Virus record (IMG/VR): IMGVR_UViG_3300036831_000092 | Location: 1 to 58,047 of that record | Source: a virus | Lineage: Duplodnaviria > Caudoviricetes | Strand: one strand, 5' to 3' | Length of the DNA stretch: 58,047 nt | Translations under genes and position numbers: made by a program | Shown: in pieces, positions 1 through 58,047 of the stretch | Layout: each line of letters begins with the position of its first letter | Position numbering within the stretch: position 1 is the stretch's first letter | Notes under the pieces: generated by a model | Seen by the model: the letters and a program-made list of their open reading frames with translations, nothing else | Databases searched by the model: none | Told to the model about the DNA's origin: nothing

Positions 1-59
1 CTGGTAGTTACGTGACAATGCGACGCCCATCCCTCAAACGATTTCTTAAATCCTAGTAG

Positions 60-329
60 TCACGTCGTCACCTGCACCCAACTCCTAGTTAGTCCGTCTA
101 CCGCGCGTCTGACCGAAAACCTCACCGTGCGCCCCGCGGCGATTGAAAGAGTCCCGCCCGCAACGTGCCCGCTTGAGTCCGTCGCCAAATCCGGCAGAGC
201 AGTAGCACCGACGCCCGTCGTCGGGTCTGCACCAGTGATGTCATAGACCTTCACCGTCTCGGAAGCGACGGGGTAATCGGTTCCAGAGACGTTAGTCTTG
301 ACATCAAATCCGGGGTAGGTACTCGGCAT
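60..329 (-). CDS. Small tail-associated structural protein
   Basis: Follows tail-tip gene; T/G/A/V-rich beta-type composition; AGAGG RBS. Confidence 0.55.
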   Translation of the reverse strand: MPSTYPGFDVKTNVSGTDYPVASETVKVYDITGADPTTGVGATALPDLATDSSGHVAGGTLSIAAGRTVRFSVRRAVDGLTRSWVQVTT

Positions 330-380
330 CCTCTTCTCTCTAAAAACCGCTCACAGGGCGACTGTGGCTCAATGGCGGCC

Positions 381-2576
381 TCAGTAAGCGCTCACGGCAA
401 ACTGCCCCTCTATCCTGTCACCTGTGTGGGCGAAGGAGACGGGCAGGATAGGCTCTGGAATGTCGCCGGGCCTTCCACCCGGATTTGGATTTCCGCCCGG
501 TACGAAGAGGGGCGGCGGCACGGTTATGTCTTCCATCGTGTTATAGAAATCCTGTGGATAGACCTGAGCCGTAATCTCTACCTTCAGGTCGCCTTTTCTG
601 ACTATTTTCTTCACCCTGAAATACTGATAGGCCGTGCCCAGATTGAGGAGAGCGAAGCGTTGCATCTTCGCGTTTGTGACCTTGATGAGTGAGTACATCC
701 GCACGAAGAGGGCCGAGGCGTACCACGCCGTAAATTTGATTTCTAAATTGTTCTTAATCCCACCCGCATCATTCGGGCCTAAATAGAGCAATAGATTTCC
801 CAGGCGAGCCGCCTCAGAGAAGTTAGTGATTCCGAAGGCGGGTTGCGATTTATTGACGACGCGGATTGAGAGATCGCCGTAAGCTCGTCCGGCCCTGAGC
901 TGCTGCGCCTGATCTCCGAAGATCAACTGTGTTTCGGTTCCACCATTTGCAGCGTCGTCGAAGTTCAAAGTCCACTGGTTCGGCAGGTCGGCATCCGCGG
1001 TCTGCGACCACGTAAGAGTCGAAAGGTTCTTGTCTCTAGTGATGTTTCTATCCGTGCCTTCATCGGTGAAGACCGGGATTAAAGGGTCGGTGATGTCCTC
1101 CTTTTTGATGGGCACGAATACGTCCTTACCCTGAAACTCGAAAGGGACGCCGATTCTCCCGGCGGTGCATAAATCACCGATCTGCTGCTGCGCGGCCCTG
1201 CCCGTGAGTTCCACGTTGCAGGTAGAACGAGTCCCGGTCAGGAGGTTGCCCGCAGGGTCGTGCATCGCTACCGTCTGGTCGCACCATACGCGTGTATCAA
1301 CCACGGATTGCAAATCGTAGCGGGAATAATCATTCCCCAAGCCCCAACGTGGATTAGTGCAGCATTCGAGAATCGCATCCATCCGGTTTGTCGAATACTG
1401 CTTGACGTAAGCAGTAGGACTCGAATAGGTGCGGATATTCTTTAACCCCTGACACTGAATCTGCCCGGTGAGAGAGGCCGCCTGATTATCATTGAAACTC
1501 CCTTGAATGCGCCCGAAGACGTGGGCCGTACCTGAAAATGAGTTGATATTTGGAGAGAAGAAGGTCGGCGACTGACCTAAATCTCCTAGTCTGTAATTAC
1601 TGTGGTCGCTCGTCACATAGACGCCGTTCATATAGAAGTTCCAGAGAGCGACCACCGGCCCCTCGCATACTTCAAAGACCCCGGCCCCGAACCCCTTATC
1701 CGGGTGATTAGTGTTCGTCTCATTGCGATAGGCGAGTAGGGCCAGGGACTTAACGTAGCGAGTGCCGATAACGACGCGAACCGGGTCGGCCAGGTTGGAG
1801 GCGTTCCCCTGTGCCGTCGCCAGCAGGTTCGGCCCCCGCGTCTGATTGTTCTGAATGGGGTCGGGGCGGACATCGAAGCCCGGCCAGTAGTTTTTGGTGA
1901 CGAGGCGGGCGGAGCAGTCGGAGACTTTTGAGCGCGGGCAGGAGGTGAAGCCGGGGACACCGGTACTACCGCCCAGATGGGCGTTATACGGACACCCGCG
2001 AAAATAATCTATCTGCGCCTGAGAAGAGAGCAGAGCGCCGAAGATGAAGACGCAGGAAGTAGCGTGGGGACGGCGAGGCAAGCTCAAATTCGGGCTTCTG
2101 AATCCGGTTGAGCAGGAGAGTTTCAGTGTGGCCTGACTCATCTCCTTCGGCGCTTTGGTGAGACCACGCCACAGACTGAGTAGTAAATCAACCTTCGGCC
2201 AGTAGCCGAAGACCTCGGCGCGGACTCCTTCGCCGTAAGTGGCGACTAACCGGGAGATTTCGCCGTCAATATCGGAGAAAGTAAAGTCAACCGCATCATC
2301 CGCGATGGAAGCCGAGCGGGGCTGCTCGGAAAAAGGCGTGTTCTTAGTGGGGATGAGTGAGACGATGAGTGAAGCATTGAAACCGAGTTGCGCCGTGAGC
2401 GCGGCTGAAAGATTCTCAAACCCCGGCCACGCATCGTAAGGGGCGACTGCATAGACTTTAGTGAGGTCGGGTGAGCCGAAATAGAGCGCCAGCACTTCAG
2501 AGGGACGCCGCTCCGCCGGCGAGAGAGCGGCGAGCGCCGTGAGTTTGGTCTTAATCTGGTCGCTGTAGTCGGGCAT
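381..2576 (-). CDS. Tail tip/hub protein (gpL-like Cys cluster plus gpJ-like region)
   Basis: 731 aa downstream of TMP; C..GCPY..C..C then WPGF resembles lambda gpL/BR0599 Fe-S motif. Confidence 0.7.
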   Translation of the reverse strand: MPDYSDQIKTKLTALAALSPAERRPSEVLALYFGSPDLTKVYAVAPYDAWPGFENLSAALTAQLGFNASLIVSLIPTKNTPFSEQPRSASIADDAVDFTFSDIDGEISRLVATYGEGVRAEVFGYWPKVDLLLSLWRGLTKAPKEMSQATLKLSCSTGFRSPNLSLPRRPHATSCVFIFGALLSSQAQIDYFRGCPYNAHLGGSTGVPGFTSCPRSKVSDCSARLVTKNYWPGFDVRPDPIQNNQTRGPNLLATAQGNASNLADPVRVVIGTRYVKSLALLAYRNETNTNHPDKGFGAGVFEVCEGPVVALWNFYMNGVYVTSDHSNYRLGDLGQSPTFFSPNINSFSGTAHVFGRIQGSFNDNQAASLTGQIQCQGLKNIRTYSSPTAYVKQYSTNRMDAILECCTNPRWGLGNDYSRYDLQSVVDTRVWCDQTVAMHDPAGNLLTGTRSTCNVELTGRAAQQQIGDLCTAGRIGVPFEFQGKDVFVPIKKEDITDPLIPVFTDEGTDRNITRDKNLSTLTWSQTADADLPNQWTLNFDDAANGGTETQLIFGDQAQQLRAGRAYGDLSIRVVNKSQPAFGITNFSEAARLGNLLLYLGPNDAGGIKNNLEIKFTAWYASALFVRMYSLIKVTNAKMQRFALLNLGTAYQYFRVKKIVRKGDLKVEITAQVYPQDFYNTMEDITVPPPLFVPGGNPNPGGRPGDIPEPILPVSFAHTGDRIEGQFAVSAY

Positions 2577-3041
2577 CTATACTCGCGCCGGGTTCAAATC
2601 CGCATCCCCTATTGAGCCGTCGGGCAGGAAATTCATCTGTTTGACATAGACCTGTCTGATGGATAGCCCCGTCGTGGCTAAAAACCTGTTTACGGCGGTT
2701 AAGTCCAGCGTGTCGTCTGTGAACTCCCACACGTAGAGTTTTTCAGGGAGCGGGGGCGGGACTCTCATCACGAAAGGACGCCGCCCCGCGTCCATCGCCG
2801 AACGATAAAACGTCCAGATATAGGTGAGCCGATCAACAGGCACGCCGTTCTCGCCTGCGGTGTTCACCCGGCTATGAAGCGCCGGGTAATTAAGCTTGGC
2901 CGTCATCAGGCCGGGGAAAATTACCTCAGTCTCCGAGTATCCTCCACCATATTCAGCACGAAGGTATGAGGCTGAATAATCAACCCCGATGGTGACACCG
3001 AAATTTCCTCTGTACCGGAGTTCAGGGAATGGGTAGCTCAT
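2577..3041 (-). CDS. Minor/distal tail protein (gpM-like)
   Basis: Directly after TMP with ATGA overlap; 'YGGGYSE' near N-terminus. Confidence 0.6.
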   Translation of the reverse strand: MSYPFPELRYRGNFGVTIGVDYSASYLRAEYGGGYSETEVIFPGLMTAKLNYPALHSRVNTAGENGVPVDRLTYIWTFYRSAMDAGRRPFVMRVPPPLPEKLYVWEFTDDTLDLTAVNRFLATTGLSIRQVYVKQMNFLPDGSIGDADLNPARV

Positions 3042-6000
3042 TGCGCGAATCCGTAATTTCTCAGCATCGTCTGGTTAAAATCGTGATTCTCACCCGAATG
3101 ACTAACGACCGCGGCACCAATCGCCTCTCGCGCATCATGCGCGCCGACGGTGACGACATCCCCTGCGGGCATGGATTGAAGGCGACCGACTGCGGCGGTG
3201 TTGCGCTCCAGCGCCATGATGAGTTTCGTGTTCATCAGGCCGATGCCGGATGAGCCGGTGCCTTGATTTTGGTTGTAAACAAAGGGCGCATATTGCGGTG
3301 CGGTCGGTTGATTCTGTCCGCCGCCGCTTGCATAACTTCCTGCTCCCTGCGACTGCCCCGCCGAGTTAAGAGCACCGCCAAAAGCCGCCCGCCCCACTAA
3401 AGCGCCACCTGCTGAGACTGCGGCAACGATTCCATAAAAATGCGCCGCGGCAAAATGTAACGCTGCGGTGGCCGGGTCTAATGCTGCCAAAGAAGCGTAC
3501 CCGGCTGCCGTTTCCATTAACGCTTTAACGAATGCTTCAGCCGCAAGATGAGCGAGAGTAGCGATGAGCATCTGTTCTAGCGCCTTGACTGATAGACTAC
3601 CTGTCGTCAGGAAGGCTTCGAGCATGGAACCCAAGCCCTGCACGATATTGCCGAACGCGCCCGAAAGCATGGTATCCATGTTCCCGGCGCTCTCGCTCAT
3701 CTTCGAGAAAGCATCTTCGGCGGTGACTGCTACAGAATAGAGATGGGCCTTGAAATCTGTAATCGGCTTCCCGGCTTTTTCCGCTGCGTCTTTTATTGCG
3801 GTGAATGAGTCGGCGTACTTGTCGCCAAACCGCGAGCGCTGTGAAGATGGGTCGGCGCGGTCGAGCGTATCCTCTTCGTCATTTTTGGTCTTCTCTTTGG
3901 TCGCCCTGTAGTGAGCCTCCAGCGCGTCCAGTTGACGCTTTAAAGCTTTGATCTTCGTGTCAAGTTCGTCAGCCTGCTTCAGAAGTTCCTGAGCACCGGC
4001 GGTATCCCCGCGCTCCTCAAGCAGTTGGGCCTCTTCACGCAAAAACTTCCGTCGCGCTTCTAATAATCCTTTCTCGTTCTCAAGACCCCTCTTCGCCTGT
4101 TCGTAGCTCTGCGCTTCTGCCGCGCGCTGAATCTCAAACTGCTTCTTGATGATCTCTTCGCGTGTGGCTAAGAGGCGATTACTGCCGCTGATAATTACGG
4201 CCTCCTCTTTACTGGTCAGCTTGGCGAGGTTGTCCAAGTGCTCATTCGCTGCATCCGTATCTTTTTGGTCGGCCTCTTCGACTGCTGTACTAATACTGAG
4301 CTTGAGGTCACTCACCTTGTTATCAAGCTCTTTAATATGCGCCGTGGTTTCCCGTAGATGCTTATTCGCCTCAACTACGTTACTTTCACTGATACTAACC
4401 AAGTCGCGTAGCCCTGCCTGCTCCTCTTCCGGCTTCCCCTGTGCTTTCGCGTTGGCAAGGTCGCGCTGGTATCCTTCAAGTTTCGCCTGAAAATCTTTCA
4501 GATGGCCGCGCTCTACCTCCGCAAGTTGCTCCTCGCCGCGTCTCTCAAGATCAAGAAGCCCCAGCGCGTCGCGCTTTAGTTCCACGTTGTAGAAACGCTG
4601 GCGCTCTAACCTTTCCTCGACGAGTCGGTTTCTCTCAGCTTCGGCGCTTCGCTCAAACTCGACCTGAAGCTTAGTCAGGTCTTCAATGGTGGCCGCGCCT
4701 TTTTTCAGATCGTCGAAACGCTGCTTGATATTTGCCAGTTCTGCCGCTCGCCCCTGTTCCTGAAGTTTGTCAATCTCCTCTCGATACGCGCGCAGGTTTT
4801 CAATGTCCTTCAATCTGGCTTGTGACACTCGCCGGAAGGCGTCTTCCTCGAAAGAGACGCGCTCCTGTGCTTGTCTGGCTATCTTATCGTTGACCTTCTG
4901 CCGCTCCTCGGCGTTCTTTCCGGCTTGAGCCAATTCCGCCTGAAGAAGCTGGTCACGGCGATCCATCCCGGCACGCTCAATAGAAAGGACGGTGGATTCG
5001 GTCTGCTCGGCTGCCGCCACGCGCCCCTTTGCAGCATCCTGAATTGAGGCAATCAGAGCCTTGTCGCGAACGTCGTAAATATCCAGTAAGGCTTTATGAT
5101 GAGCGTCCAGAGCGTCGCGCTCTTTCTTCTGGGCCTCAAGATTTAATTGCTCAATGGTCTTATGAAAGACGGTATAAGCTTCACGCTGTTTGGCGAAGTT
5201 GTCGGCTAATTTGACCACCTTATCCCGGCCCGTCAGTTCGCTTTGGTCTATCTCGTCGCGCTCGGCCTGGAGGATTGAGAGTTGCGATTCAAGCAACTTC
5301 TGTGCGCTTCGCTGTTGTTCTGAAACAAACTCGCGGAGCGAAATTGTTCTGGCTTCATAGCTCCGCCGCTCATCGGCCTCCTGCTCCTGTAATGTGCGCT
5401 GCTGCTCGCGGGCGGTCGTGGTGAGCACTTGCAGGCGTGCTTTGGCATCCTCCTGCGCGTTTTTCAATGCCTCCTTTTCCGTTTTCTTTCTCTCTCGCTC
5501 ATCTGCCGCTGAAGTGTCTTGTGAGAGCGGGGCCAGTCGAGATCGTTGACGTGCTTTCTCTGCTGCGGCGTCCTTTCTTTGGCGTTCATCTGCCGCTAAA
5601 TCGCTCTCTAAGGTATGAGCAAAAGGACTTGCGCCGAACACACCGCCCAGTAAGTTGGCGGCCAAAAGTAAGGTGTCAACGTAGCTCGTTAACACCACGC
5701 GCGTTTTCTCAAGTTCCTCCCTGTAACGAGCCGTCGCGGCGGCTTCTTTTGGAGAGAAAAGGCTGGAGATTCCCTGCCAAATCAGTGTGATTACCTCGAC
5801 AAGGCTGTAGGCCAAATTGATGATCGGCGTGAGAAGCATCTGTATTAAGCCAAACGCACCGACCAGCACGCCGCCGATGAGGTCTGCAAGTCTTCGCGCA
5901 GAGTCTAAAATTATCTCTATCCATTCGACGACTCCGGGCGCGGAAGAGGCCACTTCTTCACGATTGTCTTTGACTGCTTTAGTTAAATTCTCAATCTGAT

Positions 6001-7123
6001 AAGTGACTTCCTCAAATAATTGTTTACCTATCGAAAGCTTCAGTCCTTCCCACGCAGTAGAGAGATCGGCTACGGAAACTTCCAAATCGTGGGCCTGCTT
6101 TGCCGTCTTCAAGTCCCACAACTCGCCTAATTCAGCGGCGCGCTTCATCACGTCGCCGAAACTTCCCTTTAGAGCATCAAGAACCGGAATAAGCTGATCG
6201 CCGCCCTTACCGAGTAGCGTTATCGCAACCTGGTTTCTGTCGGCGGTCGGGCCAATCTCACTCCACGCTTTGATGAGAGCTTCTACGGCAGCTTGAGGAT
6301 TGCCGCGAAGCTCTGACGCCTTGATACCCAGCTCCGATAATTCAAGTCTGAGCTTTTTGTTTCCAAGCGCCGCGTTATCTAGATTCTTCAGATAGCGATC
6401 AATGGCCGAGACGCCAACGCTAAACTCAACATGATTCTCTTTCATGGCGACCCGAATGCCGGAAAGAGATTCAGTTGAGAGTTGGGTCTTCAAATGCGCT
6501 CGGTAAATCTCATCGCCCCAACTCGCGGCGTCGGTGGTGAGTTTGACGAGTGCCGCTCCGGTAGCGATTGCGCCCCCAACGAGAATTGCCAGGCCCGCGA
6601 CAGCAGCTCCGATTGGGGCGACCATCGAAGAGAAACTTTCGCTCACGGCCTTCGACTGCTGCTCAAGGGCCGTGAGTTCCGTCCCCGCCTTCTTTAGTTC
6701 TGGAAAGAGCTGAGTACCGAGCGTAAAGCCGAACTCACCGATGGCAGCACGGAGCTTTTCGGCGTCAGTCTTAAGCGTATTGAAGCTCTTGGTAAAATCG
6801 ACGATCTCGGTCTTTGACTTGCCCGTCTGTGACGCCAGGCTCTCGACGGTCTTGCCAAGACTTTTCGCGGCGGCTTCCACCTCCAGGGCAGACGGCCTGA
6901 TGCTCAGGAGTGAGTTGACGAAAAGGCGCGTGGATTGTCCAGCGAGGCCGAAAGAGCTTGAGGCGCTGCGCTCTATCTGAGAAAAGGTGTTGCCGAACAG
7001 GGAGGAGAGTTGATTTATCTCGGCCCGCGTGGAAGCCCCGAACGAGGAGAGTGCGGAGCGCGCCGGCCCTGCGTCCGCCACCAGTCTGAACAGGAGTTCT
7101 ACAGTCGAGCCGGCCACACTCAC
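3038..7123 (-). CDS. Tape measure protein
   Basis: 1361 aa, Ala/Glu/Lys coiled coil with hydrophobic segments, after tail chaperone. Confidence 0.9.
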   Translation of the reverse strand: MSVAGSTVELLFRLVADAGPARSALSSFGASTRAEINQLSSLFGNTFSQIERSASSSFGLAGQSTRLFVNSLLSIRPSALEVEAAAKSLGKTVESLASQTGKSKTEIVDFTKSFNTLKTDAEKLRAAIGEFGFTLGTQLFPELKKAGTELTALEQQSKAVSESFSSMVAPIGAAVAGLAILVGGAIATGAALVKLTTDAASWGDEIYRAHLKTQLSTESLSGIRVAMKENHVEFSVGVSAIDRYLKNLDNAALGNKKLRLELSELGIKASELRGNPQAAVEALIKAWSEIGPTADRNQVAITLLGKGGDQLIPVLDALKGSFGDVMKRAAELGELWDLKTAKQAHDLEVSVADLSTAWEGLKLSIGKQLFEEVTYQIENLTKAVKDNREEVASSAPGVVEWIEIILDSARRLADLIGGVLVGAFGLIQMLLTPIINLAYSLVEVITLIWQGISSLFSPKEAAATARYREELEKTRVVLTSYVDTLLLAANLLGGVFGASPFAHTLESDLAADERQRKDAAAEKARQRSRLAPLSQDTSAADERERKKTEKEALKNAQEDAKARLQVLTTTAREQQRTLQEQEADERRSYEARTISLREFVSEQQRSAQKLLESQLSILQAERDEIDQSELTGRDKVVKLADNFAKQREAYTVFHKTIEQLNLEAQKKERDALDAHHKALLDIYDVRDKALIASIQDAAKGRVAAAEQTESTVLSIERAGMDRRDQLLQAELAQAGKNAEERQKVNDKIARQAQERVSFEEDAFRRVSQARLKDIENLRAYREEIDKLQEQGRAAELANIKQRFDDLKKGAATIEDLTKLQVEFERSAEAERNRLVEERLERQRFYNVELKRDALGLLDLERRGEEQLAEVERGHLKDFQAKLEGYQRDLANAKAQGKPEEEQAGLRDLVSISESNVVEANKHLRETTAHIKELDNKVSDLKLSISTAVEEADQKDTDAANEHLDNLAKLTSKEEAVIISGSNRLLATREEIIKKQFEIQRAAEAQSYEQAKRGLENEKGLLEARRKFLREEAQLLEERGDTAGAQELLKQADELDTKIKALKRQLDALEAHYRATKEKTKNDEEDTLDRADPSSQRSRFGDKYADSFTAIKDAAEKAGKPITDFKAHLYSVAVTAEDAFSKMSESAGNMDTMLSGAFGNIVQGLGSMLEAFLTTGSLSVKALEQMLIATLAHLAAEAFVKALMETAAGYASLAALDPATAALHFAAAHFYGIVAAVSAGGALVGRAAFGGALNSAGQSQGAGSYASGGGQNQPTAPQYAPFVYNQNQGTGSSGIGLMNTKLIMALERNTAAVGRLQSMPAGDVVTVGAHDAREAIGAAVVSHSGENHDFNQTMLRNYGFAQ

Positions 7124-7314
7124 TCTTCCTTCTTCCCGAACGCCTCAAGCAATGCGCGGACGGGATGGGGGTCAACTATCCGAGCCACTTCATCGGCTGT
7201 AAGGTCTACGGCTAAAGCGATCACTTCATCGGCCAGCAGGAGCCTTGCGCTGACGCGCCCGCCGAGCCTTACTTCCATTCTTGCCAGTGCCGCGAATGCG
7301 GGACTTAGAACGAA
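7120..7314 (-). CDS. Putative +1 frameshift extension of tail assembly chaperone (gpT-like)
   Basis: +1 frame open from AAC TTT CGT (7318-7310) to a TGA overlapping the TMP GTG start. Confidence 0.6.
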   Translation of the reverse strand, partial: FVLSPAFAALARMEVRLGGRVSARLLLADEVIALAVDLTADEVARIVDPHPVRALLEAFGKKEE

Positions 7315-7789
7315 AGTTCTCGACGGTCGAAACCGTCGTCCCTTTCCCGTCCGTTGTCTTCACTGGCACGTTAGGGCAACCCGCTACCACCCACGCGACG
7401 ATGAATGAGAAGTCTTTTTCGGGTATGGCGGCGGGGCTGATCTCGTCGGGGTTGTTCGGGTCGGCGTCGAGCGTGATGCGCGGGTAAACGACGGCATACT
7501 GAACGGCGTTACGCATGAAGGTGAGTGCGCGCTGCATCTGCGCCGGGTCTTCGGTCAGGGCTTCGGCAACCGCCGCCTGCTTTTGCGCGGTCGTCCCTGC
7601 GCTGCCGAACGCCTCCTGCGCTTTGTTGATAAATTCAATCGGTATTGCGCCGGAAACAAGCCACATCTCAAGGGGCGGTCTGGTCGCCTTGACGACAAAG
7701 CCGGAAGGCAATTCAAGGTCAACGATGTCGGCCTCTTCAGGTTTATTTGCGAGCGCACGCCAGGCAGCGGCGTTGTTGGCTTGATTCAT
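7226..7789 (-). CDS. Tail assembly chaperone (gpG-like)
   Basis: Between tail tube gene and TMP; GGAG RBS. Confidence 0.75.
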   Translation of the reverse strand: MNQANNAAAWRALANKPEEADIVDLELPSGFVVKATRPPLEMWLVSGAIPIEFINKAQEAFGSAGTTAQKQAAVAEALTEDPAQMQRALTFMRNAVQYAVVYPRITLDADPNNPDEISPAAIPEKDFSFIVAWVVAGCPNVPVKTTDGKGTTVSTVENFRSKSRIRGTGKNGSKARRARQRKAPAGR

Positions 7790-7897
7790 GTTTCACTCCA
7801 AAATAGTATAGGCCCGGCGCGCAGAACTTTCGTTCTACAAGCCGGGCCTACAAGAAGCCACGCTAGGGCTAAGGATTAAGTTTTACCGACGCGGGGA

Positions 7898-7925
7898 ATT
7901 ATAGCACTTCTGGGTTAGAGCGCAA
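7898..7925 (-). promoter_or_regulatory. Sigma70-like promoter upstream of chaperone/TMP
   Basis: TTGCGC-N16-TATAAT with TG extension. Confidence 0.5.
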
Positions 7926-7928
7926 TAA

Positions 7929-8585
7929 CTATTTCAGCACATCCGCCCCTTGTCGGTTGTCCATCTTTCTACTAATAAGTTGAATGAAGTCAATCTTGCC
8001 GGGGAACGATCCCGTATCGTCGCGCACGCCCATGCTTCCTTTCAAGGCAGCGCCTAAACTTACATTGCTCACCAGAGCGTCAACGCGGACGCGCTCTGTC
8101 ACGGCGATTAACTGATACACGCTGGGATAGGTTTTGGGGTACACCCTTCCCTGATTGCGTTCATAATCCTGCGGGGAGAAGGATTCGTCCAAACCGCTCA
8201 CCTTCGGCTGAAAGGTTAGCCCGTATATATTGCTTATTGCGTTCGCGGAAATACCCTTCTCTAAATTCAGTTGAATCAATAGAAGCTTGTCGCCAATGAA
8301 AGTAAGTTCAACCTTTTTCATTCCCGCCACATTCTTAAATGTAAGTTGGCGCGTTTCCTCTTTATTTAGCCTGTCGCTCGCCGCCCTGCCGACGTTGTAA
8401 ACGCGAAGGTGTCCAGACTTGTCGTTTGCGGGTGTTCCTAGTTCCTTGATGGCGTCATCCGGCGTGCTTTGATCGAGAATAAGGTTGTGCCACCTGTCGG
8501 GCTTAGGTGAGTCTTGGTCTTGTGCGTAAGCTGGAGCGGTGGCGAGAAGTGCAAGCGCGAGCAGTAAGGTTCTCATGCGCGGCAT
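7929..8585 (-). CDS. Secreted moron-like protein in tail operon
   Basis: Sec signal peptide MRTLLLALALLATAPAYA. Confidence 0.7.
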   Translation of the reverse strand: MPRMRTLLLALALLATAPAYAQDQDSPKPDRWHNLILDQSTPDDAIKELGTPANDKSGHLRVYNVGRAASDRLNKEETRQLTFKNVAGMKKVELTFIGDKLLLIQLNLEKGISANAISNIYGLTFQPKVSGLDESFSPQDYERNQGRVYPKTYPSVYQLIAVTERVRVDALVSNVSLGAALKGSMGVRDDTGSFPGKIDFIQLISRKMDNRQGADVLK

Positions 8586-8623
8586 GGTAAGTGCCGCGCC
8601 ACCATTACGTCAAGGTTTCGGCT

Positions 8624-8848
8624 TCAGTTGTCCCTTTCTTTCACCTTCCTGACGTAAGCAATCGCGACCTCCAGGGCTTCAATCGGTATGGCGTTCGGGT
8701 GCTTGCCCCCGCCATGCTTGGAGAGTGTCCGCAGTCCTTCGGCACTCAGAACATTAAAGGGTAGGTGGCAAAAGGCGCAGAGGAATTTGACCTCCGCGCC
8801 TTCTATTTGAAAAACAGAGCCGAAACAATCGTGAGCTTTTAGCTTCAA
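8624..8848 (-). CDS. Small hypothetical protein (CxxC)
   Basis: TTG start overlapping tube gene stop (TTGA). Confidence 0.45.
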   Translation of the reverse strand: MKLKAHDCFGSVFQIEGAEVKFLCAFCHLPFNVLSAEGLRTLSKHGGGKHPNAIPIEALEVAIAYVRKVKERDN

Positions 8849-9450
8849 GCCGTAGTCTCGTACACCATGAACGTTTTTCCGTCCGTGCGTCCAGCGGGTC
8901 GCGCCACCATGTCGAGGGCCGTCACGTTCCATTTCTTCGCCAGCGTCAGATCGAGCTTGCCGACGTTCTTCGCCGCATACACGATGATGACCTGAAACTT
9001 CGTGGCATCGTTAGGAAGGGGCGAGACAACGGCGACCGGGATGAGGATGTAAGATTGTACGGCACTGTCCGAAATACCCTTCCATCCAGTCCCCGCTTGC
9101 GCCGAGAGGCCGGGTGCGAGCGCGGCGAGGTTGTCGTAATCCCTCACCTGTAAAATCTTGGTGGTGAGATGCACGTCCTGCGTCAGGTAGGCGTCACCTA
9201 TCGGCTCAGACTCCTGGTCAACCGGCAGGTCTTCAAAGGTCGGCGTGCGTGAGAGCATGAAGCCGTCCTGACTGTAGCCGACGTTTCGCGCGTTCGGGTG
9301 AGGCGGCGTCACGCCGCTATTCAGGAGCGACCCATCGGGCTGGAGTGTAATCGTCCCGTCGGCGTTGATTGTCGGGCTAATCCAGAACTCGGCCTTGACG
9401 CCGCGCATCACCGCCGCGATGTTGTGGTTGATTCCGGTCGGAGCAGGCAT
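8845..9450 (-). CDS. Major tail (tube) protein
   Basis: 201 aa; 'VGYSQDG' and 'VDQ' motifs; position; GAGGAG RBS. Confidence 0.75.
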   Translation of the reverse strand: MPAPTGINHNIAAVMRGVKAEFWISPTINADGTITLQPDGSLLNSGVTPPHPNARNVGYSQDGFMLSRTPTFEDLPVDQESEPIGDAYLTQDVHLTTKILQVRDYDNLAALAPGLSAQAGTGWKGISDSAVQSYILIPVAVVSPLPNDATKFQVIIVYAAKNVGKLDLTLAKKWNVTALDMVARPAGRTDGKTFMVYETTA

Positions 9451-9494
9451 AGTATTTTCTCCTCGCTTTCAGGGCTTCACCCGCAGAGGCGGTT

Positions 9495-9737
9495 TTATTT
9501 ACTCAACTTCTTGGAATTGATTGCAGGGCGGTAGTTCGGCGTGGCCTTCAGATAGTTCACGTCATACCCGTTCTCTCCCGCCGCCTTCAACCACGTCTTC
9601 TCGTCAACCGCTTGACCATCCACGTAGAACTTCGGCTCGGCCTTGACCTGATCGGCCTTCGAGTCGGAATCAAGAGGTCGAGTCCCGCTCTGCCCGCCGC
9701 CCGCTGCACCTGTCTGATTTGTGTCGCCTTCCGCCAT
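9495..9737 (-). CDS. Small virion-region hypothetical protein
   Basis: GGAGG RBS before ATG 9737. Confidence 0.55.
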   Translation of the reverse strand: MAEGDTNQTGAAGGGQSGTRPLDSDSKADQVKAEPKFYVDGQAVDEKTWLKAAGENGYDVNYLKATPNYRPAINSKKLSK

Positions 9738-9741
9738 GTTT

Positions 9742-10254
9742 CTAAGCCTCCGTCTGACTGAATACCAACGTGCCTCCCACCGCCCTGATGTTGCGCTGGC
9801 CGGTGAGGACGTTCCGACCTGGAACCCACTCCGGTATGTCAACGTCAACCAAACCCTGAACCTCCGGCGGGAATCCGTCGAGCAATGCCGCGCGATCTCC
9901 ACTCCCCCAAGTGGCCGCCGTGCGGATGATGGAGTCCACGACCCGGCTACGCTTAAAGAGCTTCTTCAAAAGCGCGTCGCGGTCGGGGTCTTCGTCCGCG
10001 ATGGCGATTAAGAACTCCGAAGACGAGTAGATCAGTTGTCCTTCCTCATTCTTTATCCCGTAGGTGCGCTTCCATTCGACTGTAAGACAGGCGAAATTCG
10101 CATCCGCGGGAACGGTCTGCGTGAAGTCCTCGAAAGGCGGGACGGCTTCACCCAAGACATCCTGCGAAGCCTCTACCCACCTTAGCTTGACGAGCGCCAA
10201 CACGTTCGCGGGCGCGGTCATCGCAAAGGTCGTGTCGAAGGCGGATTCAAACAT
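9742..10254 (-). CDS. Tail terminator/completion protein
   Basis: Size and position upstream of tube gene. Confidence 0.55.
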   Translation of the reverse strand: MFESAFDTTFAMTAPANVLALVKLRWVEASQDVLGEAVPPFEDFTQTVPADANFACLTVEWKRTYGIKNEEGQLIYSSSEFLIAIADEDPDRDALLKKLFKRSRVVDSIIRTAATWGSGDRAALLDGFPPEVQGLVDVDIPEWVPGRNVLTGQRNIRAVGGTLVFSQTEA

Positions 10255-10724
10255 CAGGCCGCGAGTCCCAGGTCTTTTGCGTAAGATGTCAACTCCGCGA
10301 CGAGTACATCACCGGCCACCCTCTGCGTCAGATCGTCGTAGATGATTCGTTGCGGCAGATTCCTTGACTCAACTCCCGTTTGGTGCGCGAGTGCATAAGG
10401 AAGCGTCGAACCCATCTCAAGAGATTCCGCGGACGGCTCCCAGATTGAGCCGTCCGCCCCCTCCTTAGTTAAGGACTCTTCCATCGCGCCGCTCGCGTGT
10501 AGAATCTTTGCGCCCGGATATTGCTTCGACTTGCGCGCCGCGTAACGCTCACTCAAGTCCGCCCAGCCCGGCCCCCCGGAGGAAAACTTTTCTGCCGTCA
10601 CCCGGCGAACCGCCTCTCCGACACCGGGCCACGCCGGGCGCAAGTCTGAGAGTCGCGCCAGCAGCGAGTCGAACGCCACGATCAAGGTCTCAAGTCCTTC
10701 GACTTCTATCCTTACTACGTCCAT
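10254..10724 (-). CDS. Virion morphogenesis protein (Mu gpG/P2 gpS-like)
   Basis: 'W..LS..Y', 'ILHASGAM..S', 'YALAHQTG', 'LPQR' motifs. Confidence 0.8.
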   Translation of the reverse strand: MDVVRIEVEGLETLIVAFDSLLARLSDLRPAWPGVGEAVRRVTAEKFSSGGPGWADLSERYAARKSKQYPGAKILHASGAMEESLTKEGADGSIWEPSAESLEMGSTLPYALAHQTGVESRNLPQRIIYDDLTQRVAGDVLVAELTSYAKDLGLAA

Positions 10725-11101
10725 GTTTCGTTCGTCGCGTAGCCCCGAAGCTTCCAAACTAAGGGAGCTTTTATTGGCCGCTTCGTCTGGTCTGGCTCAA
10801 GTTTGTAAACCGTGCCGCCCAAAGAGAAGTGCGTCACCTCTCCTGAAGCCGGGTCGAGCAAAGCAGAAAGCGAGTTGTCAACATCTGCGATTTCAAGTGC
10901 GATAGTATCGGCCCCGTCCTGTCCTGTTGCCGTGTCCGCACCCCAACCCGTCGGCGTCGCCTTCACTTCAAACTGAGGCACGGCATCGCGCCCCAGGAAC
11001 TTCAAGAGCAGGAGGTTCCCGGCAGGCCCGAACACCCCTCTGACTTCATTCATCATGAGCGCGTGAGCTTGCGTTATCTCTTGTGCGACTGAATAGCTCA
11101 C
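10715..11101 (-). CDS. Head-tail connector/closure protein
   Basis: Position and size. Confidence 0.5.
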   Translation of the reverse strand: MSYSVAQEITQAHALMMNEVRGVFGPAGNLLLLKFLGRDAVPQFEVKATPTGWGADTATGQDGADTIALEIADVDNSLSALLDPASGEVTHFSLGGTVYKLEPDQTKRPIKAPLVWKLRGYATNETWT

Positions 11102-11415
11102 AACCCGGCCCTCGCCAGACCGAAAAACCCCGGTACGTCCGCCGAGTCTTTCAGTCCGAGAAGCGCCCGTGCCCTGCGGCGTAGTTCCCCCCGGTTGCGG
11201 TCGTAGTCAATGTCAACGCCCTGCGCTCCCGCCAGTCGGACGTGCCTGTCTTTGAGCGAGTTGTAAGAGTCAGCCACGTCCATTAGCTCGGCCTCGACTG
11301 CCGCAATAGCCGCCGAATCTAAAGAACCTTCTGCCATGGTGACGGCTTCGGCTACTCCGGTGTAAGCAGTCGCGAGCAGTTCGGCAAGCAGGGCGATTTG
11401 GGACGGGGCGAGCAT
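11098..11415 (-). CDS. Head-tail adaptor
   Basis: Helical 105 aa protein downstream of MCP. Confidence 0.5.
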   Translation of the reverse strand: MLAPSQIALLAELLATAYTGVAEAVTMAEGSLDSAAIAAVEAELMDVADSYNSLKDRHVRLAGAQGVDIDYDRNRGELRRRARALLGLKDSADVPGFFGLARAGL

Positions 11416-11769
11416 TTACTTACCCTTCGTCGGCAGCACTGCCCCGCAGGATGGGCAGCGCCCCTCTTTGAGTGCGGCGTCGGCTTTCTTCTGCTGCTCG
11501 CGGTCGTAGGCGTCCCTTTCGGATTTGTCCACTTCGGCCAGCCTGCCATCGCGAATCGCCGCTGTGACTTCGGGCGTCAGTGCTACCTCGACGGGGGCGG
11601 GGCCGGCGACGTGTGCCTGCCCGCCCGGATGGTCGGGGTGCGCCTCGAAAAGCGCGGTCTTGTTCCCGCCGTCGGGCGACGTTTTGAGCGTGGACTTGAC
11701 GAAAACAGTCCTGGGCTTTTCCCCTTCGGTCTTCGTCTGTGGCGTCTCGGTGATCTTCTCGTCTCCCAT
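11416..11769 (-). CDS. Head-region hypothetical protein with C-terminal CxxC
   Basis: AAAGGA RBS; directly after MCP. Confidence 0.6.
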   Translation of the reverse strand: MGDEKITETPQTKTEGEKPRTVFVKSTLKTSPDGGNKTALFEAHPDHPGGQAHVAGPAPVEVALTPEVTAAIRDGRLAEVDKSERDAYDREQQKKADAALKEGRCPSCGAVLPTKGK

Positions 11770-11830
11770 GAATATCCTTTCCTTTAATCTGTTCCCGACC
11801 CTTCGGACGGTTTGCCCGCCTTATCTAAGC

Positions 11831-13054
11831 TCACGCATTAACATTGAGGATTTTCACCGCCGCCGGGTCGAGGATGTCGTAAGCCTCGGTTTCGGTCATG
11901 ATGAAGTATTCGACCTGGCGCGCGGCCCACTTCTCTACCTCCTGAATGCTCGCGCCGATCTCGTAAACCCGCTCGACGGCGAACCGCTTGTCGAGGGCGA
12001 CGATTTCAAGAGCGGGCGCATCCGCCGTCCACCCAACGGCCACGTTGTCAGCGAGTCCGGGGTTGATGGCGCGGAAGCCGCCGTAACCGCCCATCGCCGA
12101 GATGAAGAAGAGCGGGACGTTGGCTGAACCGGTGTTCAGGAGTTGCATCGAGAGGACGACGCCGGTTTGCGCGAGCGCCGTCGTCATCATGTACGGGTTG
12201 GCGAAGAGCATCTTGAAGGCGAGCCAGCCTTTGAGGGTGAGCGTCCCAGCGGTGGCCGCCGGGTCGAGCGCGGTCAGGTTATAGACCGTGCCCGCGGTGT
12301 TGGCATTCCCGTCGCCGGAGACGAGGATAGAGACGATTGTGGAAACCTTGTCGGCCTCCGCCTGAACTGCCATGCGCTGAATCTGGAAGGCTACGAGGTC
12401 AATCGGCATCTGCCTCAAGACCTCGTAAGAGGTTTCTAGTTTCCGCCCGTACTTGTGAAGCTGAATCATGTGATTCCCGCCCACGAGTTTCGCGGTCGGA
12501 ATCTCCCCGGCCTCGGCGACACGCTTCATGCGCTGGTTTTCGGCGTCGTTCGTCAGGTAGAACGCCTGATAGACGCGCTGTGAAATCCCGGTGTTGAAGG
12601 CGATCAACTCGGAGAGAGGGATGGCCGGGGCGATCTGCTGGAAGCGGGGCTGCGAGGCGTAGGCGTAGGGGTTGTACGCTGTTCCGGGCGGTTGATCCTG
12701 ACTCGTATAGACGGCGCGGGTGTTGTAGGACTTACCCGTCACCGCCGAGCGCCAGAACCGCGCGATGAGTTCGGGAATGAGGGCGCGCGCGTGCTCGTCA
12801 TCCTCCATCTTCTTCAGCGGGTCGGCCTGCACACCGGCCTCTTCGATTGACTTGACGCGGATTCCGCCTGCCCGTAGAAGGCGACCGAAAGCGTCGAGCT
12901 TGGTGTCGGGGTGGTCGGACGATGGGTCGAGGTCTTCGAGGTAGAGCGACGGATTTTTTCCGGCGGCCAGCGCGTCGCGGTAAAAGTTATTCGTGACGGC
13001 CCGCAGAAGTTCGCCGGGCCTGCTCTCCGGCGTGCTGGTGGCGAGTTGGGTCAT
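11831..13054 (-). CDS. Major capsid protein (HK97 fold)
   Basis: 'VAEAGEIP', 'KYGRKLETSYE' motifs; AAGGAG RBS before ATG 13054. Confidence 0.88.
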   Translation of the reverse strand: MTQLATSTPESRPGELLRAVTNNFYRDALAAGKNPSLYLEDLDPSSDHPDTKLDAFGRLLRAGGIRVKSIEEAGVQADPLKKMEDDEHARALIPELIARFWRSAVTGKSYNTRAVYTSQDQPPGTAYNPYAYASQPRFQQIAPAIPLSELIAFNTGISQRVYQAFYLTNDAENQRMKRVAEAGEIPTAKLVGGNHMIQLHKYGRKLETSYEVLRQMPIDLVAFQIQRMAVQAEADKVSTIVSILVSGDGNANTAGTVYNLTALDPAATAGTLTLKGWLAFKMLFANPYMMTTALAQTGVVLSMQLLNTGSANVPLFFISAMGGYGGFRAINPGLADNVAVGWTADAPALEIVALDKRFAVERVYEIGASIQEVEKWAARQVEYFIMTETEAYDILDPAAVKILNVNA

Positions 13055-13073
13055 TTTCTTTCGGTCTCCTTCT

Positions 13074-13502
13074 TTAGAGGTCAACCACGACGTTCGTCGT
13101 GTCGCTCACGTCAACGATGCGGCCCCGGCACTTGATGAGTTCCGCGGCAGTGCCTGCCGCGGCAGAGCGGATGTAGCCGCGCGCCGAAGATGCGCCCAGC
13201 GCCCCGACGATCTTCGTGCCGCGAGTGAGCGTGGCCGACGCGCCGCCCGGTAGTTTCACGTAGCCCTCGACCTGGACTGACGCCTTGTTGTCGGACTCGA
13301 CGAGCAGAAGCTTGCCCTCCACGGCGTCGCTGTCCGCGGTCAGGGCCACCGTCCCGTCGCCGGAGAGCGTGACGGCGAGGCCGACCTGTGCAGAGCCTCC
13401 GGCCTTCGTGATGTCGTAAGTGATCGTTGAATTGTCGATGAGGTATGTGGCGACTTCCTCGCCGATGCCCTCGAATGCGACCGCGTTCCTGGGGTCTGCC
13501 AT
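13074..13502 (-). CDS. Capsid decoration/cement protein
   Basis: G/A/T-rich protein between scaffold and MCP. Confidence 0.7.
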   Translation of the reverse strand: MADPRNAVAFEGIGEEVATYLIDNSTITYDITKAGGSAQVGLAVTLSGDGTVALTADSDAVEGKLLLVESDNKASVQVEGYVKLPGGASATLTRGTKIVGALGASSARGYIRSAAAGTAAELIKCRGRIVDVSDTTNVVVDL

Positions 13503-13514
13503 CTTTTATCTCCT

Positions 13515-14738
13515 TTAGGCGGCGAACGCCGCGTCGGGCGTGCCCGTGGTCTTCCTGGCCTCGGCGACCTGTTCCTCGCCGTCCTCCGTCTGTCGCCCAC
13601 CCGGAAACTTCTCCTTCGCGATGCGCGACCAGTCGCCTTTCATCGTGCGGATCGTGTCGAGCGGGAGACCCTGAAGGGTGCGCTCGTATTCCTCCGTCTT
13701 GAAATCCGCGCCGTTGGCCCTCACGCCCTCAGCGATGGCCTCCGTGATGAGTGATTTACGGTAAGCCCTGCCGTCTGCGGCCTGCTCCGCAAGTGCACGC
13801 AGGTTGGCGCTGATGTCGCCTTCCGCAAACCCGGCCTCCGTGAGAAGCGAGCGCACCTGCGCGGCGTCAACTTCCGGTTGCATTGCCGCCTGAGTCGCGC
13901 GCTCGGCGTTGGGCTTATTTTGGTCTTCTGCTGCTGTGCTCATGTTTTCCTTCTCCGAATGGCCGGGCACACTCACGCGCTTCTCCGGCAGGTGAATCCT
14001 CAAGTGGCGCTCAAGGAATAATCTCGTCTTTGGCTCAAGGCTTCCGTCTTTCGCCTGCCTCGTTGCCTTCGCGATCATCGCGCCCGGCGTCGAGCCTTTA
14101 TAGACGCCACTAGCCTCCGCCAAATGCGCGTCCTCAACGTCAGCCGTACACATCTGCTCGCGGGTTTCGCCGTCGGCCTGAACCTTAGAGTTCATGCCCG
14201 GATAATGGCTGCACTCCTCCCACTCCCAAATGTCGTTTCCGCAGATAGAGCAAATCCACTCGCCGCCGTAGAAGCCGACGCTCACATCCGAGAGGACGCC
14301 GGAATCAATCGCGCGGATTATCTGGTCACTCTGAATTGTGCCGAGCTGAAGGCCGGTCACGACGTAGAAGTCCGCCAGCACACGCGCTACGCCATCGCCC
14401 TGCCCGCCGACGAATCGGCCCGACATCGAGCGCCCAACGATCTCCGCGCAATCGTGGGAGTAGAGGAATGAAACCCCGCCTTCCGCTTCCTGCGCATAGT
14501 TCTTAAGTGTTGACTGCGCCATGCGCGTGTAGTGGGAGTCGAGTCGGTTGTTGGAAATCTCCGCGGTGAAGAAGAACGGCTCATACTTCTGAAGCCCGGC
14601 CTCGTCGAAGGCGCGTCGCTCGACGGCGAGGGCGCGCAGTTCTTCGCGGGAGCGCACAAGGCCGCGCAAGTCGTCAGGGATGGTCGCCCCGATGATTGCC
14701 AGTGGGTATTGGAAGACTCGCTCTTGCGTATCGCCCAT
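13515..14738 (-). CDS. Prohead protease/scaffold fusion
   Basis: 'LYSH', 'DVSVGF', CSICG..C.H.PG motifs; helical acidic C-terminus. Confidence 0.8.
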   Translation of the reverse strand: MGDTQERVFQYPLAIIGATIPDDLRGLVRSREELRALAVERRAFDEAGLQKYEPFFFTAEISNNRLDSHYTRMAQSTLKNYAQEAEGGVSFLYSHDCAEIVGRSMSGRFVGGQGDGVARVLADFYVVTGLQLGTIQSDQIIRAIDSGVLSDVSVGFYGGEWICSICGNDIWEWEECSHYPGMNSKVQADGETREQMCTADVEDAHLAEASGVYKGSTPGAMIAKATRQAKDGSLEPKTRLFLERHLRIHLPEKRVSVPGHSEKENMSTAAEDQNKPNAERATQAAMQPEVDAAQVRSLLTEAGFAEGDISANLRALAEQAADGRAYRKSLITEAIAEGVRANGADFKTEEYERTLQGLPLDTIRTMKGDWSRIAKEKFPGGRQTEDGEEQVAEARKTTGTPDAAFAA

Positions 14739-14740
14739 GA

Positions 14741-15226
14741 TTATCCGAGTGTGACGTTGCGGAGATTCCTGACGTACCAGACGCCGTTGTAAGCCTCAAC
14801 CTCGAAGCCGTCGCCGCGCGCTCCACCGAAAGTTCCCACGTCCGAAGCCGCGCCCCCGGCGTTGAAGCCCGACCCGGCAGCGTTTGAGACTGTGTGTGCG
14901 AAGGCCGTAGCCGAGACGATGAAGAGGCGGCAACCGTCATCCGTCCCGGCTGTCGGGTCTGCGAGCGTGAGTGCGGCGGCGCTCCCCTTCGTGATGACCA
15001 CCGTGCCGGTCTTGGCGGCAATCGCGCCGTCCGCGGAGGCGAGAGTCTGTTTGTGGCCGATGCCTATACCGCGAATCTCTTTGTTGGCGTCGAGGACGGC
15101 TGCGCTTGAAGACTTGGCGGTTCCCGGCACTACGCCGTCAAGGACGCCGATCTCCGTGCCGGAGATTTCCTTGCCGCCCATCTCAAGGTTTGCTGCGCCG
15201 ATGTTATCTAAATCAGTCTCGCCCAT
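14741..15226 (-). CDS. Head fibre/structural protein
   Basis: G/A/T-rich; 'EIGVLDGVVPGT..S.A.VLDANK' virion-type segment. Confidence 0.6.
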   Translation of the reverse strand: MGETDLDNIGAANLEMGGKEISGTEIGVLDGVVPGTAKSSSAAVLDANKEIRGIGIGHKQTLASADGAIAAKTGTVVITKGSAAALTLADPTAGTDDGCRLFIVSATAFAHTVSNAAGSGFNAGGAASDVGTFGGARGDGFEVEAYNGVWYVRNLRNVTLG

Positions 15227-15237
15227 CTCGCTTGTCC

Positions 15238-15459
15238 TTACTCGCCTGCGCGGGTGGCTTTGGTCGTGCCGCTGAAGAATGCCTTGGCCTCGTCAGAGGC
15301 GGGGATAGAGTTGAACTCGTCTTCGGTCATCCAAGCGTCTTCTATCCGCTTAACGCCGGGAAGAATGATGAGCTTCGACCTATCCGTTATGCGCGTGTAG
15401 AAAGTTTGGCCTGACTCGGTGGTGACTTTTGAGACTTCGATTCTCTCTTACTCCGACAT
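15238..15459 (-). pseudogene. 73-codon gene with TAA at codon 4
   Basis: GAGG-N7-ATG TCG GAG TAA, then open frame to TAA 15238. Confidence 0.55.
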
Positions 15460-15475
15460 CTATAAACCTCATCGC

Positions 15476-15528
15476 AAAAAGGAAAAGCCCCGCACGGGAA
15501 TCTCTTTTTCAAGAGTCCGTGCGGGGCT
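15476..15528 (-). terminator. Intrinsic terminator upstream of head genes
   Basis: GCCCCGCACGG..CCGTGCGGGGC stem followed by TTTTCCTTTTT. Confidence 0.75.
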
Positions 15529-15740
15529 GCATCAGTGCCTCGCGGGTTGTACGGCCTATGGCCGCAACTGCCTAACTGTCAAGCCATGTTATCGGAGAGG
15601 AAGTAGCGTTTCCTCAGAACTCGCCCGTCGCCGGACGTTGCGGGTACGCTCTCGCGTCTGCCCTGCTGCCCCTCTCCAATTATCAATGGACAGCATCTTA
15701 ACACACAAAGTTCTTTTCCGCGCAATGAAATTTACAAAAT

Positions 15741-15986
15741 TTATTCGGGCGGTTGAAGTGGCCCGAAATATCGTCCAATCCTAGTCACGGCCCAATACTG
15801 CTCGCCCTGTTCGTCAACGTCATAGCACCTTAATTGCCATTGGTTGTCTTCGTCGGGATTCTGCTCAAACCAGCACTTAATAAGCGTTGTAGTTCCCAAC
15901 TCGCCCCAGCGCCGATACCAATAATAACCGGCCACGGTGGGCAGTTCGGCTGACCATGCGCGTTGATGTCTAACGGAGGCCAACAT
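15741..15986 (-). CDS. Hypothetical phage protein (P..GYYWYR motif)
   Basis: ORF track; motif also in 37482-37760. Confidence 0.55.
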   Translation of the reverse strand: MLASVRHQRAWSAELPTVAGYYWYRRWGELGTTTLIKCWFEQNPDEDNQWQLRCYDVDEQGEQYWAVTRIGRYFGPLQPPE

Positions 15987-15989
15987 AAA

Positions 15990-16259
15990 TCACACGTTCG
16001 GCTTTAAGGGGCTTGTGTAGTGGTTAGCGTATTGAGTCTCGCCAGACGGGCGCGTGCCTTTTATTAATGGTTGAGTGGCGGGACAAATAGAAACTTCCGT
16101 GATGTGGAACTTTCCTTCTGTATCCCATACACCGCCGAACTCAAAGGACACTAGCCCTCGCTCAAGTAGGTAGTTTAACTCGGCGGATTCATCCGTCAGT
16201 TTCAACACGCCGAGCGGATTCATGTAGTCGTGATTTAAAACAATTGGAATATCGCTCAC
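15990..16259 (-). CDS. Hypothetical protein
   Basis: GGAG RBS, ORF track. Confidence 0.5.
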   Translation of the reverse strand: MSDIPIVLNHDYMNPLGVLKLTDESAELNYLLERGLVSFEFGGVWDTEGKFHITEVSICPATQPLIKGTRPSGETQYANHYTSPLKPNV

Positions 16260-16594
16260 GATTGCTCCAACTTTATTCTGCTCACAACCTCAACCGGCTT
16301 GATTTAAGGCTTCTCTTGAGAAAATCGTGTGGTCTAGCCGCCGCTCACCCGCCTTCGCAAATAACGCCCTCCCTTTGGGCAACTGCTCGCTCATAGCCTG
16401 TCCCTCTTCTCCCTGCTCGGGTTGAGTGCCTTAAAGATGGCAGCCAATTCAAGGGTCGCGTTGAACGGCGAGCCTTTCCGTGAAGTAACACGGAGATTGC
16501 CCGGCTCGCTTAAGTCAACGCTTATTTCGCTGACAATATGGGCTTCAGCCGAAGAGTCTTTATCCATGCCGTCTATTATACCAGTTCCTGAAAT

Positions 16595-16762
16595 TTAAAA
16601 AACTATTTCCGTGCGTCTCTCCGGCTCCGGCGCAGTAGGCGGTCGCCACGTCACATTAAGCCCGCAGCGCGGACACTTCAGCTTGGCGAAGAGGAGCGAA
16701 TCCCTGCGCCCAAGTTCCGCGCCGCAGCGTCGGCAGTAAATCTTGTCGTCCGCTTTGCTCAC
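16595..16762 (-). CDS. Mu Com-like zinc-finger protein (55 aa)
   Basis: Read manually: YCRRCGAELG..LKCPRCGLN. Confidence 0.55.
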   Translation of the reverse strand: MSKADDKIYCRRCGAELGRRDSLLFAKLKCPRCGLNVTWRPPTAPEPERRTEIVF

Positions 16763-17082
16763 AGGGGTCTCTTAATTCGCTTATCGTCTTTTGAATCCTT
16801 GCGGCGCGCGTCCAGCTTCTTCTCACAGACCGGGCACACGTTTTTCTTTAAATCAATCTCGTCAAGCTTGTAACCACAGCGGGCACATTTCTTCATAATT
16901 CCTCCGACAGTTCCGCCAATTTGTTCAAGACCTTCCTCACCTGACACGGCTTGCAGAGCGAGTCGTCTACCTCGGTCTTCACCAACTCCAACCGCGGGTC
17001 GCACTCGCACGGCTCGCCCGCCGCGTCAAGTACTGCCATGTAGTTTTCCCGCGATGGCTGACATTCAAGCGGTATGGTCATT

Positions 17083-18678
17083 TCAGACATTGGCGACTGA
17101 CTCACTTTCTTCGCGGATACGTTTCCACTCCCCGAACGGGACGGCGAAGATGGTCTTTCCGTTCTCCACAAACGCGGTCTCGCGTCTGTACTGGCCCCAC
17201 TCCGCGGCAACGCGAAACGCCCTCTCGCTGCCGGGGTCTGCCTTGATCCCCATTAACCCCGCGCCGCCCGAAATCGGCATCAAGTTGGATATAGGGTCTG
17301 CGACAGCGTTGTGACCGACGACCGCATTCGCAGCGTCGTCGTTCGTCTGCCAGCCTTCATCTCGCTTACGCGCCTCGTTTGCGATCAAGAGAGTCTGAGT
17401 CTGCGCGTCGCGCAGGAGTTCCGCCGCGCGAAGTTCAGCGAACCTAAACTCCACCTTCGCCGCTATCCCCTGCACCTGAAGCGCAATCGTCAGCAGGTTT
17501 TCCAGCAACGTTTCGCACTGATGCTGAAGCGCCTTTATACCAGCGGCGTGAATCTCCCACTGACGATTCGCGTTTGCTTCCGAAACGCCGTCAGTCGTCG
17601 CCATCAGAAGAGGCATGGTCTTCAAAGCTCTAGTGGACATCCGCTCAAGAGCTTTGATAAGGCCGTCAACGACGCCCAGGCCCGAAGCGTTCATTGTTCC
17701 CACGGGCTGTTTCGAGACCTCCACCGCATCGGGGTGAACGAATGCGTCATCCGGCTTTAACTGCCCGTACATCCGTCCGATGTCGTTAAAGGCGCTCTCA
17801 AGCCACGCTTTTCGGGACGCCGGGTCAGTGGCGTCCGCATCCGGCATCATCTTTACCAGCTCCTCAAACTTCACCGTAATGTCAGGCCGGGGCCAGCCCT
17901 GCTGCTGAACCACACGCTTGATGTCGTAGAGCATCGCCAGAAGAAAGAGCGTTGTAAACAGCGCAGGACTGGCGAGCGCACGCCCGTAAGGTTTGCCAGG
18001 CAAAGGCTGGAAAGGGATGTAAGCGACCGTCGGGCGGTCGAGAGGAACCAGCTCGCCCAACTGCTGCTGGCACAGCCGCCACACGACGCCGCGGGCCGCA
18101 TCCTCAGCACGGAGAAACTTCAGGTGGGCGGGATTGGGAGTTGCTATCTCAAGCGGGAGCCTGCCGTCTTCGCTCAAGACGAGTTCGGCGAAAAATCCAG
18201 TACTCAGGAATGGCTGAATGAAAAGAGAATTTATTACCACGTCCGTAGGAAGGGCGTTCGGCGGCGCGTAAGGGCCATGCAGGGACGAGAGAAAGCCGTC
18301 GAGCGCTTCCTGCGCGGCCTTGTCCTGCTTACCAGTACCCGGCTTTAAGGCTTTCGCAGTCCACCCTGGATTACACATCAAAAGATGGTCGTGGAGTGCA
18401 CGTGAGACTTCGGGACTCAAGTCGGCGAGTAAGGAGAGTAATTTTGCAGGAGGGAATCTGCGGAGCGTCTGCGCGTCGAACTCCACGCCCCGAATGGACT
18501 CGTCCGGGCTGAAGGCGAAGAGGTTGCCGAAGACGATCTGATTCGGATCGTCCATTGTAACGCGCCCGCCCGCAATTGCACGGCCTACGCCGACACCCGA
18601 TGCGACCGGCGCAGTCTGGGCACGTCTTTCTTCGGACTGCCAAAAGGAGCGCCAGATTTTCAGCGGATTGATTTCCAT
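17083..18678 (-). CDS. Portal protein
   Basis: 531 aa right after TerL; 'PYGRAL', 'VEFRFAE'. Confidence 0.8.
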   Translation of the reverse strand: MEINPLKIWRSFWQSEERRAQTAPVASGVGVGRAIAGGRVTMDDPNQIVFGNLFAFSPDESIRGVEFDAQTLRRFPPAKLLSLLADLSPEVSRALHDHLLMCNPGWTAKALKPGTGKQDKAAQEALDGFLSSLHGPYAPPNALPTDVVINSLFIQPFLSTGFFAELVLSEDGRLPLEIATPNPAHLKFLRAEDAARGVVWRLCQQQLGELVPLDRPTVAYIPFQPLPGKPYGRALASPALFTTLFLLAMLYDIKRVVQQQGWPRPDITVKFEELVKMMPDADATDPASRKAWLESAFNDIGRMYGQLKPDDAFVHPDAVEVSKQPVGTMNASGLGVVDGLIKALERMSTRALKTMPLLMATTDGVSEANANRQWEIHAAGIKALQHQCETLLENLLTIALQVQGIAAKVEFRFAELRAAELLRDAQTQTLLIANEARKRDEGWQTNDDAANAVVGHNAVADPISNLMPISGGAGLMGIKADPGSERAFRVAAEWGQYRRETAFVENGKTIFAVPFGEWKRIREESESVANV

Positions 18679-18679
18679 T

Positions 18680-20110
18680 TTATTCCATCTGCGTTTTGAC
18701 TGCCGAGAGCATGAGGCCGACGCCAGCTAAAGCGTTGCTCTTACCCGCCATCACGCCATATCTGAAATCATCGTATGCGTCATCTCCACCCTGCCCGTCC
18801 TCATCAACGTCAACCTTCAGCACGTCCTCCGGCCTGTGCGGGTCGTGCTGAAGCATGGGCAGGCACTCTATCAGCCGCGAGCACCTGTCAGAGATTTCGA
18901 CGCGCGGCTCGATGCCGTTATCCACATCGCCCAGGAGCATCAGAACTTCTGCTGCCCCGTTGACTCTATCCATGTTCGCGGGGGTAAGAATTATCCCCTG
19001 CTCTTTGTATTGATCCGCAATCGTCTTCCCCTTCTCGTCACCTTTATGGGCGAACACATCCACACCAGCGACGAACTCCCTAAGACGCGAAATGTTGACG
19101 CCGTGGCGCGTGAGCATCGCCTTTATTCCTTCGGCGTTCTGTGGAACTAGCTTCTTCGCCGCGTGGTACTCGTCAACAACTCTCTTTTTGCCGTCGAACT
19201 CGGTATACAGGTGGCAGCTCGTCGGGTGCGTGAAGCCGTAATCTAGGGAGGCCCACACGGGCCAGTGTGCGGGTATGTCGTCCAATTCCTTGTGGGCACG
19301 GACGTGTGCTTCGTGCCGCCACGTCGAGAAGAACTGTCCCGCCGCGATGTCCCAATCGCCGTCCCGCCATGCTGCCCGCTGCCAGCCCTTCAGGTTGTTA
19401 AGTGTCTGCTCGTACTCGTCATTGATGAAACGATTGTCCTGATAGTTGGCAAAGATGAACTTAGTGGCCGTCTCCGTCTCTTCCCGGTAAGGCTTAATGA
19501 ACTTCGTCTTCAGGTAGGCGTGTGCCACCCCTCCGGGATTGAACGTGTAATAGACGCGGGGGCGGAAGCCTTTAGACGAGCGGTTGCGCGTGCAGATGAG
19601 GTCAATCTTTTTCTCCGACAACTGCTCCGCCTGCTCTATCAGAATGATGTCGTATTCGAGTGAGAGATAGTTATCAATATCTTTCTCGTATTGGTAAGAG
19701 CCGACGATGATTCTTGATTCGTTCGGGTAATGAAGGACGTTATTTTTGAAATCATGGTTGACATGACGGAGCACGTTCCGACGCAAGTCTTCAAGGGATT
19801 CTTTCGCGTACTTGCCGACCTTTCGCAGGAAAAGAACTTTTAAATCTGGAAATCTCTGGCAGTCGTCAATTCCGATCTGGCCGAACGCGCAATGAGTCTT
19901 TCCACCAGCCAACGCCCCGCCGTAGCCGATATGCGTAGCCTCTCCCGGCTCGTCCGCACGGCGGCAGGCAGCGTGGAAAAGCATCTGCTTCGGCTGCGGC
20001 ACGTAGCCCGCCCGAAGGAATCTCTCAAGCGAGTCCTTCGGCACGCCCGCCGAGCGCGCGGTCTCGGCCATCCTCGTGACGGCCTCAGTCTGTCTCGCTG
20101 GCTGCGCCAT
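18680..20110 (-). CDS. terL: Terminase large subunit
   Basis: PQPKQ, GYGGALAGGKT Walker A, TFNPGG, LDYGF, DDAYDDFRY nuclease motifs. Confidence 0.95.
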   Translation of the reverse strand: MAQPARQTEAVTRMAETARSAGVPKDSLERFLRAGYVPQPKQMLFHAACRRADEPGEATHIGYGGALAGGKTHCAFGQIGIDDCQRFPDLKVLFLRKVGKYAKESLEDLRRNVLRHVNHDFKNNVLHYPNESRIIVGSYQYEKDIDNYLSLEYDIILIEQAEQLSEKKIDLICTRNRSSKGFRPRVYYTFNPGGVAHAYLKTKFIKPYREETETATKFIFANYQDNRFINDEYEQTLNNLKGWQRAAWRDGDWDIAAGQFFSTWRHEAHVRAHKELDDIPAHWPVWASLDYGFTHPTSCHLYTEFDGKKRVVDEYHAAKKLVPQNAEGIKAMLTRHGVNISRLREFVAGVDVFAHKGDEKGKTIADQYKEQGIILTPANMDRVNGAAEVLMLLGDVDNGIEPRVEISDRCSRLIECLPMLQHDPHRPEDVLKVDVDEDGQGGDDAYDDFRYGVMAGKSNALAGVGLMLSAVKTQME

Positions 20111-20582
20111 AGATTTTTTCGATTGCGTCCGCGACAGGCTGCATCAGGGGAGTGCCATCGGGGTTTGAATGTTCCACACGTTCTCTGTATTTCTCCGGTC
20201 TGTGCGCCTTTAGCAAAAGCGTCATCAGCGAATCGCTGTACTCGGTGATGACCTTCTCCGCCACCTTATCCCCCTGAAACATGATCGGCTCATGCCTCGT
20301 CACTCCGTCTCTGGCCCGCCGCCACGCCGCGGCCTCCAAAGAATCCACCGCCTCTTCTAATGCTTCGTCCCACTGACGGCTGAACTCTTCCGAGGCATCG
20401 CGCGCCTTGTAAGCCGTCGTCCTGTTAATTCCCGCCGCCTGACACGACGCCCGCACGTTCCCCGAATTTCTGAGGGCGTTCAAAAACAACGGCCTCCAAA
20501 TATCTGCCCTCACGCGCTTTTCCCGCGCGCGTTGGGGTGTCGAAAGTGTCGAATCCGGTTTTTCGTTAGATTTATTGCTCAT
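20085..20582 (-). CDS. terS: Terminase small subunit
   Basis: HTH 'GNVRASCQAAGINRTTAY' and 'YSDSLMTLLLKAHRPEKYRE'. Confidence 0.88.
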   Translation of the reverse strand: MSNKSNEKPDSTLSTPQRAREKRVRADIWRPLFLNALRNSGNVRASCQAAGINRTTAYKARDASEEFSRQWDEALEEAVDSLEAAAWRRARDGVTRHEPIMFQGDKVAEKVITEYSDSLMTLLLKAHRPEKYRERVEHSNPDGTPLMQPVADAIEKIYGAASETD

Positions 20583-20629
20583 TTCTTCGTTAAATCATTG
20601 ATTTTGTTGGACTTGCAAGCATTTTTCTG

Positions 20630-20658
20630 TTGACAAGCATCACTCATCTGACTATACT
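20630..20658 (+). promoter_or_regulatory. Consensus sigma70 promoter of antisense cassette A
   Basis: TTGACA-N17-TATACT. Confidence 0.8.
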
Positions 20659-20705
20659 TAACTTGTTGATGGCGTTGAACTTGCAGGTTTCCCGGGAGAA
20701 TAAAA

Positions 20706-20909
20706 GTGATGACAAACCAAAACGAGCGAGTCCAAACGATAGTGACCGAACGCACGGTCATCGAAGTGACACAATTGGGCCGAGGCTGCACAGGCAAAAT
20801 CGTTGACAGCACTTCCCCGCTCTTCGGGCAGGAAGTGTTCGGCGACCGCTGGTTCGTCATCGCGGAACTAGACTCCCGCGCGAAGGCGGAGCAGGGGGTG
20901 GCACTGTGA
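20706..20909 (+). CDS. Small hypothetical protein
   Basis: Downstream of promoter, GGAG RBS. Confidence 0.5.
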   Translation: MMTNQNERVQTIVTERTVIEVTQLGRGCTGKIVDSTSPLFGQEVFGDRWFVIAELDSRAKAEQGVAL

Positions 20910-21094
20910 AAATAATCAGCACCGCCAGCGGCGACGTGACGCTCAGGGAGTATGTGCGGGCGTGGCGCGCGGTCAAAGCCGCACCTTCCGGCACGGCCTT
21001 CAAGTCCTCTCTTTGCGGCTGGTGGCCGGCGTCGCGCGAAGAGATTCTGCGGCAGTTCATCGCCGGCCTCCACGACAGAATCAATAAACGCTGA
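20906..21094 (+). CDS. Small hypothetical protein
   Basis: GTGA-coupled to upstream ORF. Confidence 0.55.
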   Translation: MKIISTASGDVTLREYVRAWRAVKAAPSGTAFKSSLCGWWPASREEILRQFIAGLHDRINKR

Positions 21095-21109
21095 AGAAAG
21101 GAACGAACG

Positions 21110-21940
21110 ATGAACAGACCAACTCTCAACCCCGACGGCCACTCCGTCAAAGGATGCTCCATCATTTACGCCCCAGCCGGTCAAGCCGGGGAATATGCCA
21201 AGCTCGCGGCAAATCCCTACAGAGGGTGCGGGCACGAATGCCTCTACTGCTACGTGCCGCTCGTCCTCAAGATGGATCGCAAACTCTTCGACGCCGGAGC
21301 AGTCCCGCGCGACGGGTTCGTTGGCAAACTCAGGAAGGACGCCGCGAAATACCGGGCACTCGGAATCACCGAGCAGGTCATGCTTTCCTTCACGACCGAC
21401 CCATATCATCCCGGCGACACGGCCTTGACTCGGCAGACGATTGAGACGCTGATCGAATACGGCCTCTCGTTCTGCACGCTCACCAAAGGCGGGACGCGCG
21501 CGCTCAGAGACATTGGCCTCTTCAGGCCAGAGCGCGACGCCTTCGCCTCGACGTTGACGAGTCTCGACGATTCCGTTTCGCTCAAGTGGGAGCGAAACGC
21601 CGCGCTGCCCGCAGACAGGATTGCGGCTCTGAGGGCTTTTCACGAACGAGGCATCTACACGTGGGTTTCGCTCGAACCCGTGTACGACACCGAGGCGACG
21701 CTGGAGATAATCAGAGCATGTGCCCCATTCGTGAATCTCTTCAAGTTGGGGCGCATCAACTACAATCCCATGACGAAGAGGATTGACTGGAAAGACTTCA
21801 CGGCGCGCGCCCTGGACGTGCTGAACGAGTGCGGCGCAGAGCACTACATCAAGCGCGACCTTCAGCCCTACCTTCCCGAAGAATACGAGAACGTGAAGTA
21901 CAGAAATCAATTCGCGCCCCTTTCGAGCCGAGCCGCGTAG
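21110..21940 (+). CDS. Radical SAM protein (SplB-like)
   Basis: NPYRGCGHECLYCY (CxxxCxxC), TDPY, LTK, SLEP motifs. Confidence 0.88.
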   Translation: MNRPTLNPDGHSVKGCSIIYAPAGQAGEYAKLAANPYRGCGHECLYCYVPLVLKMDRKLFDAGAVPRDGFVGKLRKDAAKYRALGITEQVMLSFTTDPYHPGDTALTRQTIETLIEYGLSFCTLTKGGTRALRDIGLFRPERDAFASTLTSLDDSVSLKWERNAALPADRIAALRAFHERGIYTWVSLEPVYDTEATLEIIRACAPFVNLFKLGRINYNPMTKRIDWKDFTARALDVLNECGAEHYIKRDLQPYLPEEYENVKYRNQFAPLSSRAA

Positions 21941-22512
21941 TGGGCCATGTTCTGCTGAAAACCGCAGTAGTAGCCCCGAAAGCCTCTCAGGTCATAACCG
22001 ACCTGAGAGGCTTTCGCCTTTAGAAGTTCCTCACAGACACCCAAATAGCACCCGTACAGATCGTTCCCGTATGACGCGACCAGCGGCGCGAGTTGAGCTA
22101 TCTTCCATGCCGTCTTCATCTTTATATTCACTCTCAGGCCGTCGTTGACGACTATCCAAAGCTTCTCGGCCTTCGGCCTCTCGCTGAACAGGAAAGCATC
22201 AATCACATCCCACGGGCTGCCGTATGGATCACAGTCAAGCAGATTAACCGGCAGGTGTGCGCCCGCACCTTCCGCAATAGAGCGCGTAGAATCACATTCA
22301 TAGACACTCCACGTTTGGCGTTGGCGCGAAAGAAGCGACGCTTTTTCTGGGTTCTTCTCAAAAACCACCCCCTGCTTAATATCCGAGTAGCACGCCTGAT
22401 AAATCTTCCCCGCGCCGCCGTGCGTCTCTAGTACGACGGGCTGCGGGATTTCCTTCAGTGCCGAAAGTCTCAGCGCGACCTTGCGGTTAAATGTTTGGTT
22501 GTCCTTTTTCAC
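21907..22512 (-). CDS. Class I SAM methyltransferase-like protein (Trm1/TcmP-like)
   Basis: VLETHGGAG motif I; DCDPYGSP motif IV. Confidence 0.7.
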   Translation of the reverse strand: MKKDNQTFNRKVALRLSALKEIPQPVVLETHGGAGKIYQACYSDIKQGVVFEKNPEKASLLSRQRQTWSVYECDSTRSIAEGAGAHLPVNLLDCDPYGSPWDVIDAFLFSERPKAEKLWIVVNDGLRVNIKMKTAWKIAQLAPLVASYGNDLYGCYLGVCEELLKAKASQVGYDLRGFRGYYCGFQQNMAHYAARLERGAN

Positions 22513-23128
22513 TCAGGTAAAAAGTTGCCAGTTCCGCCAACGCGTCTCCGCGATTTTCATATCCCGTCTCGCGCAAAGCTCTTTCTATGACTGCCAGATT
22601 GTGAACCGCCACAACGACTTTCACGTCCGGCATCTTCTTTCTCGTCAGCCGCTCGCCCTCTTTTTCACCACCACCGTTCTCCGAAAAAGTCTCTGCCTCT
22701 ACGGAGAGCGTTTCGAGCATCAGAGACACGGCGTCATCTTCAGCCGATACGTCGCGCAACAAAATTTCAAGCGTTTCCGAGTCATGTACTGCCATCGCAC
22801 TTAGCGGGTCGTAAGTAGCAAGTAACAGCTTTTCCTCTTCCTCGCTCAAGTCCACCTGTACGCAGGGGATCGGCGTCAACTCGTCAGCCGACAGTGCTTC
22901 CTCAATTCGCAAGTGGCCGTCCAGGAGATTTCCCGTGCGGACGTTCTCAAGGACTGCACCAGCAAAACCTATTTCCGCGAGTACGCCCCTGAAAGCTTCG
23001 CGTTGCGCGTTCGGGTGACGACGGAAATTCAGGGCGTTCGCGGTGAATTGGTTGGCAGGTTTCTCTGTGAAGCCCACAACCCTATTGCGCCACGCTGAGC
23101 CACCAACTTTTCGCGTCGTCTTTTTCAC
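22487..23128 (-). CDS. ParB/Srx N-terminal domain protein
   Basis: 'NFRRHP', 'TGNLLDGHLR'. Confidence 0.8.
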   Translation of the reverse strand: MKKTTRKVGGSAWRNRVVGFTEKPANQFTANALNFRRHPNAQREAFRGVLAEIGFAGAVLENVRTGNLLDGHLRIEEALSADELTPIPCVQVDLSEEEEKLLLATYDPLSAMAVHDSETLEILLRDVSAEDDAVSLMLETLSVEAETFSENGGGEKEGERLTRKKMPDVKVVVAVHNLAVIERALRETGYENRGDALAELATFYLSEKGQPNI

Positions 23129-23258
23129 TTCTTTGCCTCTCGCTCCCTCTGCTTCTTCTCAATCATCTTCACCAGCTCTTTATCCGACACCCTGGCAATC
23201 CTCAACCGTCCGTAGCGAGGTTGTTTGGCCTTTTGTTTGGCGCGCAGCTGCTTGGCGT

Positions 23259-23759
23259 TCATCGCTCTCTACGCTCCTGGGTGACAGAAGTGTGAATCCC
23301 ATCCGGCAAGGCTAATTGGGCAAGCACGCGGTCTTCCTCGCCGCACAAATCATCGTAGTATTTGAATTCAAAAAGGGGCGGCTCAATTTTCGCGACGCTC
23401 ATAAGTGCGCGGAGTTTGCCGATGTGCGCTTGCAATTCCTGAACGTGCGCCAAGGCGTTATGCTTGCTGGCACGCACCAGAACCAACTGTTGCGCGGCGT
23501 AGTTGATGCGCTCTCTGAGAAAAGCACTCTCCCGGTCTTCGCTTCTGGCACGCCTGGAATTGACCTCTCGCAAGAGGCCGGGGAGCGCCGCGAAAAAGGC
23601 GGCCAGGACAGCAGAGACGAGTCCGATGGCCGCCACGTCAAGCGTGCGGTCTCCGATGAATTCCCCAATGAAAAACGTCATCCCTCCCGCGAAAGATGCT
23701 GCTTTCAGGAGCGGCGCGACCTTTAAGCTAACGGGGATATTTTGCACTCTCGCGGCCAT
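23259..23759 (-). CDS. Membrane protein with coiled coil (lysis-related?)
   Basis: Two hydrophobic segments at N-terminus. Confidence 0.5.
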   Translation of the reverse strand: MAARVQNIPVSLKVAPLLKAASFAGGMTFFIGEFIGDRTLDVAAIGLVSAVLAAFFAALPGLLREVNSRRARSEDRESAFLRERINYAAQQLVLVRASKHNALAHVQELQAHIGKLRALMSVAKIEPPLFEFKYYDDLCGEEDRVLAQLALPDGIHTSVTQERRER

Positions 23760-23951
23760 TCTCAGCCCTTGACATTCTCTTGCGCCCGCTTCTCTTCCTG
23801 CTCAGCCTCGGGCTTCACCTCGCCTCTTAGCTCGTCTTCGTCCAGTGGACGAACGCGCGGTGTTTCTTTCTCTTCAGTCACTCTTACCCTCCACAGACTT
23901 CCCGTATACGAAATGGTGTGCGAAAATAGTTGACGAACGTGAATAATTCTC

Positions 23952-23980
23952 TTGACAGAAATCGTTTACGAGCGTAAACT
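23952..23980 (+). promoter_or_regulatory. Promoter of cassette B with overlapping palindrome
   Basis: TTGACA-N17-TAAACT; GTTTACG-AG-CGTAAAC dyad over -10. Confidence 0.7.
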
Positions 23981-24027
23981 GATTCCACGCTCGATTGAGC
24001 GAATTTGAAGAGAAGAGGAAAAAGACA

Positions 24028-24378
24028 ATGGCGAGCAAATTTTTCAACACCCCGCACCAAACGACAAGACCGCAAGACTTGACGCGCGAAGACGAAACAA
24101 ACCGACGTGTCAAAGAGATTGCTGACGAGATAGTTGAACTGCGCCGCAAGGTGCGTGGTTTGAAGTTGGACGAACTCACAGAGCGCAATCCTTACGGGTT
24201 GGCGCTTGAGGACGAAACCTACAAAGCAGCGCGAGAGCTTGATTACGAGCGCGAGAACGTCGCAATCGCCGCACACGACGTTGACGAGGCGCTTTCTACT
24301 CTGAGCCAAATGCTGTGCGCTTTCGCGCGCGGCAGAGAACTCGAATTGAGCCTTAAAGAGAAAGAGGAGCAATCGTGA
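24028..24378 (+). CDS. Coiled-coil hypothetical protein
   Basis: AGAGG RBS; ORF track. Confidence 0.6.
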   Translation: MASKFFNTPHQTTRPQDLTREDETNRRVKEIADEIVELRRKVRGLKLDELTERNPYGLALEDETYKAARELDYERENVAIAAHDVDEALSTLSQMLCAFARGRELELSLKEKEEQS

Positions 24379-24581
24379 AAAAAGAAGACCTGATGACGGT
24401 CGGCATGGTCGCGCGAGAGCTAGGAATCTCGCGCGAACGTGTCCATCACAAGCGGCGCGCGGGACACTTCCCCTCAGCTTTTCAGCTTGAGGACGGGACG
24501 TGGTTAATAGACAGGAAAGACCTCGCGCAAAATCGCCAGCCCAATCCGGTTGGGCGTCCGAAGAAAGAGGCAAAGAAGTGA
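24375..24581 (+). CDS. HTH DNA-binding protein
   Basis: 'MTVGMVARELGISRERV..GTWLI..GRPKK'. Confidence 0.75.
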   Translation: MKKEDLMTVGMVARELGISRERVHHKRRAGHFPSAFQLEDGTWLIDRKDLAQNRQPNPVGRPKKEAKK

Positions 24582-24702
24582 CCTGCGAAGCCTGCGGCGG
24601 CAGATTGAAGCTCGACAAGCAAGTGTCCGACGGCGACCCGAACGGCACGACCGTGGAACAATACGAGTGCGAGGACTGCGGCGATTTATCGGTGGAGGAC
24701 TC

Positions 24703-24951
24703 GTGACCTACGACCCCAAACCCGTCGAAGGACACCGCCTCGCCCTCACCCGCCGCGTCGTCCACCTGATCCGGCTCTTCGAGGCGGGCGACACGCTCTC
24801 GCAGTCTGAGCTGGCCCGCGCCTTCGAGGTCTCGCCCAAGACAGTTAATCGTTATTTGAAAGTCCTGCAAGAGTTCTACCCGATCAATCGTATCAAGCGC
24901 GGGCGCGAGGTCTTCTTCAGGCTTGAACGCCCGCGCAAAAGGCGCAAATGA
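24703..24951 (+). CDS. Winged HTH (HTH_11-like) protein
   Basis: 'ELARAFEVSPKTVNRYLKVL'; GGAGG RBS. Confidence 0.7.
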   Translation: MTYDPKPVEGHRLALTRRVVHLIRLFEAGDTLSQSELARAFEVSPKTVNRYLKVLQEFYPINRIKRGREVFFRLERPRKRRK

Positions 24952-25107
24952 GATTCTGGGCCTCACCCTCTTATTACGCGCCCGCCGCATTCTCCTTTCG
25001 TAAAAATAAGTTTCTCCCCGCGAAAATAACTGTTGACAAGTTGGTTTCTTTGTGCGAAACTCTTTCTTGTCAGGGCGAAAGCCAAACTTGAAAGAGGAGA
25101 AACGAAA

Positions 25108-25386
25108 ATGGCTAAGAAAGATTGGAATCAGGACGGCCCCGGCGCGGTTCACGTTTCGGATGGTACGGAAGGCTACTGGACAGACGATTTCGACCCCGAA
25201 ACCGAGTCTCTTAAGAGTCTCGCAGACGACTTCGCGGACGGCTACAACTTCAACGACTGGACGTGCGGCGCTGACGAAATCGCTCTTTCGGTCACGGTCA
25301 CGAATACGACGACGGGCGAGAGCGAGAGTTTTAATTATCGCGGCTCCTACTTCGGCATGAACGGAGGCGCGGAAGATGAGAATTAA
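25108..25386 (+). CDS. Acidic hypothetical protein (cassette C)
   Basis: GAGGAG RBS; TTGACA at 25033 upstream. Confidence 0.6.
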   Translation: MAKKDWNQDGPGAVHVSDGTEGYWTDDFDPETESLKSLADDFADGYNFNDWTCGADEIALSVTVTNTTTGESESFNYRGSYFGMNGGAEDEN

Positions 25387-25579
25387 GACGGCTGAAACCG
25401 TAGCCGACGAGCTGGGGGTAACGCCCCAGCTCGTCAATAAGCTGATACGGAAATTGGGCATCACGCGCGCCGACTGCCCCTGTTGCGGGGCAAAAGAACG
25501 GGGCATCACTGATGCGGACGTGAAGAAAATCGAAAAGAGAAAGACCAGCAAAGGCCCGACGAAAGGAGCAAAGGAGTGA
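25376..25579 (+). CDS. HTH protein with CPCC motif
   Basis: 'VADELGVTPQLVNKLIRKLG'. Confidence 0.6.
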   Translation: MRIKTAETVADELGVTPQLVNKLIRKLGITRADCPCCGAKERGITDADVKKIEKRKTSKGPTKGAKE

Positions 25580-25806
25580 TAAACAAAGAACAATTTATCG
25601 AGGGCGAGGAGCGCGCGGAATGGTTCGGTCATAGACACGCGCACTCGTATGTTTTCCACAACGGCGCGTGGACGCGCGGACGCTGTATCCTGTACGGCGA
25701 CGGCACTTGCGATTCCATTTGGAATAGCAAAGAGTTTGCCGCCGCCGCGCCTCTCGCGCAGACGGCAGAGGAGTGGGAACGGGAAGTGCGGGCGCAACGC
25801 GCCTAA
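25576..25806 (+). CDS. Hypothetical protein
   Basis: Coupled start, AAGGAG RBS. Confidence 0.5.
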   Translation: MINKEQFIEGEERAEWFGHRHAHSYVFHNGAWTRGRCILYGDGTCDSIWNSKEFAAAAPLAQTAEEWEREVRAQRA

Positions 25807-25988
25807 AAAACAACCCATCTTCGTGAGCCTCACCCTCACTCTTCTACCCTTCCGCGTCCGCCGCCAAATCAGCCAATAGCTGAATCATGTTCGCCTTCTC
25901 CGTCTCACCAGCCTTCGCCGTCAACTCTTCATCCGACAAGCCGGAGGAAGCCTTGATTCTCGCGTAGAGATTCACCGCCCCGCTCTGC

Positions 25989-26186
25989 TTATCCCTGACT
26001 CGTCGTGTCCGCGTGCGGCAGAGGCGGCGCAACGTCACCCGCCGGATGCTGCTCTGCCGGGTAGAGTTGATTGAGCGCGTCTCTCAAGGGCACGAGGTAC
26101 TGCTTCCATGCCGCGACGTGCTGCGGGTATCGTCCAGACAGAAGTGAGAGCACGAGAGCGACGACCATAGAAATGTAGATTTGCAT
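25989..26186 (-). CDS. Small membrane-anchored late protein
   Basis: N-terminal hydrophobic helix; GGAAGG RBS. Confidence 0.5.
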   Translation of the reverse strand: MQIYISMVVALVLSLLSGRYPQHVAAWKQYLVPLRDALNQLYPAEQHPAGDVAPPLPHADTTSQG

Positions 26187-26196
26187 AACCTTCCTT

Positions 26197-26427
26197 TCAA
26201 GTGTTGATGTTCGTTTCCTTCGACTGCCCGACCGTAGCCTGCGAAGACTTCAGCAACCCGCCAAGCACGCCGATCATCACGAGCAGTATGTTTTCGAGGA
26301 ACTTGGTATCGAGTCCTTTAATCGCCAATGTTATGTAAGCGACCAAAAGGAGGAAGCAGAAGGCCGCCGCGATGTAGCGATCTTTGATGGAAAGGGTTGC
26401 CGAGTCGCCAGCCATCACCTTCACCAC
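26197..26427 (-). CDS. Holin-like protein
   Basis: Two TM segments; first gene of late operon. Confidence 0.55.
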   Translation of the reverse strand: MVKVMAGDSATLSIKDRYIAAAFCFLLLVAYITLAIKGLDTKFLENILLVMIGVLGGLLKSSQATVGQSKETNINT

Positions 26428-26432
26428 AAACG

Positions 26433-26475
26433 AAAAAAGCCCGCCCCGGAAGTCTTTCGACTTCGGAAGCGAGCT
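26433..26475 (-). terminator. Intrinsic terminator ahead of late operon
   Basis: Stem with GAAA loop followed by TTTTTT. Confidence 0.7.
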
Positions 26476-26594
26476 GGCCCCGAAGGGCGGACACTCGATA
26501 TTAGTTAGTAAAGAACAACCTCAAATCAGAATAAGCCGAAGCGGGCGATTAATCGGCTTTTCGTTCCCGCGACAGGTAATCCCGGCACTGTCGC

Positions 26595-26813
26595 TTATTC
26601 TGATTTCAAATTGTAACGACGTTTGATGTCGTCAATCATCCGCTGATGTTTCAAGATAACTTGCTGGCAGATGCCGATCAACCCGCGCGCGAACCTCTGC
26701 TCTTCCTCGGTTGGCGCGCGCTCTTCGGACTCTATTGTACTAGAGTCCGAGGGTTTGGGGGAAAGAATTTTGCGCTCGTCGGTCACAATTCTGTAGTTAT
26801 ACCTCTGTCGCAT
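26595..26813 (-). CDS. Hypothetical protein (possible late regulator)
   Basis: Last early ORF before late leader. Confidence 0.4.
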   Translation of the reverse strand: MRQRYNYRIVTDERKILSPKPSDSSTIESEERAPTEEEQRFARGLIGICQQVILKHQRMIDDIKRRYNLKSE

Positions 26814-27195
26814 TACGAACGCGACACTCGTATCCGCACTTTATGCAATAGCGAAACACTACCTCCGCATCACAACATTCCGACCGAAGTTTCGTAAGCT
26901 TGGTCAACTTCTCATCAAATCCCGGAAAGCGATTCCCCGGCTTCCAATCATTCGCCTTTAGCTCAATGAATCGCATCTCTGCGTCTGGAAAATGTTTCTT
27001 GATGGCAGCGATGATGCGCGCTTCCGCATCTTTATCGTCCGTGTCAATCACAGCGCAATATGATTCTTCATCGCGTCCGGTTTTCTTCGTATCCGTTCTG
27101 CCTCTGATTCCAGAACACCATGAGTCGAAGGGCGGTTTTGTGCATCCCTCGTCGGCGTAATTCCCTGACCACCAACTAACCCAAAATCGCGCCAT
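26797..27195 (-). CDS. Hypothetical phage protein
   Basis: ORF track; AAAGG RBS. Confidence 0.55.
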   Translation of the reverse strand: MARFWVSWWSGNYADEGCTKPPFDSWCSGIRGRTDTKKTGRDEESYCAVIDTDDKDAEARIIAAIKKHFPDAEMRFIELKANDWKPGNRFPGFDEKLTKLTKLRSECCDAEVVFRYCIKCGYECRVRNATEV

Positions 27196-27225
27196 GACCT
27201 TTTCCTTTCGCTCGCATGTTCCTGC

Positions 27226-27537
27226 CTATCCGAAAAGTTGCTCCACCAAAGAACGGGCAGCCTCAATCGTCATGGGCTTATAATCTTTGACGTTCACATA
27301 GAACGCCGCCTCTCGTTCGGCCAACCTTGAGAACACCCGCTCCAACAGCGCGCACTTGTCACACAACAGGTATGAGCCGGCGGCGCAGTTTTCAAGATAG
27401 ATGCCCTGCACGATCTCAAGGGCTTCGCGCACAGCTTCTAGCTCTTTGTCCTCGCACCTCTCGCACGGATCGGACTCCGTAAATCCCAACCCCTCGCCGC
27501 AGACGGAGCAGGGCTTTCGTTGGTAGCCGTCAGCCAT
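27226..27537 (-). CDS. Cys-rich hypothetical protein
   Basis: GGAG RBS; CxxC pairs. Confidence 0.5.
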   Translation of the reverse strand: MADGYQRKPCSVCGEGLGFTESDPCERCEDKELEAVREALEIVQGIYLENCAAGSYLLCDKCALLERVFSRLAEREAAFYVNVKDYKPMTIEAARSLVEQLFG

Positions 27538-27581
27538 CTTGTGTCTCCACCTCCTTCGGCTCCGGTACGCTGAACAGGACG

Positions 27582-27821
27582 CTAGATTCGCTCGTGTTCA
27601 GGAATCTCAAAATACTTTTGCGAATGTCCGATATGCCAACGGTTACAGAATCCGCATTGATATTTATCGAATGGCTCACCTGTTTTCTTCTGCATTGAGA
27701 GTCGCGCCTTCTCTGCCGCTTCAGCGTTTGCGTGTGGTAATTTACCTATGCAACTTCTCGCCTCGTCACGCACAGCGTAATCGTATTCATCGTGATAGGT
27801 TCTAAACTTGACGGTTGCCAT
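27582..27821 (-). CDS. Zn-finger hypothetical protein
   Basis: C.GK..YQCGFCNRWHIGH motif. Confidence 0.6.
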   Translation of the reverse strand: MATVKFRTYHDEYDYAVRDEARSCIGKLPHANAEAAEKARLSMQKKTGEPFDKYQCGFCNRWHIGHSQKYFEIPEHERI

Positions 27822-27943
27822 AGCACTTACTTCCCTCGCTTCCTCTCCGCCAATACTTCCGCCACAGCCTCCGCCCTGCATATACCCTTAGCGCAGTCCG
27901 GACAGACCGAGCCTAACTTGGCGTTAGCATCCGATTGACCACG

Positions 27944-28273
27944 TTAGTTCTTAGCCTCGCCTTCAAGGAATCCCGACCGCATTGCACCTTCAACAGTCAT
28001 CGGAATATACCTACGGGGTCTGGCCTTTATCGGCACGACGGAAGGATGATTACCCTTCGCGTTTTCGCTCGTCAGAAGCGAGTCCATTCGACGCTTCCAA
28101 CGCCCAAGTTCGCCGTCGGGGTCGGGGTCAATCGGTTCTTCATTCGGGTGCAGTTCGTTCCAATACTTCGCGTCCACGAACATCTGCTTGATGTCATTCG
28201 AGATGCGCGCGGCATCGTTGATTATCTTCTGCCGTTCAGCGTCCATCTGCTCTAACCTCCCTCGCGCCTTCAT
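27944..28273 (-). CDS. Hypothetical protein
   Basis: ATGA-coupled to methylase. Confidence 0.5.
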   Translation of the reverse strand: MKARGRLEQMDAERQKIINDAARISNDIKQMFVDAKYWNELHPNEEPIDPDPDGELGRWKRRMDSLLTSENAKGNHPSVVPIKARPRRYIPMTVEGAMRSGFLEGEAKN

Positions 28274-28980
28274 CTCCCCTGACTGCCCTCCGCGAATAGG
28301 GGCGTCTCTATCTCGCGGCGGTGGAAGCGGGGGATGTCAACCGCTATTCCCTGCGCCCTTTGAATCCTCGCCTCCGCGACGCGGCAGTAGCCTTCGTCAA
28401 TCTCAACACCGATAAACTCATGTCCCTCAAGCACGGCGGCCACACCCGTAGAACCGCTGCCCATATATGGGTCGAGAATTGTTGAACGAGGCGGCAACCT
28501 CAATCGCCTGATAATCCAACGTATGAGTGCCACTGGTTTCTGCGTCGGATGGTAGTGTTCGTTAGTTTCTGAGGCGCGCGCGAAACCCGACCAGCAGTGC
28601 CCAAAGATGTAAACGCCGTGGCCGCGTGAGTACCACGCCACCTCTGCGTCGGAGAGAATCGTCCCACCTTTTGTCGTCCGCTTGTCCCAGACAAACCAGC
28701 TCCCGCATGGAAGGCGGTCGCTGAAGCAGTTGGCCCCGAAAAGCACGGCGCGGGGGAAGACGAGCCAAGGCGACGGGTCGAAGGGTTCGGCGTCTCCGCT
28801 AATCGCGTCGTGAGTCTTTCGCAGGTGTTCGTAACCTTTACCGCCCGAAAATCTTGTGTAATCTGTATCGTGGCCGACGCCGTATGGCGGGTCTGTCACG
28901 CACGCATCAACGACGACGCCCCGCTCGATAAGCCTCGGCATCAATGCCAAACAATCGTCGTTGTGAATCTCGTACTTCAT
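28270..28980 (-). CDS. Orphan N6A/N4C DNA methyltransferase (beta class)
   Basis: TDPPYG, HPTQKP, DPYMGSGSTG motifs. Confidence 0.93.
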   Translation of the reverse strand: MKYEIHNDDCLALMPRLIERGVVVDACVTDPPYGVGHDTDYTRFSGGKGYEHLRKTHDAISGDAEPFDPSPWLVFPRAVLFGANCFSDRLPCGSWFVWDKRTTKGGTILSDAEVAWYSRGHGVYIFGHCWSGFARASETNEHYHPTQKPVALIRWIIRRLRLPPRSTILDPYMGSGSTGVAAVLEGHEFIGVEIDEGYCRVAEARIQRAQGIAVDIPRFHRREIETPLFAEGSQGR

Positions 28981-29137
28981 ACAGTGGGCGGATTCTCAAA
29001 TCCGCCACCCCTTAACTAACGCTTGCCGGTTCTTCTCCTCATCTCCCCAAATACTTATCCAAACATCTCCCCCTGCCTCGGAGCGTGTGAGAGCAGCTCA
29101 TTTCGTAACTCACCCAGGTCAAGCATGACCAATTACC

Positions 29138-29491
29138 TCAGTGCCAGTAGAGGGCTACCTTTGTTTTCGGCGGCAGATATTGCAGGTATGCCCAAATCGC
29201 CGATTCAATGTAGGATGGACTTTGCTCTAAAGGTATCTTGCAAAGGTCGCCTGCCAGCACGAACTCGACGGGTTCGCCGTATGGCGTCTCTTGAGTCTCC
29301 CCGTAGCAAGTCCCGTCGAACCCTTCTTGCCTTCCGCTAAAACTGTGAAAGATTTCAGGCACGGGCATCGAGCGCAACTTCCGTATCCTGTCGTGCAGGT
29401 CATAATTAGCGCCCAGTTCAAGAATGGTAAAAGAGAACGCCGAGTCTCCCCGGTCGTAATCGAACGGTAAGAGCCTCAGTTGGACACTCAT
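29138..29491 (-). CDS. Hypothetical protein
   Basis: ATGA-coupled ORF. Confidence 0.55.
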   Translation of the reverse strand: MSVQLRLLPFDYDRGDSAFSFTILELGANYDLHDRIRKLRSMPVPEIFHSFSGRQEGFDGTCYGETQETPYGEPVEFVLAGDLCKIPLEQSPSYIESAIWAYLQYLPPKTKVALYWH

Positions 29492-30261
29492 ATCTTTCTC
29501 AGCACCCCCTCGCAGAGTTTCGGCTCGCCCTCGCCACGGTTAAGCAGGTCGCTGCAAGTCTGGCCTTCCTCGAAACCGAAATAGGTTGATACTCGCCATC
29601 TGCACGCCGGGTTCGTGCAGATGAGCGGCGTTCCTTTCGGCTTCGGTTCGGGCACGTTCCTCGCGGGCCGGGGCGAGCCGATCTTCGACATGGCCTCGCG
29701 CAGCAGTTCGGTCTGACGCCTGACCTCCTCGCGTCTCTCATCTTCGGAGCGTGCGTACTCTTCCTCTTCACGTAGCGTCATTCCCTCGTGCGAACAGCCC
29801 GGCCTCACAGAACCGTCCGGCATCCTTCGGAAACCCGTCCCGAAGCAAGCTTGGCAGGCGTGGACGGCGTTCTCTGGTAGCAGCCGGGTCTTGTTCAACT
29901 CGGCGTGCATCGCCCTAACCCTGACCCATTCCGTAGCCAAGTCGTTGGCAGAGAGCGGCCCCAACTCTTCACCCCGCGCTCTGCGCTCAAGGCGGGTTTG
30001 AATCGCTGCCCGGTAACAGGCGTCGAACTGTTCTGCGGGAACCCCGGCGACGTGGAGGACTTCGAGCCACGCGGCGACCATCTGCGCGTGGTCAGCGTCG
30101 GGTAGGGGCTGCCAGCCCTGCGACGTTCGGTAGCGGTCGAGAATCTGGCCCATCGTCCTCGCCGCCGCCTCCGTCGCCCCCCCGTGCCCATGAGTAGTCC
30201 CGGTTGTTGATCGTGTCGGCGCGAGTCCGTTTTGCGGGTTGCGGTTGATTTCGTTTGTCAT
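29488..30261 (-). CDS. Replication partner (helicase loader/inhibitor-like) with Zn motifs
   Basis: Follows initiator; 'AAWLEVL' helix; CxxCxGTG. Confidence 0.55.
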   Translation of the reverse strand: MTNEINRNPQNGLAPTRSTTGTTHGHGGATEAAARTMGQILDRYRTSQGWQPLPDADHAQMVAAWLEVLHVAGVPAEQFDACYRAAIQTRLERRARGEELGPLSANDLATEWVRVRAMHAELNKTRLLPENAVHACQACFGTGFRRMPDGSVRPGCSHEGMTLREEEEYARSEDERREEVRRQTELLREAMSKIGSPRPARNVPEPKPKGTPLICTNPACRWRVSTYFGFEEGQTCSDLLNRGEGEPKLCEGVLRKI

Positions 30262-31027
30262 TTCCGTTTCCCTTCGCCCTGGCTATCTTTTCGAGCCGCC
30301 CCATGCGCTCCGCGTTTTTGAAAATGAACTGAATCGAGTTGTTGAATTTCCTATCGGGCCAGTCGTCCAAAGCGCACCCGTCTATCACTTTTTTGCAGTA
30401 GGCGACCCCCTTTTCGCCGACCGCGCGGTTGAGCGTTCCCCTGGCCGCTGAGTCAAGCGGGACAGTCTCCACCGCCGCGCAGTAGTGCGCGTGAACCTCC
30501 CGGATTTCCGCCTCCCGTTCCGGCGAGAGGTCGGGCAACCTGCGCGGTTGCGGCGTGTGTATGGCTTTTTGCTGGTTAATTGGGCTGGTTAATTGGGCTG
30601 GTTCAGCCTTTATATGGGACTTGCTATTTTCGCAACTTTGACTTGCTGTTTTCGCAACTTTGACTTGCTGTTTTCGCAACTTTTGCGGCGGGCGTGACTT
30701 GCTATTTTCGCAACTTTGACTTGCTATTTTCGCAACTTCACTCACCAATTTCTGCGCCCCTTCTGTGTACTCCTCAATGCCTTTCAGGAGGTAAGTAACG
30801 CCCCCGTGGAGCAATATCCAGCCCTCTGCTATCAACTCTTTTCGGAGCCGCGTCAGGTAGGTGTAATCGCGCTTCAAATCCCGCGCTGCCGTTCCGAGTG
30901 AGGCTGTACACGTCGGGTTGTCGCGCCCCCCGAATTTGCAGTAGTAGCAGAACAGCACGTAGGCAGACGTACTGATTTCGTGAGAGTCCAGTATGGCCCT
31001 GTCAGCCTGAAACATCAGTTCTCCCAC
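30092..31027 (-). CDS. Replication initiator (lambda O-like)
   Basis: N-terminal wHTH; internal iteron array. Confidence 0.75.
   Translation of the reverse strand: MGELMFQADRAILDSHEISTSAYVLFCYYCKFGGRDNPTCTASLGTAARDLKRDYTYLTRLRKELIAEGWILLHGGVTYLLKGIEEYTEGAQKLVSEVAKIASQSCENSKSRPPQKLRKQQVKVAKTASQSCENSKSHIKAEPAQLTSPINQQKAIHTPQPRRLPDLSPEREAEIREVHAHYCAAVETVPLDSAARGTLNRAVGEKGVAYCKKVIDGCALDDWPDRKFNNSIQFIFKNAERMGRLEKIARAKGNGNDKRNQPQPAKRTRADTINNRDYSWARGGDGGGGEDDGPDSRPLPNVAGLAAPTRR
30618..30739. repeat. Five 22-bp iterons (phage origin)
   Basis: GACTTGCT(A/G)TTTTCGCAACTTT at 30618, 30640, 30662, 30696, 30718 (last ends in C); adjacent 13-bp CTGGTTAATTGGG repeat. Confidence 0.88.
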
Positions 31028-31566
31028 CCCACGTCAAGCACGTAGAACTCTTCGGCGACCTTCCGCCCCGCCGCCAGCCCGTCGCAGTAAGAAAGTGACT
31101 CCTTGAGATCGGACGCGCGTCGGCCCGTGTAGAGTTCCGTCTTATCGAAACCGTGAATGAAGCCAATAACCCAGTAGTGATCTACACCTAAGATTGACGC
31201 GAAATCAGCGATGGGGTTGAAGTGTGAAGGCAGACCATTGAGGAGCGGCGCGAGCGGGCAGCAATGCTTTTGAGTCTGATACGTGCCGGACAAAGCTCCC
31301 CACTCGGTCTCGTATCGCTTCGATCTTTCGTTGTACCTCTTGCCTAAATTCTCGCGCGTGGGGTTGACTGTCTTCACCCCGAAATGGCAGCGGACGAGCA
31401 CGCCCCCTTGTGTCTGCCAGTCGGCGCAGGCGGCAATGATGCGCCCTATTAAATCCTCGTCCGGGATTGAAGAGACGACGGCCTGCTCGCCCTCGTACCA
31501 GTCGAAGAAGGGCGCGAAGTCTCCCGCGCCTGTTTTCGATTTGCGCGCGAGCTGATGACGGCTCAC
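31015..31566 (-). CDS. Hypothetical protein
   Basis: Coupled ORF in early operon. Confidence 0.55.
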   Translation of the reverse strand: MSRHQLARKSKTGAGDFAPFFDWYEGEQAVVSSIPDEDLIGRIIAACADWQTQGGVLVRCHFGVKTVNPTRENLGKRYNERSKRYETEWGALSGTYQTQKHCCPLAPLLNGLPSHFNPIADFASILGVDHYWVIGFIHGFDKTELYTGRRASDLKESLSYCDGLAAGRKVAEEFYVLDVGWEN

Positions 31567-32300
31567 TTGACCTCCATGTCGGAGGCCATGCGCCTCAGTT
31601 CGGCGAGCGCCATGTCTTTAGGCTCTTTGCCCTCATAGTTCTTTCTGAGGAAGCCCGCGATCTCCGCGTCCGTTTTGTAGAGCTCGTTCAACTCGCGGTA
31701 GATGGCCGCCGCCAGGTAGCTGCGCTCCTTCTCATCATCGGGGCCAAGTGCGGAAGCGTCCTCTTTCTTCCGAGCAAGTAGCTTTTCCAGAGACGGGATG
31801 ACCGACCTGCGTAGCTCATCATCCGACTTCTTCGCCGTCCTTGACAGCGCCTCCGCGGTCTTCGCCACGTCGTAGCCTAGAAGCGTGCAAAGCTCCTGCA
31901 CGCGATCTGTCAACTTCCGCCGCTCAGGGCCGTAAGATTTCTCCTGCGGCACGGGGCGCGGCCCCGGAGACACGTCCTCACGGCTCGCTATCCCTTCTTT
32001 GACCTCGTAGCCGAGGAAGGCGAGCGCGCGGCCCACCGCAGCCGTCTCGACTTTTTCAAGGGTGGAGTTGCCCCGCCCGCCCATCCCGCCCGACTCGTCG
32101 GCCATGCCCGAAGAAGTGGGCACGCCGGAGTCGTTCCCGTCGAGGTAGATTTCGCACCTGACCGTCAAAGGCTCGTCCTTGACGACGACCGTGGTGAGCC
32201 TTGCCGTCGGGTGGTCAAGGCGGAACTTCTCGACTCTGGTGTGGACGCCGACGTATGAGTCCAGGTTTCTGTTTCCGCCCCGTTGTGGCTGTGCGCTCAT
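31563..32300 (-). CDS. Single-strand annealing protein (Rad52/Sak-like)
   Basis: 'YVGVHTRVEKFR' and 'LEKVETAAVGRALAFLG'. Confidence 0.7.
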   Translation of the reverse strand: MSAQPQRGGNRNLDSYVGVHTRVEKFRLDHPTARLTTVVVKDEPLTVRCEIYLDGNDSGVPTSSGMADESGGMGGRGNSTLEKVETAAVGRALAFLGYEVKEGIASREDVSPGPRPVPQEKSYGPERRKLTDRVQELCTLLGYDVAKTAEALSRTAKKSDDELRRSVIPSLEKLLARKKEDASALGPDDEKERSYLAAAIYRELNELYKTDAEIAGFLRKNYEGKEPKDMALAELRRMASDMEVK

Positions 32301-32660
32301 CTATTTGCCCTCGCGGTTCTCGTAAAATGAAATCCCAGCCCGTGTGATGCGGTATGAATAGACGATTGAGTTCGTCAGCTTTGATGGGCCAACTCTCCGC
32401 TCGCCTTTTTCAACGTAGCCCATTCTTTCAAGCTCGCCCCTGCGTTTTCCAACGGAAGTTTGTTTGATCCCCGTCAACTCGCTCAATTGAAAATCGTCCA
32501 AGCCTTCTGGGTGCTCGTAGTGACATTTGAGTGCGAGCATCCGCCCCGTGGAGACGTGCGGCGCAATCTTCTCAGCGGCCATCAACGACGTGACAGGATC
32601 GGTAGCCCTGACCGCCTCGCGGACGTTGAAGTCTAAGGATGGTTGAGATATGAACGCCAT
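32301..32660 (-). CDS. Winged-HTH phage protein
   Basis: 'RATDPVTS..AA' and 'KRRGELERMGYV'. Confidence 0.7.
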   Translation of the reverse strand: MAFISQPSLDFNVREAVRATDPVTSLMAAEKIAPHVSTGRMLALKCHYEHPEGLDDFQLSELTGIKQTSVGKRRGELERMGYVEKGERRVGPSKLTNSIVYSYRITRAGISFYENREGK

Positions 32661-32908
32661 ACTTCCTCTCACGCGCGAACACGACTCCAAACACGCCTTG
32701 CCCTTCTGTTCCTCTCGTACTCGGCCAGTGCAAACTCCATCTCTTCCCATGTCCTCGTATGGAAGAGGTGGGAGCGGCCTAAGAGGTATGCAAATATGGA
32801 ACGGTAGGCGAGCCAGCCCGAAGGGGCGATGATGATGTATGGTTTCATAGGTAAAACCTCTGCATTAGTCAGCGCGTGGCCCCCTTCGTCTCAACTCCGC
32901 TCTCCGTG

Positions 32909-33769
32909 TTATCTCGTCACTGCGAATACAGTTTCGCGCGGCGGAAGAAGTGGCTTGTCCTCCGGCCCTTTCACGTATGAGTCAACGAATGTCACCCGTG
33001 CGCCGTCCTTCTTCCGCGGCTGATTCAATCGCCGCCAGTGGCCCTTTACAATCCATCGGTGGTGATACTCGCGCTCCGCGTTTGTATGCCAGTCGGAAGG
33101 CTCGCGGCGGCGCAGGTGAATGATGTTAATTTCAGGGACAGGCTTGCCTTCGCGTTGCAGGCGGCGGCGGTCAGGACGCGGTAGCTGCACAGGCTCTTTC
33201 GTGGCGAGTTGCAGCCGCATAAACAACAATCCCGTCAAAAGGCATAAATCCCCGCCCTTTAACTGCTCATTCGGCCTTAACAAAGCAACCGGTCGTAGAT
33301 AGGGAATAGCACGCCCTTCAATCCGGTAATCAAAAACGCCTCCAATAGTAGGTGCGCCGTTTTTGGCATGGGAGAAAACTAATAAAGTGTCAGACTTTGA
33401 ATCCTTCGGCAGTTGCATCCAATTATCATAATCGTGTAGCCCAAAACCCCCATCAGCCACGTACCACAGTTGAGTCAAAGGCCGTTCAGCAATCCCATCG
33501 AACAGCGAGACGGGCGGTGTCGCCCCTGCGAACGCTTCATTCGCACCGCGTACCGCTGTGTTCAACATCTCTTGCGTCCAAATCACAATCTCTGCCCTGC
33601 CAAGCAATCGGGGCATTCGGGCAACAACAACCTCACACATTTCCAGTGCAAATTCGCTAAACGACATTCGGAGCGCTGTGCCTTTAATATCCGAAAGACA
33701 ATGACGCGTCAGGTCGTCGCGTATGACCAAAGCCTCTCTGGCTGCCTCTTGAATGTCCATAACATTCAA
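32909..33769 (-). CDS. Conserved phage hypothetical protein
   Basis: C-terminal 'WIVKGHWR..YVKGP' motif. Confidence 0.65.
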   Translation of the reverse strand: MNVMDIQEAAREALVIRDDLTRHCLSDIKGTALRMSFSEFALEMCEVVVARMPRLLGRAEIVIWTQEMLNTAVRGANEAFAGATPPVSLFDGIAERPLTQLWYVADGGFGLHDYDNWMQLPKDSKSDTLLVFSHAKNGAPTIGGVFDYRIEGRAIPYLRPVALLRPNEQLKGGDLCLLTGLLFMRLQLATKEPVQLPRPDRRRLQREGKPVPEINIIHLRRREPSDWHTNAEREYHHRWIVKGHWRRLNQPRKKDGARVTFVDSYVKGPEDKPLLPPRETVFAVTR

Positions 33770-34093
33770 CCTCCATCTTCACCACAGGGGCGCGCGACTA
33801 ACGCGCGGAGTCCGCCGGATTCTGCGGAAGAGTGTTTTGCCCCATTTCCACAATCTCAAACGTCACCGGCTCGGCTTCTGAGAGTCCCGCCAGCCGCGAC
33901 TCGAAGTAGAGTGCTCGACAGTTCGCGCAGATTCGCGTCCAGACGTTTTCCGGCTCCCGCTCGGCCTCGGCTATCCGCGCAACTAGCAATTCAAGGTCAC
34001 TCATAAGTGTTTAACGGGGACGGCGGCCAGAAACCCCCCTTTCCGACGTGCGCGCGGTAAAGCGTCTCGCGCATCTGCGCCGCCCCCGAAGCG

Positions 34094-34384
34094 TTACTCC
34101 TCGATGCAATGGATTTCCCATTCGAGTCTTCGTGAAACGCTGTCAGGATGCCAGCGTGGACTTTCTTTCACTTTCCGAACAATGTCTTTTGCGAGTAGCT
34201 TATAACCCGCGTGAAAGGCCGACGCCGCATACTCCAAAGCCGCCGTCTGTGCAAGCGGGTCGTGTGTTATATCCAGCACATACAACTCACAATGCTCATG
34301 CTTGCCGCCAACGTCGTCTGCGCCATCCGTGCGTTCGATTCGATACTTCTCTATCCAACCAACTTTCTTTTTGTCGTAGCTCAT
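34094..34384 (-). CDS. Hypothetical protein
   Basis: GAGG RBS; 'KYRIERTDG..VLD..DP.A..A..YA'. Confidence 0.6.
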   Translation of the reverse strand: MSYDKKKVGWIEKYRIERTDGADDVGGKHEHCELYVLDITHDPLAQTAALEYAASAFHAGYKLLAKDIVRKVKESPRWHPDSVSRRLEWEIHCIEE

Positions 34385-34706
34385 AATTACCTCGCAAAAG
34401 AAGTCTTCTGCGTTTTCAACGCGGGGAGCCTGCACCGGGAAACTCCTGAAGTAGATGAGCGGGGCGCTCGGAATAACGCCCCGCCCGGCGTCTATCACTC
34501 GCCCGATTTCGGGATGTTGCGAAGACACGCCATCGCGTTAGCCGCGTTGCACGCCGCCTGCGAAAACTGCAGGGCGTCGTTTGAATCTTCAGCCTCCGCA
34601 GCCTTCTTCACCAACGATTCAACTTCTTTACTAACATCTATGTTTTCCATCGGGTTCTACCTCCGAAAAGAAGCGCCGCATTGAACGGGAGCGGCGGTTG
34701 CCCGTG

Positions 34707-35054
34707 TTAGCTAGACGCCTCACCCGGCGCGGAACTGGAAGCCGCCGATTCGACGCCGATGGTCGCCGAGTCGGAGACGAGCGCCTTGATGCGGTCTATC
34801 TCGGCGGTCAAGTCCGGCCCTGCCGCCGGATGCGCCTTCAGGTCTTCGAGTGCTTGAATGATTGCCGCGTCCCTCTGCTTGGCCGACGCCTCGGCCTGCT
34901 CCTCTTGGGTGATTACGTCGTCCAACTGCTGCTTCTGATCTTGCTGGTTTGCCGACATTCTTTTGATCTCCTTTGAAATTGAATTTAGTTTGGCAACCGC
35001 GTAAGCGAGTGCCGCGAAGGTTGCGAGTGCCGCCAGTGTTTTTAGTGGCTTCAT
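34707..35054 (-). CDS. Membrane-anchored coiled-coil protein
   Basis: N-terminal hydrophobic helix followed by Q/E/A coil. Confidence 0.55.
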   Translation of the reverse strand: MKPLKTLAALATFAALAYAVAKLNSISKEIKRMSANQQDQKQQLDDVITQEEQAEASAKQRDAAIIQALEDLKAHPAAGPDLTAEIDRIKALVSDSATIGVESAASSSAPGEASS

Positions 35055-35073
35055 AAAAATAGGCGCGGACGCC

Positions 35074-35655
35074 CTACCGTTTCTCATCCGGCGTAAAGCG
35101 AACGCCCGCGCCGCCTACAGGAGAAGAAAGTTTCTCGTAAACCTGACGTAGCGAGTCAGCCCAAGCCTTTTGTGCTTCCGCGATTGACTCCCTCACGTCT
35201 ATCTCCAGCCTCACGTCCTGAAGTGAAAGGGCCACGTCTAAAGCTCTGTTCAGAGGCTCTAGGGCATCTTCAGGTCTTCCGGCTGCCGTGAGGACTCGTC
35301 CGACGTTGTTGTCCACCTCGGCGGCAAGCAATAAATTGCCCTTCTGCTCGTGGTAGAACCTTGAAGCCGTGTAGTGTCCTAAAGCTTTGTCCGTCTTGCC
35401 GAGCAGTTCGTATGTGCGACCCATACCGCACTCGAACTTTGCCGTCAGGGTGTCCCCATACCTGATTGCGGCGGTGTAGTGGGAGGCGAGGAGGTTCAGG
35501 GCGTCACCGGGCCGACCCGAAAGCCTCGGACTCACCGCGAGGTCTTTGACCCACCGGAGTCTCAGCCGCTCACCATTCACGGATAGCAGCCTCTCACGGC
35601 AGAACTCGGCGGCCTCGTCGTATTCCCCCTGAAGGATGAATGTCTCCCACCGCAT
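35074..35655 (-). CDS. TPR-repeat protein (start uncertain; frame open to 36114)
   Basis: TPR-like units 'MGRTYELLGKTDKALGHY' and 'NNVGRVLTAAGRPEDALEPLNRAL'. Confidence 0.75.
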   Translation of the reverse strand: MRWETFILQGEYDEAAEFCRERLLSVNGERLRLRWVKDLAVSPRLSGRPGDALNLLASHYTAAIRYGDTLTAKFECGMGRTYELLGKTDKALGHYTASRFYHEQKGNLLLAAEVDNNVGRVLTAAGRPEDALEPLNRALDVALSLQDVRLEIDVRESIAEAQKAWADSLRQVYEKLSSPVGGAGVRFTPDEKR

Positions 35656-35749
35656 CCACTCCGCGAGGTATTCCGCGTTACAATCTTCCGGGCAGGAAGG
35701 CGCGCGCCTTCCCACGTAGTCAACCACTTGAATTGAAGGAGAAAACCGA

Positions 35750-35956
35750 ATGAGACGATTACTTTCAACTGCGATACTCGTGTGTGCGCTATCAGCCATT
35801 ACACTGGCCGACGGCGGATCGGAGCAGGGCGGCAAGGCGTGCGACCCGGCCACGCAGGTCTGCACGTCCTCGACCAACACGGTTTCGGTCGCGGACGTGA
35901 TTCGCGCGGAGGTCAATGCTCTGTTGGCTTCGCTCGGCATAAGAATTAAGAAGTAA
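35750..35956 (+). CDS. Small secreted peptide precursor
   Basis: GAAGGAG RBS; signal peptide MRRLLSTAILVCALSAITLA; two Cys; amphipathic C-tail. Confidence 0.75.
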   Translation: MRRLLSTAILVCALSAITLADGGSEQGGKACDPATQVCTSSTNTVSVADVIRAEVNALLASLGIRIKK

Positions 35957-36037
35957 CTGGCCGGTCGGTACGCGCGAGGTGTCCCCGCTCTTTCCCCAAA
36001 GCAGAAACTCACTTCGACCGCGCGCCCGACCGAGAAA

Positions 36038-36850
36038 TCAAACGCCGCACATACCTTCACACTCGTTATTGAACATATTGATTTGCCCGCGATCCTCTGC
36101 CGTCGAAAGATCAACCTCTGGCAGAGGTACTAAAGAGCGGTGCAAAAAAGCCTCGCAATCAACGCCCCTTAGTCCCGTGCGGATCATTGCGTCAAACTCA
36201 ACGGCCTCCGCCCATGCCTCTGGTGCGTTGTCTTTCAGGTCGCGCCAGTATTTGTTGTCGTGATAGGGGCAAGCGACGCAGGCCGACTTCTTCGGGACGC
36301 GGTAGCCGTGAGACTCAAGCCAACGGATGCAGTCCGCGCGGCTCATACGCTTCTCAATAAGCGGGTAGCGGTTCAGTTGCCACTTGTGATTCGCGTCCCT
36401 CATGCGCGACGCTTCGTCGGTAGAAATACCTATCCACACTTCAACGGCGTCACCCTTCGGAACTCTCTCGCCTTTAGAGACTCCGAGGAGGCCGCGCAGC
36501 GCGGCCTCAAGGGGCTGAATCTTGAACTCGCGCGTACATTGTCGGCGCAGCATCGCGCCCTTCCCCTGTGGGTTGCGGACGTGGGCCGGAAGGGAGGCGA
36601 ATCGCCTCCCTTCCGTGATGGATTTGATGGTGTGAAGTTTCAGGCTACCGATGCCGACCGTCTCAATGGGGATGATGTGGTTGCCGATGTCTTTCAGATA
36701 TTCGAGGTGTTCATAAACCCACTTCGGTTCAAATTTGGTATCGGCAAAGAAGGCGCATTCCGGCACTTCATTGAAAACGCCATCAACCGCCATCAAGTAG
36801 ACGGTTGATGATTGGACGCCCGCACCTAAACTGATTGCCGTTTTCTTCAT
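36038..36850 (-). CDS. PAPS-reductase-like PP-loop protein
   Basis: SLGAGVQSS, FADT.FE, RQCT..FKI.P, KSACVACPY. Confidence 0.85.
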   Translation of the reverse strand: MKKTAISLGAGVQSSTVYLMAVDGVFNEVPECAFFADTKFEPKWVYEHLEYLKDIGNHIIPIETVGIGSLKLHTIKSITEGRRFASLPAHVRNPQGKGAMLRRQCTREFKIQPLEAALRGLLGVSKGERVPKGDAVEVWIGISTDEASRMRDANHKWQLNRYPLIEKRMSRADCIRWLESHGYRVPKKSACVACPYHDNKYWRDLKDNAPEAWAEAVEFDAMIRTGLRGVDCEAFLHRSLVPLPEVDLSTAEDRGQINMFNNECEGMCGV

Positions 36851-37299
36851 CCGCTGTTCCTCAACTCGCTCTCAACGTCCCTTCGACCAATCGGCACCAC
36901 TTCCGCCCCGGCCACACTCAGGCGTGACGAGAGCGCCGCATGTAGTTTCACCATCGCGGAGTCGGCGTCCTCCTCCGTCCCGTTGACGAAGGTGTTAATC
37001 AGGCCGTGGCAGAGGCGAGTGAGGGCTGCTTTGTCAGGCGTCTTACCCTTTCTACCTTTACCCGCGATGAGGCCCGCGTCCGATTCGAGGAGCGAGCGGA
37101 AGCCCGCGGAAGATTCAGGTTTGTGGATGCAAAGTCCCCGGTGAATGTCTCTGGCGTAGTCGAGATGGTCGGGGTGAGTCCCGGCCAGCATTCCGTAGAC
37201 GTAGGAGAGGGAGAAGCCGGTCACTTCGGCCAGTTGCTTCTGAACGCCGTCAAGGGCTTGCTGCGTGAACTCCGAAGTTGGTTTTTTAGGCTCGAACAT
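36847..37299 (-). CDS. HTH regulator (CII-like?)
   Basis: 'QLAEVTGFSLSYVYGMLAG'. Confidence 0.5.
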   Translation of the reverse strand: MFEPKKPTSEFTQQALDGVQKQLAEVTGFSLSYVYGMLAGTHPDHLDYARDIHRGLCIHKPESSAGFRSLLESDAGLIAGKGRKGKTPDKAALTRLCHGLINTFVNGTEEDADSAMVKLHAALSSRLSVAGAEVVPIGRRDVESELRNSG

Positions 37300-37481
37300 T
37301 GTTGGAATCTTTTCTCGTTTTTCTACTAGAGGGCGGAAATCGCTTTTTGCTACCTTCTCTCTCGCCGGGGAAGTCCGGCACGAACCCAAAAGGGTTTAAG
37401 CGCCCGTCGGCGTCTGGGGGAGGGGGCGGGGAGCCTCGCCCCTTACCAGAACAGGTGTTTGACAAGTTAATAAAGAACAGA

Positions 37482-37760
37482 CTAGAGAGCGTTGGCGGGT
37501 TGCGCGCGTTCGTCGCGCGTACAGTCGTTTGGCGGCACGACCTTCTGCCACTCGCCTTTCATCTTCGAGGCGTCGAACTCGCAGAAAGGTTCGGCTATGT
37601 CGTCCACACGCATACTCCCGTCCGCAGGGTCTTTTGAGAGCGCGAGCATCTTCGGCTCGTAGAGTTCTTCCGGTAGGCCGGGGTAGATGTCTCTGCTGTG
37701 CCTGTACCAGTACCAGCCCGATTCTTGCGGAGTCTCTTTCGACCACAGATATTTGCTCAT
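37482..37760 (-). CDS. Hypothetical phage protein
   Basis: AAGGAG RBS; 'P.ESGWYWYR'. Confidence 0.55.
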   Translation of the reverse strand: MSKYLWSKETPQESGWYWYRHSRDIYPGLPEELYEPKMLALSKDPADGSMRVDDIAEPFCEFDASKMKGEWQKVVPPNDCTRDERAQPANAL

Positions 37761-37794
37761 CGCTTCTCCTTCCCGCTCCGGGGGTAAAAAGGTT

Positions 37795-38223
37795 TCAGGG
37801 GTGATGAAGAACAGAACCGACTAGCGAAACTCCTGAATCCCGCGCGGTCACGCGCGACACTGTTTTGAGTGCGGCGAGGCAGATTGCTAAGGGCGCGGTG
37901 TCGGCCCTAGCCTTTGCCAGCGCATTGCACCACTCGGGCTTGCCGTGCGGCGTGAACGTAGCGTGATAATTGTCCACGGCGTCGTATGGCGTCAGTAGCG
38001 TCAGCCAAAGCCCGCGCGCCGCCATGTGCTTTACCACTTCCCACGCGGCCTTGATGTCGGTCGAGTATTCGGGCACGGGAGAAGTCCAGCGACCGCCATA
38101 CTGTTCGCGGAGAGTTTCGTTGTAGAAGCGATAGTGTTCGCCACGCCGTTCTACCGTCATGTTGAAGAGTCGGCGCTGTATCCAGGCGTCGAGTTTTCTA
38201 CCGACTTTGAGTTCTTCGCTCAT
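37795..38223 (-). CDS. Phage ABA sandwich domain protein
   Basis: 'PEYSTDIKAAWEVV' and 'TAPLAICLAAL'. Confidence 0.75.
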   Translation of the reverse strand: MSEELKVGRKLDAWIQRRLFNMTVERRGEHYRFYNETLREQYGGRWTSPVPEYSTDIKAAWEVVKHMAARGLWLTLLTPYDAVDNYHATFTPHGKPEWCNALAKARADTAPLAICLAALKTVSRVTARDSGVSLVGSVLHHP

Positions 38224-38259
38224 GGCTCTTTACAGTGGGCGGATGAATCCGCCAGTCCG

Positions 38260-38577
38260 TCAGCGGTCAGATTTCGAGGAGGTCACGTGCGCTCCGCCGT
38301 GTTCTTTGAGAAACGCTTTGAGCGTGTCGAGAGGGATGCGCGTTTCAACGTTCGTGAAACCGCCGTCACAAACGACGCGGAGGTAGCCGTCGCCCATCAG
38401 AAGTTTGATGAACTCGTTGTAGTAGGTCTCTACAACGTGGCCCTCGACGATGCCGTTCCCGTCAACGCCCTCTTCGATGTTGTCGGGAAGTTCGGGCGAG
38501 TCGTCGGGTGTGATGATTAGGCCATCGCCGCCCATGAGTACGTTCATTCTGGTGATGTTTTGCGGTTTGCCCATCAC
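38260..38577 (-). CDS. Hypothetical protein
   Basis: AAGGAG RBS. Confidence 0.5.
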   Translation of the reverse strand: MMGKPQNITRMNVLMGGDGLIITPDDSPELPDNIEEGVDGNGIVEGHVVETYYNEFIKLLMGDGYLRVVCDGGFTNVETRIPLDTLKAFLKEHGGAHVTSSKSDR

Positions 38578-38617
38578 TTCTCCTTTAGTCCGGTGTCCGA
38601 GCGAATACGCGCGGAGT

Positions 38618-38905
38618 TCAAAACTGACGGGTGAAAGGTTTTGTCTTCGTCACCCCTGACATCTCTTGCTTCTGCCCGATGTCGAAAATGTTGATGTGGT
38701 GTCGGGCGCGCAGTTCGGCCATAAGTCGCATGTGCTCGGCCCAAACGTCCCCGGTACACTCCTTAACGTGGTGGTCTAAACAGTGCAGACAGATGTCACA
38801 CTTACGAATTGAGTCACAGCGGCAGCGCGGCCCCAAGACGCAGCCCGAATTACTTTCCGGCTCGCCGCAGCAGGGGCAATTTATGTCGCCGCTGATTCTG
38901 CTCAT
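38618..38905 (-). CDS. Cys/His-rich hypothetical protein
   Basis: Multiple CxxC motifs. Confidence 0.5.
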   Translation of the reverse strand: MSRISGDINCPCCGEPESNSGCVLGPRCRCDSIRKCDICLHCLDHHVKECTGDVWAEHMRLMAELRARHHINIFDIGQKQEMSGVTKTKPFTRQF

Positions 38906-39052
38906 TTCCCTAAATTCTTTTCCTCTCCCTTTCGGGTGTCGGGAGAGAGTTCAAGTTCGGTGGTGGATTCGCGGGGAGTCGTCCAGCACGCAGGCCCGAA
39001 GGTTTGCGCCGCAGGCATCCTTACGGGTAGCCCACTCCCCGCGAAGGTTGAA

Positions 39053-39541
39053 TCATGCTTCCGCCTTCGGAGCGATGGGCTTGCGACTCTTCGCTTGCTT
39101 CTTGGGCTTCGCCCGTTGCACGGTCTTGCTGTCGCCGAACCCGAGTTCGATTTGTACGCCGCAGCGTTTGAGGCAAGCGACCTGCATCCTCTTGGCCTCG
39201 CCCTTGTGGTAGTCGGACCGTTGGACGTGGTAGCCGATGACCTGCCGATAGTCTTCTTTGTTGAAGAGGACTTCCTGCTTATAAACGCGAACGGTGTCGC
39301 CGTCGCTGTTGACGTTCTCAATACTGTGAAAGACGCGCTCGCCGTTCTTGTCTTTGGCCTCGCGCGCGAACTTTCGCGCAAGAGATTTCTTGGCCTCGAA
39401 GATGGCACTCTCAAGAAATTCATCAGTCCAGAAATCTCCCGCGTCGAGACGCGCGACGATCTCTTCAATCGAGAGAAAGCCTTTCGATTTCGTCAGCCGA
39501 AGGAACAGGCTACGCAACTTTTCTTTTTGCTTGTCGGTCAT
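39053..39541 (-). CDS. Hypothetical protein
   Basis: GGAG RBS; overlaps ParB end. Confidence 0.6.
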   Translation of the reverse strand: MTDKQKEKLRSLFLRLTKSKGFLSIEEIVARLDAGDFWTDEFLESAIFEAKKSLARKFAREAKDKNGERVFHSIENVNSDGDTVRVYKQEVLFNKEDYRQVIGYHVQRSDYHKGEAKRMQVACLKRCGVQIELGFGDSKTVQRAKPKKQAKSRKPIAPKAEA

Positions 39542-40394
39542 GCTTTACTCCGTTCAAGGCAGTTTCAATCTGCCTCAGTTCGTCAATCATTTCGCGCACT
39601 TGGGCGAGGTAGGCTTTCCTCTCTTGGGCGCTCCATGACTGTGTTAGCTCGACTACCCCGCCGAGAGAATGAATGCTGTTGAACATCTTTAAGATTTCGT
39701 ATGCGACCTTCCCCCACTTTTCGCCGGGAGTTTTCTTCGGGCGGACGAGTCTCGGCTTTTCGGCTAAGTCGGCTAGAACGTCTTGATCGTTTTCGGCGAG
39801 GGCCTTGCGTGCTTCCTTCTGTTCCGGTTCTGGAAGCTTCTCAAGATTCTTGGCGACGGTGAGCGCGTCCTTTTGCGTTGGGATGATGGCGATTTCGGGA
39901 AACTTCTCGACGGCGGCGACGTGCTCTTTCGCGCGATGAATAGTCGTGACAGGGGTATTAATTCGTTCAGAGGTTTTGGCTAAGTTGCCTGCCGTTGCGG
40001 GGCGACCGCCCTTCTTAGTTTTTTCCACGGCGGAAAAAACCTCGCCCTCTTTAGCGGTGATTCGCTCTGCTGTCTCTACGAGTTCAACTAAAACGCGCGA
40101 GCGTTCATAAGCCGAGAGGTCTTTGCGCCGGATGTTCTCTTCAAGCTCAAGTTCCCTGCGCTCGTCCTCGGAAAGTTCGGAGTAGAAGCGGGCGTCAATC
40201 TCGTCACGCCCCAACTTCTGAAAGGCTTTGACGCGGCGACCGCCCGCGATGAGGTTTAAGTCGGCGTCAACGACTATCGGCTGAATCAGCCCAAACTGAC
40301 TGATGCTGTCGGCCAGAGCGTCTATGTCGCCGTAGTCTTCACGGCGGCGGATGCCGATCTTGATTTCATCAATGAAGACTGATTGGACTTTCAT
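39510..40394 (-). CDS. ParB/Spo0J-like protein
   Basis: 'LADSISQFGLIQPIVV', 'LIAGGRR', 'ENIRRKDL'. Confidence 0.85.
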   Translation of the reverse strand: MKVQSVFIDEIKIGIRRREDYGDIDALADSISQFGLIQPIVVDADLNLIAGGRRVKAFQKLGRDEIDARFYSELSEDERRELELEENIRRKDLSAYERSRVLVELVETAERITAKEGEVFSAVEKTKKGGRPATAGNLAKTSERINTPVTTIHRAKEHVAAVEKFPEIAIIPTQKDALTVAKNLEKLPEPEQKEARKALAENDQDVLADLAEKPRLVRPKKTPGEKWGKVAYEILKMFNSIHSLGGVVELTQSWSAQERKAYLAQVREMIDELRQIETALNGVKHDRQAKRKVA

Positions 40395-40434
40395 GCCGCA
40401 GCCTCTTGTGGTTGGTCACGCTGGAATTGGAGTT

Positions 40435-40683
40435 TCATGCTGCTTCGACTTCGCGCGAGTATTTAGACTTGGGGCTGGCTGAAGGCTCGCGCCCGACCTT
40501 GTTGACGGACACTCCGAGATATTCGGCCAACTTCACCCTGATTTCCGGGTAAACGTGATAGCCCCTGCGGTGGATGACACGGGAGACGACTTCGGGAGTG
40601 ACCCCCCACAGCCGAGCAAGCCCTGCGATGGTGTCGCCCCTTTTCAGTATCTTGACCTTGATTTCTAAAGGCGAAAGTGACAT
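40435..40683 (-). CDS. Cro/Ner-like HTH protein
   Basis: 'TIAGLARLWGVTPEVVSRVI'; divergent from repressor; AAAGGA RBS. Confidence 0.75.
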   Translation of the reverse strand: MSLSPLEIKVKILKRGDTIAGLARLWGVTPEVVSRVIHRRGYHVYPEIRVKLAEYLGVSVNKVGREPSASPKSKYSREVEAA

Positions 40684-40725
40684 TGTTTTCCTTTGTGTGT
40701 CTTGTTCATGCAAGACACGAGAAGG

Positions 40726-40755
40726 AGTATATGGTTATTAAATAACCAATGTCAA
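40726..40755 (-). promoter_or_regulatory. Leftward early promoter with palindromic operator
   Basis: TTGACA-N18-TATACT containing TGGTTATTAAATAACCA (40732-40748). Confidence 0.85.
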
Positions 40756-40764
40756 GAAGAAAAT

Positions 40765-41406
40765 ATGTCCTGGAAATCCCTAGAAGAAAAAAAGAGGTCA
40801 AAAGAAATCGCCGATAAGGTGAGCGGGGTGGTGGAAGACTATCAAAAACAATATTTTGCGGAGAATCATATTCGCATATCAGTTCGCGAACTAGAAAGGC
40901 GAATGGACATGACTCACCCCATGTTAGATAACATAATGAAAAATAAGAATAATCTGCTTGATGACCGCTCTAGATGGTCTTTAATTAAGATTGGCGAATA
41001 TTTCGGAACATATTTTGACGAGGAAGAACTAAAGCCTTATATAGATACTTCAAAGGCGAGAGCGCGGGAGACCAAATCCGAAAAACCGCCTTTACCTGAG
41101 GCGAAAGAGGAGTCGAAAGATAAACTCGGAATTACCCGCAGCGATGTTAAGGGAGTTGCCGATGTCCAGGTGATTGGCAGACCTGTTGTACGCGCTTTGG
41201 TAAAAGAGCAAAATGAGGGGCTTGGGATCACAATAAGAACGGCGTCCGTCATTACTTTCATTAAAGCAATGGCTAACGAAAGGGGCGAGTCGATTGATAA
41301 TATAGGCGAAACACTTATGCTGCGTGGAATGCGAATTTTCCAGCAACAGGCGCAAATAGACAAACTGCGTAAACCCAAGAAGCCGCCTAAATCTAAAAGG
41401 AAGTGA
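40765..41406 (+). CDS. Putative immunity repressor
   Basis: HTH 'SVRELERRMDMTHPMLDNIM'; position between two operator-bearing promoters; no S24 peptidase motif seen. Confidence 0.65.
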   Translation: MSWKSLEEKKRSKEIADKVSGVVEDYQKQYFAENHIRISVRELERRMDMTHPMLDNIMKNKNNLLDDRSRWSLIKIGEYFGTYFDEEELKPYIDTSKARARETKSEKPPLPEAKEESKDKLGITRSDVKGVADVQVIGRPVVRALVKEQNEGLGITIRTASVITFIKAMANERGESIDNIGETLMLRGMRIFQQQAQIDKLRKPKKPPKSKRK

Positions 41407-41415
41407 GGTTAGTCC

Positions 41416-41832
41416 ATGAACTCTTGCCCCTGGTGTGGCAGACCCTCCCGTCGGCCATACAAACTGTGCGATGATTGTTACCAAAGAGCCATAAGCTTGC
41501 CTACGGTACCCGTGGAGGAGTTCGACCGTTTGCCATATGGCATTATTGAGTTGGACGCATCTGGCAAGGTACTGGCATTCAACCGTTTTGAGGCAACCCG
41601 TTCCTGTTGCCGGCCTCAAGATGTTATCGGCAAAAACTTCTTCCGCGACATTGCGCCCTGCACTAACGTACAAGAGTACGAAGGGCGATTCAGAAGCTTT
41701 CTCAGTTCCGATGAGGTCGAGGAAGAGTTTGATTTTACCTACCCCTTTGAGCCAGACACAGTGGTGCACATCGTTTTCGTCAAGGTGCTCGACAGTTGTG
41801 TGCTGATAGTCAGTAAAGAAAAGGTGGCCTGA
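41416..41832 (+). CDS. Photoactive yellow protein-like PAS protein with N-terminal Zn ribbon
   Basis: 'LPYGIIELD..G..LAFN..E..P..VIGKNFFRDIAPCT' matches PYP signature including chromophore Cys. Confidence 0.85.
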   Translation: MNSCPWCGRPSRRPYKLCDDCYQRAISLPTVPVEEFDRLPYGIIELDASGKVLAFNRFEATRSCCRPQDVIGKNFFRDIAPCTNVQEYEGRFRSFLSSDEVEEEFDFTYPFEPDTVVHIVFVKVLDSCVLIVSKEKVA

Positions 41833-41851
41833 AAGGAGACTCCATGCAGCC

Positions 41852-42157
41852 ATGAGCACATCAAGTCGCTATCCCCTCTTAGAAATAATTGCTTTCATAT
41901 TGCAGATTGTCTCCGCGTTGACGGTCGTTGCGGCTCTGACTTTGGCGGTAAAGACTTACATGGACGTAGAAGATCATACTACGCCCGCATTTATTTACTC
42001 TGTCGGCGTTACTCTCTTAATGGGAGTCGTCGTCGCAACGGTCGTGTGGGTAGTCGCCGGCGTTCTCCTTATATTGATTCACATCGAAGAAAACACACGC
42101 CAGTTAGCCGAGTCGTTGAAGCTACGGGATGAAATCGCGGGCGCGTTGAAGGGATAA
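41852..42157 (+). CDS. Two-TM membrane protein
   Basis: Hydrophobic helices, 'IHIEENTR'; AAGGAG RBS. Confidence 0.7.
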   Translation: MSTSSRYPLLEIIAFILQIVSALTVVAALTLAVKTYMDVEDHTTPAFIYSVGVTLLMGVVVATVVWVVAGVLLILIHIEENTRQLAESLKLRDEIAGALKG

Positions 42158-42214
42158 ATGAGGTGCGGGCGAGTTAAAGTGTACGAAGCTTATAAGGTGT
42201 GAAAAGGAAAATCT

Positions 42215-42640
42215 ATGTCGGATGAAGTTAAAGGCGTTGTGGAGTTTTCTGAGGTCGTAGATGTTGCCATCAGAGAAGACGGCGAGGAAGTCAAACTCAC
42301 CTGTAAGGGCGACGACGGCCTGCTGTTCGATATGCTCATACCGGTGGATGCCGTCGTCCCTCTCAGTAAGCGTCTTCTGGAAATCGGACGTTCTGCGCGC
42401 ATCAGCAAGATGGCCTCGCGCCCCGTCATCTTCCGCCAGCCGCAATTCACGACGCCGCCCCCGCTCTTTCTAGTTACCGGACTATCCGGCGTCGTGTACC
42501 CCGAATCAGGGCAAATTGATTTACAGATAACACCGATGCGTGGGCCGGACATTCAACTGAGCCTGCCAGCCGAGAACGCGAAAGCACTTTTTGACCTTCT
42601 GCTTCAGGTTTATAACCTTGACGACCAAAAGCCGAGTTGA
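42215..42640 (+). CDS. Hypothetical protein (immunity region)
   Basis: AAGGA RBS; ORF track. Confidence 0.6.
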   Translation: MSDEVKGVVEFSEVVDVAIREDGEEVKLTCKGDDGLLFDMLIPVDAVVPLSKRLLEIGRSARISKMASRPVIFRQPQFTTPPPLFLVTGLSGVVYPESGQIDLQITPMRGPDIQLSLPAENAKALFDLLLQVYNLDDQKPS

Positions 42641-42777
42641 AATGCGCGTCCAGTTCCCCTGCCTCGCTCTCGCTTAACTTGACGTAGCTGACCTCTAATT
42701 CCGCCACAATCCACCTCCCCTAACTAGCCCTTAAATCCGAGAGCAAAAATTCTTTTCAGAGGATAGCATTTTTCTGC

Positions 42778-42806
42778 TTGACGTGGTTATTAAATAACCA
42801 TATAAT
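42778..42806 (+). promoter_or_regulatory. Rightward early promoter with identical operator
   Basis: TTGACG-N17-TATAAT; the spacer is TGGTTATTAAATAACCA. Confidence 0.88.
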
Positions 42807-42864
42807 ATTTTTGTCTTGCAAGGGCAAGACAGGCGGGGGCCGAACACTTAGAGAGGTGACGAAG

Positions 42865-43110
42865 ATGACCGGCACATTCAAAGGCTCATACAGATTCAAG
42901 CCCGAAGGTCGCCAGTGGGAAGTAATGAGTGAGAGCGGCAACAGCTACACCGTGACCATCTGGGTTGACCCTCAGTTCGGACGCCTCGCGCTCTGTTCAT
43001 GCCGCGCATCCGAGTTCGACCGCCCTTGCCGTCACCTTCAATTCATCGGCTGCGCCGACGCGGTTCTATTTGACGCCCCGGTTCGTGAGATTCAGCCCAT
43101 CGCAGCCTAG
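42865..43110 (+). CDS. SWIM zinc-finger protein
   Basis: 'SESGNSYTV..CSC..PCRHL'. Confidence 0.75.
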   Translation: MTGTFKGSYRFKPEGRQWEVMSESGNSYTVTIWVDPQFGRLALCSCRASEFDRPCRHLQFIGCADAVLFDAPVREIQPIAA

Positions 43111-43123
43111 AAGGAGAAAAGTC

Positions 43124-43687
43124 ATGGCGGTCGAGAAAAGCGAATGCTTTCTGTGTGACGAGCAATGGCCGATGTCGCGCGACGAGCCGGGGGAACATGA
43201 CATCGAGGCGGATGGAATTTACAGCACCGCCCCATGTCACAAGCCGGAAGAGTATGCGAAGTATCAGGCACGCGCCGAGAGAGATGCGGCGGTCACGGTC
43301 TTGTGGGTGAAAGCCTGTGAGCGTTGGCCTCGTTACCCGATGATGCGCGACTCGTATTTTCGAGACCTGTTGAATGAGCGAGGCATCCAGTTCGGCCAGA
43401 TGTTCCGAGTACTCCCGGAAGTGGGCGAGGTGGATGTGAGGCGGGCAAGCTTCGGTTGGTATGGCGAGCTGATGACTGCCGAGTTCGGCTTGGTTGGTGA
43501 GTACGGAAAGAGTCCGGAAGAAGCGGCGAGCAAGGCGCAGGCGCGGTACGAAGAATTGAAGAAAGGTGCAGCGTCCTGCCCGCTCTGCGCGGAACCGTTA
43601 GCTGGCGAGCAATACTTCCATCTGGCGTGCGCCCAACGCGAGAACGCCGATGATGACAACGCCGATTGGAACGCTTGGGAGGTCTAA
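43124..43687 (+). CDS. Hypothetical protein
   Basis: AAGGAG RBS before ATG 43124. Confidence 0.6.
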   Translation: MAVEKSECFLCDEQWPMSRDEPGEHDIEADGIYSTAPCHKPEEYAKYQARAERDAAVTVLWVKACERWPRYPMMRDSYFRDLLNERGIQFGQMFRVLPEVGEVDVRRASFGWYGELMTAEFGLVGEYGKSPEEAASKAQARYEELKKGAASCPLCAEPLAGEQYFHLACAQRENADDDNADWNAWEV

Positions 43688-43723
43688 GTGCCCGTCCGTG
43701 AGATTCAGCCAATAGCAGCATAG

Positions 43724-46700
43724 GTGTTGAGATTTGATATGCGAGCCGATAGTTACCGATTCTTAAAACGCTTGGGCGACGGGCTTGTGGTACTCGACTG
43801 CGGAGAATACGGCGAGCAGCTTTGGTCACAAACGAAAACTCGCAAGCCTTTCAGGTGCGCCCTTTGTAACAAAGACGGCAAGAGCGGCGATGAAGCTTTC
43901 CGCCCGCTGACCAACGCGCACAACCGCATGGAGCGCATCCATACTACCTGCCTCAGGCCTATCATTGAGGCATTTAAGGGTGAACAGTGATGACTCAACC
44001 ACTACCCAAAGAACAACCCGAATCTTCCGTGCTCACCCTGCGCGATCTTGCCCGGAGGGTGACGGTCTATCCGGCACTCGGCAACCGCTTCCGCGTCATT
44101 CTCGGTTCGGGCAGGGTCACGTGGGCTACCGCACGTTGGCAGAACGGTGAGCCGGTTGTCGAGTGTGTCAACGTGGTGGCGAAACTGGCTGTTGAAATTC
44201 ACGAAAGGGCAAGAGCGGCCCGCTCTCAAGGGCTGTGAGCGTTAAGGGGCGAGGTCTGCCCGGAAGGAGAGAAGCGATGAGCGACACTTTTGAGAGACGG
44301 CATACGGGCGAGATGCGGGCACGAATAGAAGCTCTCTTCCAGATGGCTCGCCCCTGGCAGGTCTTGAACCTCATGTCGCGCCACTGGCAGGAAATTCTCA
44401 ACTCCGGCCCGACGTTGGAGGCCGAACGTGCAGAGGCACTGTTTTGCGCCTCGCACTTCCGCTGGATGTGCGACGAACTACGCGCCCTGGATACGGCTGA
44501 GTCAGCCGAAGAAGATCGGAAGGAAGAGGCCGGGGAGTACGACGTAATCCACGCGGGCGTGGCTGAAATCGCCAAGACCTATCAGCCCAAGCCCCGTACC
44601 TTTCCGCACCGCTACGACAGTCAGGACGGGAGGTGTGTTTACTGCGGCCAGATTGAACATTTACCCAGCGAGGACTGTGTAGTACTCCGCCAGGCTGCGG
44701 AGTCATTGAGAAAGTCAGCTGCCTAAAACCTACCCCGCCGGGGTGTATTCCGTGGCGAAGGAGGAGACGTGACGACTCAAAGACTAGTCAGCGCCCGCAG
44801 CAACTTCAACCTCGAAACCGTCACCAAGTCCGGCAAGTGTCGCGGCTGCAAGACGAAGATCGAGGCCGGGGAAAAGGTGTACGTCTCGCGCTTCACCAAC
44901 CCGCACAACAAAAGGCAGAACTGTGTGGCATACCTGTGCAACCTTGAAAGCTGCTGGGAAGACTACGACGAGCAACTATTCCCGCAGATGGCAGAGCACT
45001 TCGACGGAGAAAGGACAAACGTCTAATGGGCGCACGTATCGTCAACGACGTGGACGAACGGGGCAGGCCACGCACAACCATTTATTGTTCGCGCGACCGC
45101 CGCCCGAAGGTCTGCTATGCGTGCGGCAATCCCGCCGTGCGGTTGTGCGACTTCAAGGTTGAAACTGGAACGTGCGACAGGTCGCTTTGCGTTGACCACT
45201 TTAAGCGCGTCGCCTTCCAGACCGACTATTGCATTGAGCACTCGGAAGTTTGAGACTCAAGCAAACCTGAGTCGAGGCTCCCCAGCAGACAAGGAGATGA
45301 GAGTACATGGCAATGCTCAACGAAGAGGCCGATGCTCAGGCAGAGGAAATAGCCTTCCGCTTCTTTGCTGCGGCACACCCGCATGAAGCCCACGCGGATC
45401 AACCTGAAAGGTTCTGGCATTTCTTCAGTGAGGAATGTCCGCGCGTGAGCCGCGAGGTGATGGAGAAACTGCTGGACACGGAGATCAACCCTTGAGCGCA
45501 CAACCCAAGAGGATACATAAGTGTACCGAATGCGGGGCTGAGATTATCGCCATCCTGCCCACACTTGCGCCAGCCAGTGCAGATGTTATCTGCCTTGAAT
45601 GTTCGGGCGCATCCATTGACGATTTCTTTGACGATGGCACATCCCCTTTTGAGCCGCGCCGTTGTTATGGATGCGGCGACTACAAGGACGAAGAAATGTG
45701 CCCTAACTGCGATTACTGATTGCGAGGCATGTATGTCAGAACCGACAACGTGTGGCCTGTCCATCTCCGAGTTGATTGCCGAACACGGTCTTGAGTGTGG
45801 CAACTGCGGGAAGTGGCGAATAATTTCCGCCGAGGGTGACGTGGAAGATTGCCCCTGCGGAGACGAAGGCTGGAATCTGTACGACAAGGCAGACGTTATC
45901 GTGCCTTGAATAGTTACTAGATAAATCATGGGACTCATTCTCGACAACGAAACTACCGCTCAGCCCAAAGCTTCTTACGCCCACATCCGCGCTGAAGGGG
46001 CATCAGTAGCACTGTGCGGGTCAAGATGGGGCTGGCCCGCCAACATGCTGGACGAAGTAAATCTTGATGACGCCTGGCCCTATGATTCTTATTGTGAGAT
46101 TTGCAGGGCGGTGTATGAGAGGGAGAGGGCGGATAGCTCCCGGCGTTAAAAACGCGGGCGGCTTCTTTGGTTGATTATGTCTCGGCCAACTCCGACAACA
46201 AATCTAAAAGGTGCTGCATTCGGATTCTTGAGTCCGCGCGGCTCTTTTTACCCTTGTAAGTATTGGGGACACTTTGAATTAGCTACAAAGTTGGCGCGTC
46301 ACTGGCAACCCGGCTCACTCGGAGATGTGCGCCCTGATGGCTCAATGTTAACCCGTGCAACCCCTGACCAATATTTGCTTGAACATGGGTGGTTGCGACT
46401 GAGCGATTACCAATGGCTTGGCTATCAGCCGTTAAAGCAACGCCAAATTGATGCTTTATGGGATTGGTGCCAAGCAAACAATAAAGCTTTCCCGCCGTCG
46501 GGCGTGGATATAGCGGAGGGCACTTCCTCCGCGCCATAGCCTTAAACGTGCTTAGGGATTGACGATGGGGCGCGGGGACTACCGCAAGCACTTCAGCCGG
46601 GAGGCTGATGAGGCGATGGAGGATAAAGAGGAATGGGTGACGAGTTGCAGGGAATGGACAAAATACACAACATCTGCGCCGACACGTTGAACGCGCGCAT

Positions 46701-46878
46701 GACAGAGGCGAGGGAGTTGATTGACTCGGCTGCTGAGTGCCTGTTCAGGCACGACTACACACAGGCGGCGGTCAGGCTTGAAGGGCTAAAGAGACTCGGC
46801 ACGTTTAGTCCGTTGGAGTTCAGTATCTTCGATGCCGCTTCAGGAGACGCCTCACGGGAGGGTCACTTGTCTGTCTGA
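43724..46878 (+). other. String of small, mostly Cys-rich early hypothetical genes
   Basis: Tightly packed plus-strand ORFs (43724, 43987, ~44277, 44769, 45026, 45307, 45928, 46171, 46633), several with RBS. Confidence 0.55.
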
Positions 46879-46895
46879 CCAGGGGGATAGATGGT

Positions 46896-47108
46896 ATGCG
46901 AGAGGAAAGAAAAAGACTGAGTACAGCCAAAGAGATCGCGGAGTTGCTTAACACTTCGCGCCGGATGGTTCACTACTTCCGAAAGCGCCACGGTATGCCC
47001 GCCTGTCGGTTCGGCCCGCGCACCTATCGGTTCGACAGGGATGATGTTCTCCGCTGGAGCGAGAACTTCAACACGAAAGGCTCGCGGCCTGACCTCCGGG
47101 CGGTGTAG
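46896..47108 (+). CDS. xis: Excisionase (HTH_17-like)
   Basis: 'STAKEIAELLNTSRRMV..GMPA..YRFDRDDV..W'; upstream of integrase. Confidence 0.8.
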   Translation: MREERKRLSTAKEIAELLNTSRRMVHYFRKRHGMPACRFGPRTYRFDRDDVLRWSENFNTKGSRPDLRAV

Positions 47109-47154
47109 GATAGCGCCCTCCGGCAGCACCGGGGCGCGGGAAAGGACTACCCGC

Positions 47155-48210
47155 ATGGCAGTCAAAGAGCGACCGTTCAAGGGAAGCGGGCACTGGCATT
47201 TTGATTTTCGGGTGTCAGGCGCGCGCTACCGCGGCACGATACCGGAAGCCCGCACTAAGCCTCAAGCTAAACAGGCTGAGGCGAAACTGCGGACTCTCAT
47301 CTTCGAGGGCAAGTACGAGAAGGCCGCAAAGCCCATGACCTTCTCGGAATTTTTGGAAGGGCACTACAAAGACTACTGCAAGACGCACGTCAAGGCGTGG
47401 CGGCAGATGTTTAATTGCGCCGCGTTAGCCTGCGATTTCTTCGCGGGCAAACACCTCTCGGAAATCTCGGCCTTCCACGTAGAGAAGTACAAGGTCGAGC
47501 GAATAAGGACGCCGACCATAAAGGGCACGACACGCAAGGCCAACACCCTGAACCACGAACTGATGGCGCTCTCGCACGCTTTGAACCTGGCCGTCAGGCT
47601 CGGATTCTTAAAGGCCAATCCCGCGTCGCGGGTCAGGCGTCCGAAGTGGGAGCGCAGGGAGAGGTATTTGACTGCGGAGGAAGAAAGCCGACTCCGCGAA
47701 GTGATTAACGCGGGCCGCGACCCGTGGATCGGCGACCTGACTCTCTTCGCTTTAAACACCGGCATGAGGCAGTCGGAGATACTTCAACTTGAATGGTCGC
47801 GCGTTGACTTCTCCAGAGGGGTAGTTAAGGTTACACAGACCAAGACCTGCACCGCCAGAGAAGTACCCTTAAATGCCGAAGCCCGGAGCGTGCTGGAGGC
47901 GCGTGAAGGTGGAATAAGGTTCGTCTTCGCCGAATGCGGAATGTTGTTGCACCGGGCGACCCTTAGTCGGAGGTTTAAGGCTTTGAAGAAAGAGGCCGAG
48001 ATAGAGGACTTCCACTTCCACGATCTTCGTCACACCACCGCGACCAAGATGCTTGACGCCGGAATCAGGGAGAGTGTTATCGCCAGAGTTTTGGGCCACT
48101 CATCAACGGCAATGACGGCCATTTACGCCCACGTCAAGGACGAACAGACGAAGGCCGCCGTGGAATCTCTTGGTCACGTTCCGGTCACAGCGGAAAGAAA
48201 AACCGCTTGA
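47155..48210 (+). CDS. int: Tyrosine integrase
   Basis: TGMRQSE, FHDLRHT, LGHSS, YAH catalytic motifs. Confidence 0.95.
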   Translation: MAVKERPFKGSGHWHFDFRVSGARYRGTIPEARTKPQAKQAEAKLRTLIFEGKYEKAAKPMTFSEFLEGHYKDYCKTHVKAWRQMFNCAALACDFFAGKHLSEISAFHVEKYKVERIRTPTIKGTTRKANTLNHELMALSHALNLAVRLGFLKANPASRVRRPKWERRERYLTAEEESRLREVINAGRDPWIGDLTLFALNTGMRQSEILQLEWSRVDFSRGVVKVTQTKTCTAREVPLNAEARSVLEAREGGIRFVFAECGMLLHRATLSRRFKALKKEAEIEDFHFHDLRHTTATKMLDAGIRESVIARVLGHSSTAMTAIYAHVKDEQTKAAVESLGHVPVTAERKTA

Positions 48211-48343
48211 TTTCTTGGAGAAGTTGCTAAGCGCAACATTCTCTCATAGTATGTCGCACCACGAAGGCGCGCGCAAATCGGTCGGCGCGGGCGCGTTCGT
48301 CGCACGGAAGTTCAGCGAATCTTATTTCCACGGGAGGCCGCCC

Positions 48344-48907
48344 TTGTCTTCTTCCGCCATCGCCCCTTCGGAGTTCAGCAACCCCAACCTCGAACCGCTC
48401 TTCACGGCGGAGCAGATTCAGGCGCGCGTCGCGGAGATGGGTGCAGCGATAGCGCGCGACTACGCGGGCGGGACGCCGCTTCTGGTCGGCGTGCTCAAAG
48501 GCGCGTGCATCTTCCTGAGCGACCTGGTGCGCGCCACAGACCTGCGGCTCGGCGTCGAGTTCATGGCGATTTCAAGCTACGGCATGGGCATGCGCTCGTC
48601 GGGCGAGGTGAGAATCGTGAAGGACTTGGACGTGCCGGTCGAGGGGCGCGACATCCTCATCGTCGAGGACATCGTGGACACAGGGCTGACGCTCTCCTAC
48701 CTGATCGCCAGCCTCCACGGGCGCGGCGCGAAGAGCGTCAAACTTGCCGCCCTGCTCGACAAGTGGGAGCGGCGCGAGCGCGAGGTGACGATTGATTACT
48801 GCGGCTTCCGCATCCCGGACGCCTTCGTCGTCGGCTACGGGCTGGACTTCGCCGAGCGCTACCGCAACCTGCCATATATCGCCATTCTAAAAGACCCGAA
48901 CGCGTAA
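48344..48907 (+). CDS. hpt: Hypoxanthine phosphoribosyltransferase
   Basis: VLKGA, IVEDIVDTGLT, FVVGYGLD; GGAGG RBS before TTG 48344. Confidence 0.95.
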   Translation: MSSSAIAPSEFSNPNLEPLFTAEQIQARVAEMGAAIARDYAGGTPLLVGVLKGACIFLSDLVRATDLRLGVEFMAISSYGMGMRSSGEVRIVKDLDVPVEGRDILIVEDIVDTGLTLSYLIASLHGRGAKSVKLAALLDKWERREREVTIDYCGFRIPDAFVVGYGLDFAERYRNLPYIAILKDPNA

Positions 48908-48988
48908 ATCGTCAATCGTCAAACGTGAATAGCAGTCGAGCGGCGCACGCAGCCTGCGTGGTAAGCCGTGGGCGGCGACTTTTTCCGT

Positions 48989-50185
48989 TTACGATTGGTG
49001 ATTGACGATTGACGAAAGGAAACTTTCGCCCGCGCCGAGCTTGAGGCCGAAGTTGTCGGCGATGGTCTGGCCGATGTCGGAGAGCGAGGCGCGGTCGCCG
49101 AGGTTGACTCCGGCGCGTGCGCTCTTGCCGTAGACGAGGAGCGGGGCGTACTCGCGCGTGTGGTCGGTGCCGCGGTAGGTTGGGTCGTTGCCGTGGTCGG
49201 CTGTGATGACGAGGAGGTCTGTGTCGTTCATCACCGCTTCGATTTCGGGGAGGCGCGCGTCGAAGTGCTCCAGCGCGCGGGCGTAGCCTTCCGTGTCGCG
49301 GCGGTGGCCGTAGAGCATGTCGAAGTCAACGAGGTTCGAGAAGACGAGGCCGCGCGTTTGGCCTTGAAGCGCGGCGATAGTCTCGTCAATGGATTGATCG
49401 TTGTTCTTGCCGGGCAGTTCCCTCGTGACGCCCGCGGCGTCGTAGATGGAACTTATCTTGCCGACGGCGACAACGTCTAACCCCGCGCCGGAGAGCACGG
49501 GCAGGAGCATTTCGCGCGGCGGCGCGACCGCGTAGTCGTGCCGGTTCTCAGTCCGCCGAAAAGCGCCCGGCTCTCCGACGAAAGGGCGCGCGATGACGCG
49601 GCCCACCTCGTGCTCGCCGCGCAGAATGTTTCGCGCCGTCTCGCAAATCTCGTAGAGACGCCTGAGGGGCACGACCTCTTCGTGCGCGGCGATCTGAAAG
49701 ACCGAGTCGGCGGACGTGTAGATGATGGGCTTGCCCGTGCGGACGTGCTCCGCGCCGAGTTCCTTGATGATCTCCGTGCCCGACGCAGGCGTGTTGCCGA
49801 GGACGCCGGGCACGCCCGTCTCACTGACGAAGCGTTCGATGATCTCCGCGGGGAAGCCTTCGGGGTAGGTCGGGAAGGCGCGCTCCAGAATGATGCCGGC
49901 CATCTCCCAGTGGCCCGTCGTCGTGTCCTTGCCGTTCGAGCGCAGGGCGCAGCGACCGAACGAGCCGCGCGGCGCGGCCACGGGCGGCACGCCCGCGAGC
50001 GTGCGGATGTTGCCCAGACCCCAGCTTCGCAGGTTCGGCAACTTCACTTCGCGCGACTCAAGGACGTGGCCGAGCGTGTCCGCGCCCGCGTCGCCCCACG
50101 CGGCTGCGTCCGGCATCTCGCCAATGCCGAGGCTGTCGAGGACGATCAGAGCGATGCGCTCGAAGGCGCGTTTGTCGTTCGTCAT
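48989..50185 (-). CDS. deoB: Phosphopentomutase
   Basis: LDSLGIG, GKDTTTGHWE, YTSADSVFQIAAHE, ITADHGNDP, DHTRE. Confidence 0.96.
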   Translation of the reverse strand: MTNDKRAFERIALIVLDSLGIGEMPDAAAWGDAGADTLGHVLESREVKLPNLRSWGLGNIRTLAGVPPVAAPRGSFGRCALRSNGKDTTTGHWEMAGIILERAFPTYPEGFPAEIIERFVSETGVPGVLGNTPASGTEIIKELGAEHVRTGKPIIYTSADSVFQIAAHEEVVPLRRLYEICETARNILRGEHEVGRVIARPFVGEPGAFRRTENRHDYAVAPPREMLLPVLSGAGLDVVAVGKISSIYDAAGVTRELPGKNNDQSIDETIAALQGQTRGLVFSNLVDFDMLYGHRRDTEGYARALEHFDARLPEIEAVMNDTDLLVITADHGNDPTYRGTDHTREYAPLLVYGKSARAGVNLGDRASLSDIGQTIADNFGLKLGAGESFLSSIVNHQS

Positions 50186-50212
50186 TTTTTCTTCGTTGTC
50201 CTTCTGAAGCGG

Positions 50213-51454
50213 TCAACCCCGCGGCGCGCGGTAGCCGTCGCGCGCGCGCACCTGCGCGTCACGCACGCCGCGCACGGTGACGCGGATGTTGCGGAAAGCG
50301 CCGTCGCGCGTCTTGTTGGTCGGGTAGTAGCCGAGGCTGTACTGCGTGCCGATGTCTTCGGCGACATGACGGAAGGCGCGCTGCGCGTCGCGGAGGTCGG
50401 CGACGGGGAAGGTCTTGCCGCCGGACTCGCGCGCAAGCTGGTTCATCTCCTGTCGCGCGATTTGATAGAGAGTGCGGCTCGCGTGCATGCGCTCGAACTG
50501 ACCCATCCGGCAGAAGTCGGAGAAGTCTGCGGCGTCCGCGCCCGGCGCGATAACGCGCCGGTAGCGTTCGAGCTGCGCGTGCGAAAGCCGCAAAGCGCCG
50601 TCGTCCTGGCAGTCTTCCATCAAACGATCTTCGACGTACTCCTCCGTGTTGACCTCGACGAAGTAAGAGACCAGCCCGGCGCGCTTCAACATCTCCCGCG
50701 CGCTCTCGAAGTCCGACTCGCTCGTCGAGTCAACGCCGTCCGTGAGCGCGACGAGCGCGCGACGACCGCGCAGCGCATCTCTCGGCCCGTCGCGGAAGAC
50801 TTCCTTTGTGACCCTTTCGAGGCTGTCGTAGAAGGGCGTGCCGTTGGACGCGCCGATGTTCTCGATGGCCTCCTGCAACTCCTTGCGGTCGTCGGTGAGC
50901 GGCGTTTTGACTTCGACGGTGGCGAGTTTCTCGCTCCCGTCCTGCTTGGTGTCGAAGGCGAGGACGGCGACGCGGTCGCCGGGCCGGAGCGCCTCGACGA
51001 AGGCGAGCGCGGCGCGGCGTATGAGTCCCACCTCCTCGCGCGTCGAACCCGACGTGTCCAGAAGCAGCGCGACCTCGAAGGGCGCTTCGGTCGTCGCGAA
51101 GTTGGCGATCTTTTGCGGTCGCCCGTCCTCGAATATCTGGAAGTCTTCGGCGCGCAGGCCCGTCAGGGGCCGCCCCGCCCCGTCCGTGACGACCGCCGGG
51201 ACGGAGACGAGTTGCGTCTCGACGCGCACCACGTCGCCCTCGTCAATCTCCTCGCCCGCGCCGTCCGCGCCCTTCGCGGAAGACTGTTTGGCGGCGGGCG
51301 TGGGCGTCGCGTCGGGCTGCTGCTGCGCGCCGACCCTGCGCGGGCGCTGATGCGTCTCGTCCTGCGCAATGCCGCCCGGCGCAGCGGCGAAGATGACGAG
51401 GACGATGAGCGAAGTGAGCGCGCAGGCTTTTGCGCTTGCCGGAAACTTCAGCAC
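50213..51454 (-). CDS. Secreted VWA-domain protein (acidobacterial VWFA type)
   Basis: Signal peptide; DTSGS MIDAS, TDGVD, QYSLGYYP. Confidence 0.88.
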   Translation of the reverse strand: MLKFPASAKACALTSLIVLVIFAAAPGGIAQDETHQRPRRVGAQQQPDATPTPAAKQSSAKGADGAGEEIDEGDVVRVETQLVSVPAVVTDGAGRPLTGLRAEDFQIFEDGRPQKIANFATTEAPFEVALLLDTSGSTREEVGLIRRAALAFVEALRPGDRVAVLAFDTKQDGSEKLATVEVKTPLTDDRKELQEAIENIGASNGTPFYDSLERVTKEVFRDGPRDALRGRRALVALTDGVDSTSESDFESAREMLKRAGLVSYFVEVNTEEYVEDRLMEDCQDDGALRLSHAQLERYRRVIAPGADAADFSDFCRMGQFERMHASRTLYQIARQEMNQLARESGGKTFPVADLRDAQRAFRHVAEDIGTQYSLGYYPTNKTRDGAFRNIRVTVRGVRDAQVRARDGYRAPRG

Positions 51455-51894
51455 GGTCTTACACTCTCGTTAACGAAACTTCAACGTCAAATATAGCCGC
51501 AAACGCGCGCGGACGGAAAGGGCGGAGGCGATGCCCGTCATCGGGAGACTGGACAAGCAGGTTGACGAACTAATCATCTCCCCTGTCTCGAAGAGGCGGC
51601 GCGACGAAGAGCTGCCACCGGAACGGCAACGCGGCGAAGACTCGCCCGCGGCTTCAACACACACGCCGTCGGAAGGTGAGAGTTCCGCGAAGACGGACGA
51701 GTTGCCCGTCTGGCTTTTATAGAAGAATGAAGGCGAAAGGATGAGGCGAACCAGATTGCGTTCCTTCATCCTTGCCGCGCGGGTCTATCTTGTCAGGCAC
51801 GTCGGCGCGAGACACAGACGATTCATCTCATCCCCGGCCACTCCTCCCCGCAGCGCGCCTTCGGATCATCCGGTGCTCACCTTGTCCCGCACGC

Positions 51895-51923
51895 TTGACA
51901 CTTCGGCGCGCTTCTCTTAAATT
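51895..51923 (+). promoter_or_regulatory. tRNA operon promoter
   Basis: TTGACA-N17-TAAATT. Confidence 0.65.
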
Positions 51924-51947
51924 GTGACTTCGGTTGCGGTTCTTTTC

Positions 51948-52022
<75 letters not shown>

Positions 52023-52055
52023 GACATACCCACGGTTTGAAAATTTAAGGTTCTC

Positions 52056-53300
<1,245 letters not shown>

Positions 53301-53427
53301 AATTCACTGATAATACAATATTTCACTCTTGGGATAAAGACTTTTTCTATCCTAGTAGGGCTTTGCCGATGTGATGAATAACGTAGCTGACAATGAATTC
53401 TGCCCTTTTCCAAATTCGTTTAAGCAC

Positions 53428-53727
53428 CTAATCGAGTTTAATGATCTCACCTTCCTCAACTACCATTCTTTCGCGCATAGGCTTGTCTTTGAGCGGCGCA
53501 TAAGCACCTTGTTCCCTTGCCACGCTCATAAGCCTTTCCTGAAGGTTTTCTAGTTGCCTCTTAACGTCCAAGTATTTGTTTAGGAGGGAGACTGGAACCG
53601 TAAAGGTTTTTCTATTGTTGTTAGCGGGCGTCCGGTTGATACTGAACGTCTTGTAGCCTTCATTGATGACTGCTAATTCAACTTTTTCTTCCGTATGTTC
53701 TTCTTCCCTTCGCGGTAATGACGACAT
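53428..53727 (-). CDS. Hypothetical protein
   Basis: ORF track; start uncertain. Confidence 0.45.
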   Translation of the reverse strand: MSSLPRREEEHTEEKVELAVINEGYKTFSINRTPANNNRKTFTVPVSLLNKYLDVKRQLENLQERLMSVAREQGAYAPLKDKPMRERMVVEEGEIIKLD

Positions 53728-54043
53728 AAGTGATGAATGGATAATTATCTACAAACAGCTTGAGCTTTAATCTCCATATCGGGGTAGCGAAGCCCTTATA
53801 TTCCCAAACCTGTTCCGTTCCGTTTTTCAGCTTTACGAAGAAATCAACTTTGTGATTGCAGATTTGAGCACCATGCAGGCCATATAGCGGAAAGTTTTTT
53901 TGTGGCTCTACCTTGAGAAGTTTGCCCGACTTAATAAGCAGATCAATTTCTTGTGCAAGACCCGCCTCGCCCTTACTGTCATAGAGTCGGCCATTGTACT
54001 CAGTTCTCTTATTGAAGAATTTAGTGCGTCGTTGGTAAGACAA
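53678..54043 (-). CDS. DUF1064-like PD-(D/E)XK protein
   Basis: 'K..NKRT..NG..YDSKGEA', 'VDF', 'EYKGF.T...LK.KL'. Confidence 0.8.
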   Translation of the reverse strand: MSYQRRTKFFNKRTEYNGRLYDSKGEAGLAQEIDLLIKSGKLLKVEPQKNFPLYGLHGAQICNHKVDFFVKLKNGTEQVWEYKGFATPIWRLKLKLFVDNYPFITYVVITAKGRRTYGRKS

Positions 54044-54054
54044 ACGTGTGAGGG

Positions 54055-54387
54055 TTAATTATTTTCTTCGGTTACATTTCCGTCCAGTGTGCCGTTCTCG
54101 ATGCTGACAGATCCACACTCCGGGCATTGAGCATCAATTAAGGCGAGATTGGATTTGAACGAGTGGCGGCAGTCGGTACAAAGATAATCTCTTACCTTTC
54201 TTGGCCGCCCCTTGGCCTTCACTTTGATTGTGTATAGGCTTTTCCCCTTCTTCCGGCCCCTGCGCTTTTTAACAGGCTCCGGGGCTTCTTCAATCAATCG
54301 CCCCCCGACGAGATTTAAGAGCTGCGATTCGAGGGATTCCAACTGCCTGCACAAATCGCGCACCATCTCAACTTTTGTTTTGTCCAT
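54055..54387 (-). CDS. Zn-ribbon/AT-hook-like hypothetical protein
   Basis: KRRGRKK, KGRPRK, CxxC..CPECGS. Confidence 0.6.
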   Translation of the reverse strand: MDKTKVEMVRDLCRQLESLESQLLNLVGGRLIEEAPEPVKKRRGRKKGKSLYTIKVKAKGRPRKVRDYLCTDCRHSFKSNLALIDAQCPECGSVSIENGTLDGNVTEENN

Positions 54388-54839
54388 TATTGAGTTGTTA
54401 ATACTTTGAACTTATGAACAAAGGACTGACTTAAAAAGACGTGTTTGGGAACTAAGGCGGCAGGTATCTTGAATTCTCCGACAAGCTTCTTTACTGGATA
54501 GCCATCAGCGAACGGTAGGAGGTCTTTAAGAAACATGGAGTATAAGCTTACGTCACCGTTTTCTGGCAGGCCGTATATCCAAATGGGAGAGATGGATTGA
54601 TGGAGTGCGGCCGGTTCAATACACACGTTGCCGGTCGCCTCAGAAAGCTCGTCATACTTCATTTCGAGCTTACAGAGTTCGCCGTTGATCCGAACTTCCC
54701 TATCCCAGCCTTTCTTATCTCGGTACTTCAGGTTGTCGCTATCAATAACCTCGCAGCCTTTTTCTTTAAGCACCTTTTCAACCTCACTTTCAAACCACCT
54801 CCCTACTTTTTTTCTATCTTTGAAATAGGCCGACTCCAT
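54387..54839 (-). CDS. PD-(D/E)XK nuclease-like protein
   Basis: 'G..FE', 'WD..EMKYD..TGNVCIE'. Confidence 0.7.
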   Translation of the reverse strand: MESAYFKDRKKVGRWFESEVEKVLKEKGCEVIDSDNLKYRDKKGWDREVRINGELCKLEMKYDELSEATGNVCIEPAALHQSISPIWIYGLPENGDVSLYSMFLKDLLPFADGYPVKKLVGEFKIPAALVPKHVFLSQSFVHKFKVLTTQ

Positions 54840-55118
54840 AGTTCATTTGTTATTTATTACCTCTCCTCTTCCCATACTCTGAATAGTTGTGCTTAGTGAT
54901 CCGCGAGGACGTTCCATAAGCCCATCCGATTTCCCATCCGTTCTTGTTTAAGGTTCTCTTGTGAACCGGGCAGCGCAGGCGTTCTAGCCTGTTCCTGTTT
55001 GGCTTCTTGCCGGTATAGCGATAGCAAACAGTAAGCGGCTTGCCGCACTTCTTGGGATGATGAAACTTTGGGTGTTTGTATTCTTCTTCTGGGGTCAAAG
55101 AAGGCGGGTGGTTACTCG

Positions 55119-55194
55119 TGGCGGGTGGTTTGGGAATCGAACCCAACGCGGCTGCTTTTGGAGAGCGGCCAGCCTATCCTTGGCGTTCCCACCC
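55119..55194 (-). tRNA. Degenerate tRNA-Trp(CCA)
   Basis: 76 nt, CCA at 34-36, TTCGATT T-loop, G73, CCA end; mismatches at 7:66 and 28:42, atypical D arm. Confidence 0.7.
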
Positions 55195-55264
55195 TTTATT
55201 ACAGGATAGCAAGCCTATTAGAATGGTCAATGCCAGTTATCCACAGCCTTATGGAAGAATGATT

Positions 55265-55822
55265 ATGAGAATAAGTAATGATGCTAAAGAGCTAGCCAAG
55301 CTGAAATACATTCGAGGCGCGCAAGAGATTTCAAGCAAGCACTACGCGAATATTGAGCGATTTGAACGGACGATGCCGCGAGGTGGCATGATGAAAGGCG
55401 CGATAGACAAAGAGCATTTGCAGATGATCCAAGAACTAGCTGACTTATATTTGGAAGCCCACCTTGAAATGTTTGTAGCTGAAGGGATATTGCCCGATAC
55501 AAACGATATGAGGGAGTTCCGGGCCGAGATTGAAAATATAGTCAGCCGCAGATCAGGCGGTGAATTTTGGAGTCCGAGGCCATCAACTAACTCAACTCTG
55601 TCTTTCCTTCCACAAAGCATCTATATCAACTTCGCCAACAGGGTAAAGCAAATGGAGCTTGAAGCCAGGGTACACAAGGCCGCGCCAGAGCAACCGGCAA
55701 GCACCAGCTATAACACAACGATTCATGGCCCCAATTACGGTAACATTCAGCAGGGGGGTCAAGGTAATACTCAATCTGTAACCCGCGCCGGGTCAGAAGA
55801 GGAAGGCGATGAGGAAAATTGA
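55265..55822 (+). CDS. Tandem paralog 1 with C-terminal N/Q/G (RHIM-like) motif
   Basis: MRISNDAK..YNTTIHGPNYGNIQQGGQGNTQS. Confidence 0.8.
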   Translation: MRISNDAKELAKLKYIRGAQEISSKHYANIERFERTMPRGGMMKGAIDKEHLQMIQELADLYLEAHLEMFVAEGILPDTNDMREFRAEIENIVSRRSGGEFWSPRPSTNSTLSFLPQSIYINFANRVKQMELEARVHKAAPEQPASTSYNTTIHGPNYGNIQQGGQGNTQSVTRAGSEEEGDEEN

Positions 55823-56369
55823 TTTAAGAATTAGCGCAGCCAGGAAGAAGCTGGCAGACAGCGAGTATAAGAAACAGGCTATCGAGATTGATAGGCGTTA
55901 TTCGCACATCAAGCTTAATGATATTACCTTTCACATGATGCGCGAAAAGGAGAGCCGTCAATATTTTCAAATCTACGCAGAGTGGATGAAGATAAAAGTG
56001 CGTGCAAGGCTACAAACCTACTTAGAAGCTTTCAAGGAAGAAGGGGTAATACCGGACGATGCTGACCTAAGCAATATGAGCTGGGCTTTTCAGGGCGTGA
56101 TAGAAGACTTTACCGCTTCCCTCCCTCAAGAATTAAGCTCAGCATTGCAGCAGCTTGGGAGAATGCAGGTAATCGAGGACGCCCGGAGAGATATTGACAT
56201 CTTTGCCCAAAAGATGAGCATTGAACAAATGAGGGCAGAGGCCCAGAAGCCCCAGCCGCCGCATGGGAATATCTACAATATGTACATAGGAGAAAATCGC
56301 GGGCCTATCCAGCAGGGCGGCAGCAGCAACACCCAAAGCACCAGCGGGAGCAATGATGAAACTAAGTGA
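55809..56369 (+). CDS. Tandem paralog 2
   Basis: ..YNMYIGENRGPIQQGGSSNTQS. Confidence 0.8.
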   Translation: MRKIDLRISAARKKLADSEYKKQAIEIDRRYSHIKLNDITFHMMREKESRQYFQIYAEWMKIKVRARLQTYLEAFKEEGVIPDDADLSNMSWAFQGVIEDFTASLPQELSSALQQLGRMQVIEDARRDIDIFAQKMSIEQMRAEAQKPQPPHGNIYNMYIGENRGPIQQGGSSNTQSTSGSNDETK

Positions 56370-56939
56370 AGATGCGAAGAAATTAGCTGAAGCCCTAATG
56401 AGCAAAGACCATTATCAGGTAGCTCTTTGGGCAGAAGAAGACATCAGAAGAGTGAGAGCCGCGAGAACACAATCAAACCCGCAATTCAATCAATTAATCG
56501 CCCATCACGAGGAGAGTATTAGAAGGACTTTCAAATACATAATTAACGCTTACGTTGAAGGTTACAAGATGGACAACTCGTTGATGGACGATGAAGATAG
56601 ACATGAAATTATTGAGTTCATTAGAAGCATGATTAATCGGCGGCTCGAACATATTACCAACTCAGTGGTGGGCCGTGACTTTATCATCCATATACCGGCG
56701 AAAAAATCCCTAACCTAGACGCTCAATTGGCTGGTCACTTCGACAGGTTGGTAGGAGAGGCAGCGGTAGAATTAAACTTGGTTCAGAACCAAATGGTAAT
56801 GGATCAGAAACGACGAGAGCGTGAAGAAAGATTAAGGGCTAACCAAATAAACATCTACGGCCACAACTACGGCAATATCCAACAGGGCGGCAGCGGTAAT
56901 ACTCAAAGTACCAGCGAGGGCGGCGATGAAGTTAAGTGA
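56356..56939 (+). pseudogene. Tandem paralog 3, frameshifted near 56690
   Basis: Two ORF halves align to paralog 4 if one base is restored; ends INIYGHNYGNIQQGGSGNTQS. Confidence 0.75.
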
Positions 56940-57504
56940 AGATGCGAGTAAGTACGCGGAATCAATTTACAGAAAAGTTTTTACGCAATGCGCTATTGAT
57001 GGCGAAACAGAGCGTCGGAAAATCCGGGCGACTGCGACCCCAAGTAATCCTAATATCCCACAGATGTCAGATCACTTCGTTAGCCTCACAAAGCGGCTGG
57101 TTGATGCGCGGCTTGATTCTTACGTCCAAGCATACAAGCAGGACGGCCTGCTCATTGACGAAGAAGACAAGGACGAAATTATCGAGGCGCTTAGGAAGAT
57201 CATCAAAAACAATATAATGTGGGTAACTACTGACTCCACTCTCCGAGAATTCAGACTGCCCAATACCGGCCAGCTTATCCCCAACATGGAGTCCTACATG
57301 ACCGCCCGCCTTGAAAGAATACTTGGGGAAGCTGCGGTTGATTTAGATTTAGCCAGGAATCAAATGGTAATGGAGCGGAAGAATAGGAAAACTGAACTGC
57401 CGCCCACCCATTACAACATTCATGTCTATGGAGATAATCACGGCAATATTCAACAAGGCGGAGAGAATAACAGTCAGACCATTAACCCCAAGGAGGACGA
57501 GTAA
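56926..57504 (+). CDS. Tandem paralog 4
   Basis: MKLSEDAS..YNIHVYGDNHGNIQQGGENNSQT. Confidence 0.8.
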   Translation: MKLSEDASKYAESIYRKVFTQCAIDGETERRKIRATATPSNPNIPQMSDHFVSLTKRLVDARLDSYVQAYKQDGLLIDEEDKDEIIEALRKIIKNNIMWVTTDSTLREFRLPNTGQLIPNMESYMTARLERILGEAAVDLDLARNQMVMERKNRKTELPPTHYNIHVYGDNHGNIQQGGENNSQTINPKEDE

Positions 57505-57510
57505 CTTCCG

Positions 57511-57951
57511 TTAGGTCAAGCTACCGATGAACTGCCAAAACTGATTCCATTCAGTATTGCGTCTTGAACACTGCAAGATCACACCGCCAGTCTTAAAGAA
57601 ATTCAACAGGCTACCCATCTGTATAATGTCGTTATCTAGCTTCTTAGCAAGCAATAGGTACGGCACAAGGAGCTTGATTACTTCGGCGTGCGCCAGCGAG
57701 GTTTTTAACGGTGAGGCGTAAATCTTATTAAGCTTCGGAATCTCATCAAACAGCGTCCGGGTAGCCGGAAACTGTCCGGCCTCACACGCTATAAAAATCA
57801 TCTTCTGCGGATTGAAGGGTAAGACCCAATGCGCGAAGGCTTCCCACGTCAGAAGCATATCAGGCGCTATGCTGATGACCTCGCGGTTGCTGTGCGCTAT
57901 AACGACAACAAGCTTGATGGAACTGTATTTGCCTTTGTAGTCACCAAACCA
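57511..57951 (-). CDS. Possible CHAT/caspase-fold protease fragment
   Basis: Frame open to 57951; 'LVVVIAHS' and 'MIFIACEAG' resemble His/Cys dyad strands. Confidence 0.4.
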   Translation of the reverse strand, partial: WFGDYKGKYSSIKLVVVIAHSNREVISIAPDMLLTWEAFAHWVLPFNPQKMIFIACEAGQFPATRTLFDEIPKLNKIYASPLKTSLAHAEVIKLLVPYLLLAKKLDNDIIQMGSLLNFFKTGGVILQCSRRNTEWNQFWQFIGSLT

Positions 57952-58047
57952 CTATGCACTGAAAGTGCATAGGTTGCCGTGGGACTGAAAGTCCCACATC
58001 ATTCGAGGATGAACCGGTCGCTTTCACGGTTCATCCTCGAATGATGT
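57952..58047. repeat. Cluster of three hairpins at window end
   Basis: CTATGCACT-GAA-AGTGCATAG; GTGGGACT-GAA-AGTCCCAC; perfect 21-bp IR 57996-58016/58027-58047. Confidence 0.8.

Follow-up and report, generated by a model that had tools for sequence, protein, structure and literature searches.

A 651-codon phage reading frame open across two inverted gene cassettes may be a translated spacer cistron

Introduction

Shadow ORFs are long open reading frames that lie antisense to, and in register with, a real gene and are explained by codon usage. Phage morons are additional genes that sit between late genes and bring a promoter and a terminator with them. Rho reportedly suppresses antisense transcription, a result attributed to Peters and colleagues in 2012, and the known cases in which ribosomes protect a transcript from Rho concern ordinary genes or short leader ORFs. 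The statistics of shadow ORFs are treated in the accessible part of PMC3454372, while the accessible part of PMC8850804 describes translated antisense overlapping ORFs of 957 nt and 1536 nt in Pseudomonas aeruginosa. As far as its available text goes, PMC13323073 states that antisense RNA which is untranslated and rich in pyrimidines is terminated by Rho, for which it is a preferred substrate, and that a trailing ribosome gives protection in coupled species. Our literature search found in print no kilobase-scale ORF without coding purpose that is maintained across inverted genes.

The window, that is, the whole stretch of 58,047 nt of Caudoviricetes DNA analysed here, carries on its minus strand a 651-codon ORF (bridge ORF 2) that runs antisense to the plus-strand genes of two cassettes, B and C. 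Like a shadow ORF, it is antisense, lacks homologues, is in register with four of its seven sense genes, and has a product that is not protein-like and whose composition the sense genes impose, with a GC-rich first codon position. It differs from a shadow ORF in that its extent goes beyond the register of a single gene: seven genes in three phases lie beneath it, along with three spacers and two promoter regions. The missing codons are not accounted for by codon usage in the sense genes, and the frame ends in operon-style junctions. With the P. aeruginosa overlapping genes it shares its length, its antisense position, possible translation and apparent selection to stay open, whereas those ORFs are nested in a single annotated gene and have been argued to encode functional proteins, and the bridge covers multi-gene cassettes, links the flanking cistrons and would yield a by-product-like peptide. 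The mechanism that we propose is identical to the ribosome protection from Rho described in the available text of PMC13323073, and the minus-strand RNA of the bridge is pyrimidine-rich as well. Cassettes A and B resemble morons, since each opens with a strong sigma-70-like promoter of its own (11/12 and 10/12 by scan), holds small accessory genes and lies between operon genes near the terminase; the promoter of cassette C was found by eye only. Unlike morons, the cassettes are opposite to the operon, are spanned by an operon-strand ORF and have no terminator of their own beyond shuffle expectation.

Results

Between about 40.7 kb and 0.06 kb of the window, nearly all phage genes are on the minus strand. 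The gene map shows two plus-strand cassettes within 60..40713, A and B/C; minus frames span each of them completely, and these inverted cassettes sit just upstream of the terminase genes (Table 1). The initial annotation had described a minus-strand frame that opens 4 nt after a late-gene stop, closes 2 nt before the next late GTG (23881) and has no stop across seven plus-strand genes in all three frames, and each of these points was confirmed on the sequence. Bridge ORF 2 contains no internal stop, compared with 24 and 24 in the two sister minus frames, and its stop-to-stop open span runs from 23884 to 25885. Four of the seven plus-strand genes are in register with it and three are out of register, in two other phases. 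It also crosses three intergenic spacers and two promoter regions. The same annotation had named two cassette promoters, of which that of cassette B passes the scan, whereas the TTGACA at 25033-25038 in front of cassette C was read by eye and is unreported by the scan.

Table 1. Positions of the bridge frames, the inverted cassettes and the neighbouring minus-strand genes
Feature	Position	Strand	Remarks
Terminase small subunit (terS)	20085..20582	-	phrog_4044, E 6.9e-35; first gene downstream of bridge ORF 1
Bridge ORF 1, 443 codons	20579..21910	-	TTG start
Cassette A	20630..21940	+	Genes 20706-20909, 20906-21094 and radical-SAM gene 21110-21940
Cassette A promoter-like site	20630-20658	+	TTGACA-17-TATACT, 11/12
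Next minus gene, 166 aa	23259..23759	-	ATG at 23759; without family
39-codon ORF	23762..23881	-	GTG start; begins 2 nt past the bridge ORF 2 stop; our own reading of the sequence
Bridge ORF 2, 651 codons	23884..25839	-	GTG start, TAA stop; proposed translated spacer cistron
Cassette B promoter-like site	23952..23980	+	TTGACA-17-TAAACT, 10/12 by scan
Cassette B gene 1, 116 aa	24028..24378	+	In register; 0 TTA/CTA/TCA; no family above cut-off
Cassette B gene 2, 68 aa	24375..24581	+	HTH_17 / excisionase-like regulator; out of register; 3 TTA/CTA/TCA
Cassette B gene 3, 42 aa	24578..24706	+	CxxC...CxxC zinc-ribbon-like, Pfam matches sub-threshold; out of register
Cassette B gene 4, 82 aa	24703..24951	+	Winged HTH (HTH_11, HTH_24); in register; 0 TTA/CTA/TCA
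Cassette C candidate promoter	25033..25061	+	TTGACA, 17 nt, GAAACT; TG two bases before GAAACT; read by eye
Cassette C gene 1, 92 aa	25108..25386	+	In register; 0 TTA/CTA/TCA
Cassette C gene 2, 67 aa	25376..25579	+	Weak HTH (HTH_3 sub-threshold); out of register
Cassette C gene 3, 76 aa	25576..25806	+	In register; 0 TTA/CTA/TCA
Upstream minus gene, 64 aa	25844..26038	-	Without family; last codons hold Shine-Dalgarno-like GGAAGGG

Several of the seven sense genes encode HTH domains. The Pfam families above curated cut-offs are HTH_17 in gene 2 of cassette B and HTH_11 together with HTH_24 in gene 4, while gene 1 of cassette B and genes 1 and 3 of cassette C match no Pfam family. The sole match of the 116-aa protein in the protein collection is its own exact sequence. 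Searches with two sense proteins, and with the DNA of the region against phage records, found no relatives of cassettes B and C, and the cassettes are missing from all 31 terminase relatives examined. The Rfam scan returned two tRNAs only.

At the 5' junction of bridge ORF 2, the upstream 64-aa gene ends with TAG at 25846-25844, followed by 4 nt (AAGA) and the GTG at 25839; the GGAAGGG in the last codons of that gene ends 7 nt upstream of this GTG, so that a start codon and a Shine-Dalgarno-like ribosome-binding site are present. At the 3' junction, TAA at 23886-23884 is followed by 2 nt (GA) and the GTG of the 39-codon ORF, which is below the 40-aa limit of the ORF listing and itself stops 2 nt before the ATG of the 166-aa gene, in a similar junction style. 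The two junction strings that had been quoted as resembling each other were both found, each with a Shine-Dalgarno-like GGAAGGG or GGAGGG. Bridge ORF 1 overlaps its neighbours by 4 nt on either side, its start with the stop of 21907..22512 (TTGA) and its stop with the terS ATG (ATGA). Stop-start overlaps (ATGA, TTGA, TAATG) and spacers of 2-4 nt are the usual signature of translational coupling, and the bridge junctions look like real cistron junctions in having a Shine-Dalgarno-like run, a stop, 2-4 nt and a start, or else an overlap, with both neighbours on the same strand. The closeness of the junctions was not by itself counted as strong evidence, since stops are closely spaced beyond the cassette.

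When a sense gene is in register with the bridge, its TTA, CTA and TCA codons (the target codons) read as stops on the bridge strand. The four in-register genes of cassettes B and C contain none, against 7.4 expected (P 6e-4; since target-codon rates per gene in this phage range from 0.5% to 4.1%, such Poisson figures are too small). Control codons in these genes are normal, with GTA+ATA+CGA at 4 against 7.1 expected, CCA+ACA+GCA+GGA at 13 against 13.7 and T-ending controls at 25 against 21.8, and their GC3 is 0.68 compared with 0.67 for the phage. The out-of-register genes use the target codons at the usual rate (4 observed, 2.9 expected). When the seven genes were resampled synonymously with phage codon usage, the frame stayed free of stops in 1 of 30000 and 0 of 20000 trials, and when only the cassettes' own synonymous codons were shuffled, in 18 of 30000. 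In 25 ordinary genes of the phage (8128 codons), the antisense strand stays open for 211 codons at most.

Codon bias alone as the cause of the stop depletion, a test that had been set beforehand, fails, because the depletion is specific to codon and register while the controls are normal. The null model was also applied to the parts of the frame that had been proposed for it, with a divided outcome. The intergenic parts alone remained stop-free in 402 of 20000 trials and add support, whereas the out-of-register genes, which had been thought the most telling, are not significant on their own (5823 of 20000 with their own codons, 1592 of 20000 with phage usage). Codon bias does not explain the open frame of bridge ORF 2, and the codon pattern suggests that it is kept open on purpose.

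A comparable situation was found in the same window at bridge ORF 1, which has no internal stop, compared with 28 and 17 in its sister frames, and which stayed stop-free in 0 of 20000 resampling trials. The radical-SAM gene beneath it has no target codon in 277 codons where 6.4 are expected, with normal controls. A third case that had been put forward, a TPR frame (35074..36114) staying open over a plus-strand ORF (35750..35956), is not significant, since 16788 of 20000 trials were stop-free with the peptide sequence fixed. The purine fraction of the minus-strand RNA is 0.444 and 0.483 across the bridges, compared with 0.53-0.55 in ordinary minus genes. Terminator-like sites in 20000-27000 (11 found) are close in number to the 9.3 expected from shuffles, and no plus-strand site lies at the cassette ends.

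The protein encoded by bridge ORF 2 matches no family in Pfam or PHROG. A search of 5.8 billion proteins returned no homologue of 358-1140 aa, one of viral contigs returned none either, and the exact sequence is not among the proteins of a 15-billion collection. A HMMER search of 1.84 billion proteins gave a single partial match (P0002), a 297-aa predicted protein from a 1454-nt contig that aligns to bridge residues 346-641 at 32% identity. P0002 is itself an antisense-frame ORF, and the best-conserved stretch of the alignment is the cassette B promoter region; all that the match establishes is that one relative has about 890 nt of the antisense frame open, and it carries an ascertainment bias. 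The amino-acid-composition log-odds of bridge ORF 2 is -25.8, in the range of wrong-frame translations, compared with -11.1 for bridge ORF 1. The composition of bridge ORF 2 is not protein-like. A 651-residue junk peptide is costly to make, which counts against a spacer cistron.

In an unrelated phage (L092), a 1314-codon minus ORF lies over six plus genes (DUF7699, HTH_31, DNA_pol3_beta_2, Radical_SAM). Its 1042 in-register codons include no target codon, against 9.8 expected, while rare controls stand at 20 against 13.0 and A-ending controls at 60 against 43.4. Gene calls in the compared loci come from a crude amino-acid-composition caller. Among radical-SAM relatives with GC3 of 0.55-0.80, the target codons account for 71 of 1499 Leu/Ser codons at 38 loci embedded antisense (1173 of 7350 in flanking genes) and for 91 of 862 at 23 co-directional loci (536 of 4886 in flanking genes). 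At 18 loci the radical-SAM gene has 13 of 694, compared with 52 of 463 in its convergent neighbour. Counted per 85%-identity cluster, the target depletion of embedded radical-SAM genes exceeds that of rare control codons (P 0.003); the compared loci are related, and pooled P values therefore overstate independence. The cross-phage depletion is partly general rare-codon avoidance, with rare control codons in embedded radical-SAM loci at 0.52 of expectation. At embedded radical-SAM loci whose GC3 is below 0.5 the depletion is absent (137 observed, 170 expected), and none of 11 is stop-free.

A census of loci with GC of 0.50-0.62 found cassettes of 600-900 nt spanned in 9 of 25 embedded cases compared with 6 of 219 size-matched controls, and cassettes of 1300 nt or more in 3 of 33 compared with 2 of 998 controls. 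Among embedded cassettes without a radical-SAM gene in these GC bins, 2 of 38 are spanned, namely B/C of the window and one cassette of 300-600 nt. The bridge stop lies within 8 nt of the next start in 7 of 20 embedded open-frame loci, several as ATGA or TAATG overlaps. In a small, underpowered replication set of 29 genome loci, 7 non-duplicate embedded loci, of which two were unusable, have 30 target codons against 50.9 expected, and 6 co-directional loci have 13 against 23.3. Same-frame alignment of neighbouring genes is not enriched overall in embedded cassettes (about 13 of 46 pairs by hand count). The recurring design that the initial annotation had inferred is partly supported, by the second cassette of the window, by L092 and by the embedded radical-SAM genes; the low share of spanned cassettes lacking a radical-SAM gene and the TPR frame hold it back. 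Bridging is not general, as most embedded cassettes elsewhere are unspanned. Four further bridges were dropped as independent support: that of L087 lacks codon specificity (1 rare control codon where 10.1 are expected), and high GC3 or general rare-codon avoidance accounts for the bridges of L087, L109, L059 and L038.

Discussion

Bridge ORF 2 is an open frame with cistron-like junctions, and TTA, CTA and TCA, precisely the codons that would close it, are absent from its in-register sense genes. From this we infer read-through transcription, translation of the frame and a role for Rho. In our judgement there is about an even chance that bridge ORF 2 is a translated spacer cistron that holds ribosomes on the late mRNA and lets it escape Rho. 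A minus-strand transcript bound for the packaging and structural genes would have to cross the cassettes antisense, and there it would be a pyrimidine-rich RNA without a gene of its own. Ribosomes coming off the upstream minus gene would restart at the GTG 4 nt on, translate in the stop-free frame from one end of the cassette to the other and terminate 2 nt short of the next start. This translation would keep ribosomes behind RNA polymerase, leave Rho no bare RNA to load on and pass ribosomes to the following cistron, the bridge peptide itself being a by-product. The openness of the frame probably lets ribosomes follow the late transcript across the inverted genes.

That the frame is instead a non-functional shadow ORF, due to luck and to the composition, in codons and amino acids, of small purine-rich regulator genes, and picked post hoc from a very large scan, appears unlikely to us but deserves serious weight. 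With four of the seven genes in register, just three rare codons need be absent, the rate of these codons varies widely between genes, and the out-of-register genes add little surprise; junctions near gene ends would follow from stops being dense once the frame leaves the cassette. In-register shadows are common, the antisense frame being open across the whole match in 18 of 78 radical-SAM relatives, and high-GC3 loci have long shadow frames opposite ordinary genes too. The missing family, the junk-like composition and the many unspanned cassettes elsewhere fit this explanation, and the 29-locus set did not decide. It does not readily account for target codons being absent from in-register genes with normal controls and GC3 while the out-of-register genes use them normally. 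The resampling frequencies for the seven genes are moreover to be multiplied by that for the intergenic parts, a second cassette in the window is spanned, L092 repeats the codon-specific pattern, and within the radical-SAM family the depletion tracks orientation (embedded versus co-directional).

The same codon and junction evidence could also mean that the frame is translated and kept open for reasons other than Rho, either for termination-reinitiation at a downstream cistron unable to initiate alone or because ribosomes keep RNases off the late mRNA or prevent it from pairing with the cassette sense mRNAs, to which it would be fully complementary if the cassettes were expressed at the same time. 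We regard this as improbable; the downstream starts have Shine-Dalgarno-like runs of their own, so that coupling may not be needed. The evidence does not discriminate between the protective roles. Least credible, with only a very slight chance, is a true overlapping gene on the antisense strand, with a 651-residue protein that functions in its own right. The length of the ORF, its start codon with a Shine-Dalgarno-like run, the operon-style junctions, the P0002 match and the long antisense overlapping genes reported as translated in P. aeruginosa (PMC8850804, accessible part) speak for it. Against it are the lack of families and of full-length homologues, a lone match that is an antisense-frame ORF best conserved at a promoter region, a log-odds typical of wrong-frame translations, and a course that crosses two promoter regions and three intergenic spacers.

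Returning to the spacer cistron, we propose more tentatively, and at somewhat less than an even chance, a rule for phages of GC-rich hosts in which transcription and translation are coupled. When a cassette is inverted in an operon, one operon-strand frame would be kept stop-free by in-register alignment and by purging TTA, CTA and TCA; ribosomes would escort RNA polymerase through the antisense DNA, the antisense transcript would pass as sense and Rho would be evaded, with translation acting as an antitermination device. As an architectural rule, it would account for a class of very long shadow ORFs, which annotation pipelines either drop or call wrongly as giant hypothetical proteins. If the spacer reading is right, synonymous codon choice would be constrained by the opposite strand and the act of translation, and by no protein, and the orientation-dependent loss of the three codons would be a sequence-only marker of transcripts that continue across inverted genes. 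The ability of accessory cassettes to insert either way round without polar harm would be explained, and it would become directly testable how Rho, ribosome coupling and the mosaicism of phage genomes interact. Annotators would have to reckon with kilobase ORFs opposite several small genes that are perhaps translated but do not code in the ordinary sense. If the spacer reading is wrong, bridge ORF 2 is still a useful benchmark, being a 651-codon ORF that is no protein gene and is acceptable to a length-based gene caller.

Two features elsewhere in the window speak against the proposed mechanism. In the minus array, 15227-15740 and 16260-16758, about 500 nt each, are without a convincing minus ORF; therefore either continuous translation is no absolute need or these stretches hold promoters. 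Inside bridge ORF 1 and upstream of terS, a weak minus-strand promoter-like site (20976-20949, 9/12) could make read-through unnecessary.

Two open frames cross the inverted cassettes

The window, 58,047 nt long, is an entire virus record. In a composition-based gene map, minus-strand genes occupy it throughout 60-40713 except for two plus-strand groups, cassette A and cassettes B and C, which have the packaging genes directly downstream and a ParB-like/methyltransferase-related gene and a DNA methylase upstream. Bridge 2, the minus-strand ORF antisense to cassettes B and C, is present as the initial annotation had described it, with no internal stop, as compared to 24 in each other minus frame. 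The minus gene upstream ends GGAAGGG-TAG, and the bridge GTG lies 4 nt further on; the bridge itself ends GGAGGG-TAA and is followed after 2 nt by the GTG of a 39-codon acidic ORF, which stops 2 nt short of the following ATG, where the junction is alike (AAGGGC-TGA-GA-ATG). By these similar stop–start junctions, bridge 2 is joined to its neighbours as they are joined to each other.

The stops and starts of the seven plus-strand genes under bridge 2 overlap or abut; besides the four listed in the table, three are without a family and have a protein-like composition. The plus-strand AT skew changes sign exactly across 24-26 kb, as expected of plus-strand coding. A 15-billion-protein collection contains the proteins of 24028-24378, the HTH_17 gene, and the window's radical-SAM gene; both bridge sequences are absent from it. 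Elsewhere in the minus-strand structural array, two stretches of about 500 nt each (15227-15740 and 16260-16758) show no convincing ORF on either strand and are possible sites of promoters, RNAs, or small genes.

Features of the cassettes, the bridges, and their surroundings (terS and terL, terminase small and large subunit genes)
Feature	Position	Strand	Assignment
terL	18680..20110	-	packaging gene
terS	20085..20582	-	phrog_4044, E 6.9e-35
Bridge 1	20579..21910	-	ORF, 443 aa; covers all of cassette A
Cassette A promoter-like site	20630-20658	+	11 of 12, strong
Cassette A	20706-21940	+	composition-based gene map
Radical-SAM gene	21110-21940	+	PF04055; phrog_13321, E 3.1e-19
Bridge 2	23884..25839	-	ORF, GTG start, 651 aa
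Cassettes B and C	23995-25806	+	composition-based gene map
Cassette B gene	24375-24581	+	HTH_17 and excisionase/regulator PHROG
Cassette B gene	24578-24706	+	CxxC zinc-ribbon-like peptide
Cassette B gene	24703-24951	+	HTH_11 and HTH_24, above curated cut-offs
Cassette C gene	25376-25579	+	weak HTH

Stop codons are missing from one antisense frame

Four of the seven genes in cassettes B and C are in register with bridge 2, so that the bridge can be closed there only by TTA, CTA, or TCA in the sense gene (target codons). These make up 2.45% of usage in 25 ordinary genes of the phage (8078 codons) and are present in all 25, where the longest antisense open run is 211 codons. The in-register genes contain none in 362 codons, as compared to 7.4 expected from phage usage given their amino acids, while control codons are normal: 4 vs 7.1 expected for the rare controls GTA+ATA+CGA, 13 vs 13.7 for the A-ending controls CCA+ACA+GCA+GGA, and 25 vs 21.8 for T-ending codons. 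GC3 is 0.68 in these genes and 0.67 in the phage. The three out-of-register genes carry 4 target codons vs 2.9 expected.

Codon bias alone, the explanation that the initial annotation had set against its own reading, accounts poorly for this absence. Resampling all seven genes with phage codon usage left the frame stop-free in 1/30000 and 0/20000 trials, and shuffling the cassette's own synonymous codons in 18/30000; per-gene codon rates range from 0.5 to 4.1%, and the true chance figures are perhaps tenfold less extreme, still small. Resampled by part, the in-register genes alone were stop-free in 12/20000 trials and the intergenic spacers alone in 402/20000, which locates the signal in these two. 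The out-of-register genes, where it had been expected to reside, were stop-free on their own in 5823/20000 trials with their own codons and in 1592/20000 with phage usage.

Cassette A comprises three plus-strand genes, with the radical-SAM enzyme last. Bridge 1, the ORF antisense to it, overlaps a neighbour at each end, with its TTG start lying across the stop of 21907..22512 and its own stop across the ATG of terS. It has 0 stops where the sister frames have 28 and 17, and 0/20000 resamplings were stop-free; the radical-SAM gene beneath it has 0 target codons vs 6.4 expected, with normal controls. A third case had been suggested in a 346-aa minus ORF (35074..36114), the frame labelled TPR in the initial annotation. 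This frame is truly open across the plus ORF 35750..35956, yet not significantly so, being stop-free in 16788/20000 trials with the peptide held fixed. Upstream of the protein-like part it stays open for about 120 codons, overlapping the end of 36038..36850 and crossing the plus ORF, which encodes 68 aa with a signal-peptide-like start.

The predicted bridge 2 product does not resemble a protein

Bridge 2 matched no Pfam or PHROG family, and no homologue in the 358-1140 aa range turned up among 5.8 billion proteins. HMMER, run in full over 1.84 billion representative proteins, returned a single match, P0002 (297 aa, E 4.5e-16), from a contig of 1454 nt. Its alignment covers bridge 2 residues 346-641, with agreement highest opposite the HTH_17 gene and across the cassette B promoter; the promoter region is the most conserved stretch. 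Judged from this alignment, P0002 appears to be an antisense-frame ORF from a relative of cassette B and no evidence of a protein family. The amino-acid-composition log-odds is -25.8 for bridge 2 and +5 to +23 for the sense genes.

Radical-SAM relatives in other genomes

Because cassettes B and C are orphans and relatives of the radical-SAM gene are many, the latter was chosen for wider comparison (78 viral, 80 metagenomic, and 29 genomic loci). Loci were classed by a crude gene caller as embedded (1-3 plus genes between minus genes) or co-directional (at least 5 consecutive plus genes), and the pooled loci are partly related, hence not independent. At GC3 0.55-0.80, target codons in the 38 embedded loci made up 71/1499 Leu+Ser codons of the radical-SAM gene and 1173/7350 of other genes at those loci (odds ratio 0.26; 14 loci stop-free), as compared to 91/862 and 536/4886 in the 23 co-directional loci (odds ratio 0.96; 3 stop-free). 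With per-locus expectations, loci merged at 85% identity, and GC3 of at least 0.5, observed/expected ratios in embedded loci were 0.30 for target codons, 0.52 for rare controls, and 0.81 for A-ending controls, the target codons being depleted beyond the rare controls (P 0.003, 32 clusters); the co-directional ratios were 0.82, 0.82, and 0.88. The effect is thus partly general rare-codon avoidance and partly specific.

In many loci the radical-SAM gene converges with a homologue of 21907..22512, a family-less gene of 201 aa in the window; across 18 such loci, target codons were 13/694 of Leu+Ser codons in the former and 52/463 in the latter. A size-matched census (GC 0.50-0.62) found a spanning frame in 9/25 embedded cassettes of 600-900 nt vs 6/219 control segments, and in 3/33 cassettes of at least 1300 nt vs 2/998 controls. 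In 7/20 embedded loci with an open frame, at most 8 nt separated the bridge end from the next start codon, and several embedded open frames start in an ATGA/GTGA shared with the upstream stop.

The clearest independent recurrence is L092, an unrelated viral contig. A 1314-codon minus ORF (3046-6990) lies there between minus genes and over six plus genes, which include DUF7699, HTH_31, sliding-clamp domain, and radical-SAM genes. Five of the six share one frame in register with the minus ORF and have 0 target codons vs 9.8 expected (1042 codons), while controls exceed expectation (rare, 20 vs 13.0; A-ending, 60 vs 43.4).

The proposal of a recurring design therefore holds in part: cassette A is also spanned and L092 is alike, but of 38 embedded cassettes that lack a radical-SAM gene (GC 0.50-0.62), an open frame spans 2, namely cassettes B/C of the window and one of 300-600 nt. 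Low-GC3 embedded radical-SAM loci show no target-codon depletion, and the genome-contig set was underpowered as a replication. The two ORF-poor stretches of the minus array and a weak minus-strand promoter-like site within bridge 1 also count against a general rule. Four further bridges were set aside as independent support, one explained by general codon bias (L087) and three by high GC3 (L038, L059, and L109).

At six loci (L149, L078, L185, L045, L048, and L092), an (A/G)TGATGCTG string recurs where the homologue of 21907..22512 ends, and within this string the upstream gene's TGA overlaps an ATG/GTG of the radical-SAM antisense frame; a coupling site is one possible explanation, conservation of either gene's C-terminus another. 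The position of the radical-SAM gene beside terS is widely conserved (the window and loci L032-L218), and Acidobacteriota, Bradyrhizobium, and Variovorax are among the hosts named in the genome records.

A proposed translated spacer within the operon

Only translation reads a frame, so selection against stops in a single frame, limited to genes antisense to their neighbours, points to ribosomes moving with the operon. Across the bridges, the minus RNA is rich in pyrimidines, with purine fractions of 0.444 and 0.483 vs 0.53-0.55 in ordinary minus genes. Passages in PMC13323073 describe Rho as terminating untranslated RNA with a preference for pyrimidine-rich antisense RNA, and as being kept off, in species that couple transcription to translation, by a ribosome following close behind. 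Combining these observations, we propose with moderate confidence that the bridge is a translated spacer cistron: minus-strand transcription would read through the inverted cassette, ribosomes translating the bridge would be carried across it and then passed to the next gene, and Rho would be the factor held off. No account of multi-gene antisense ORFs in a read-through role turned up in full-text literature searches; the nearest published work concerns shadow-ORF statistics (PMC3454372) and translated antisense overlapping genes (PMC8850804). The proposal draws on two known kinds of phenomenon, antisense ORFs and ribosome shielding from Rho.

Composition at the end of the window

Over 48000-58047, GC rises to 0.64-0.67 at 49-52 kb and falls to 0.45-0.50 past 52 kb, and tRNA-Val and tRNA-Asp lie at 51948-52134, the end of the latter overlapped by a 407-aa minus ORF (52077..53300); the phage may border on foreign or host DNA here. 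A 652-aa plus ORF (49538-51496) within the stretch of 64-67% GC is antisense to the minus ORFs 48989..50185 and 50213..51454, in register with both by coordinate arithmetic, and is probably a shadow ORF of the usual high-GC kind.

Follow-up and report, generated by a model that had tools for sequence, protein, structure and literature searches.

The locus is formed by two small, divergent genes within the window, which here denotes the whole 58,047-nt stretch of viral DNA analysed (IMGVR_UViG_3300036831_000092). On the plus strand, a small gene with a strong Shine-Dalgarno site encodes a pre-protein with a predicted Sec-type signal peptide. A spacer of 22 nt separates its start codon from the putative start codon of a divergently oriented gene for a stand-alone cytoplasmic TPR protein which, as modelled, has little beyond four TPRs and a capping helix. 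The window contains an integrase-carrying prophage, and the pair sits in its early operon, which has phage-like content and otherwise runs entirely on the minus strand. The Cro-like/repressor switch (Cro-like gene at 40435-40713) is approximately 5 kb away from the pair, and the integrase gene (47041-48210) approximately 11 kb. The first-pass annotation had reported a single plus-strand gene of 68 codons amid an all-minus early operon, adjoining the 5' end of the TPR gene, and both observations were reproduced. The features are collected in Table 1.

Table 1. Features at the locus, in window coordinates
Feature	Position	Strand	Basis or remark
TPR protein gene	35074..35727	-	217 aa from GTG 35727, or 213 aa from GTG 35715; Pfam TPR matches
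TPR solenoid, nine helices (four TPRs and a capping helix)	35125..35676	-	AlphaFold2 model
Conserved 8-nt block GTGGTTGA	35720..35727	. (read on minus strand)	8/8 identical in window and L114
Open frame antisense to the peptide gene	35728..35940	-	Judged non-coding; shares third codon positions with the peptide gene
Shine-Dalgarno block AAGGAGAA	35736..35743	+	8/8 identical in window and L114, at equal distance to the ATG
Pre-peptide gene, 68 aa, ATG start, stop included	35750..35956	+	ORF list, signal-like scan, homologous ORF in L114
Predicted Sec signal peptide, residues 1-20, cleavage after T-L-A	35750..35809	+	Own heuristic
Cys loop C31-x6-C38 of the mature peptide	35840..35863	+	Window sequence; C-x5-C at the matching place in L114
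Imperfect long hairpin	35963..36032	.	Between the stops of the peptide gene and the PAPS-reductase-like gene
Upstream neighbour, 150 aa from a conserved Met	36847..37299	-	Context only

The AAGGAG core of the Shine-Dalgarno block (35736-41) is placed 8 nt upstream of the ATG, in agreement with the strong ribosome-binding site noted earlier. The signal peptide was called by our own heuristic, by which this start obtained the top score among the 1660 candidate starts in the window; 30 of them were signal-like, two of these 30 had a Shine-Dalgarno-like motif, and an ATG together with a Shine-Dalgarno motif was found only here. On that basis the Sec signal proposed in the first-pass annotation was retained. 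The signal peptide is followed by a Gly-rich linker, the Cys loop and a hydrophobic tail. This tail had been described as amphipathic, which was not supported, as the best 18-aa helical moment (0.37) was located elsewhere in the peptide. Interpretations of the peptide as a PEP-CTERM protein, a lipoprotein or a spanin were considered from sequence alone and dropped: a P-E-P motif is absent, no lipobox precedes a Cys, and L114 does not share the tail. Apart from itself, the peptide had no homolog among 1.84 billion representative proteins and no match in GenBank phages, while an ESM Atlas search gave scores of at most 0.86, taken as leads only.

The TPR protein was assigned from Pfam matches to TPR_12 (7.5e-11; 42.5 bits against a cut-off of 30.1), TPR_1 (1.5e-8) and TPR_7 (9.8e-8). 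None of its candidate starts has a convincing Shine-Dalgarno sequence. The likeliest start is presumably GTG 35727, which falls within GTGGTTGA, with GTG 35715 as the alternative. The public gene call, which begins at ATG 35655 and gives 193 aa, is too short; the first modelled helix begins 7 residues upstream of that codon, and 21 of the 29 aligned residues just upstream of it are identical to P0002, a homologous protein of 271 aa. In the AlphaFold2 model, helices occupy residues 89-272 (numbered on a 288-aa form), with mean pLDDT values of ~64-94 for ten-residue blocks, and the solenoid starts at residue 89, approximately 17 residues after GTG 35727. No HTH family was matched in Pfam and none was seen in the model, as the first-pass annotation had stated, and no effector domain or known family was found with Pfam, PHROG, PADLOC or NCBIfam.

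The fold itself is generic. The top structural neighbours were LGN, Pins and KLC, and the best PDB matches were Pins by sequence (5a7d_B, E 5e-6) and LGN by fold (3sf4_B, Z 16.3, rmsd 6.6, 184 residues aligned). Compared with the Z score of 16.3 for LGN, RapF, NprR and PlcR gave 14.0, 13.7 and 13.6, placing the RRNPP receptors inside the general TPR cloud; the 26 PDB sequence matches with E values up to 1 likewise included no RRNPP receptor. Polar residues are conserved in the A helices, for example R-W-x-K-D and N212. An Asn-Asn motif had also been pointed out earlier; its second Asn is invariant in three homologs and corresponds to a usual TPR consensus position, but the first is not invariant.

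Three members of the family are known, namely the window, a prophage of an Acidobacteriota MAG with DNA (locus L114, genome G277) and P0002, for which only the protein is known. In L114, a homologous ORF at 2075-2308 (77 aa) has the same Shine-Dalgarno sequence, spacing and signal-peptide pattern, and by our heuristic its start was the top signal-like one of 1358 in 39.8 kb. Its product begins with M-K-R-L-L, a 17-aa hydrophobic run and S-L-A, giving a shared pattern of M-[K/R]-R-L-L, [S/T]-L-A and C-x5/6-C. The two mature peptides contain 5/48 and 14/57 Gly residues, one Cys pair and a hydrophobic C-terminal segment. Apart from the conserved block, the 60 nt upstream of the peptide ATG are identical at 29/60 positions, and the 22-nt spacer between this ATG and the GTG of the TPR gene is equal in the two genomes. 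The upstream neighbour in Table 1 shares 41% identity with the L114 gene located immediately upstream of the pair there; the window protein had no match in Pfam, PHROG, PADLOC or NCBIfam, and its structure model (mean pLDDT 45) was unusable. The long hairpin was weak in the window (fold z of -1.65 and -1.56 for the plus and minus strands), and no matching signal was seen in L114 (fold z -0.03).

The first-pass annotation had named unlinked homologs among the observations that would speak against its signalling proposal. The head-to-head layout was found in both members with DNA, and P0002 is compatible with it, as its inferred antisense frame allows Cys at two positions five residues apart. 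The pair is thus linked in all three known members, for one of them as deduced from the protein. With only three members, shared ancestry alone could explain this linkage. Divergence is strong in both partners; the TPR proteins are 31-51% identical, the mature peptides can barely be aligned and their C termini differ in character.

Orthologs were sought at the class, family and phylum levels, and each search found one in 401 genomes, G277 every time. In the family-level search, 74/401 genomes passed E 1e-10, and the matches in the 73 genomes other than G277 were to repeat segments, nearly all within open frames of >400 aa. Orthologs may have been missed because only six first-look candidates per genome were scored. 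A DNA pattern made from both conserved 8-nt blocks matched 20 viral and 11 genome stretches, of which only L163, the G277 locus again, encodes relatives. The DNA encoding P0002 was found neither in genome, viral and metagenome collections nor by degenerate DNA patterns, and the TPR protein had no match in GenBank phages. Among 28 loci with relatives of the PAPS-reductase-like neighbour, none encoded either member of the pair or any of 10 further proteins from the window. A search for possible paralogs in G277 gave one weak match (E 0.003), and none with an adjoining TPR gene.

The 68-codon ORF could have been a shadow ORF, since the minus-strand frame is open across it as far as 36114 (346 codons) and P0002 is annotated straight through the region. 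The TPR protein would then be 241-288 aa long with a disordered, Ser/Pro/Ala-rich N-terminal tail, the resemblance to a signal peptide would be a by-product, and a promoter inside the operon would be unneeded. The minus frame is open in all three members, P0002 can be aligned across the region with an identity similar to that over the remainder of the protein, and the two frames share third codon positions, an arrangement in which long antisense ORFs are common and of which the window has many. This explanation was nevertheless judged very unlikely. L114 retains the ATG, the 8-nt Shine-Dalgarno block, the spacing and the signal pattern, even at positions that are silent in the Ser-Pro codons of the minus frame. 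The supposed tail (residues 1-87) was modelled mostly as coil with one short, low-confidence helix and pLDDT values below 50 (ten-residue blocks 23-43). Furthermore, no Shine-Dalgarno sequence precedes ATG 35940 or ATG 35799, and the tail is omitted in two of the three public gene calls (193 aa in the window and 184 aa in G277).

The comparison of the two frames pointed in the same direction. For the same DNA, the codon-usage score per codon was 0.194 in the plus frame and 0.030 in the minus frame, and plus-strand identity between the window and L114 over the first 23 codons was 10/23, 15/23 and 7/23 for the first, second and third codon positions. Against P0002, the plus frame was relatively better conserved in the peptide region than in control blocks. 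The codon-position tests were weak (7 versus 16 differences, control 47 versus 47; 14/10/10 of 23 versus 79/78/57 of 161). On these sequence grounds the pair was taken to be a real two-gene unit, the question being mostly settled by the L114 homolog. A long form of the TPR protein might conceivably still be translated through the open minus frame.

At 48989-50185, the host flank shares 66-83% identity with Pyrinomonadaceae/Acidobacteriota MAGs. This Pyrinomonadaceae-like flank supports a diderm soil Acidobacterium as the host and agrees with the diderm host suspected earlier. Taken together, the preferred interpretation, held at slightly less than an even chance, is a genuine two-gene cassette, so far found only in temperate phages of Acidobacteriota, in which an envelope-acting peptide and a contact-acting TPR protein are coupled by expression. 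The small protein would be exported and cleaved after [S/T]-L-A, its C-x5/6-C disulfide loop would form in the periplasm, and the peptide would act in the cell envelope. The TPR protein would work through protein or peptide contacts in its concave groove, without a DNA-binding or enzymatic part. The two are probably coupled through expression because the peptide gene is oriented against the early lytic operon and the start regions overlap. The peptide would be made from its own promoter while the operon is silent, and the TPR protein together with the early lytic genes. Independent transcription of the peptide gene is assumed here, as no promoter-like or terminator-like site for it was found when the window and L114 were scanned. 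A receptor-ligand link between the two products is possible.

In one alternative, the TPR protein would act on the unexported pre-peptide as a cytoplasmic chaperone/holdase or export regulator, or protect against the peptide as the immunity partner of a bacteriocin-like product. Both products start in the cytoplasm, so re-import would be unneeded, and conservation of the cassette is tight. The mature peptide combines a high Gly content with a single Cys pair and a hydrophobic C-terminal segment, and with a disulfide loop it would resemble bacteriocins. However, no supporting family match was obtained with Pfam, PHROG, PADLOC or NCBIfam, and the opposite orientation inside a lytic operon argues against co-expression; such a role was considered improbable.

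Another alternative is Rap-like sensing. In this case the peptide would be trimmed outside the cytoplasm, and a fragment would re-enter by an oligopeptide importer and bind the groove of a minimal TPR protein. Depending on the density of phages or lysogens, this protein would then capture or release a partner of phage or host origin and so tune the early programme or the lysis-lysogeny decision. RRNPP receptors have an N-terminal effector domain, either an HTH or a Rap-type helical bundle, and neither was found here with Pfam or in the AlphaFold2 model. In the available part of PMC10075063, the RRNPP signature includes a propeptide of 10-100 aa by default (21-50 aa where validated), a receptor of 250-500 aa (285-473 aa where validated) and genes that are direct neighbours, -50 to 191 bp apart. 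Four of the five signature features are present at the locus. These are a small propeptide (68 aa in the window, 77 aa in L114, both above the validated range), a Sec-type (SPI) signal by our own heuristic, a TPR receptor (TPR_12 above its cut-off; four TPRs and a cap) and direct neighbours (divergent in the window and L114). The exception is the receptor, which at 213-217 aa, or 193 and 184 aa in the public calls, is shorter than both length ranges; 241-288 aa is reached only if the gene overruns part or all of the peptide gene.

The pairing has persisted despite strong divergence of the two products, peptide-bound structures exist for the fold neighbours LGN/Pins and KLC (as judged from structure titles), and the conserved polar residues of the A helices would also be consistent with peptide sensing. 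Set against this are the missing effector domain and fold scores that show no particular affinity to RRNPP receptors. Within the peptide it is the Cys loop that is conserved, while the C termini differ. In a diderm host the peptide must also cross the outer membrane or be trimmed behind it, and the switch is distant. Sensing of this kind was therefore regarded as unlikely. Membership of the RRNPP or arbitrium systems, to which the first-pass annotation had likened the pair, was abandoned on similar grounds: the receptor is short and has no effector domain before its repeats, its fold kinship appears to be that of TPR proteins in general, the conserved Cys loop is not a short linear C-terminal pheromone, and the switch lies at a distance. 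It was concluded that the pair is a member of neither family.

Phage peptide communication (arbitrium and phage Rap-Phr) has so far been described in Firmicutes, according to the available parts of PMC9765709 and PMC10075063. If Rap-like sensing did prove true, the pair would extend such communication beyond Firmicutes, and its receptor would be by far the smallest known. A conserved cassette of a TPR protein and an exported peptide in phages of a diderm soil phylum would also offer a small, synthesisable test case for signalling elsewhere. Even without signalling, the locus defines an undescribed family of predicted exported mini-proteins and a conserved head-to-head layout with overlapping start regions, and it exposes a disagreement among gene callers, with lengths of 193 aa (window), 184 aa (G277) and 271 aa (P0002) within one protein family.

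Of the known systems, the TPR domains of LGN/Pins and kinesin light chains (Pfam TPR_12) resemble the TPR protein in the length class of their repeats and in a groove that accommodates extended peptides. They belong to eukaryotic scaffolds with more repeats, and what is in common is the generic fold, with no functional link. The Rgg-SHP and PrgX-PrgQ systems are RRNPP pairs with divergent or overlapping peptide genes, and are similar in that transcription of the peptide gene runs away from, or antisense to, the 5' region of the receptor gene. Their peptides use PptAB rather than Sec, as given in the available part of PMC10075063. They differ further in having receptors with an HTH and Firmicutes hosts.

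The arbitrium system AimR-AimP-AimX of Bacillus phages is similar in that a temperate phage encodes both a TPR-type protein and a small peptide for secretion. In its usual layout an HTH receptor is followed directly downstream by the peptide gene, beside the lysogeny module. In contrast, the TPR protein here has no HTH, the genes are divergent, and the pair is beside neither the switch nor the integrase; a target resembling AimX was not identified. The available part of PMC6458997 describes AimR as a DNA-binding transcription factor.

In the Rap-Phr systems of Bacillus and its phages, of which phi3T is reportedly an example, an HTH-less TPR protein likewise adjoins the gene of a small Sec-type pre-peptide on a temperate phage, and any action of the TPR protein studied here would similarly be through protein contacts. 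Rap proteins are ~375 aa long, with an N-terminal helical bundle and more repeats, and the phr gene is downstream of rap on the same strand. Compared with these much longer Rap proteins and the short linear C-terminal Phr pheromones of a Firmicutes host, the pair described here has a TPR protein of 213-217 aa with four TPRs and a cap, divergent genes, a conserved Cys loop and a diderm host.

The plus-strand gene proposed in the first-pass annotation, a 68-aa ORF with a strong ribosome-binding site, is present, with AAGGAG 8 nt upstream of its ATG. Of the window's 39 presumed gene starts, 14 have a Shine-Dalgarno (SD)-like motif by a simple regular expression, and several carry the AAGGAG type, from which it was deduced that the host uses such sites. 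Signal peptides were scored in all six frames with our own heuristic, and the peptide ORF ranked first of 1660 candidate starts. A lax filter retained 30 signal-like starts; two had an SD-like motif, and the combination of ATG and SD was seen for the peptide ORF only. Among 1.84 billion representative proteins, there were 0 relatives of the peptide besides itself.

The TPR gene's frame, on the minus strand, remains open as far as 36114 and spans the whole peptide ORF. The coordinates place the third codon positions of the two frames in common, plus position 1 pairing with minus position 2 and plus position 2 with minus position 1. Where two frames share third codon positions, long antisense ORFs are common, and many are visible in the window in this relation. 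The sole TPR homolog found at first among 5.8 billion proteins was P0002 (271 aa, from a 2470-bp contig), which aligned to the minus frame through the entire antisense region with about the same identity as in the remaining protein. Both the open frame and this alignment speak for a TPR protein with a long N-terminal tail and for the peptide as a shadow ORF; the alternative is that P0002 is an over-extended gene call. The DNA of the P0002 contig was not found, and the coding potential of its opposite frame was therefore deduced from the protein. That frame would permit a start, two basic positions, a hydrophobic run, cleavage at a small-x-small site, Gly-Gly, and a Cys pair five residues apart, with about 0.45 stops expected. 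Differences between the window and P0002 in the overlap numbered 7 at minus position 1 and 16 at minus position 2, versus 47 and 47 in the rest of the protein. In the overlap, the minus frame had a mean BLOSUM score of 2.18, and the plus frame one of 1.69 (expected) or 2.93 (best case); the corresponding ranges in four control blocks were 1.24 to 2.96, 0.10 to 1.63, and 1.00 to 2.63. The codon-usage score per codon was 0.194 for the plus frame versus 0.030 for the minus frame. These tests, made without homolog DNA, all lean toward the plus frame, none of them decisively.

A homolog with DNA came from a profile search: among 401 genomes from the host's class, one ortholog of the TPR gene (E 1.7e-26) was found, in G277, an uncultured Acidobacteriota MAG (locus L114, the same place as L163). 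Its TPR frame is likewise open over the opposite strand (266 codons), and an ORF on that strand stands to it in the frame relation seen in the window. This ORF begins with M-K-R-L-L and a hydrophobic run of 17 residues, continues with S-L-A, Gly-rich sequence, and C-x5-C, and has a hydrophobic end. When 39.8 kb around the locus were scanned independently, it came out as the most signal-like of 1358 candidate starts. The SD block, AAGGAGAA, is identical in 8 of 8 positions and stands at equal distance from the peptide ATG. A second identical 8-nt block, GTGGTTGA, lies on the minus strand, and in both loci 22 nt separate its GTG from the peptide ATG. Over the 60 nt preceding the ATG, identity is otherwise 29 of 60 positions. 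Four identical runs of at least 8 nt occur in 747 aligned nucleotides of both genes, three of them in the 5' region. In the first 23 codons, identity was 10/23, 15/23, and 7/23 at plus positions 1, 2, and 3. The SD block spans silent positions of minus-frame Ser-Pro codons, which constraint on the minus-strand protein alone would not keep, and this argues against the shadow ORF. We regard the peptide gene as very probably real.

Over the minus-strand stretch 35074-35940 of the window and in its homologs, the public calls of the TPR family differ (193 aa from ATG 35655; 184 aa from a TTG in G277; 271 aa for P0002). The calls for G277 and for the window, where the 68-aa ORF is called beside the 193-aa protein, omit the antisense stretch, while the 271-aa call runs antisense through the peptide gene. 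In an AlphaFold2 model of the 288-aa reading, residues 1 to 87 have pLDDT below 50 and residues 89 to 272 form nine helices, as four TPRs and a capping helix. The first modelled helix starts 7 residues upstream of the Met of the 193-aa call, which truncates it, and immediately before this Met 21 of 29 aligned residues are identical to P0002; the true start was therefore placed upstream of 35655. The best candidate start is GTG 35727 (217 aa), which is conserved, and GTG 35715 is the alternative; a good SD is absent at both.

The protein matches TPR_12, TPR_1, and TPR_7 (Pfam), and nothing specific was found with PADLOC and NCBIfam. No HTH family was found among its neighbours with Pfam and PHROG; these belong to phage families or to none. 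Of the Asn-Asn motif remarked on earlier, the second Asn was invariant in the family comparison and the first was not. The PDB sequence neighbours were Pins/LGN (best E 5e-6), with no RRNPP receptor among 26 matches at E up to 1. Foldseek placed kinesin-light-chain-like and LGN repeats first and RapF at rank 31, and a second aligner gave LGN (Z 16.3, rmsd 6.6, 184 aligned), RapF (Z 14.0, rmsd 5.0, 194), NprR (Z 13.7, rmsd 4.2, 158), and PlcR (Z 13.6, rmsd 6.0, 174). As judged from the model, these matches form a generic TPR cloud.

The TPR family has three members, those of the window, P0002, and G277; a protein search also gave one generic TPR protein (E 8e-7). Further genome searches, with six candidates scored per genome, returned G277 only (1/401 at the family level and 1/401 at the phylum level). 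Matches at E 1e-10 were present in 74 of 401 genomes, and the 73 besides G277 were repeat segments, nearly all in open frames of >400 aa. By gene content, the prophage in G277 and the phage of the window are distantly related (see the table). In G277 the pair is placed two genes beyond the Ner-like gene and precedes a methyltransferase; the window's pair is some 5 kb into the operon, between the PAPS-reductase-like gene and the signal-anchor coiled-coil gene. From the differing neighbours and the identical junction spacing, it was deduced that the pair was kept together base for base at the junction while its surroundings changed.

Features of the window and of loci in G277 (identity: window versus G277 prophage)
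Feature	Position	Strand	Identity	Remarks
Tail, tape measure, head, portal, terminase genes	381 to ~21,900	-		PHROG and Pfam scans; siphovirus-type layout
Long early operon (methyltransferase, ParB-like, other genes)	after ~21,900, up to Ner/Cro-like gene	-		PHROG and Pfam scans
Signal-anchor coiled-coil gene	34707-35087	-		directly downstream of TPR gene
TPR gene	ends 35074	-	30%
Peptide ORF	35750-35956	+		68 aa
PAPS-reductase-like gene	36038-36850	-	31%	beside pair; elsewhere in G277
Upstream neighbour, without assigned function	36847-37299	-	41%
Its G277 counterpart	L114 2380-2808	-
Ner/Cro-like winged-HTH gene	40435-40713		56%	end of early operon
Putative repressor-side gene	40693-41406
PYP-like gene	41416-41832	+	34%	138 aa; matching place in G277 prophage
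Block with excisionase-like gene, then integrase	Ner/Cro-like gene to integrase	+
Integrase	47041-48210	+	27%
Region past integrase	48170-58047
Host-type gene compared	48989-50185
Integrase of second element	52077-53300	-
Exported-looking 85-aa protein of G277	L175 1402-1659 (G277:C7)	-

The PAPS-reductase-like gene matched phrog_424 (1.3e-39) and the PADLOC SspD model (5.2e-15), which points to a DNA-modification type rather than sulfur metabolism; in 28 other loci, its relatives had none of the window's neighbouring genes alongside. The upstream neighbour is conserved in both prophages (41 to 44% identity), and both copies terminate in L-R-N-[S/A]-G; no family match was found for the window copy, and its structure model was unusable. 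The product of the gene downstream of the TPR gene has a signal anchor or signal peptide ahead of a coiled-coil-like region rich in Gln and Glu. This gene's first ATG and the TPR stop overlap by 14 nt, and no homolog was found in the G277 locus. The 85-aa G277 protein, which carries G-x-x-x-T-G three times and ends in a hydrophobic, Leu-rich segment, is a very weak look-alike of the G277 peptide (E 0.58) and has no TPR gene beside it.

The window is a complete virus record of 58,047 bases. It continues past the integrase into host-type genes (64% G+C) for a phosphoribosyltransferase, a metalloenzyme-superfamily protein, and a VWA protein, followed by a second element (47% G+C) with its own integrase and a Holliday-junction-resolvase-like gene. 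Of 600 matched stretches for the host-type gene compared, 597 were relatives, and the best 80 of these had 66 to 83% identity to Pyrinomonadaceae and other Acidobacteriota MAGs. This flank indicates a prophage of a diderm Acidobacterium, and the earlier proposal of such a host was borne out. The PYP-like protein combines an N-terminal Cys-x2-Cys pair motif with a photoactive-yellow-protein-type PAS domain (PDB PYP/Ppr chains, E 1.4e-18 to 1e-15; NCBIfam photo_yellow, 7e-24 but under the cut-off; Pfam PAS, 8.5e-5). Its gene immediately follows the putative repressor-side gene at the lysis-lysogeny switch, and the protein may feed a light or small-molecule signal into the switch as a sensor. A limited literature search found nothing on PYP paired with phages.

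What the two loci establish is a small gene, translated-looking and exported-looking, that stands head to head with a TPR gene of minimal, stand-alone type, in a conserved layout. In the reading we favour, the peptide would be exported via Sec, cleaved after [S/T]-L-A, and closed into a disulfide loop in the periplasm, and the TPR protein would use its groove to act on a peptide or a protein. The peptide gene runs opposite to the early lytic operon, and its start region is also that of the TPR gene, so that the two genes are probably expressed in opposite phage states; scans found neither a promoter nor a terminator of the peptide gene, which is a gap in this part. As a whole, this reading is tentative and falls somewhat short of an even chance.

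RRNPP receptors carry an N-terminal effector domain, which is missing in the TPR protein. The TPR protein attains 250 aa only by taking in the peptide gene, and hence a full-length receptor and the peptide gene are mutually exclusive readings. The RRNPP signature of PMC10075063 has five points, of which the pair shares the small propeptide, the Sec signal (by our heuristic), the TPR receptor, and adjacency, but differs in receptor length. Because of this length and the missing effector domain, the pair was concluded to be no member of RRNPP or arbitrium. In PMC9765709 and PMC10075063, such systems are described in Firmicutes, and a limited literature search found none of this kind in diderm phyla. 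The pair could nonetheless function as a stripped-down version of a Rap-Phr pair, which we consider unlikely.

Follow-up and report, generated by a model that had tools for sequence, protein, structure and literature searches.

A zinc-ribbon relative of photoactive yellow protein encoded behind a repressor candidate in temperate phages of Acidobacteriota: a plausible light input to lysogeny

The window analyzed here is the whole 58,047-nt stretch (positions 1-58,047) of IMG/VR record IMGVR_UViG_3300036831_000092, assigned to a virus (Duplodnaviria; Caudoviricetes). The phage is temperate, and the hosts of the phages that encode the zinc-ribbon photoactive yellow protein (ZnR-PYP) described below are Acidobacteriota. 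The locus is a cassette of four genes, all on the plus strand, encoding a repressor-like protein, ZnR-PYP and two ORFs of 101 and 141 aa, set among the following features:

40435..40713, minus strand: small HTH protein of the Ner/Cro kind, encoded by the gene that opens the leftward lytic operon
40726..40755, minus strand: leftward sigma-70-like promoter, PR-equivalent (TTGACA, 18 nt, TATACT; 11/12 consensus)
40732..40748, no strand assigned: putative operator copy 1, TGGTTATTAAATAACCA, in the spacer of the leftward promoter
40765..41406, plus strand: repressor-like protein, 213 aa from ATG, with a putative N-terminal HTH-type domain and a further C-terminal domain
41416..41832, plus strand: ZnR-PYP, 138 aa (predicted zinc ribbon at residues 4-21, helix at 19-30, PAS core at about 32-135)
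41852..42157, plus strand: 101-aa protein with two transmembrane segments predicted from hydropathy
42215..42640, plus strand: 141-aa ORF (ORF141), the final cassette gene
42778..42806, plus strand: rightward sigma-70-like promoter, PL-equivalent (TTGACG, 17 nt, TATAAT; 11/12 consensus)
42784..42800, no strand assigned: putative operator copy 2, TGGTTATTAAATAACCA, in the spacer of the rightward promoter
47041-48210, plus strand: integrase (PF00589, E 1.3e-35), at the end of the plus-strand genes led by the rightward promoter

The 17-bp palindrome occurs in exactly two copies in the window, at 40732-40748 and 42784-42800; with up to 3 mismatches allowed on both strands, 4 matches were found against 0.05 expected, a number reached in 0 of 100 shuffles. 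The pair bounds the four-gene cassette, and both promoters point outward. The repressor stop codon and the ZnR-PYP start are separated by 9 nt, with a Shine-Dalgarno-like sequence, GGAAGTGAGG, ahead of this gap. No terminator-like site was found on the plus strand between 41406 and 42640, and the repressor and ZnR-PYP genes are presumably co-transcribed. In line with the original prediction, which placed a two-transmembrane (2-TM) protein and another ORF after the sensor and between operator-bearing promoters, the ORFs, their coordinates and the operators all lie where it had put them.

A pattern scan of IMG/VR returned 44 stretches, of which just 2 (L002 and L003) encode a PYP. The synteny that had been proposed as a check, a repressor gene followed by ZnR-PYP in other prophages, was found in both of these contigs, and here the two reading frames overlap (by 11 nt in L002 and 20 nt in L003). 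The upstream repressors of both carry a Peptidase_S24 domain (E 1.4e-16 in L002, 2.1e-17 in L003) and are thus of the LexA/CI type, and duplicated operator-like repeats lie on the flanks of both cassettes. The genes downstream of PYP in L002 and L003 are other than the 2-TM gene and ORF141 of the window, which shares essentially the PYP gene alone with L002 in this region. The phage contexts therefore number three, with the window and L003 being related phages, and this small sample counts against the light-sensor reading developed below.

Of the genes surrounding the pair, the Ner/Cro-like gene gave sub-threshold matches to Pfam HTH_35 (7.4e-5, below the cut-off) and a match to PHROG 769 ‘transcriptional repressor’ (2.9e-4); its product is 59% identical (tblastx) to its L003 homologue, and alignment with the latter indicates that its true start is probably an internal ATG near 40683. 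In the 101-aa protein, 19-residue Kyte-Doolittle windows scoring at least 1.6 start at about residues 7-19 and 43-64, and Pfam yielded weak sub-threshold matches only. No tblastx match to its gene was found in L002 or L003; that is, a RexAB-like pairing of a sensor with a membrane effector was not found beside PYP in either phage. ORF141 had no match in Pfam, NCBIfam or PHROG, and its atlas matches all scored below 0.9 and carried no names. Since neither gene is conserved in the two sister phages, we place both outside the core module.

The 213-aa repressor-like protein is an orphan: a word-indexed search of 5.8 billion proteins returned only the protein itself, comparison with the PDB gave nothing significant, and a Pfam HTH match was absent. 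Its residues 43-115 can nonetheless be aligned to the HTH_3 part of the S24 repressor of L003 (BLASTP E 3e-7). An alternative TTG start at 40693 would extend it to 237 aa. The position of the gene, and its being oriented divergently from the Cro-like gene, speak for a repressor and, together with the operators, fit a candidate phage repressor of the HTH (Xre/CI) type. The earlier claim that it has no S24 autocleavage motif held, as neither a profile search (PF00717, E<=1) nor a motif scan for G[DE]SM and the Ala/Gly-Gly pair found one. Across the three phages, an HTH domain is common to the window and L003 repressors and S24 to those of L002 and L003, with the L002 N-terminus being different; no common docking surface is therefore evident, as the three share no single domain.

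We then turn to the gene behind the repressor. The original prediction read its product as a CxxC..CxxC motif fused to a PAS domain with a PYP signature, and called for an HMM search, which proved positive: the 138-aa protein matches NCBIfam TIGR02373 ‘photoactive yellow protein’ with an E-value of 7e-24 and 84.3 bits, and Cys4, Cys7, Cys18 and Cys21 precede the PAS domain in the same ORF. The score lies below the equivalog cut-off of that model (143.05), which counts against a light-sensor reading; TIGR02373 covers just ~20% of PYP homologues (PMC9664959). The match to Pfam PAS is 23.0 bits (cut-off 22.6), with generic PAS models at 1e-4, while among PDB entries 33 distinct sequences were matched, every one of them a PYP or a Ppr PYP domain, with E-values of 1e-17 to 1e-18 and the best being 1mzu (1.4e-18). 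By the test of Xing, Gumerov and Zhulin (2022, PMC9664959), a PYP is recognized by a PYP-type PAS domain with Cys69; judged by its sequence, which has both, the product of 41416-41832 is a true PYP relative. An AlphaFold2 model (pLDDT 87.9, pTM 0.80) shows five strands and helices in the order known from PAS domains, and the sequence matches and this predicted secondary structure both point to a PAS fold.

Where PYP has its N-terminal cap, this protein has a predicted four-Cys zinc ribbon. The public gene call (P0001) is a 106-aa form without the ribbon; the longer 138-aa ORF is supported by the four ribbon cysteines, which are invariant in 37/37 aligned relatives. The word-indexed database yielded no form longer than the window ZnR-PYP, which is weak evidence, and 50,697 GenBank phage records gave no tblastn match to it or to the fused protein P0027 (see below). 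By inspection, the four-Cys N-terminus was present in 0/27 metagenome loci (L004-L030), several of which encode PYP-histidine kinases, the weakest matches among them being generic multi-PAS proteins.

We mapped the chromophore-site residues through a HMMER alignment to PDB chains, in which the window numbering equals that of PYP plus 13. This reproduced the assignments originally made by eye, with Tyr42, Glu46, Arg52 and Cys69 corresponding to Phe55, Glu59, Cys65 and Cys82; in addition, Thr50 is Ser63, Tyr98 is Phe111, Met100 is Pro113 and Phe96 is replaced by Tyr. Besides Cys69 and Glu46, the window protein keeps Ile31, Phe62, Ala67 and Pro68. Arg52 and Met100 tune the PYP photocycle, and the replacement of Tyr42, Arg52, Tyr98 and Met100 together counts against light sensing. 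A hydrogen bond to the chromophore phenolate calls for Tyr42, Glu46 or both, and Glu46 is kept as Glu59. As described in PMC9664959, Y42F is the commonest natural substitution (~9% of PYP homologues) and never coincides there with loss of Glu46, and it is compatible with p-coumaric acid (pCA) binding (PMC9664959; PMC12826048).

Conservation among relatives follows the same residues. Cys69 is invariant in the 37 aligned relatives. Among the best 150 database clusters, the four ribbon cysteines are found in 48 of the 138 representatives of up to 330 aa, and all 48 have both Glu46 and Cys69. In a 23-row clade of phage-borne and fused forms, Glu46, Cys69 and Phe62 are each present in 23/23 and Ala67 in 22/23; position 42 is occupied by Phe in 12 rows and by Tyr in 8, Tyr stands at position 96 in 22/23, position 52 is hydrophobic in 20/23 and Met100 is not conserved. 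The chromophore site thus appears to be under selection.

The fused forms in this clade place ZnR-PYP on the same polypeptide as DNA-binding domains (DBDs). About 14 of the best 150 database cluster representatives consist of a ZnR-PYP with 65-170 extra N-terminal residues. The N-terminus of P0067 matches HTH_31/HTH_3 above the Pfam cut-offs; that of P0027 matches the N-terminal domain of the S24 repressor of L002, with 50% identity across 48 residues (E 5e-11). For fusion N-termini other than that of P0067, Pfam and PDB gave no support, nor did they for the L002 repressor N-terminal domain; both are ‘ribbon-helix-helix-like’ by eye. The model of P0027 has low confidence in its N-terminal region. 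The repressor of the window has no domain in common with the fusion proteins. Phage-borne and fused forms make up one clade (UFBoot 95 / SH-aLRT 91) that takes in 18 of the 19 labelled rows and stands apart from the cellular ZnR-PYPs of Acidobacteriota and from canonical PYPs. The fusion clusters are rare, metagenome-only proteins found on 1-3 contigs each. Neither an alignment of the fused forms nor P0041 or P0027 gave a match when run against viral contigs, and the fused form was present in 0/401 Acidobacteriota genomes, where the single match reaching the DNA-binding part of the fusion profile was rejected as a read-through at the L003 provirus. In ORF lists, by inspection, the cellular ZnR-PYPs do not adjoin repressors, so the zinc ribbon itself is not repressor-specific.

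A photoactive PYP also needs a chromophore. The original prediction had noted that the window carries no TAL or pCL genes; this was borne out, and searches with PF00221 (aromatic ammonia-lyase) and PF00501 (AMP-binding ligase) were empty in all three viral records, a result that counts against light sensing. None of five Acidobacteriota genomes with ZnR-PYP had a match above the cut-off to TIGR02372 (PYP-type pCL), and in one of them, a complete chromosome, there was none even at 1e-10. PF00221 matched in 5/5 of these host-type genomes; the genes in G003 and G004 were rejected as TAL, being typed as histidine ammonia-lyases (hutH above cut-off, with the G003 gene beside hutU). The provirus host MAG of L003, to which the host flank of the window is 80% identical, encodes a PYP-histidine kinase with the full Tyr42/Glu46/Cys69 set, and some chromophore-loading route should therefore exist in that host. 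The missing genes are a weak test, since few pyp operons carry either (tal in 5%, pcl in 32%; PMC12826048).

From these observations we arrive at the reading that ZnR-PYP probably acts as a sensor linked to the lysogeny repressor; functional coupling of the two we consider moderately probable. The original idea of a lysogen-expressed sensor that feeds into induction was strengthened in part, by the PYP domain, the position in the repressor operon, the synteny and the repressor-type fusions, and its light component is plausible. The 138-aa protein would be a member of a phage-associated PYP clade in which a zinc ribbon has taken the place of the N-terminal cap. Made in lysogens off the repressor’s own transcript, it would work alongside the repressor, feeding a sensory signal into the lysis-lysogeny switch, and be the split form of one-component, repressor-type DNA-binding proteins that carry a C-terminal ZnR-PYP. 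The most likely signal would be blue/UV-A light, received by a hydroxycinnamoyl chromophore that host enzymes load, with a thioester link to Cys82 (Cys69) and a hydrogen bond to Glu59 (Glu46); photoactivation would then shift the zinc-ribbon/linker region and alter repressor dimerization or its hold on the operators. We infer the repressor contact, the chromophore, the light signal and the sign of the effect, and we put forward this explanation in full, light included, only tentatively. A further step, that temperate phages of Acidobacteria time lysis and lysogeny by this photoreceptor, with ZnR-PYP and a host-derived hydroxycinnamate reporting daylight to the repressor, is more doubtful; lysogeny might, for instance, be held while sunlight would destroy virions, or be left when UV damage is imminent.

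Several of the same observations can be read otherwise. ZnR-PYP could be coupled to the repressor and report a chemical state in place of light, such as the supply of p-coumaroyl-/hydroxycinnamoyl-CoA, free plant phenolic acids or, via the extra cysteines, thiol redox; for hosts that live in litter and soil, phenolic acids would be a nutritional cue, and acylation of Cys82, not photoisomerization, would be the switch. That neither the phages nor the five host genomes yielded a dedicated TAL or pCL favors this, as chromophore loading may then depend on outside supply, and uptake of environmental pCA is raised in PMC12826048. The vicinal Cys64-Cys65 beside the pocket of the window protein would also suit it, but even the closest relatives do not conserve the pair. 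Similarly, the hydrophobic residues at position 52 in 20/23 clade members and the unconserved Met100 fit a pocket put to chemical use, yet Glu46 and Cys69 in 23/23 mark, by the definition in PMC9664959, a functional photoactive site that binds phenolate, and the characterized Cys69-bearing PYPs named in PMC9664959 and PMC12826048 are all described as photoreceptors. We regard a purely chemical sensor as unlikely.

Both of these readings assume that ZnR-PYP belongs to the switch. It is quite unlikely, in our estimate, that PYP, the 2-TM gene and ORF141 are instead morons outside it, forming a lysogenic-conversion or defense cassette at the position of lambda rexA-rexB and serving either a light-dependent behavior of the lysogen or, as a sensor with a membrane effector, the abortion of superinfection. 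The cassette does lie between both operators on the repressor strand, as cI-rexA-rexB does in lambda, with a membrane-protein gene after the sensor gene; its G+C content (0.43-0.51) is below the phage average (0.57), and cellular ZnR-PYPs in the host phylum are a possible source for moron capture. However, L002 and L003 lack both the 2-TM gene and ORF141, the conserved part is the repressor-PYP adjacency alone, with overlapping reading frames, and fusions to repressor-type DNA-binding domains would be unexpected for a moron. A role in competition between prophages strikes us as highly improbable: the free ZnR-PYP would be a decoy that inactivates or stabilizes the fused repressors of rival prophages or of related phages entering the cell, its own repressor being independent of it. 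As free and fused forms belong to one clade, heteroassociation via the common module is conceivable, the window repressor has no domain shared with the fusions, and non-SOS modules have been described that determine the winning prophage (PMC10432266). This idea is purely inferential, though, free and fused forms have not been seen together in one genome, and translational coupling to its own repressor argues for a partner in cis.

The reading of ZnR-PYP as a light-responsive partner of the repressor would, if true, bear on both phage biology and PYP research. Prophage induction is understood almost wholly via DNA damage, a view that a few chemical sensors encoded by phages (quorum signals, arbitrium) have altered; light would be added as an induction cue, linking phage dynamics in soil, mats and sediments to day-night cycles, and ZnR-PYP would be the first photoreceptor to take part in the decision circuit of a phage. 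The downstream partner of PYP has been missing after four decades. PMC12826048 calls the PYP signal transduction chain an important gap, and here gene overlap and direct fusion to DNA-binding domains suggest a partner; this would be the first PYP with a known output, DNA binding by an identified partner. The fused proteins would be natural one-component, light-switchable repressors, and compact optogenetic tools with the best-studied photocycle.

Compared with PYP of Halorhodospira halophila and Ppr of Rhodocista centenaria (1mzu), ZnR-PYP has the PAS core, Cys69 and Glu46 in common, but differs from known PYPs in being phage-encoded within an immunity operon, with neither pcl nor tal in the vicinity. 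In their main texts, PMC9664959 and PMC12826048 make no mention of phage, zinc, repressor, DNA-binding or HTH, and ‘ribbon’ is absent from the main text of the latter. The multidomain PYP partners given in the main text of PMC12826048 are GGDEF, EAL, PHY, V4R, MCP, REC and histidine-kinase, with no fusion of PYP to a DNA-binding domain among them; ZnR-PYP and its DBD fusions are thus a PYP variant absent from the main texts of both papers.

The arrangement of the locus recalls that of lambda: a repressor and then same-strand accessory genes lie between the operator sets of outward lytic promoters, a Cro-like gene diverges, and the integrase ends the PL-side operon. The lambda immunity region is built as OR / cI-rexA-rexB / OL, with three operators per promoter. 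Unlike it, the window has one visible palindrome per promoter, a PYP-family sensor as accessory gene and a repressor that has no S24 domain (those of L002 and L003 have one). ImmR-ImmA, in which a repressor is followed by a co-transcribed, post-translationally controlled antirepressor, offers another parallel, as a regulator of the repressor would be made constitutively from the repressor operon and so be controlled at the protein level; ImmA is a metalloprotease, whereas nothing suggests catalysis by ZnR-PYP.

Among phage sensors, VqmA-Phi/Qtip of VP882 is said to add a non-SOS cue to the lysis-lysogeny decision through a phage-borne PAS and DNA-binding protein. TF-smORF modules, too, are encoded by phages and feed sensory cues into induction (Silpe et al. 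2023, PMC10432266). Fused DBD-ZnR-PYP would follow the same sensor-plus-DBD logic as VqmA. VqmA-Phi and the TF-smORF sensors activate a small antirepressor gene, and their own genes lie apart from that of the repressor; in contrast, the free ZnR-PYP is of a photoreceptor type, lacks a DNA-binding domain and would be co-transcribed and translationally coupled with the repressor. LOV-HTH EL222, the aureochrome LOV-bZIP proteins and the CarH/LitR B12 repressors are one-component, light-regulated DNA-binding proteins, in which a fused photosensor domain lets light alter dimerization or the binding of DNA; none of them is known to use a PYP domain. They are the closest analogy for the fused P0027 and P0067, which likewise join a putative photosensor to a DNA-binding domain.

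The four plus-strand genes originally predicted for the cassette were all found at their coordinates:

40765-41406, plus strand: repressor-like gene
41416-41832, plus strand: ZnR-PYP, a 138-aa photoactive yellow protein (PYP) relative with a four-Cys zinc ribbon replacing the N-terminal cap
41852-42157, plus strand: 2-TM protein
42215-42640, plus strand: ORF141

The ZnR-PYP ORF indeed begins 9 nt past the stop of the upstream gene, and a Shine-Dalgarno-like GGAAGTGAGG precedes its start. Its assignment to the PYP family was upheld by an HMM search, in which it scored 84.3 bits (E 7e-24) with the TIGR02373 equivalog, short of the curated 143, and just about 1e-4 with generic PAS models. Likewise, all 33 distinct PDB sequences matched were PYP or the Ppr PYP domain (best 1.4e-18). 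These alignments, in a register of +13 to H. halophila PYP, agree with the residues called by eye: Cys69 (Cys82) and Glu46 (Glu59) are kept, Tyr42 is replaced by Phe55 and Arg52 by Cys65; further substitutions are Thr50 to Ser63, Tyr98 to Phe111 and Met100 to Pro113. We regard it as established that this protein is a sensor of the PYP family whose chromophore-binding signature is intact. An AlphaFold2 model (pLDDT 87.9, pTM 0.80, from a 37-sequence alignment) predicts the PAS strand-helix order, with a short knuckle region and a helix (residues 19-30) ahead of it. Of note, the public gene call for this ORF, P0001, is a 106-aa protein that starts internally and thereby lacks the ribbon (identity 100%, coverage 77%), so automated annotation may conceal the architecture elsewhere.

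In line with the original claim, the upstream protein carries neither an S24 domain nor its motif; no HTH was matched in Pfam, and its C-terminal half has no assigned domain. Its residues 43-115 align (E 3e-7) to the HTH_3-carrying region of the repressor of L003, a provirus described below, in which a Peptidase_S24 domain follows; protein database and PDB searches otherwise left it an orphan. The gene is divergent from a Ner/Cro-like HTH gene and a ParB-like gene, with an operator-bearing promoter between. Repressor is the best reading of this gene, its DNA binding being putative. A 17-bp palindrome occurs exactly twice in the window, each copy in the spacer of an 11-of-12 promoter directed away from the cassette. 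Thus, the original observation was right on every point open to test (ORFs, PYP family, residues, missing S24 and palindromes).

Two further features were noticed here. A second inverted repeat, seen by eye at 40697-40718 (GTGTCTTG-6 nt-CAAGACAC), covers the point where the Cro-like gene is annotated to start, on the side of the operator palindrome; it may act as a second operator or form a 5' hairpin. In the rightward (PL-like) operons of both the window and the viral contig L002, the first ORF (42778-43110, no Pfam match, and 12561-12959, respectively) has a CxC...CxH pattern that, by eye, resembles a SWIM-type zinc finger.

To look for repressor and PYP synteny, we searched with a profile built from the window ZnR-PYP and the two database proteins nearest to it, P0002 and P0003, which are 52-55% identical to it and share its four-Cys N-terminus. 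It matched two IMG/VR contigs, L002 (55.6 kb, direct terminal repeats) and L003, both with PYP directly behind a repressor:

L002 9992-10402: ZnR-PYP, with an 11-nt overlap with the end of the preceding gene, a Peptidase_S24 repressor of 209 aa
L002 9316 and 10742: operator-like 16-nt repeat
L003 9998-10426: ZnR-PYP, with a 20-nt overlap with the end of the preceding gene, an HTH-S24 repressor
L003 9114-9156 and 11893-11935: operator-like 43-nt inverted repeat

In both, the duplicated operator-like sequence brackets the cassette, and the divergent genes of L003 are Ner-like and ParB-like, as in the window. The genes behind PYP vary, from the 2-TM protein and ORF141 of the window to a zinc-ribbon ORF of 73 aa in L002 and, in L003, a 256-aa ORF with a hydrophobic, signal-peptide-like N-terminus (by eye); by tblastx, essentially PYP alone is common to the cassette regions of the window and L002. 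When IMG/VR was scanned independently with the IUPAC motif KNFF...A.C..V, 44 stretches came up, with PYP encoded solely by the same two contigs, and tblastn against 50,697 GenBank phage records gave no match. Phage-borne PYP is therefore very rare, and 3/3 lie directly behind a repressor, a small sample that includes two related phages, the window and L003. L003 also has a 321-aa ORF (12880-13845) built mostly from seven-residue units in tandem (NSSVVAR/W-like), immediately to the right of its rightward operator region.

When 1.84 billion cluster representatives were searched exhaustively by HMM, 2030 matched at E<=1e-3, 18 of them at E<=1e-30. Among the best 150 of the 2030, 138 are 330 aa or shorter; all four ribbon Cys are present in 48 of these 138, and two or three in 7 more. 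Every one of the 48 keeps Glu46 and Cys69, and position 42 is occupied by Tyr in 35 cases, by Phe in 11 and by Leu and Val in one each. Among the best 150, 14 (11 four-Cys and 3 partial-ribbon forms) have 65-170 additional N-terminal residues. In P0067, HTH_31 and HTH_3 both score over the Pfam cut-offs, and 48 residues in the N-terminal part of P0027 align at 50% identity (E 5e-11) with the domain that begins the S24 repressor of L002; the remaining ones look ribbon-helix-helix-like by eye, with no support in Pfam or PDB. For P0027, AF2 models the ribbon and PAS core confidently, the helical N-terminal region with modest confidence and the linker with low. These proteins are Rosetta-stone fusions: the same DNA-binding domain either has S24 as its C-terminal partner, ZnR-PYP then following as a separate gene, or is attached directly to ZnR-PYP.

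A maximum-likelihood tree was inferred for 62 PAS cores; these comprise 48 representatives picked by architecture from the 150 (the other 102 omitted), the window, L002, L003, P0002, P0003, 4 cellular and 5 canonical or other proteins. One 23-row clade (UFBoot 95, SH-aLRT 91) holds the three phage proteins, P0002/P0003 and 13/14 fusions, separate from canonical PYPs and from cellular ZnR-PYPs of Holophaga, Thermoanaerobaculia, Pyrinomonadaceae and Blastocatellia. Glu46, Cys69 and Phe62 are each 23/23 in this clade; Tyr42 is Phe in 12/23, Arg52 is hydrophobic in 20/23, and 22/23 have Tyr at position 96, which may provide a substitute hydroxyl.

The window record, a complete IMG/VR virus entry (58,047 bp, linear, CheckV completeness 85), is a tailed temperate phage followed by host DNA:

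minus strand: large terminase, portal, major head protein, tape measure and J-like tail fibre
47041-48210: tyrosine integrase
48992-50185: metalloenzyme gene, within host DNA beyond the phage
51948-58047: second integrated element
52058-52134: tRNA-Asp, its end overlapped by the next gene
52077-53300, minus strand: second tyrosine integrase (PF00589, E 9.7e-23)

The metalloenzyme gene had matches in 77/201 Acidobacteriota genomes, the best, at 80% identity, in the MAG G003; the host is therefore an acidobacterium close to G003. One of the 77, G031, is an unpublished genome on which none of our conclusions depends. Right of the second integrase, where a DUF1064 gene lies, G+C is 0.47 vs 0.65 in the 48.2-52 kb host segment; given this change, the integrase and the tRNA overlap, the record comprises a single prophage, a small island of host DNA and the margin of a further element.

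Acidobacteriota MAGs also carry full-length ZnR-PYPs, one of which (L035) is the L003 provirus within G003. The profile matched 24/401 Acidobacteriota genomes. Five others (L031-L034, L037), from Thermoanaerobaculia, Holophaga, Pyrinomonadaceae and Blastocatellia, are cellular proteins of about 150 aa with a longer ribbon, a conserved His-Gly-Ile-Cys and Tyr42 kept. Inspection of their ORF lists revealed no repressor ahead and non-phage neighbourhoods, making the zinc-ribbon N-terminus a distinct PYP architecture of acidobacteria. Word searches of the literature found no paper tying PYP or any photoreceptor to prophage control. The main texts of two PYP surveys (PMC9664959, PMC12826048) lack phage, zinc, repressor, DNA-binding and HTH, and that of the latter also lacks ribbon; their supplementary architecture/operon tables could hold such entries. 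What is new is the N-terminal module, the class of fusion partner and the phage immunity context; PYP itself is of a known kind.

We propose that ZnR-PYP would be produced together with the repressor in lysogens and act on or alongside it, the stimulus altering the zinc-ribbon/linker region that stands in for the N-terminal cap. In PYP, this cap is the part that detaches in the signalling state. Since the window repressor lacks autocleavage, a protein-level antirepressor would be its natural induction route; in L002 and L003, ZnR-PYP would be a second input next to SOS. The signal would either induce or stabilise lysogeny, the sign of its effect being readable both ways.

Light is the proposed stimulus, with a chemical signal as a rival reading. 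As originally stated, TAL/pCL genes are absent from the window, and no aromatic ammonia-lyase or AMP-binding ligase was found in any of the 3 viral records. All 5 host-type genomes have a PF00221 gene; in the two examined, it was rejected as TAL, both genes being hutH over cut-off and one lying beside hutU. PYP-type ligase TIGR02372 was over cut-off in 0/5. This lack speaks against the canonical loading pathway, weakly, because the main text of PMC12826048 gives tal in just 5% and pcl in 32% of pyp operons and proposes uptake of environmental pCA. A family of ~370-aa proteins joins an N-terminal PYP (Tyr42/Glu46/Cys69) directly to a histidine-kinase core (metagenome contigs L004, L008-L011), and G003 has its own, 67% identical to the metagenome form:

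G003:C1:243812-244933: PYP-histidine kinase

With its full triad, this kinase suggests that the G003 host presumably loads PYPs by some route.

The genes could also form a rexAB-like moron cassette, or ZnR-PYP could serve as a decoy against competing phages. Two further points are established: ZnR-PYP has a fixed place behind the repressor gene, to which it is coupled, and its module is fused to repressor-type DNA-binding domains. With palindromes within outward promoters on both sides, the four genes occupy the position that cI-rexA-rexB holds in lambda.
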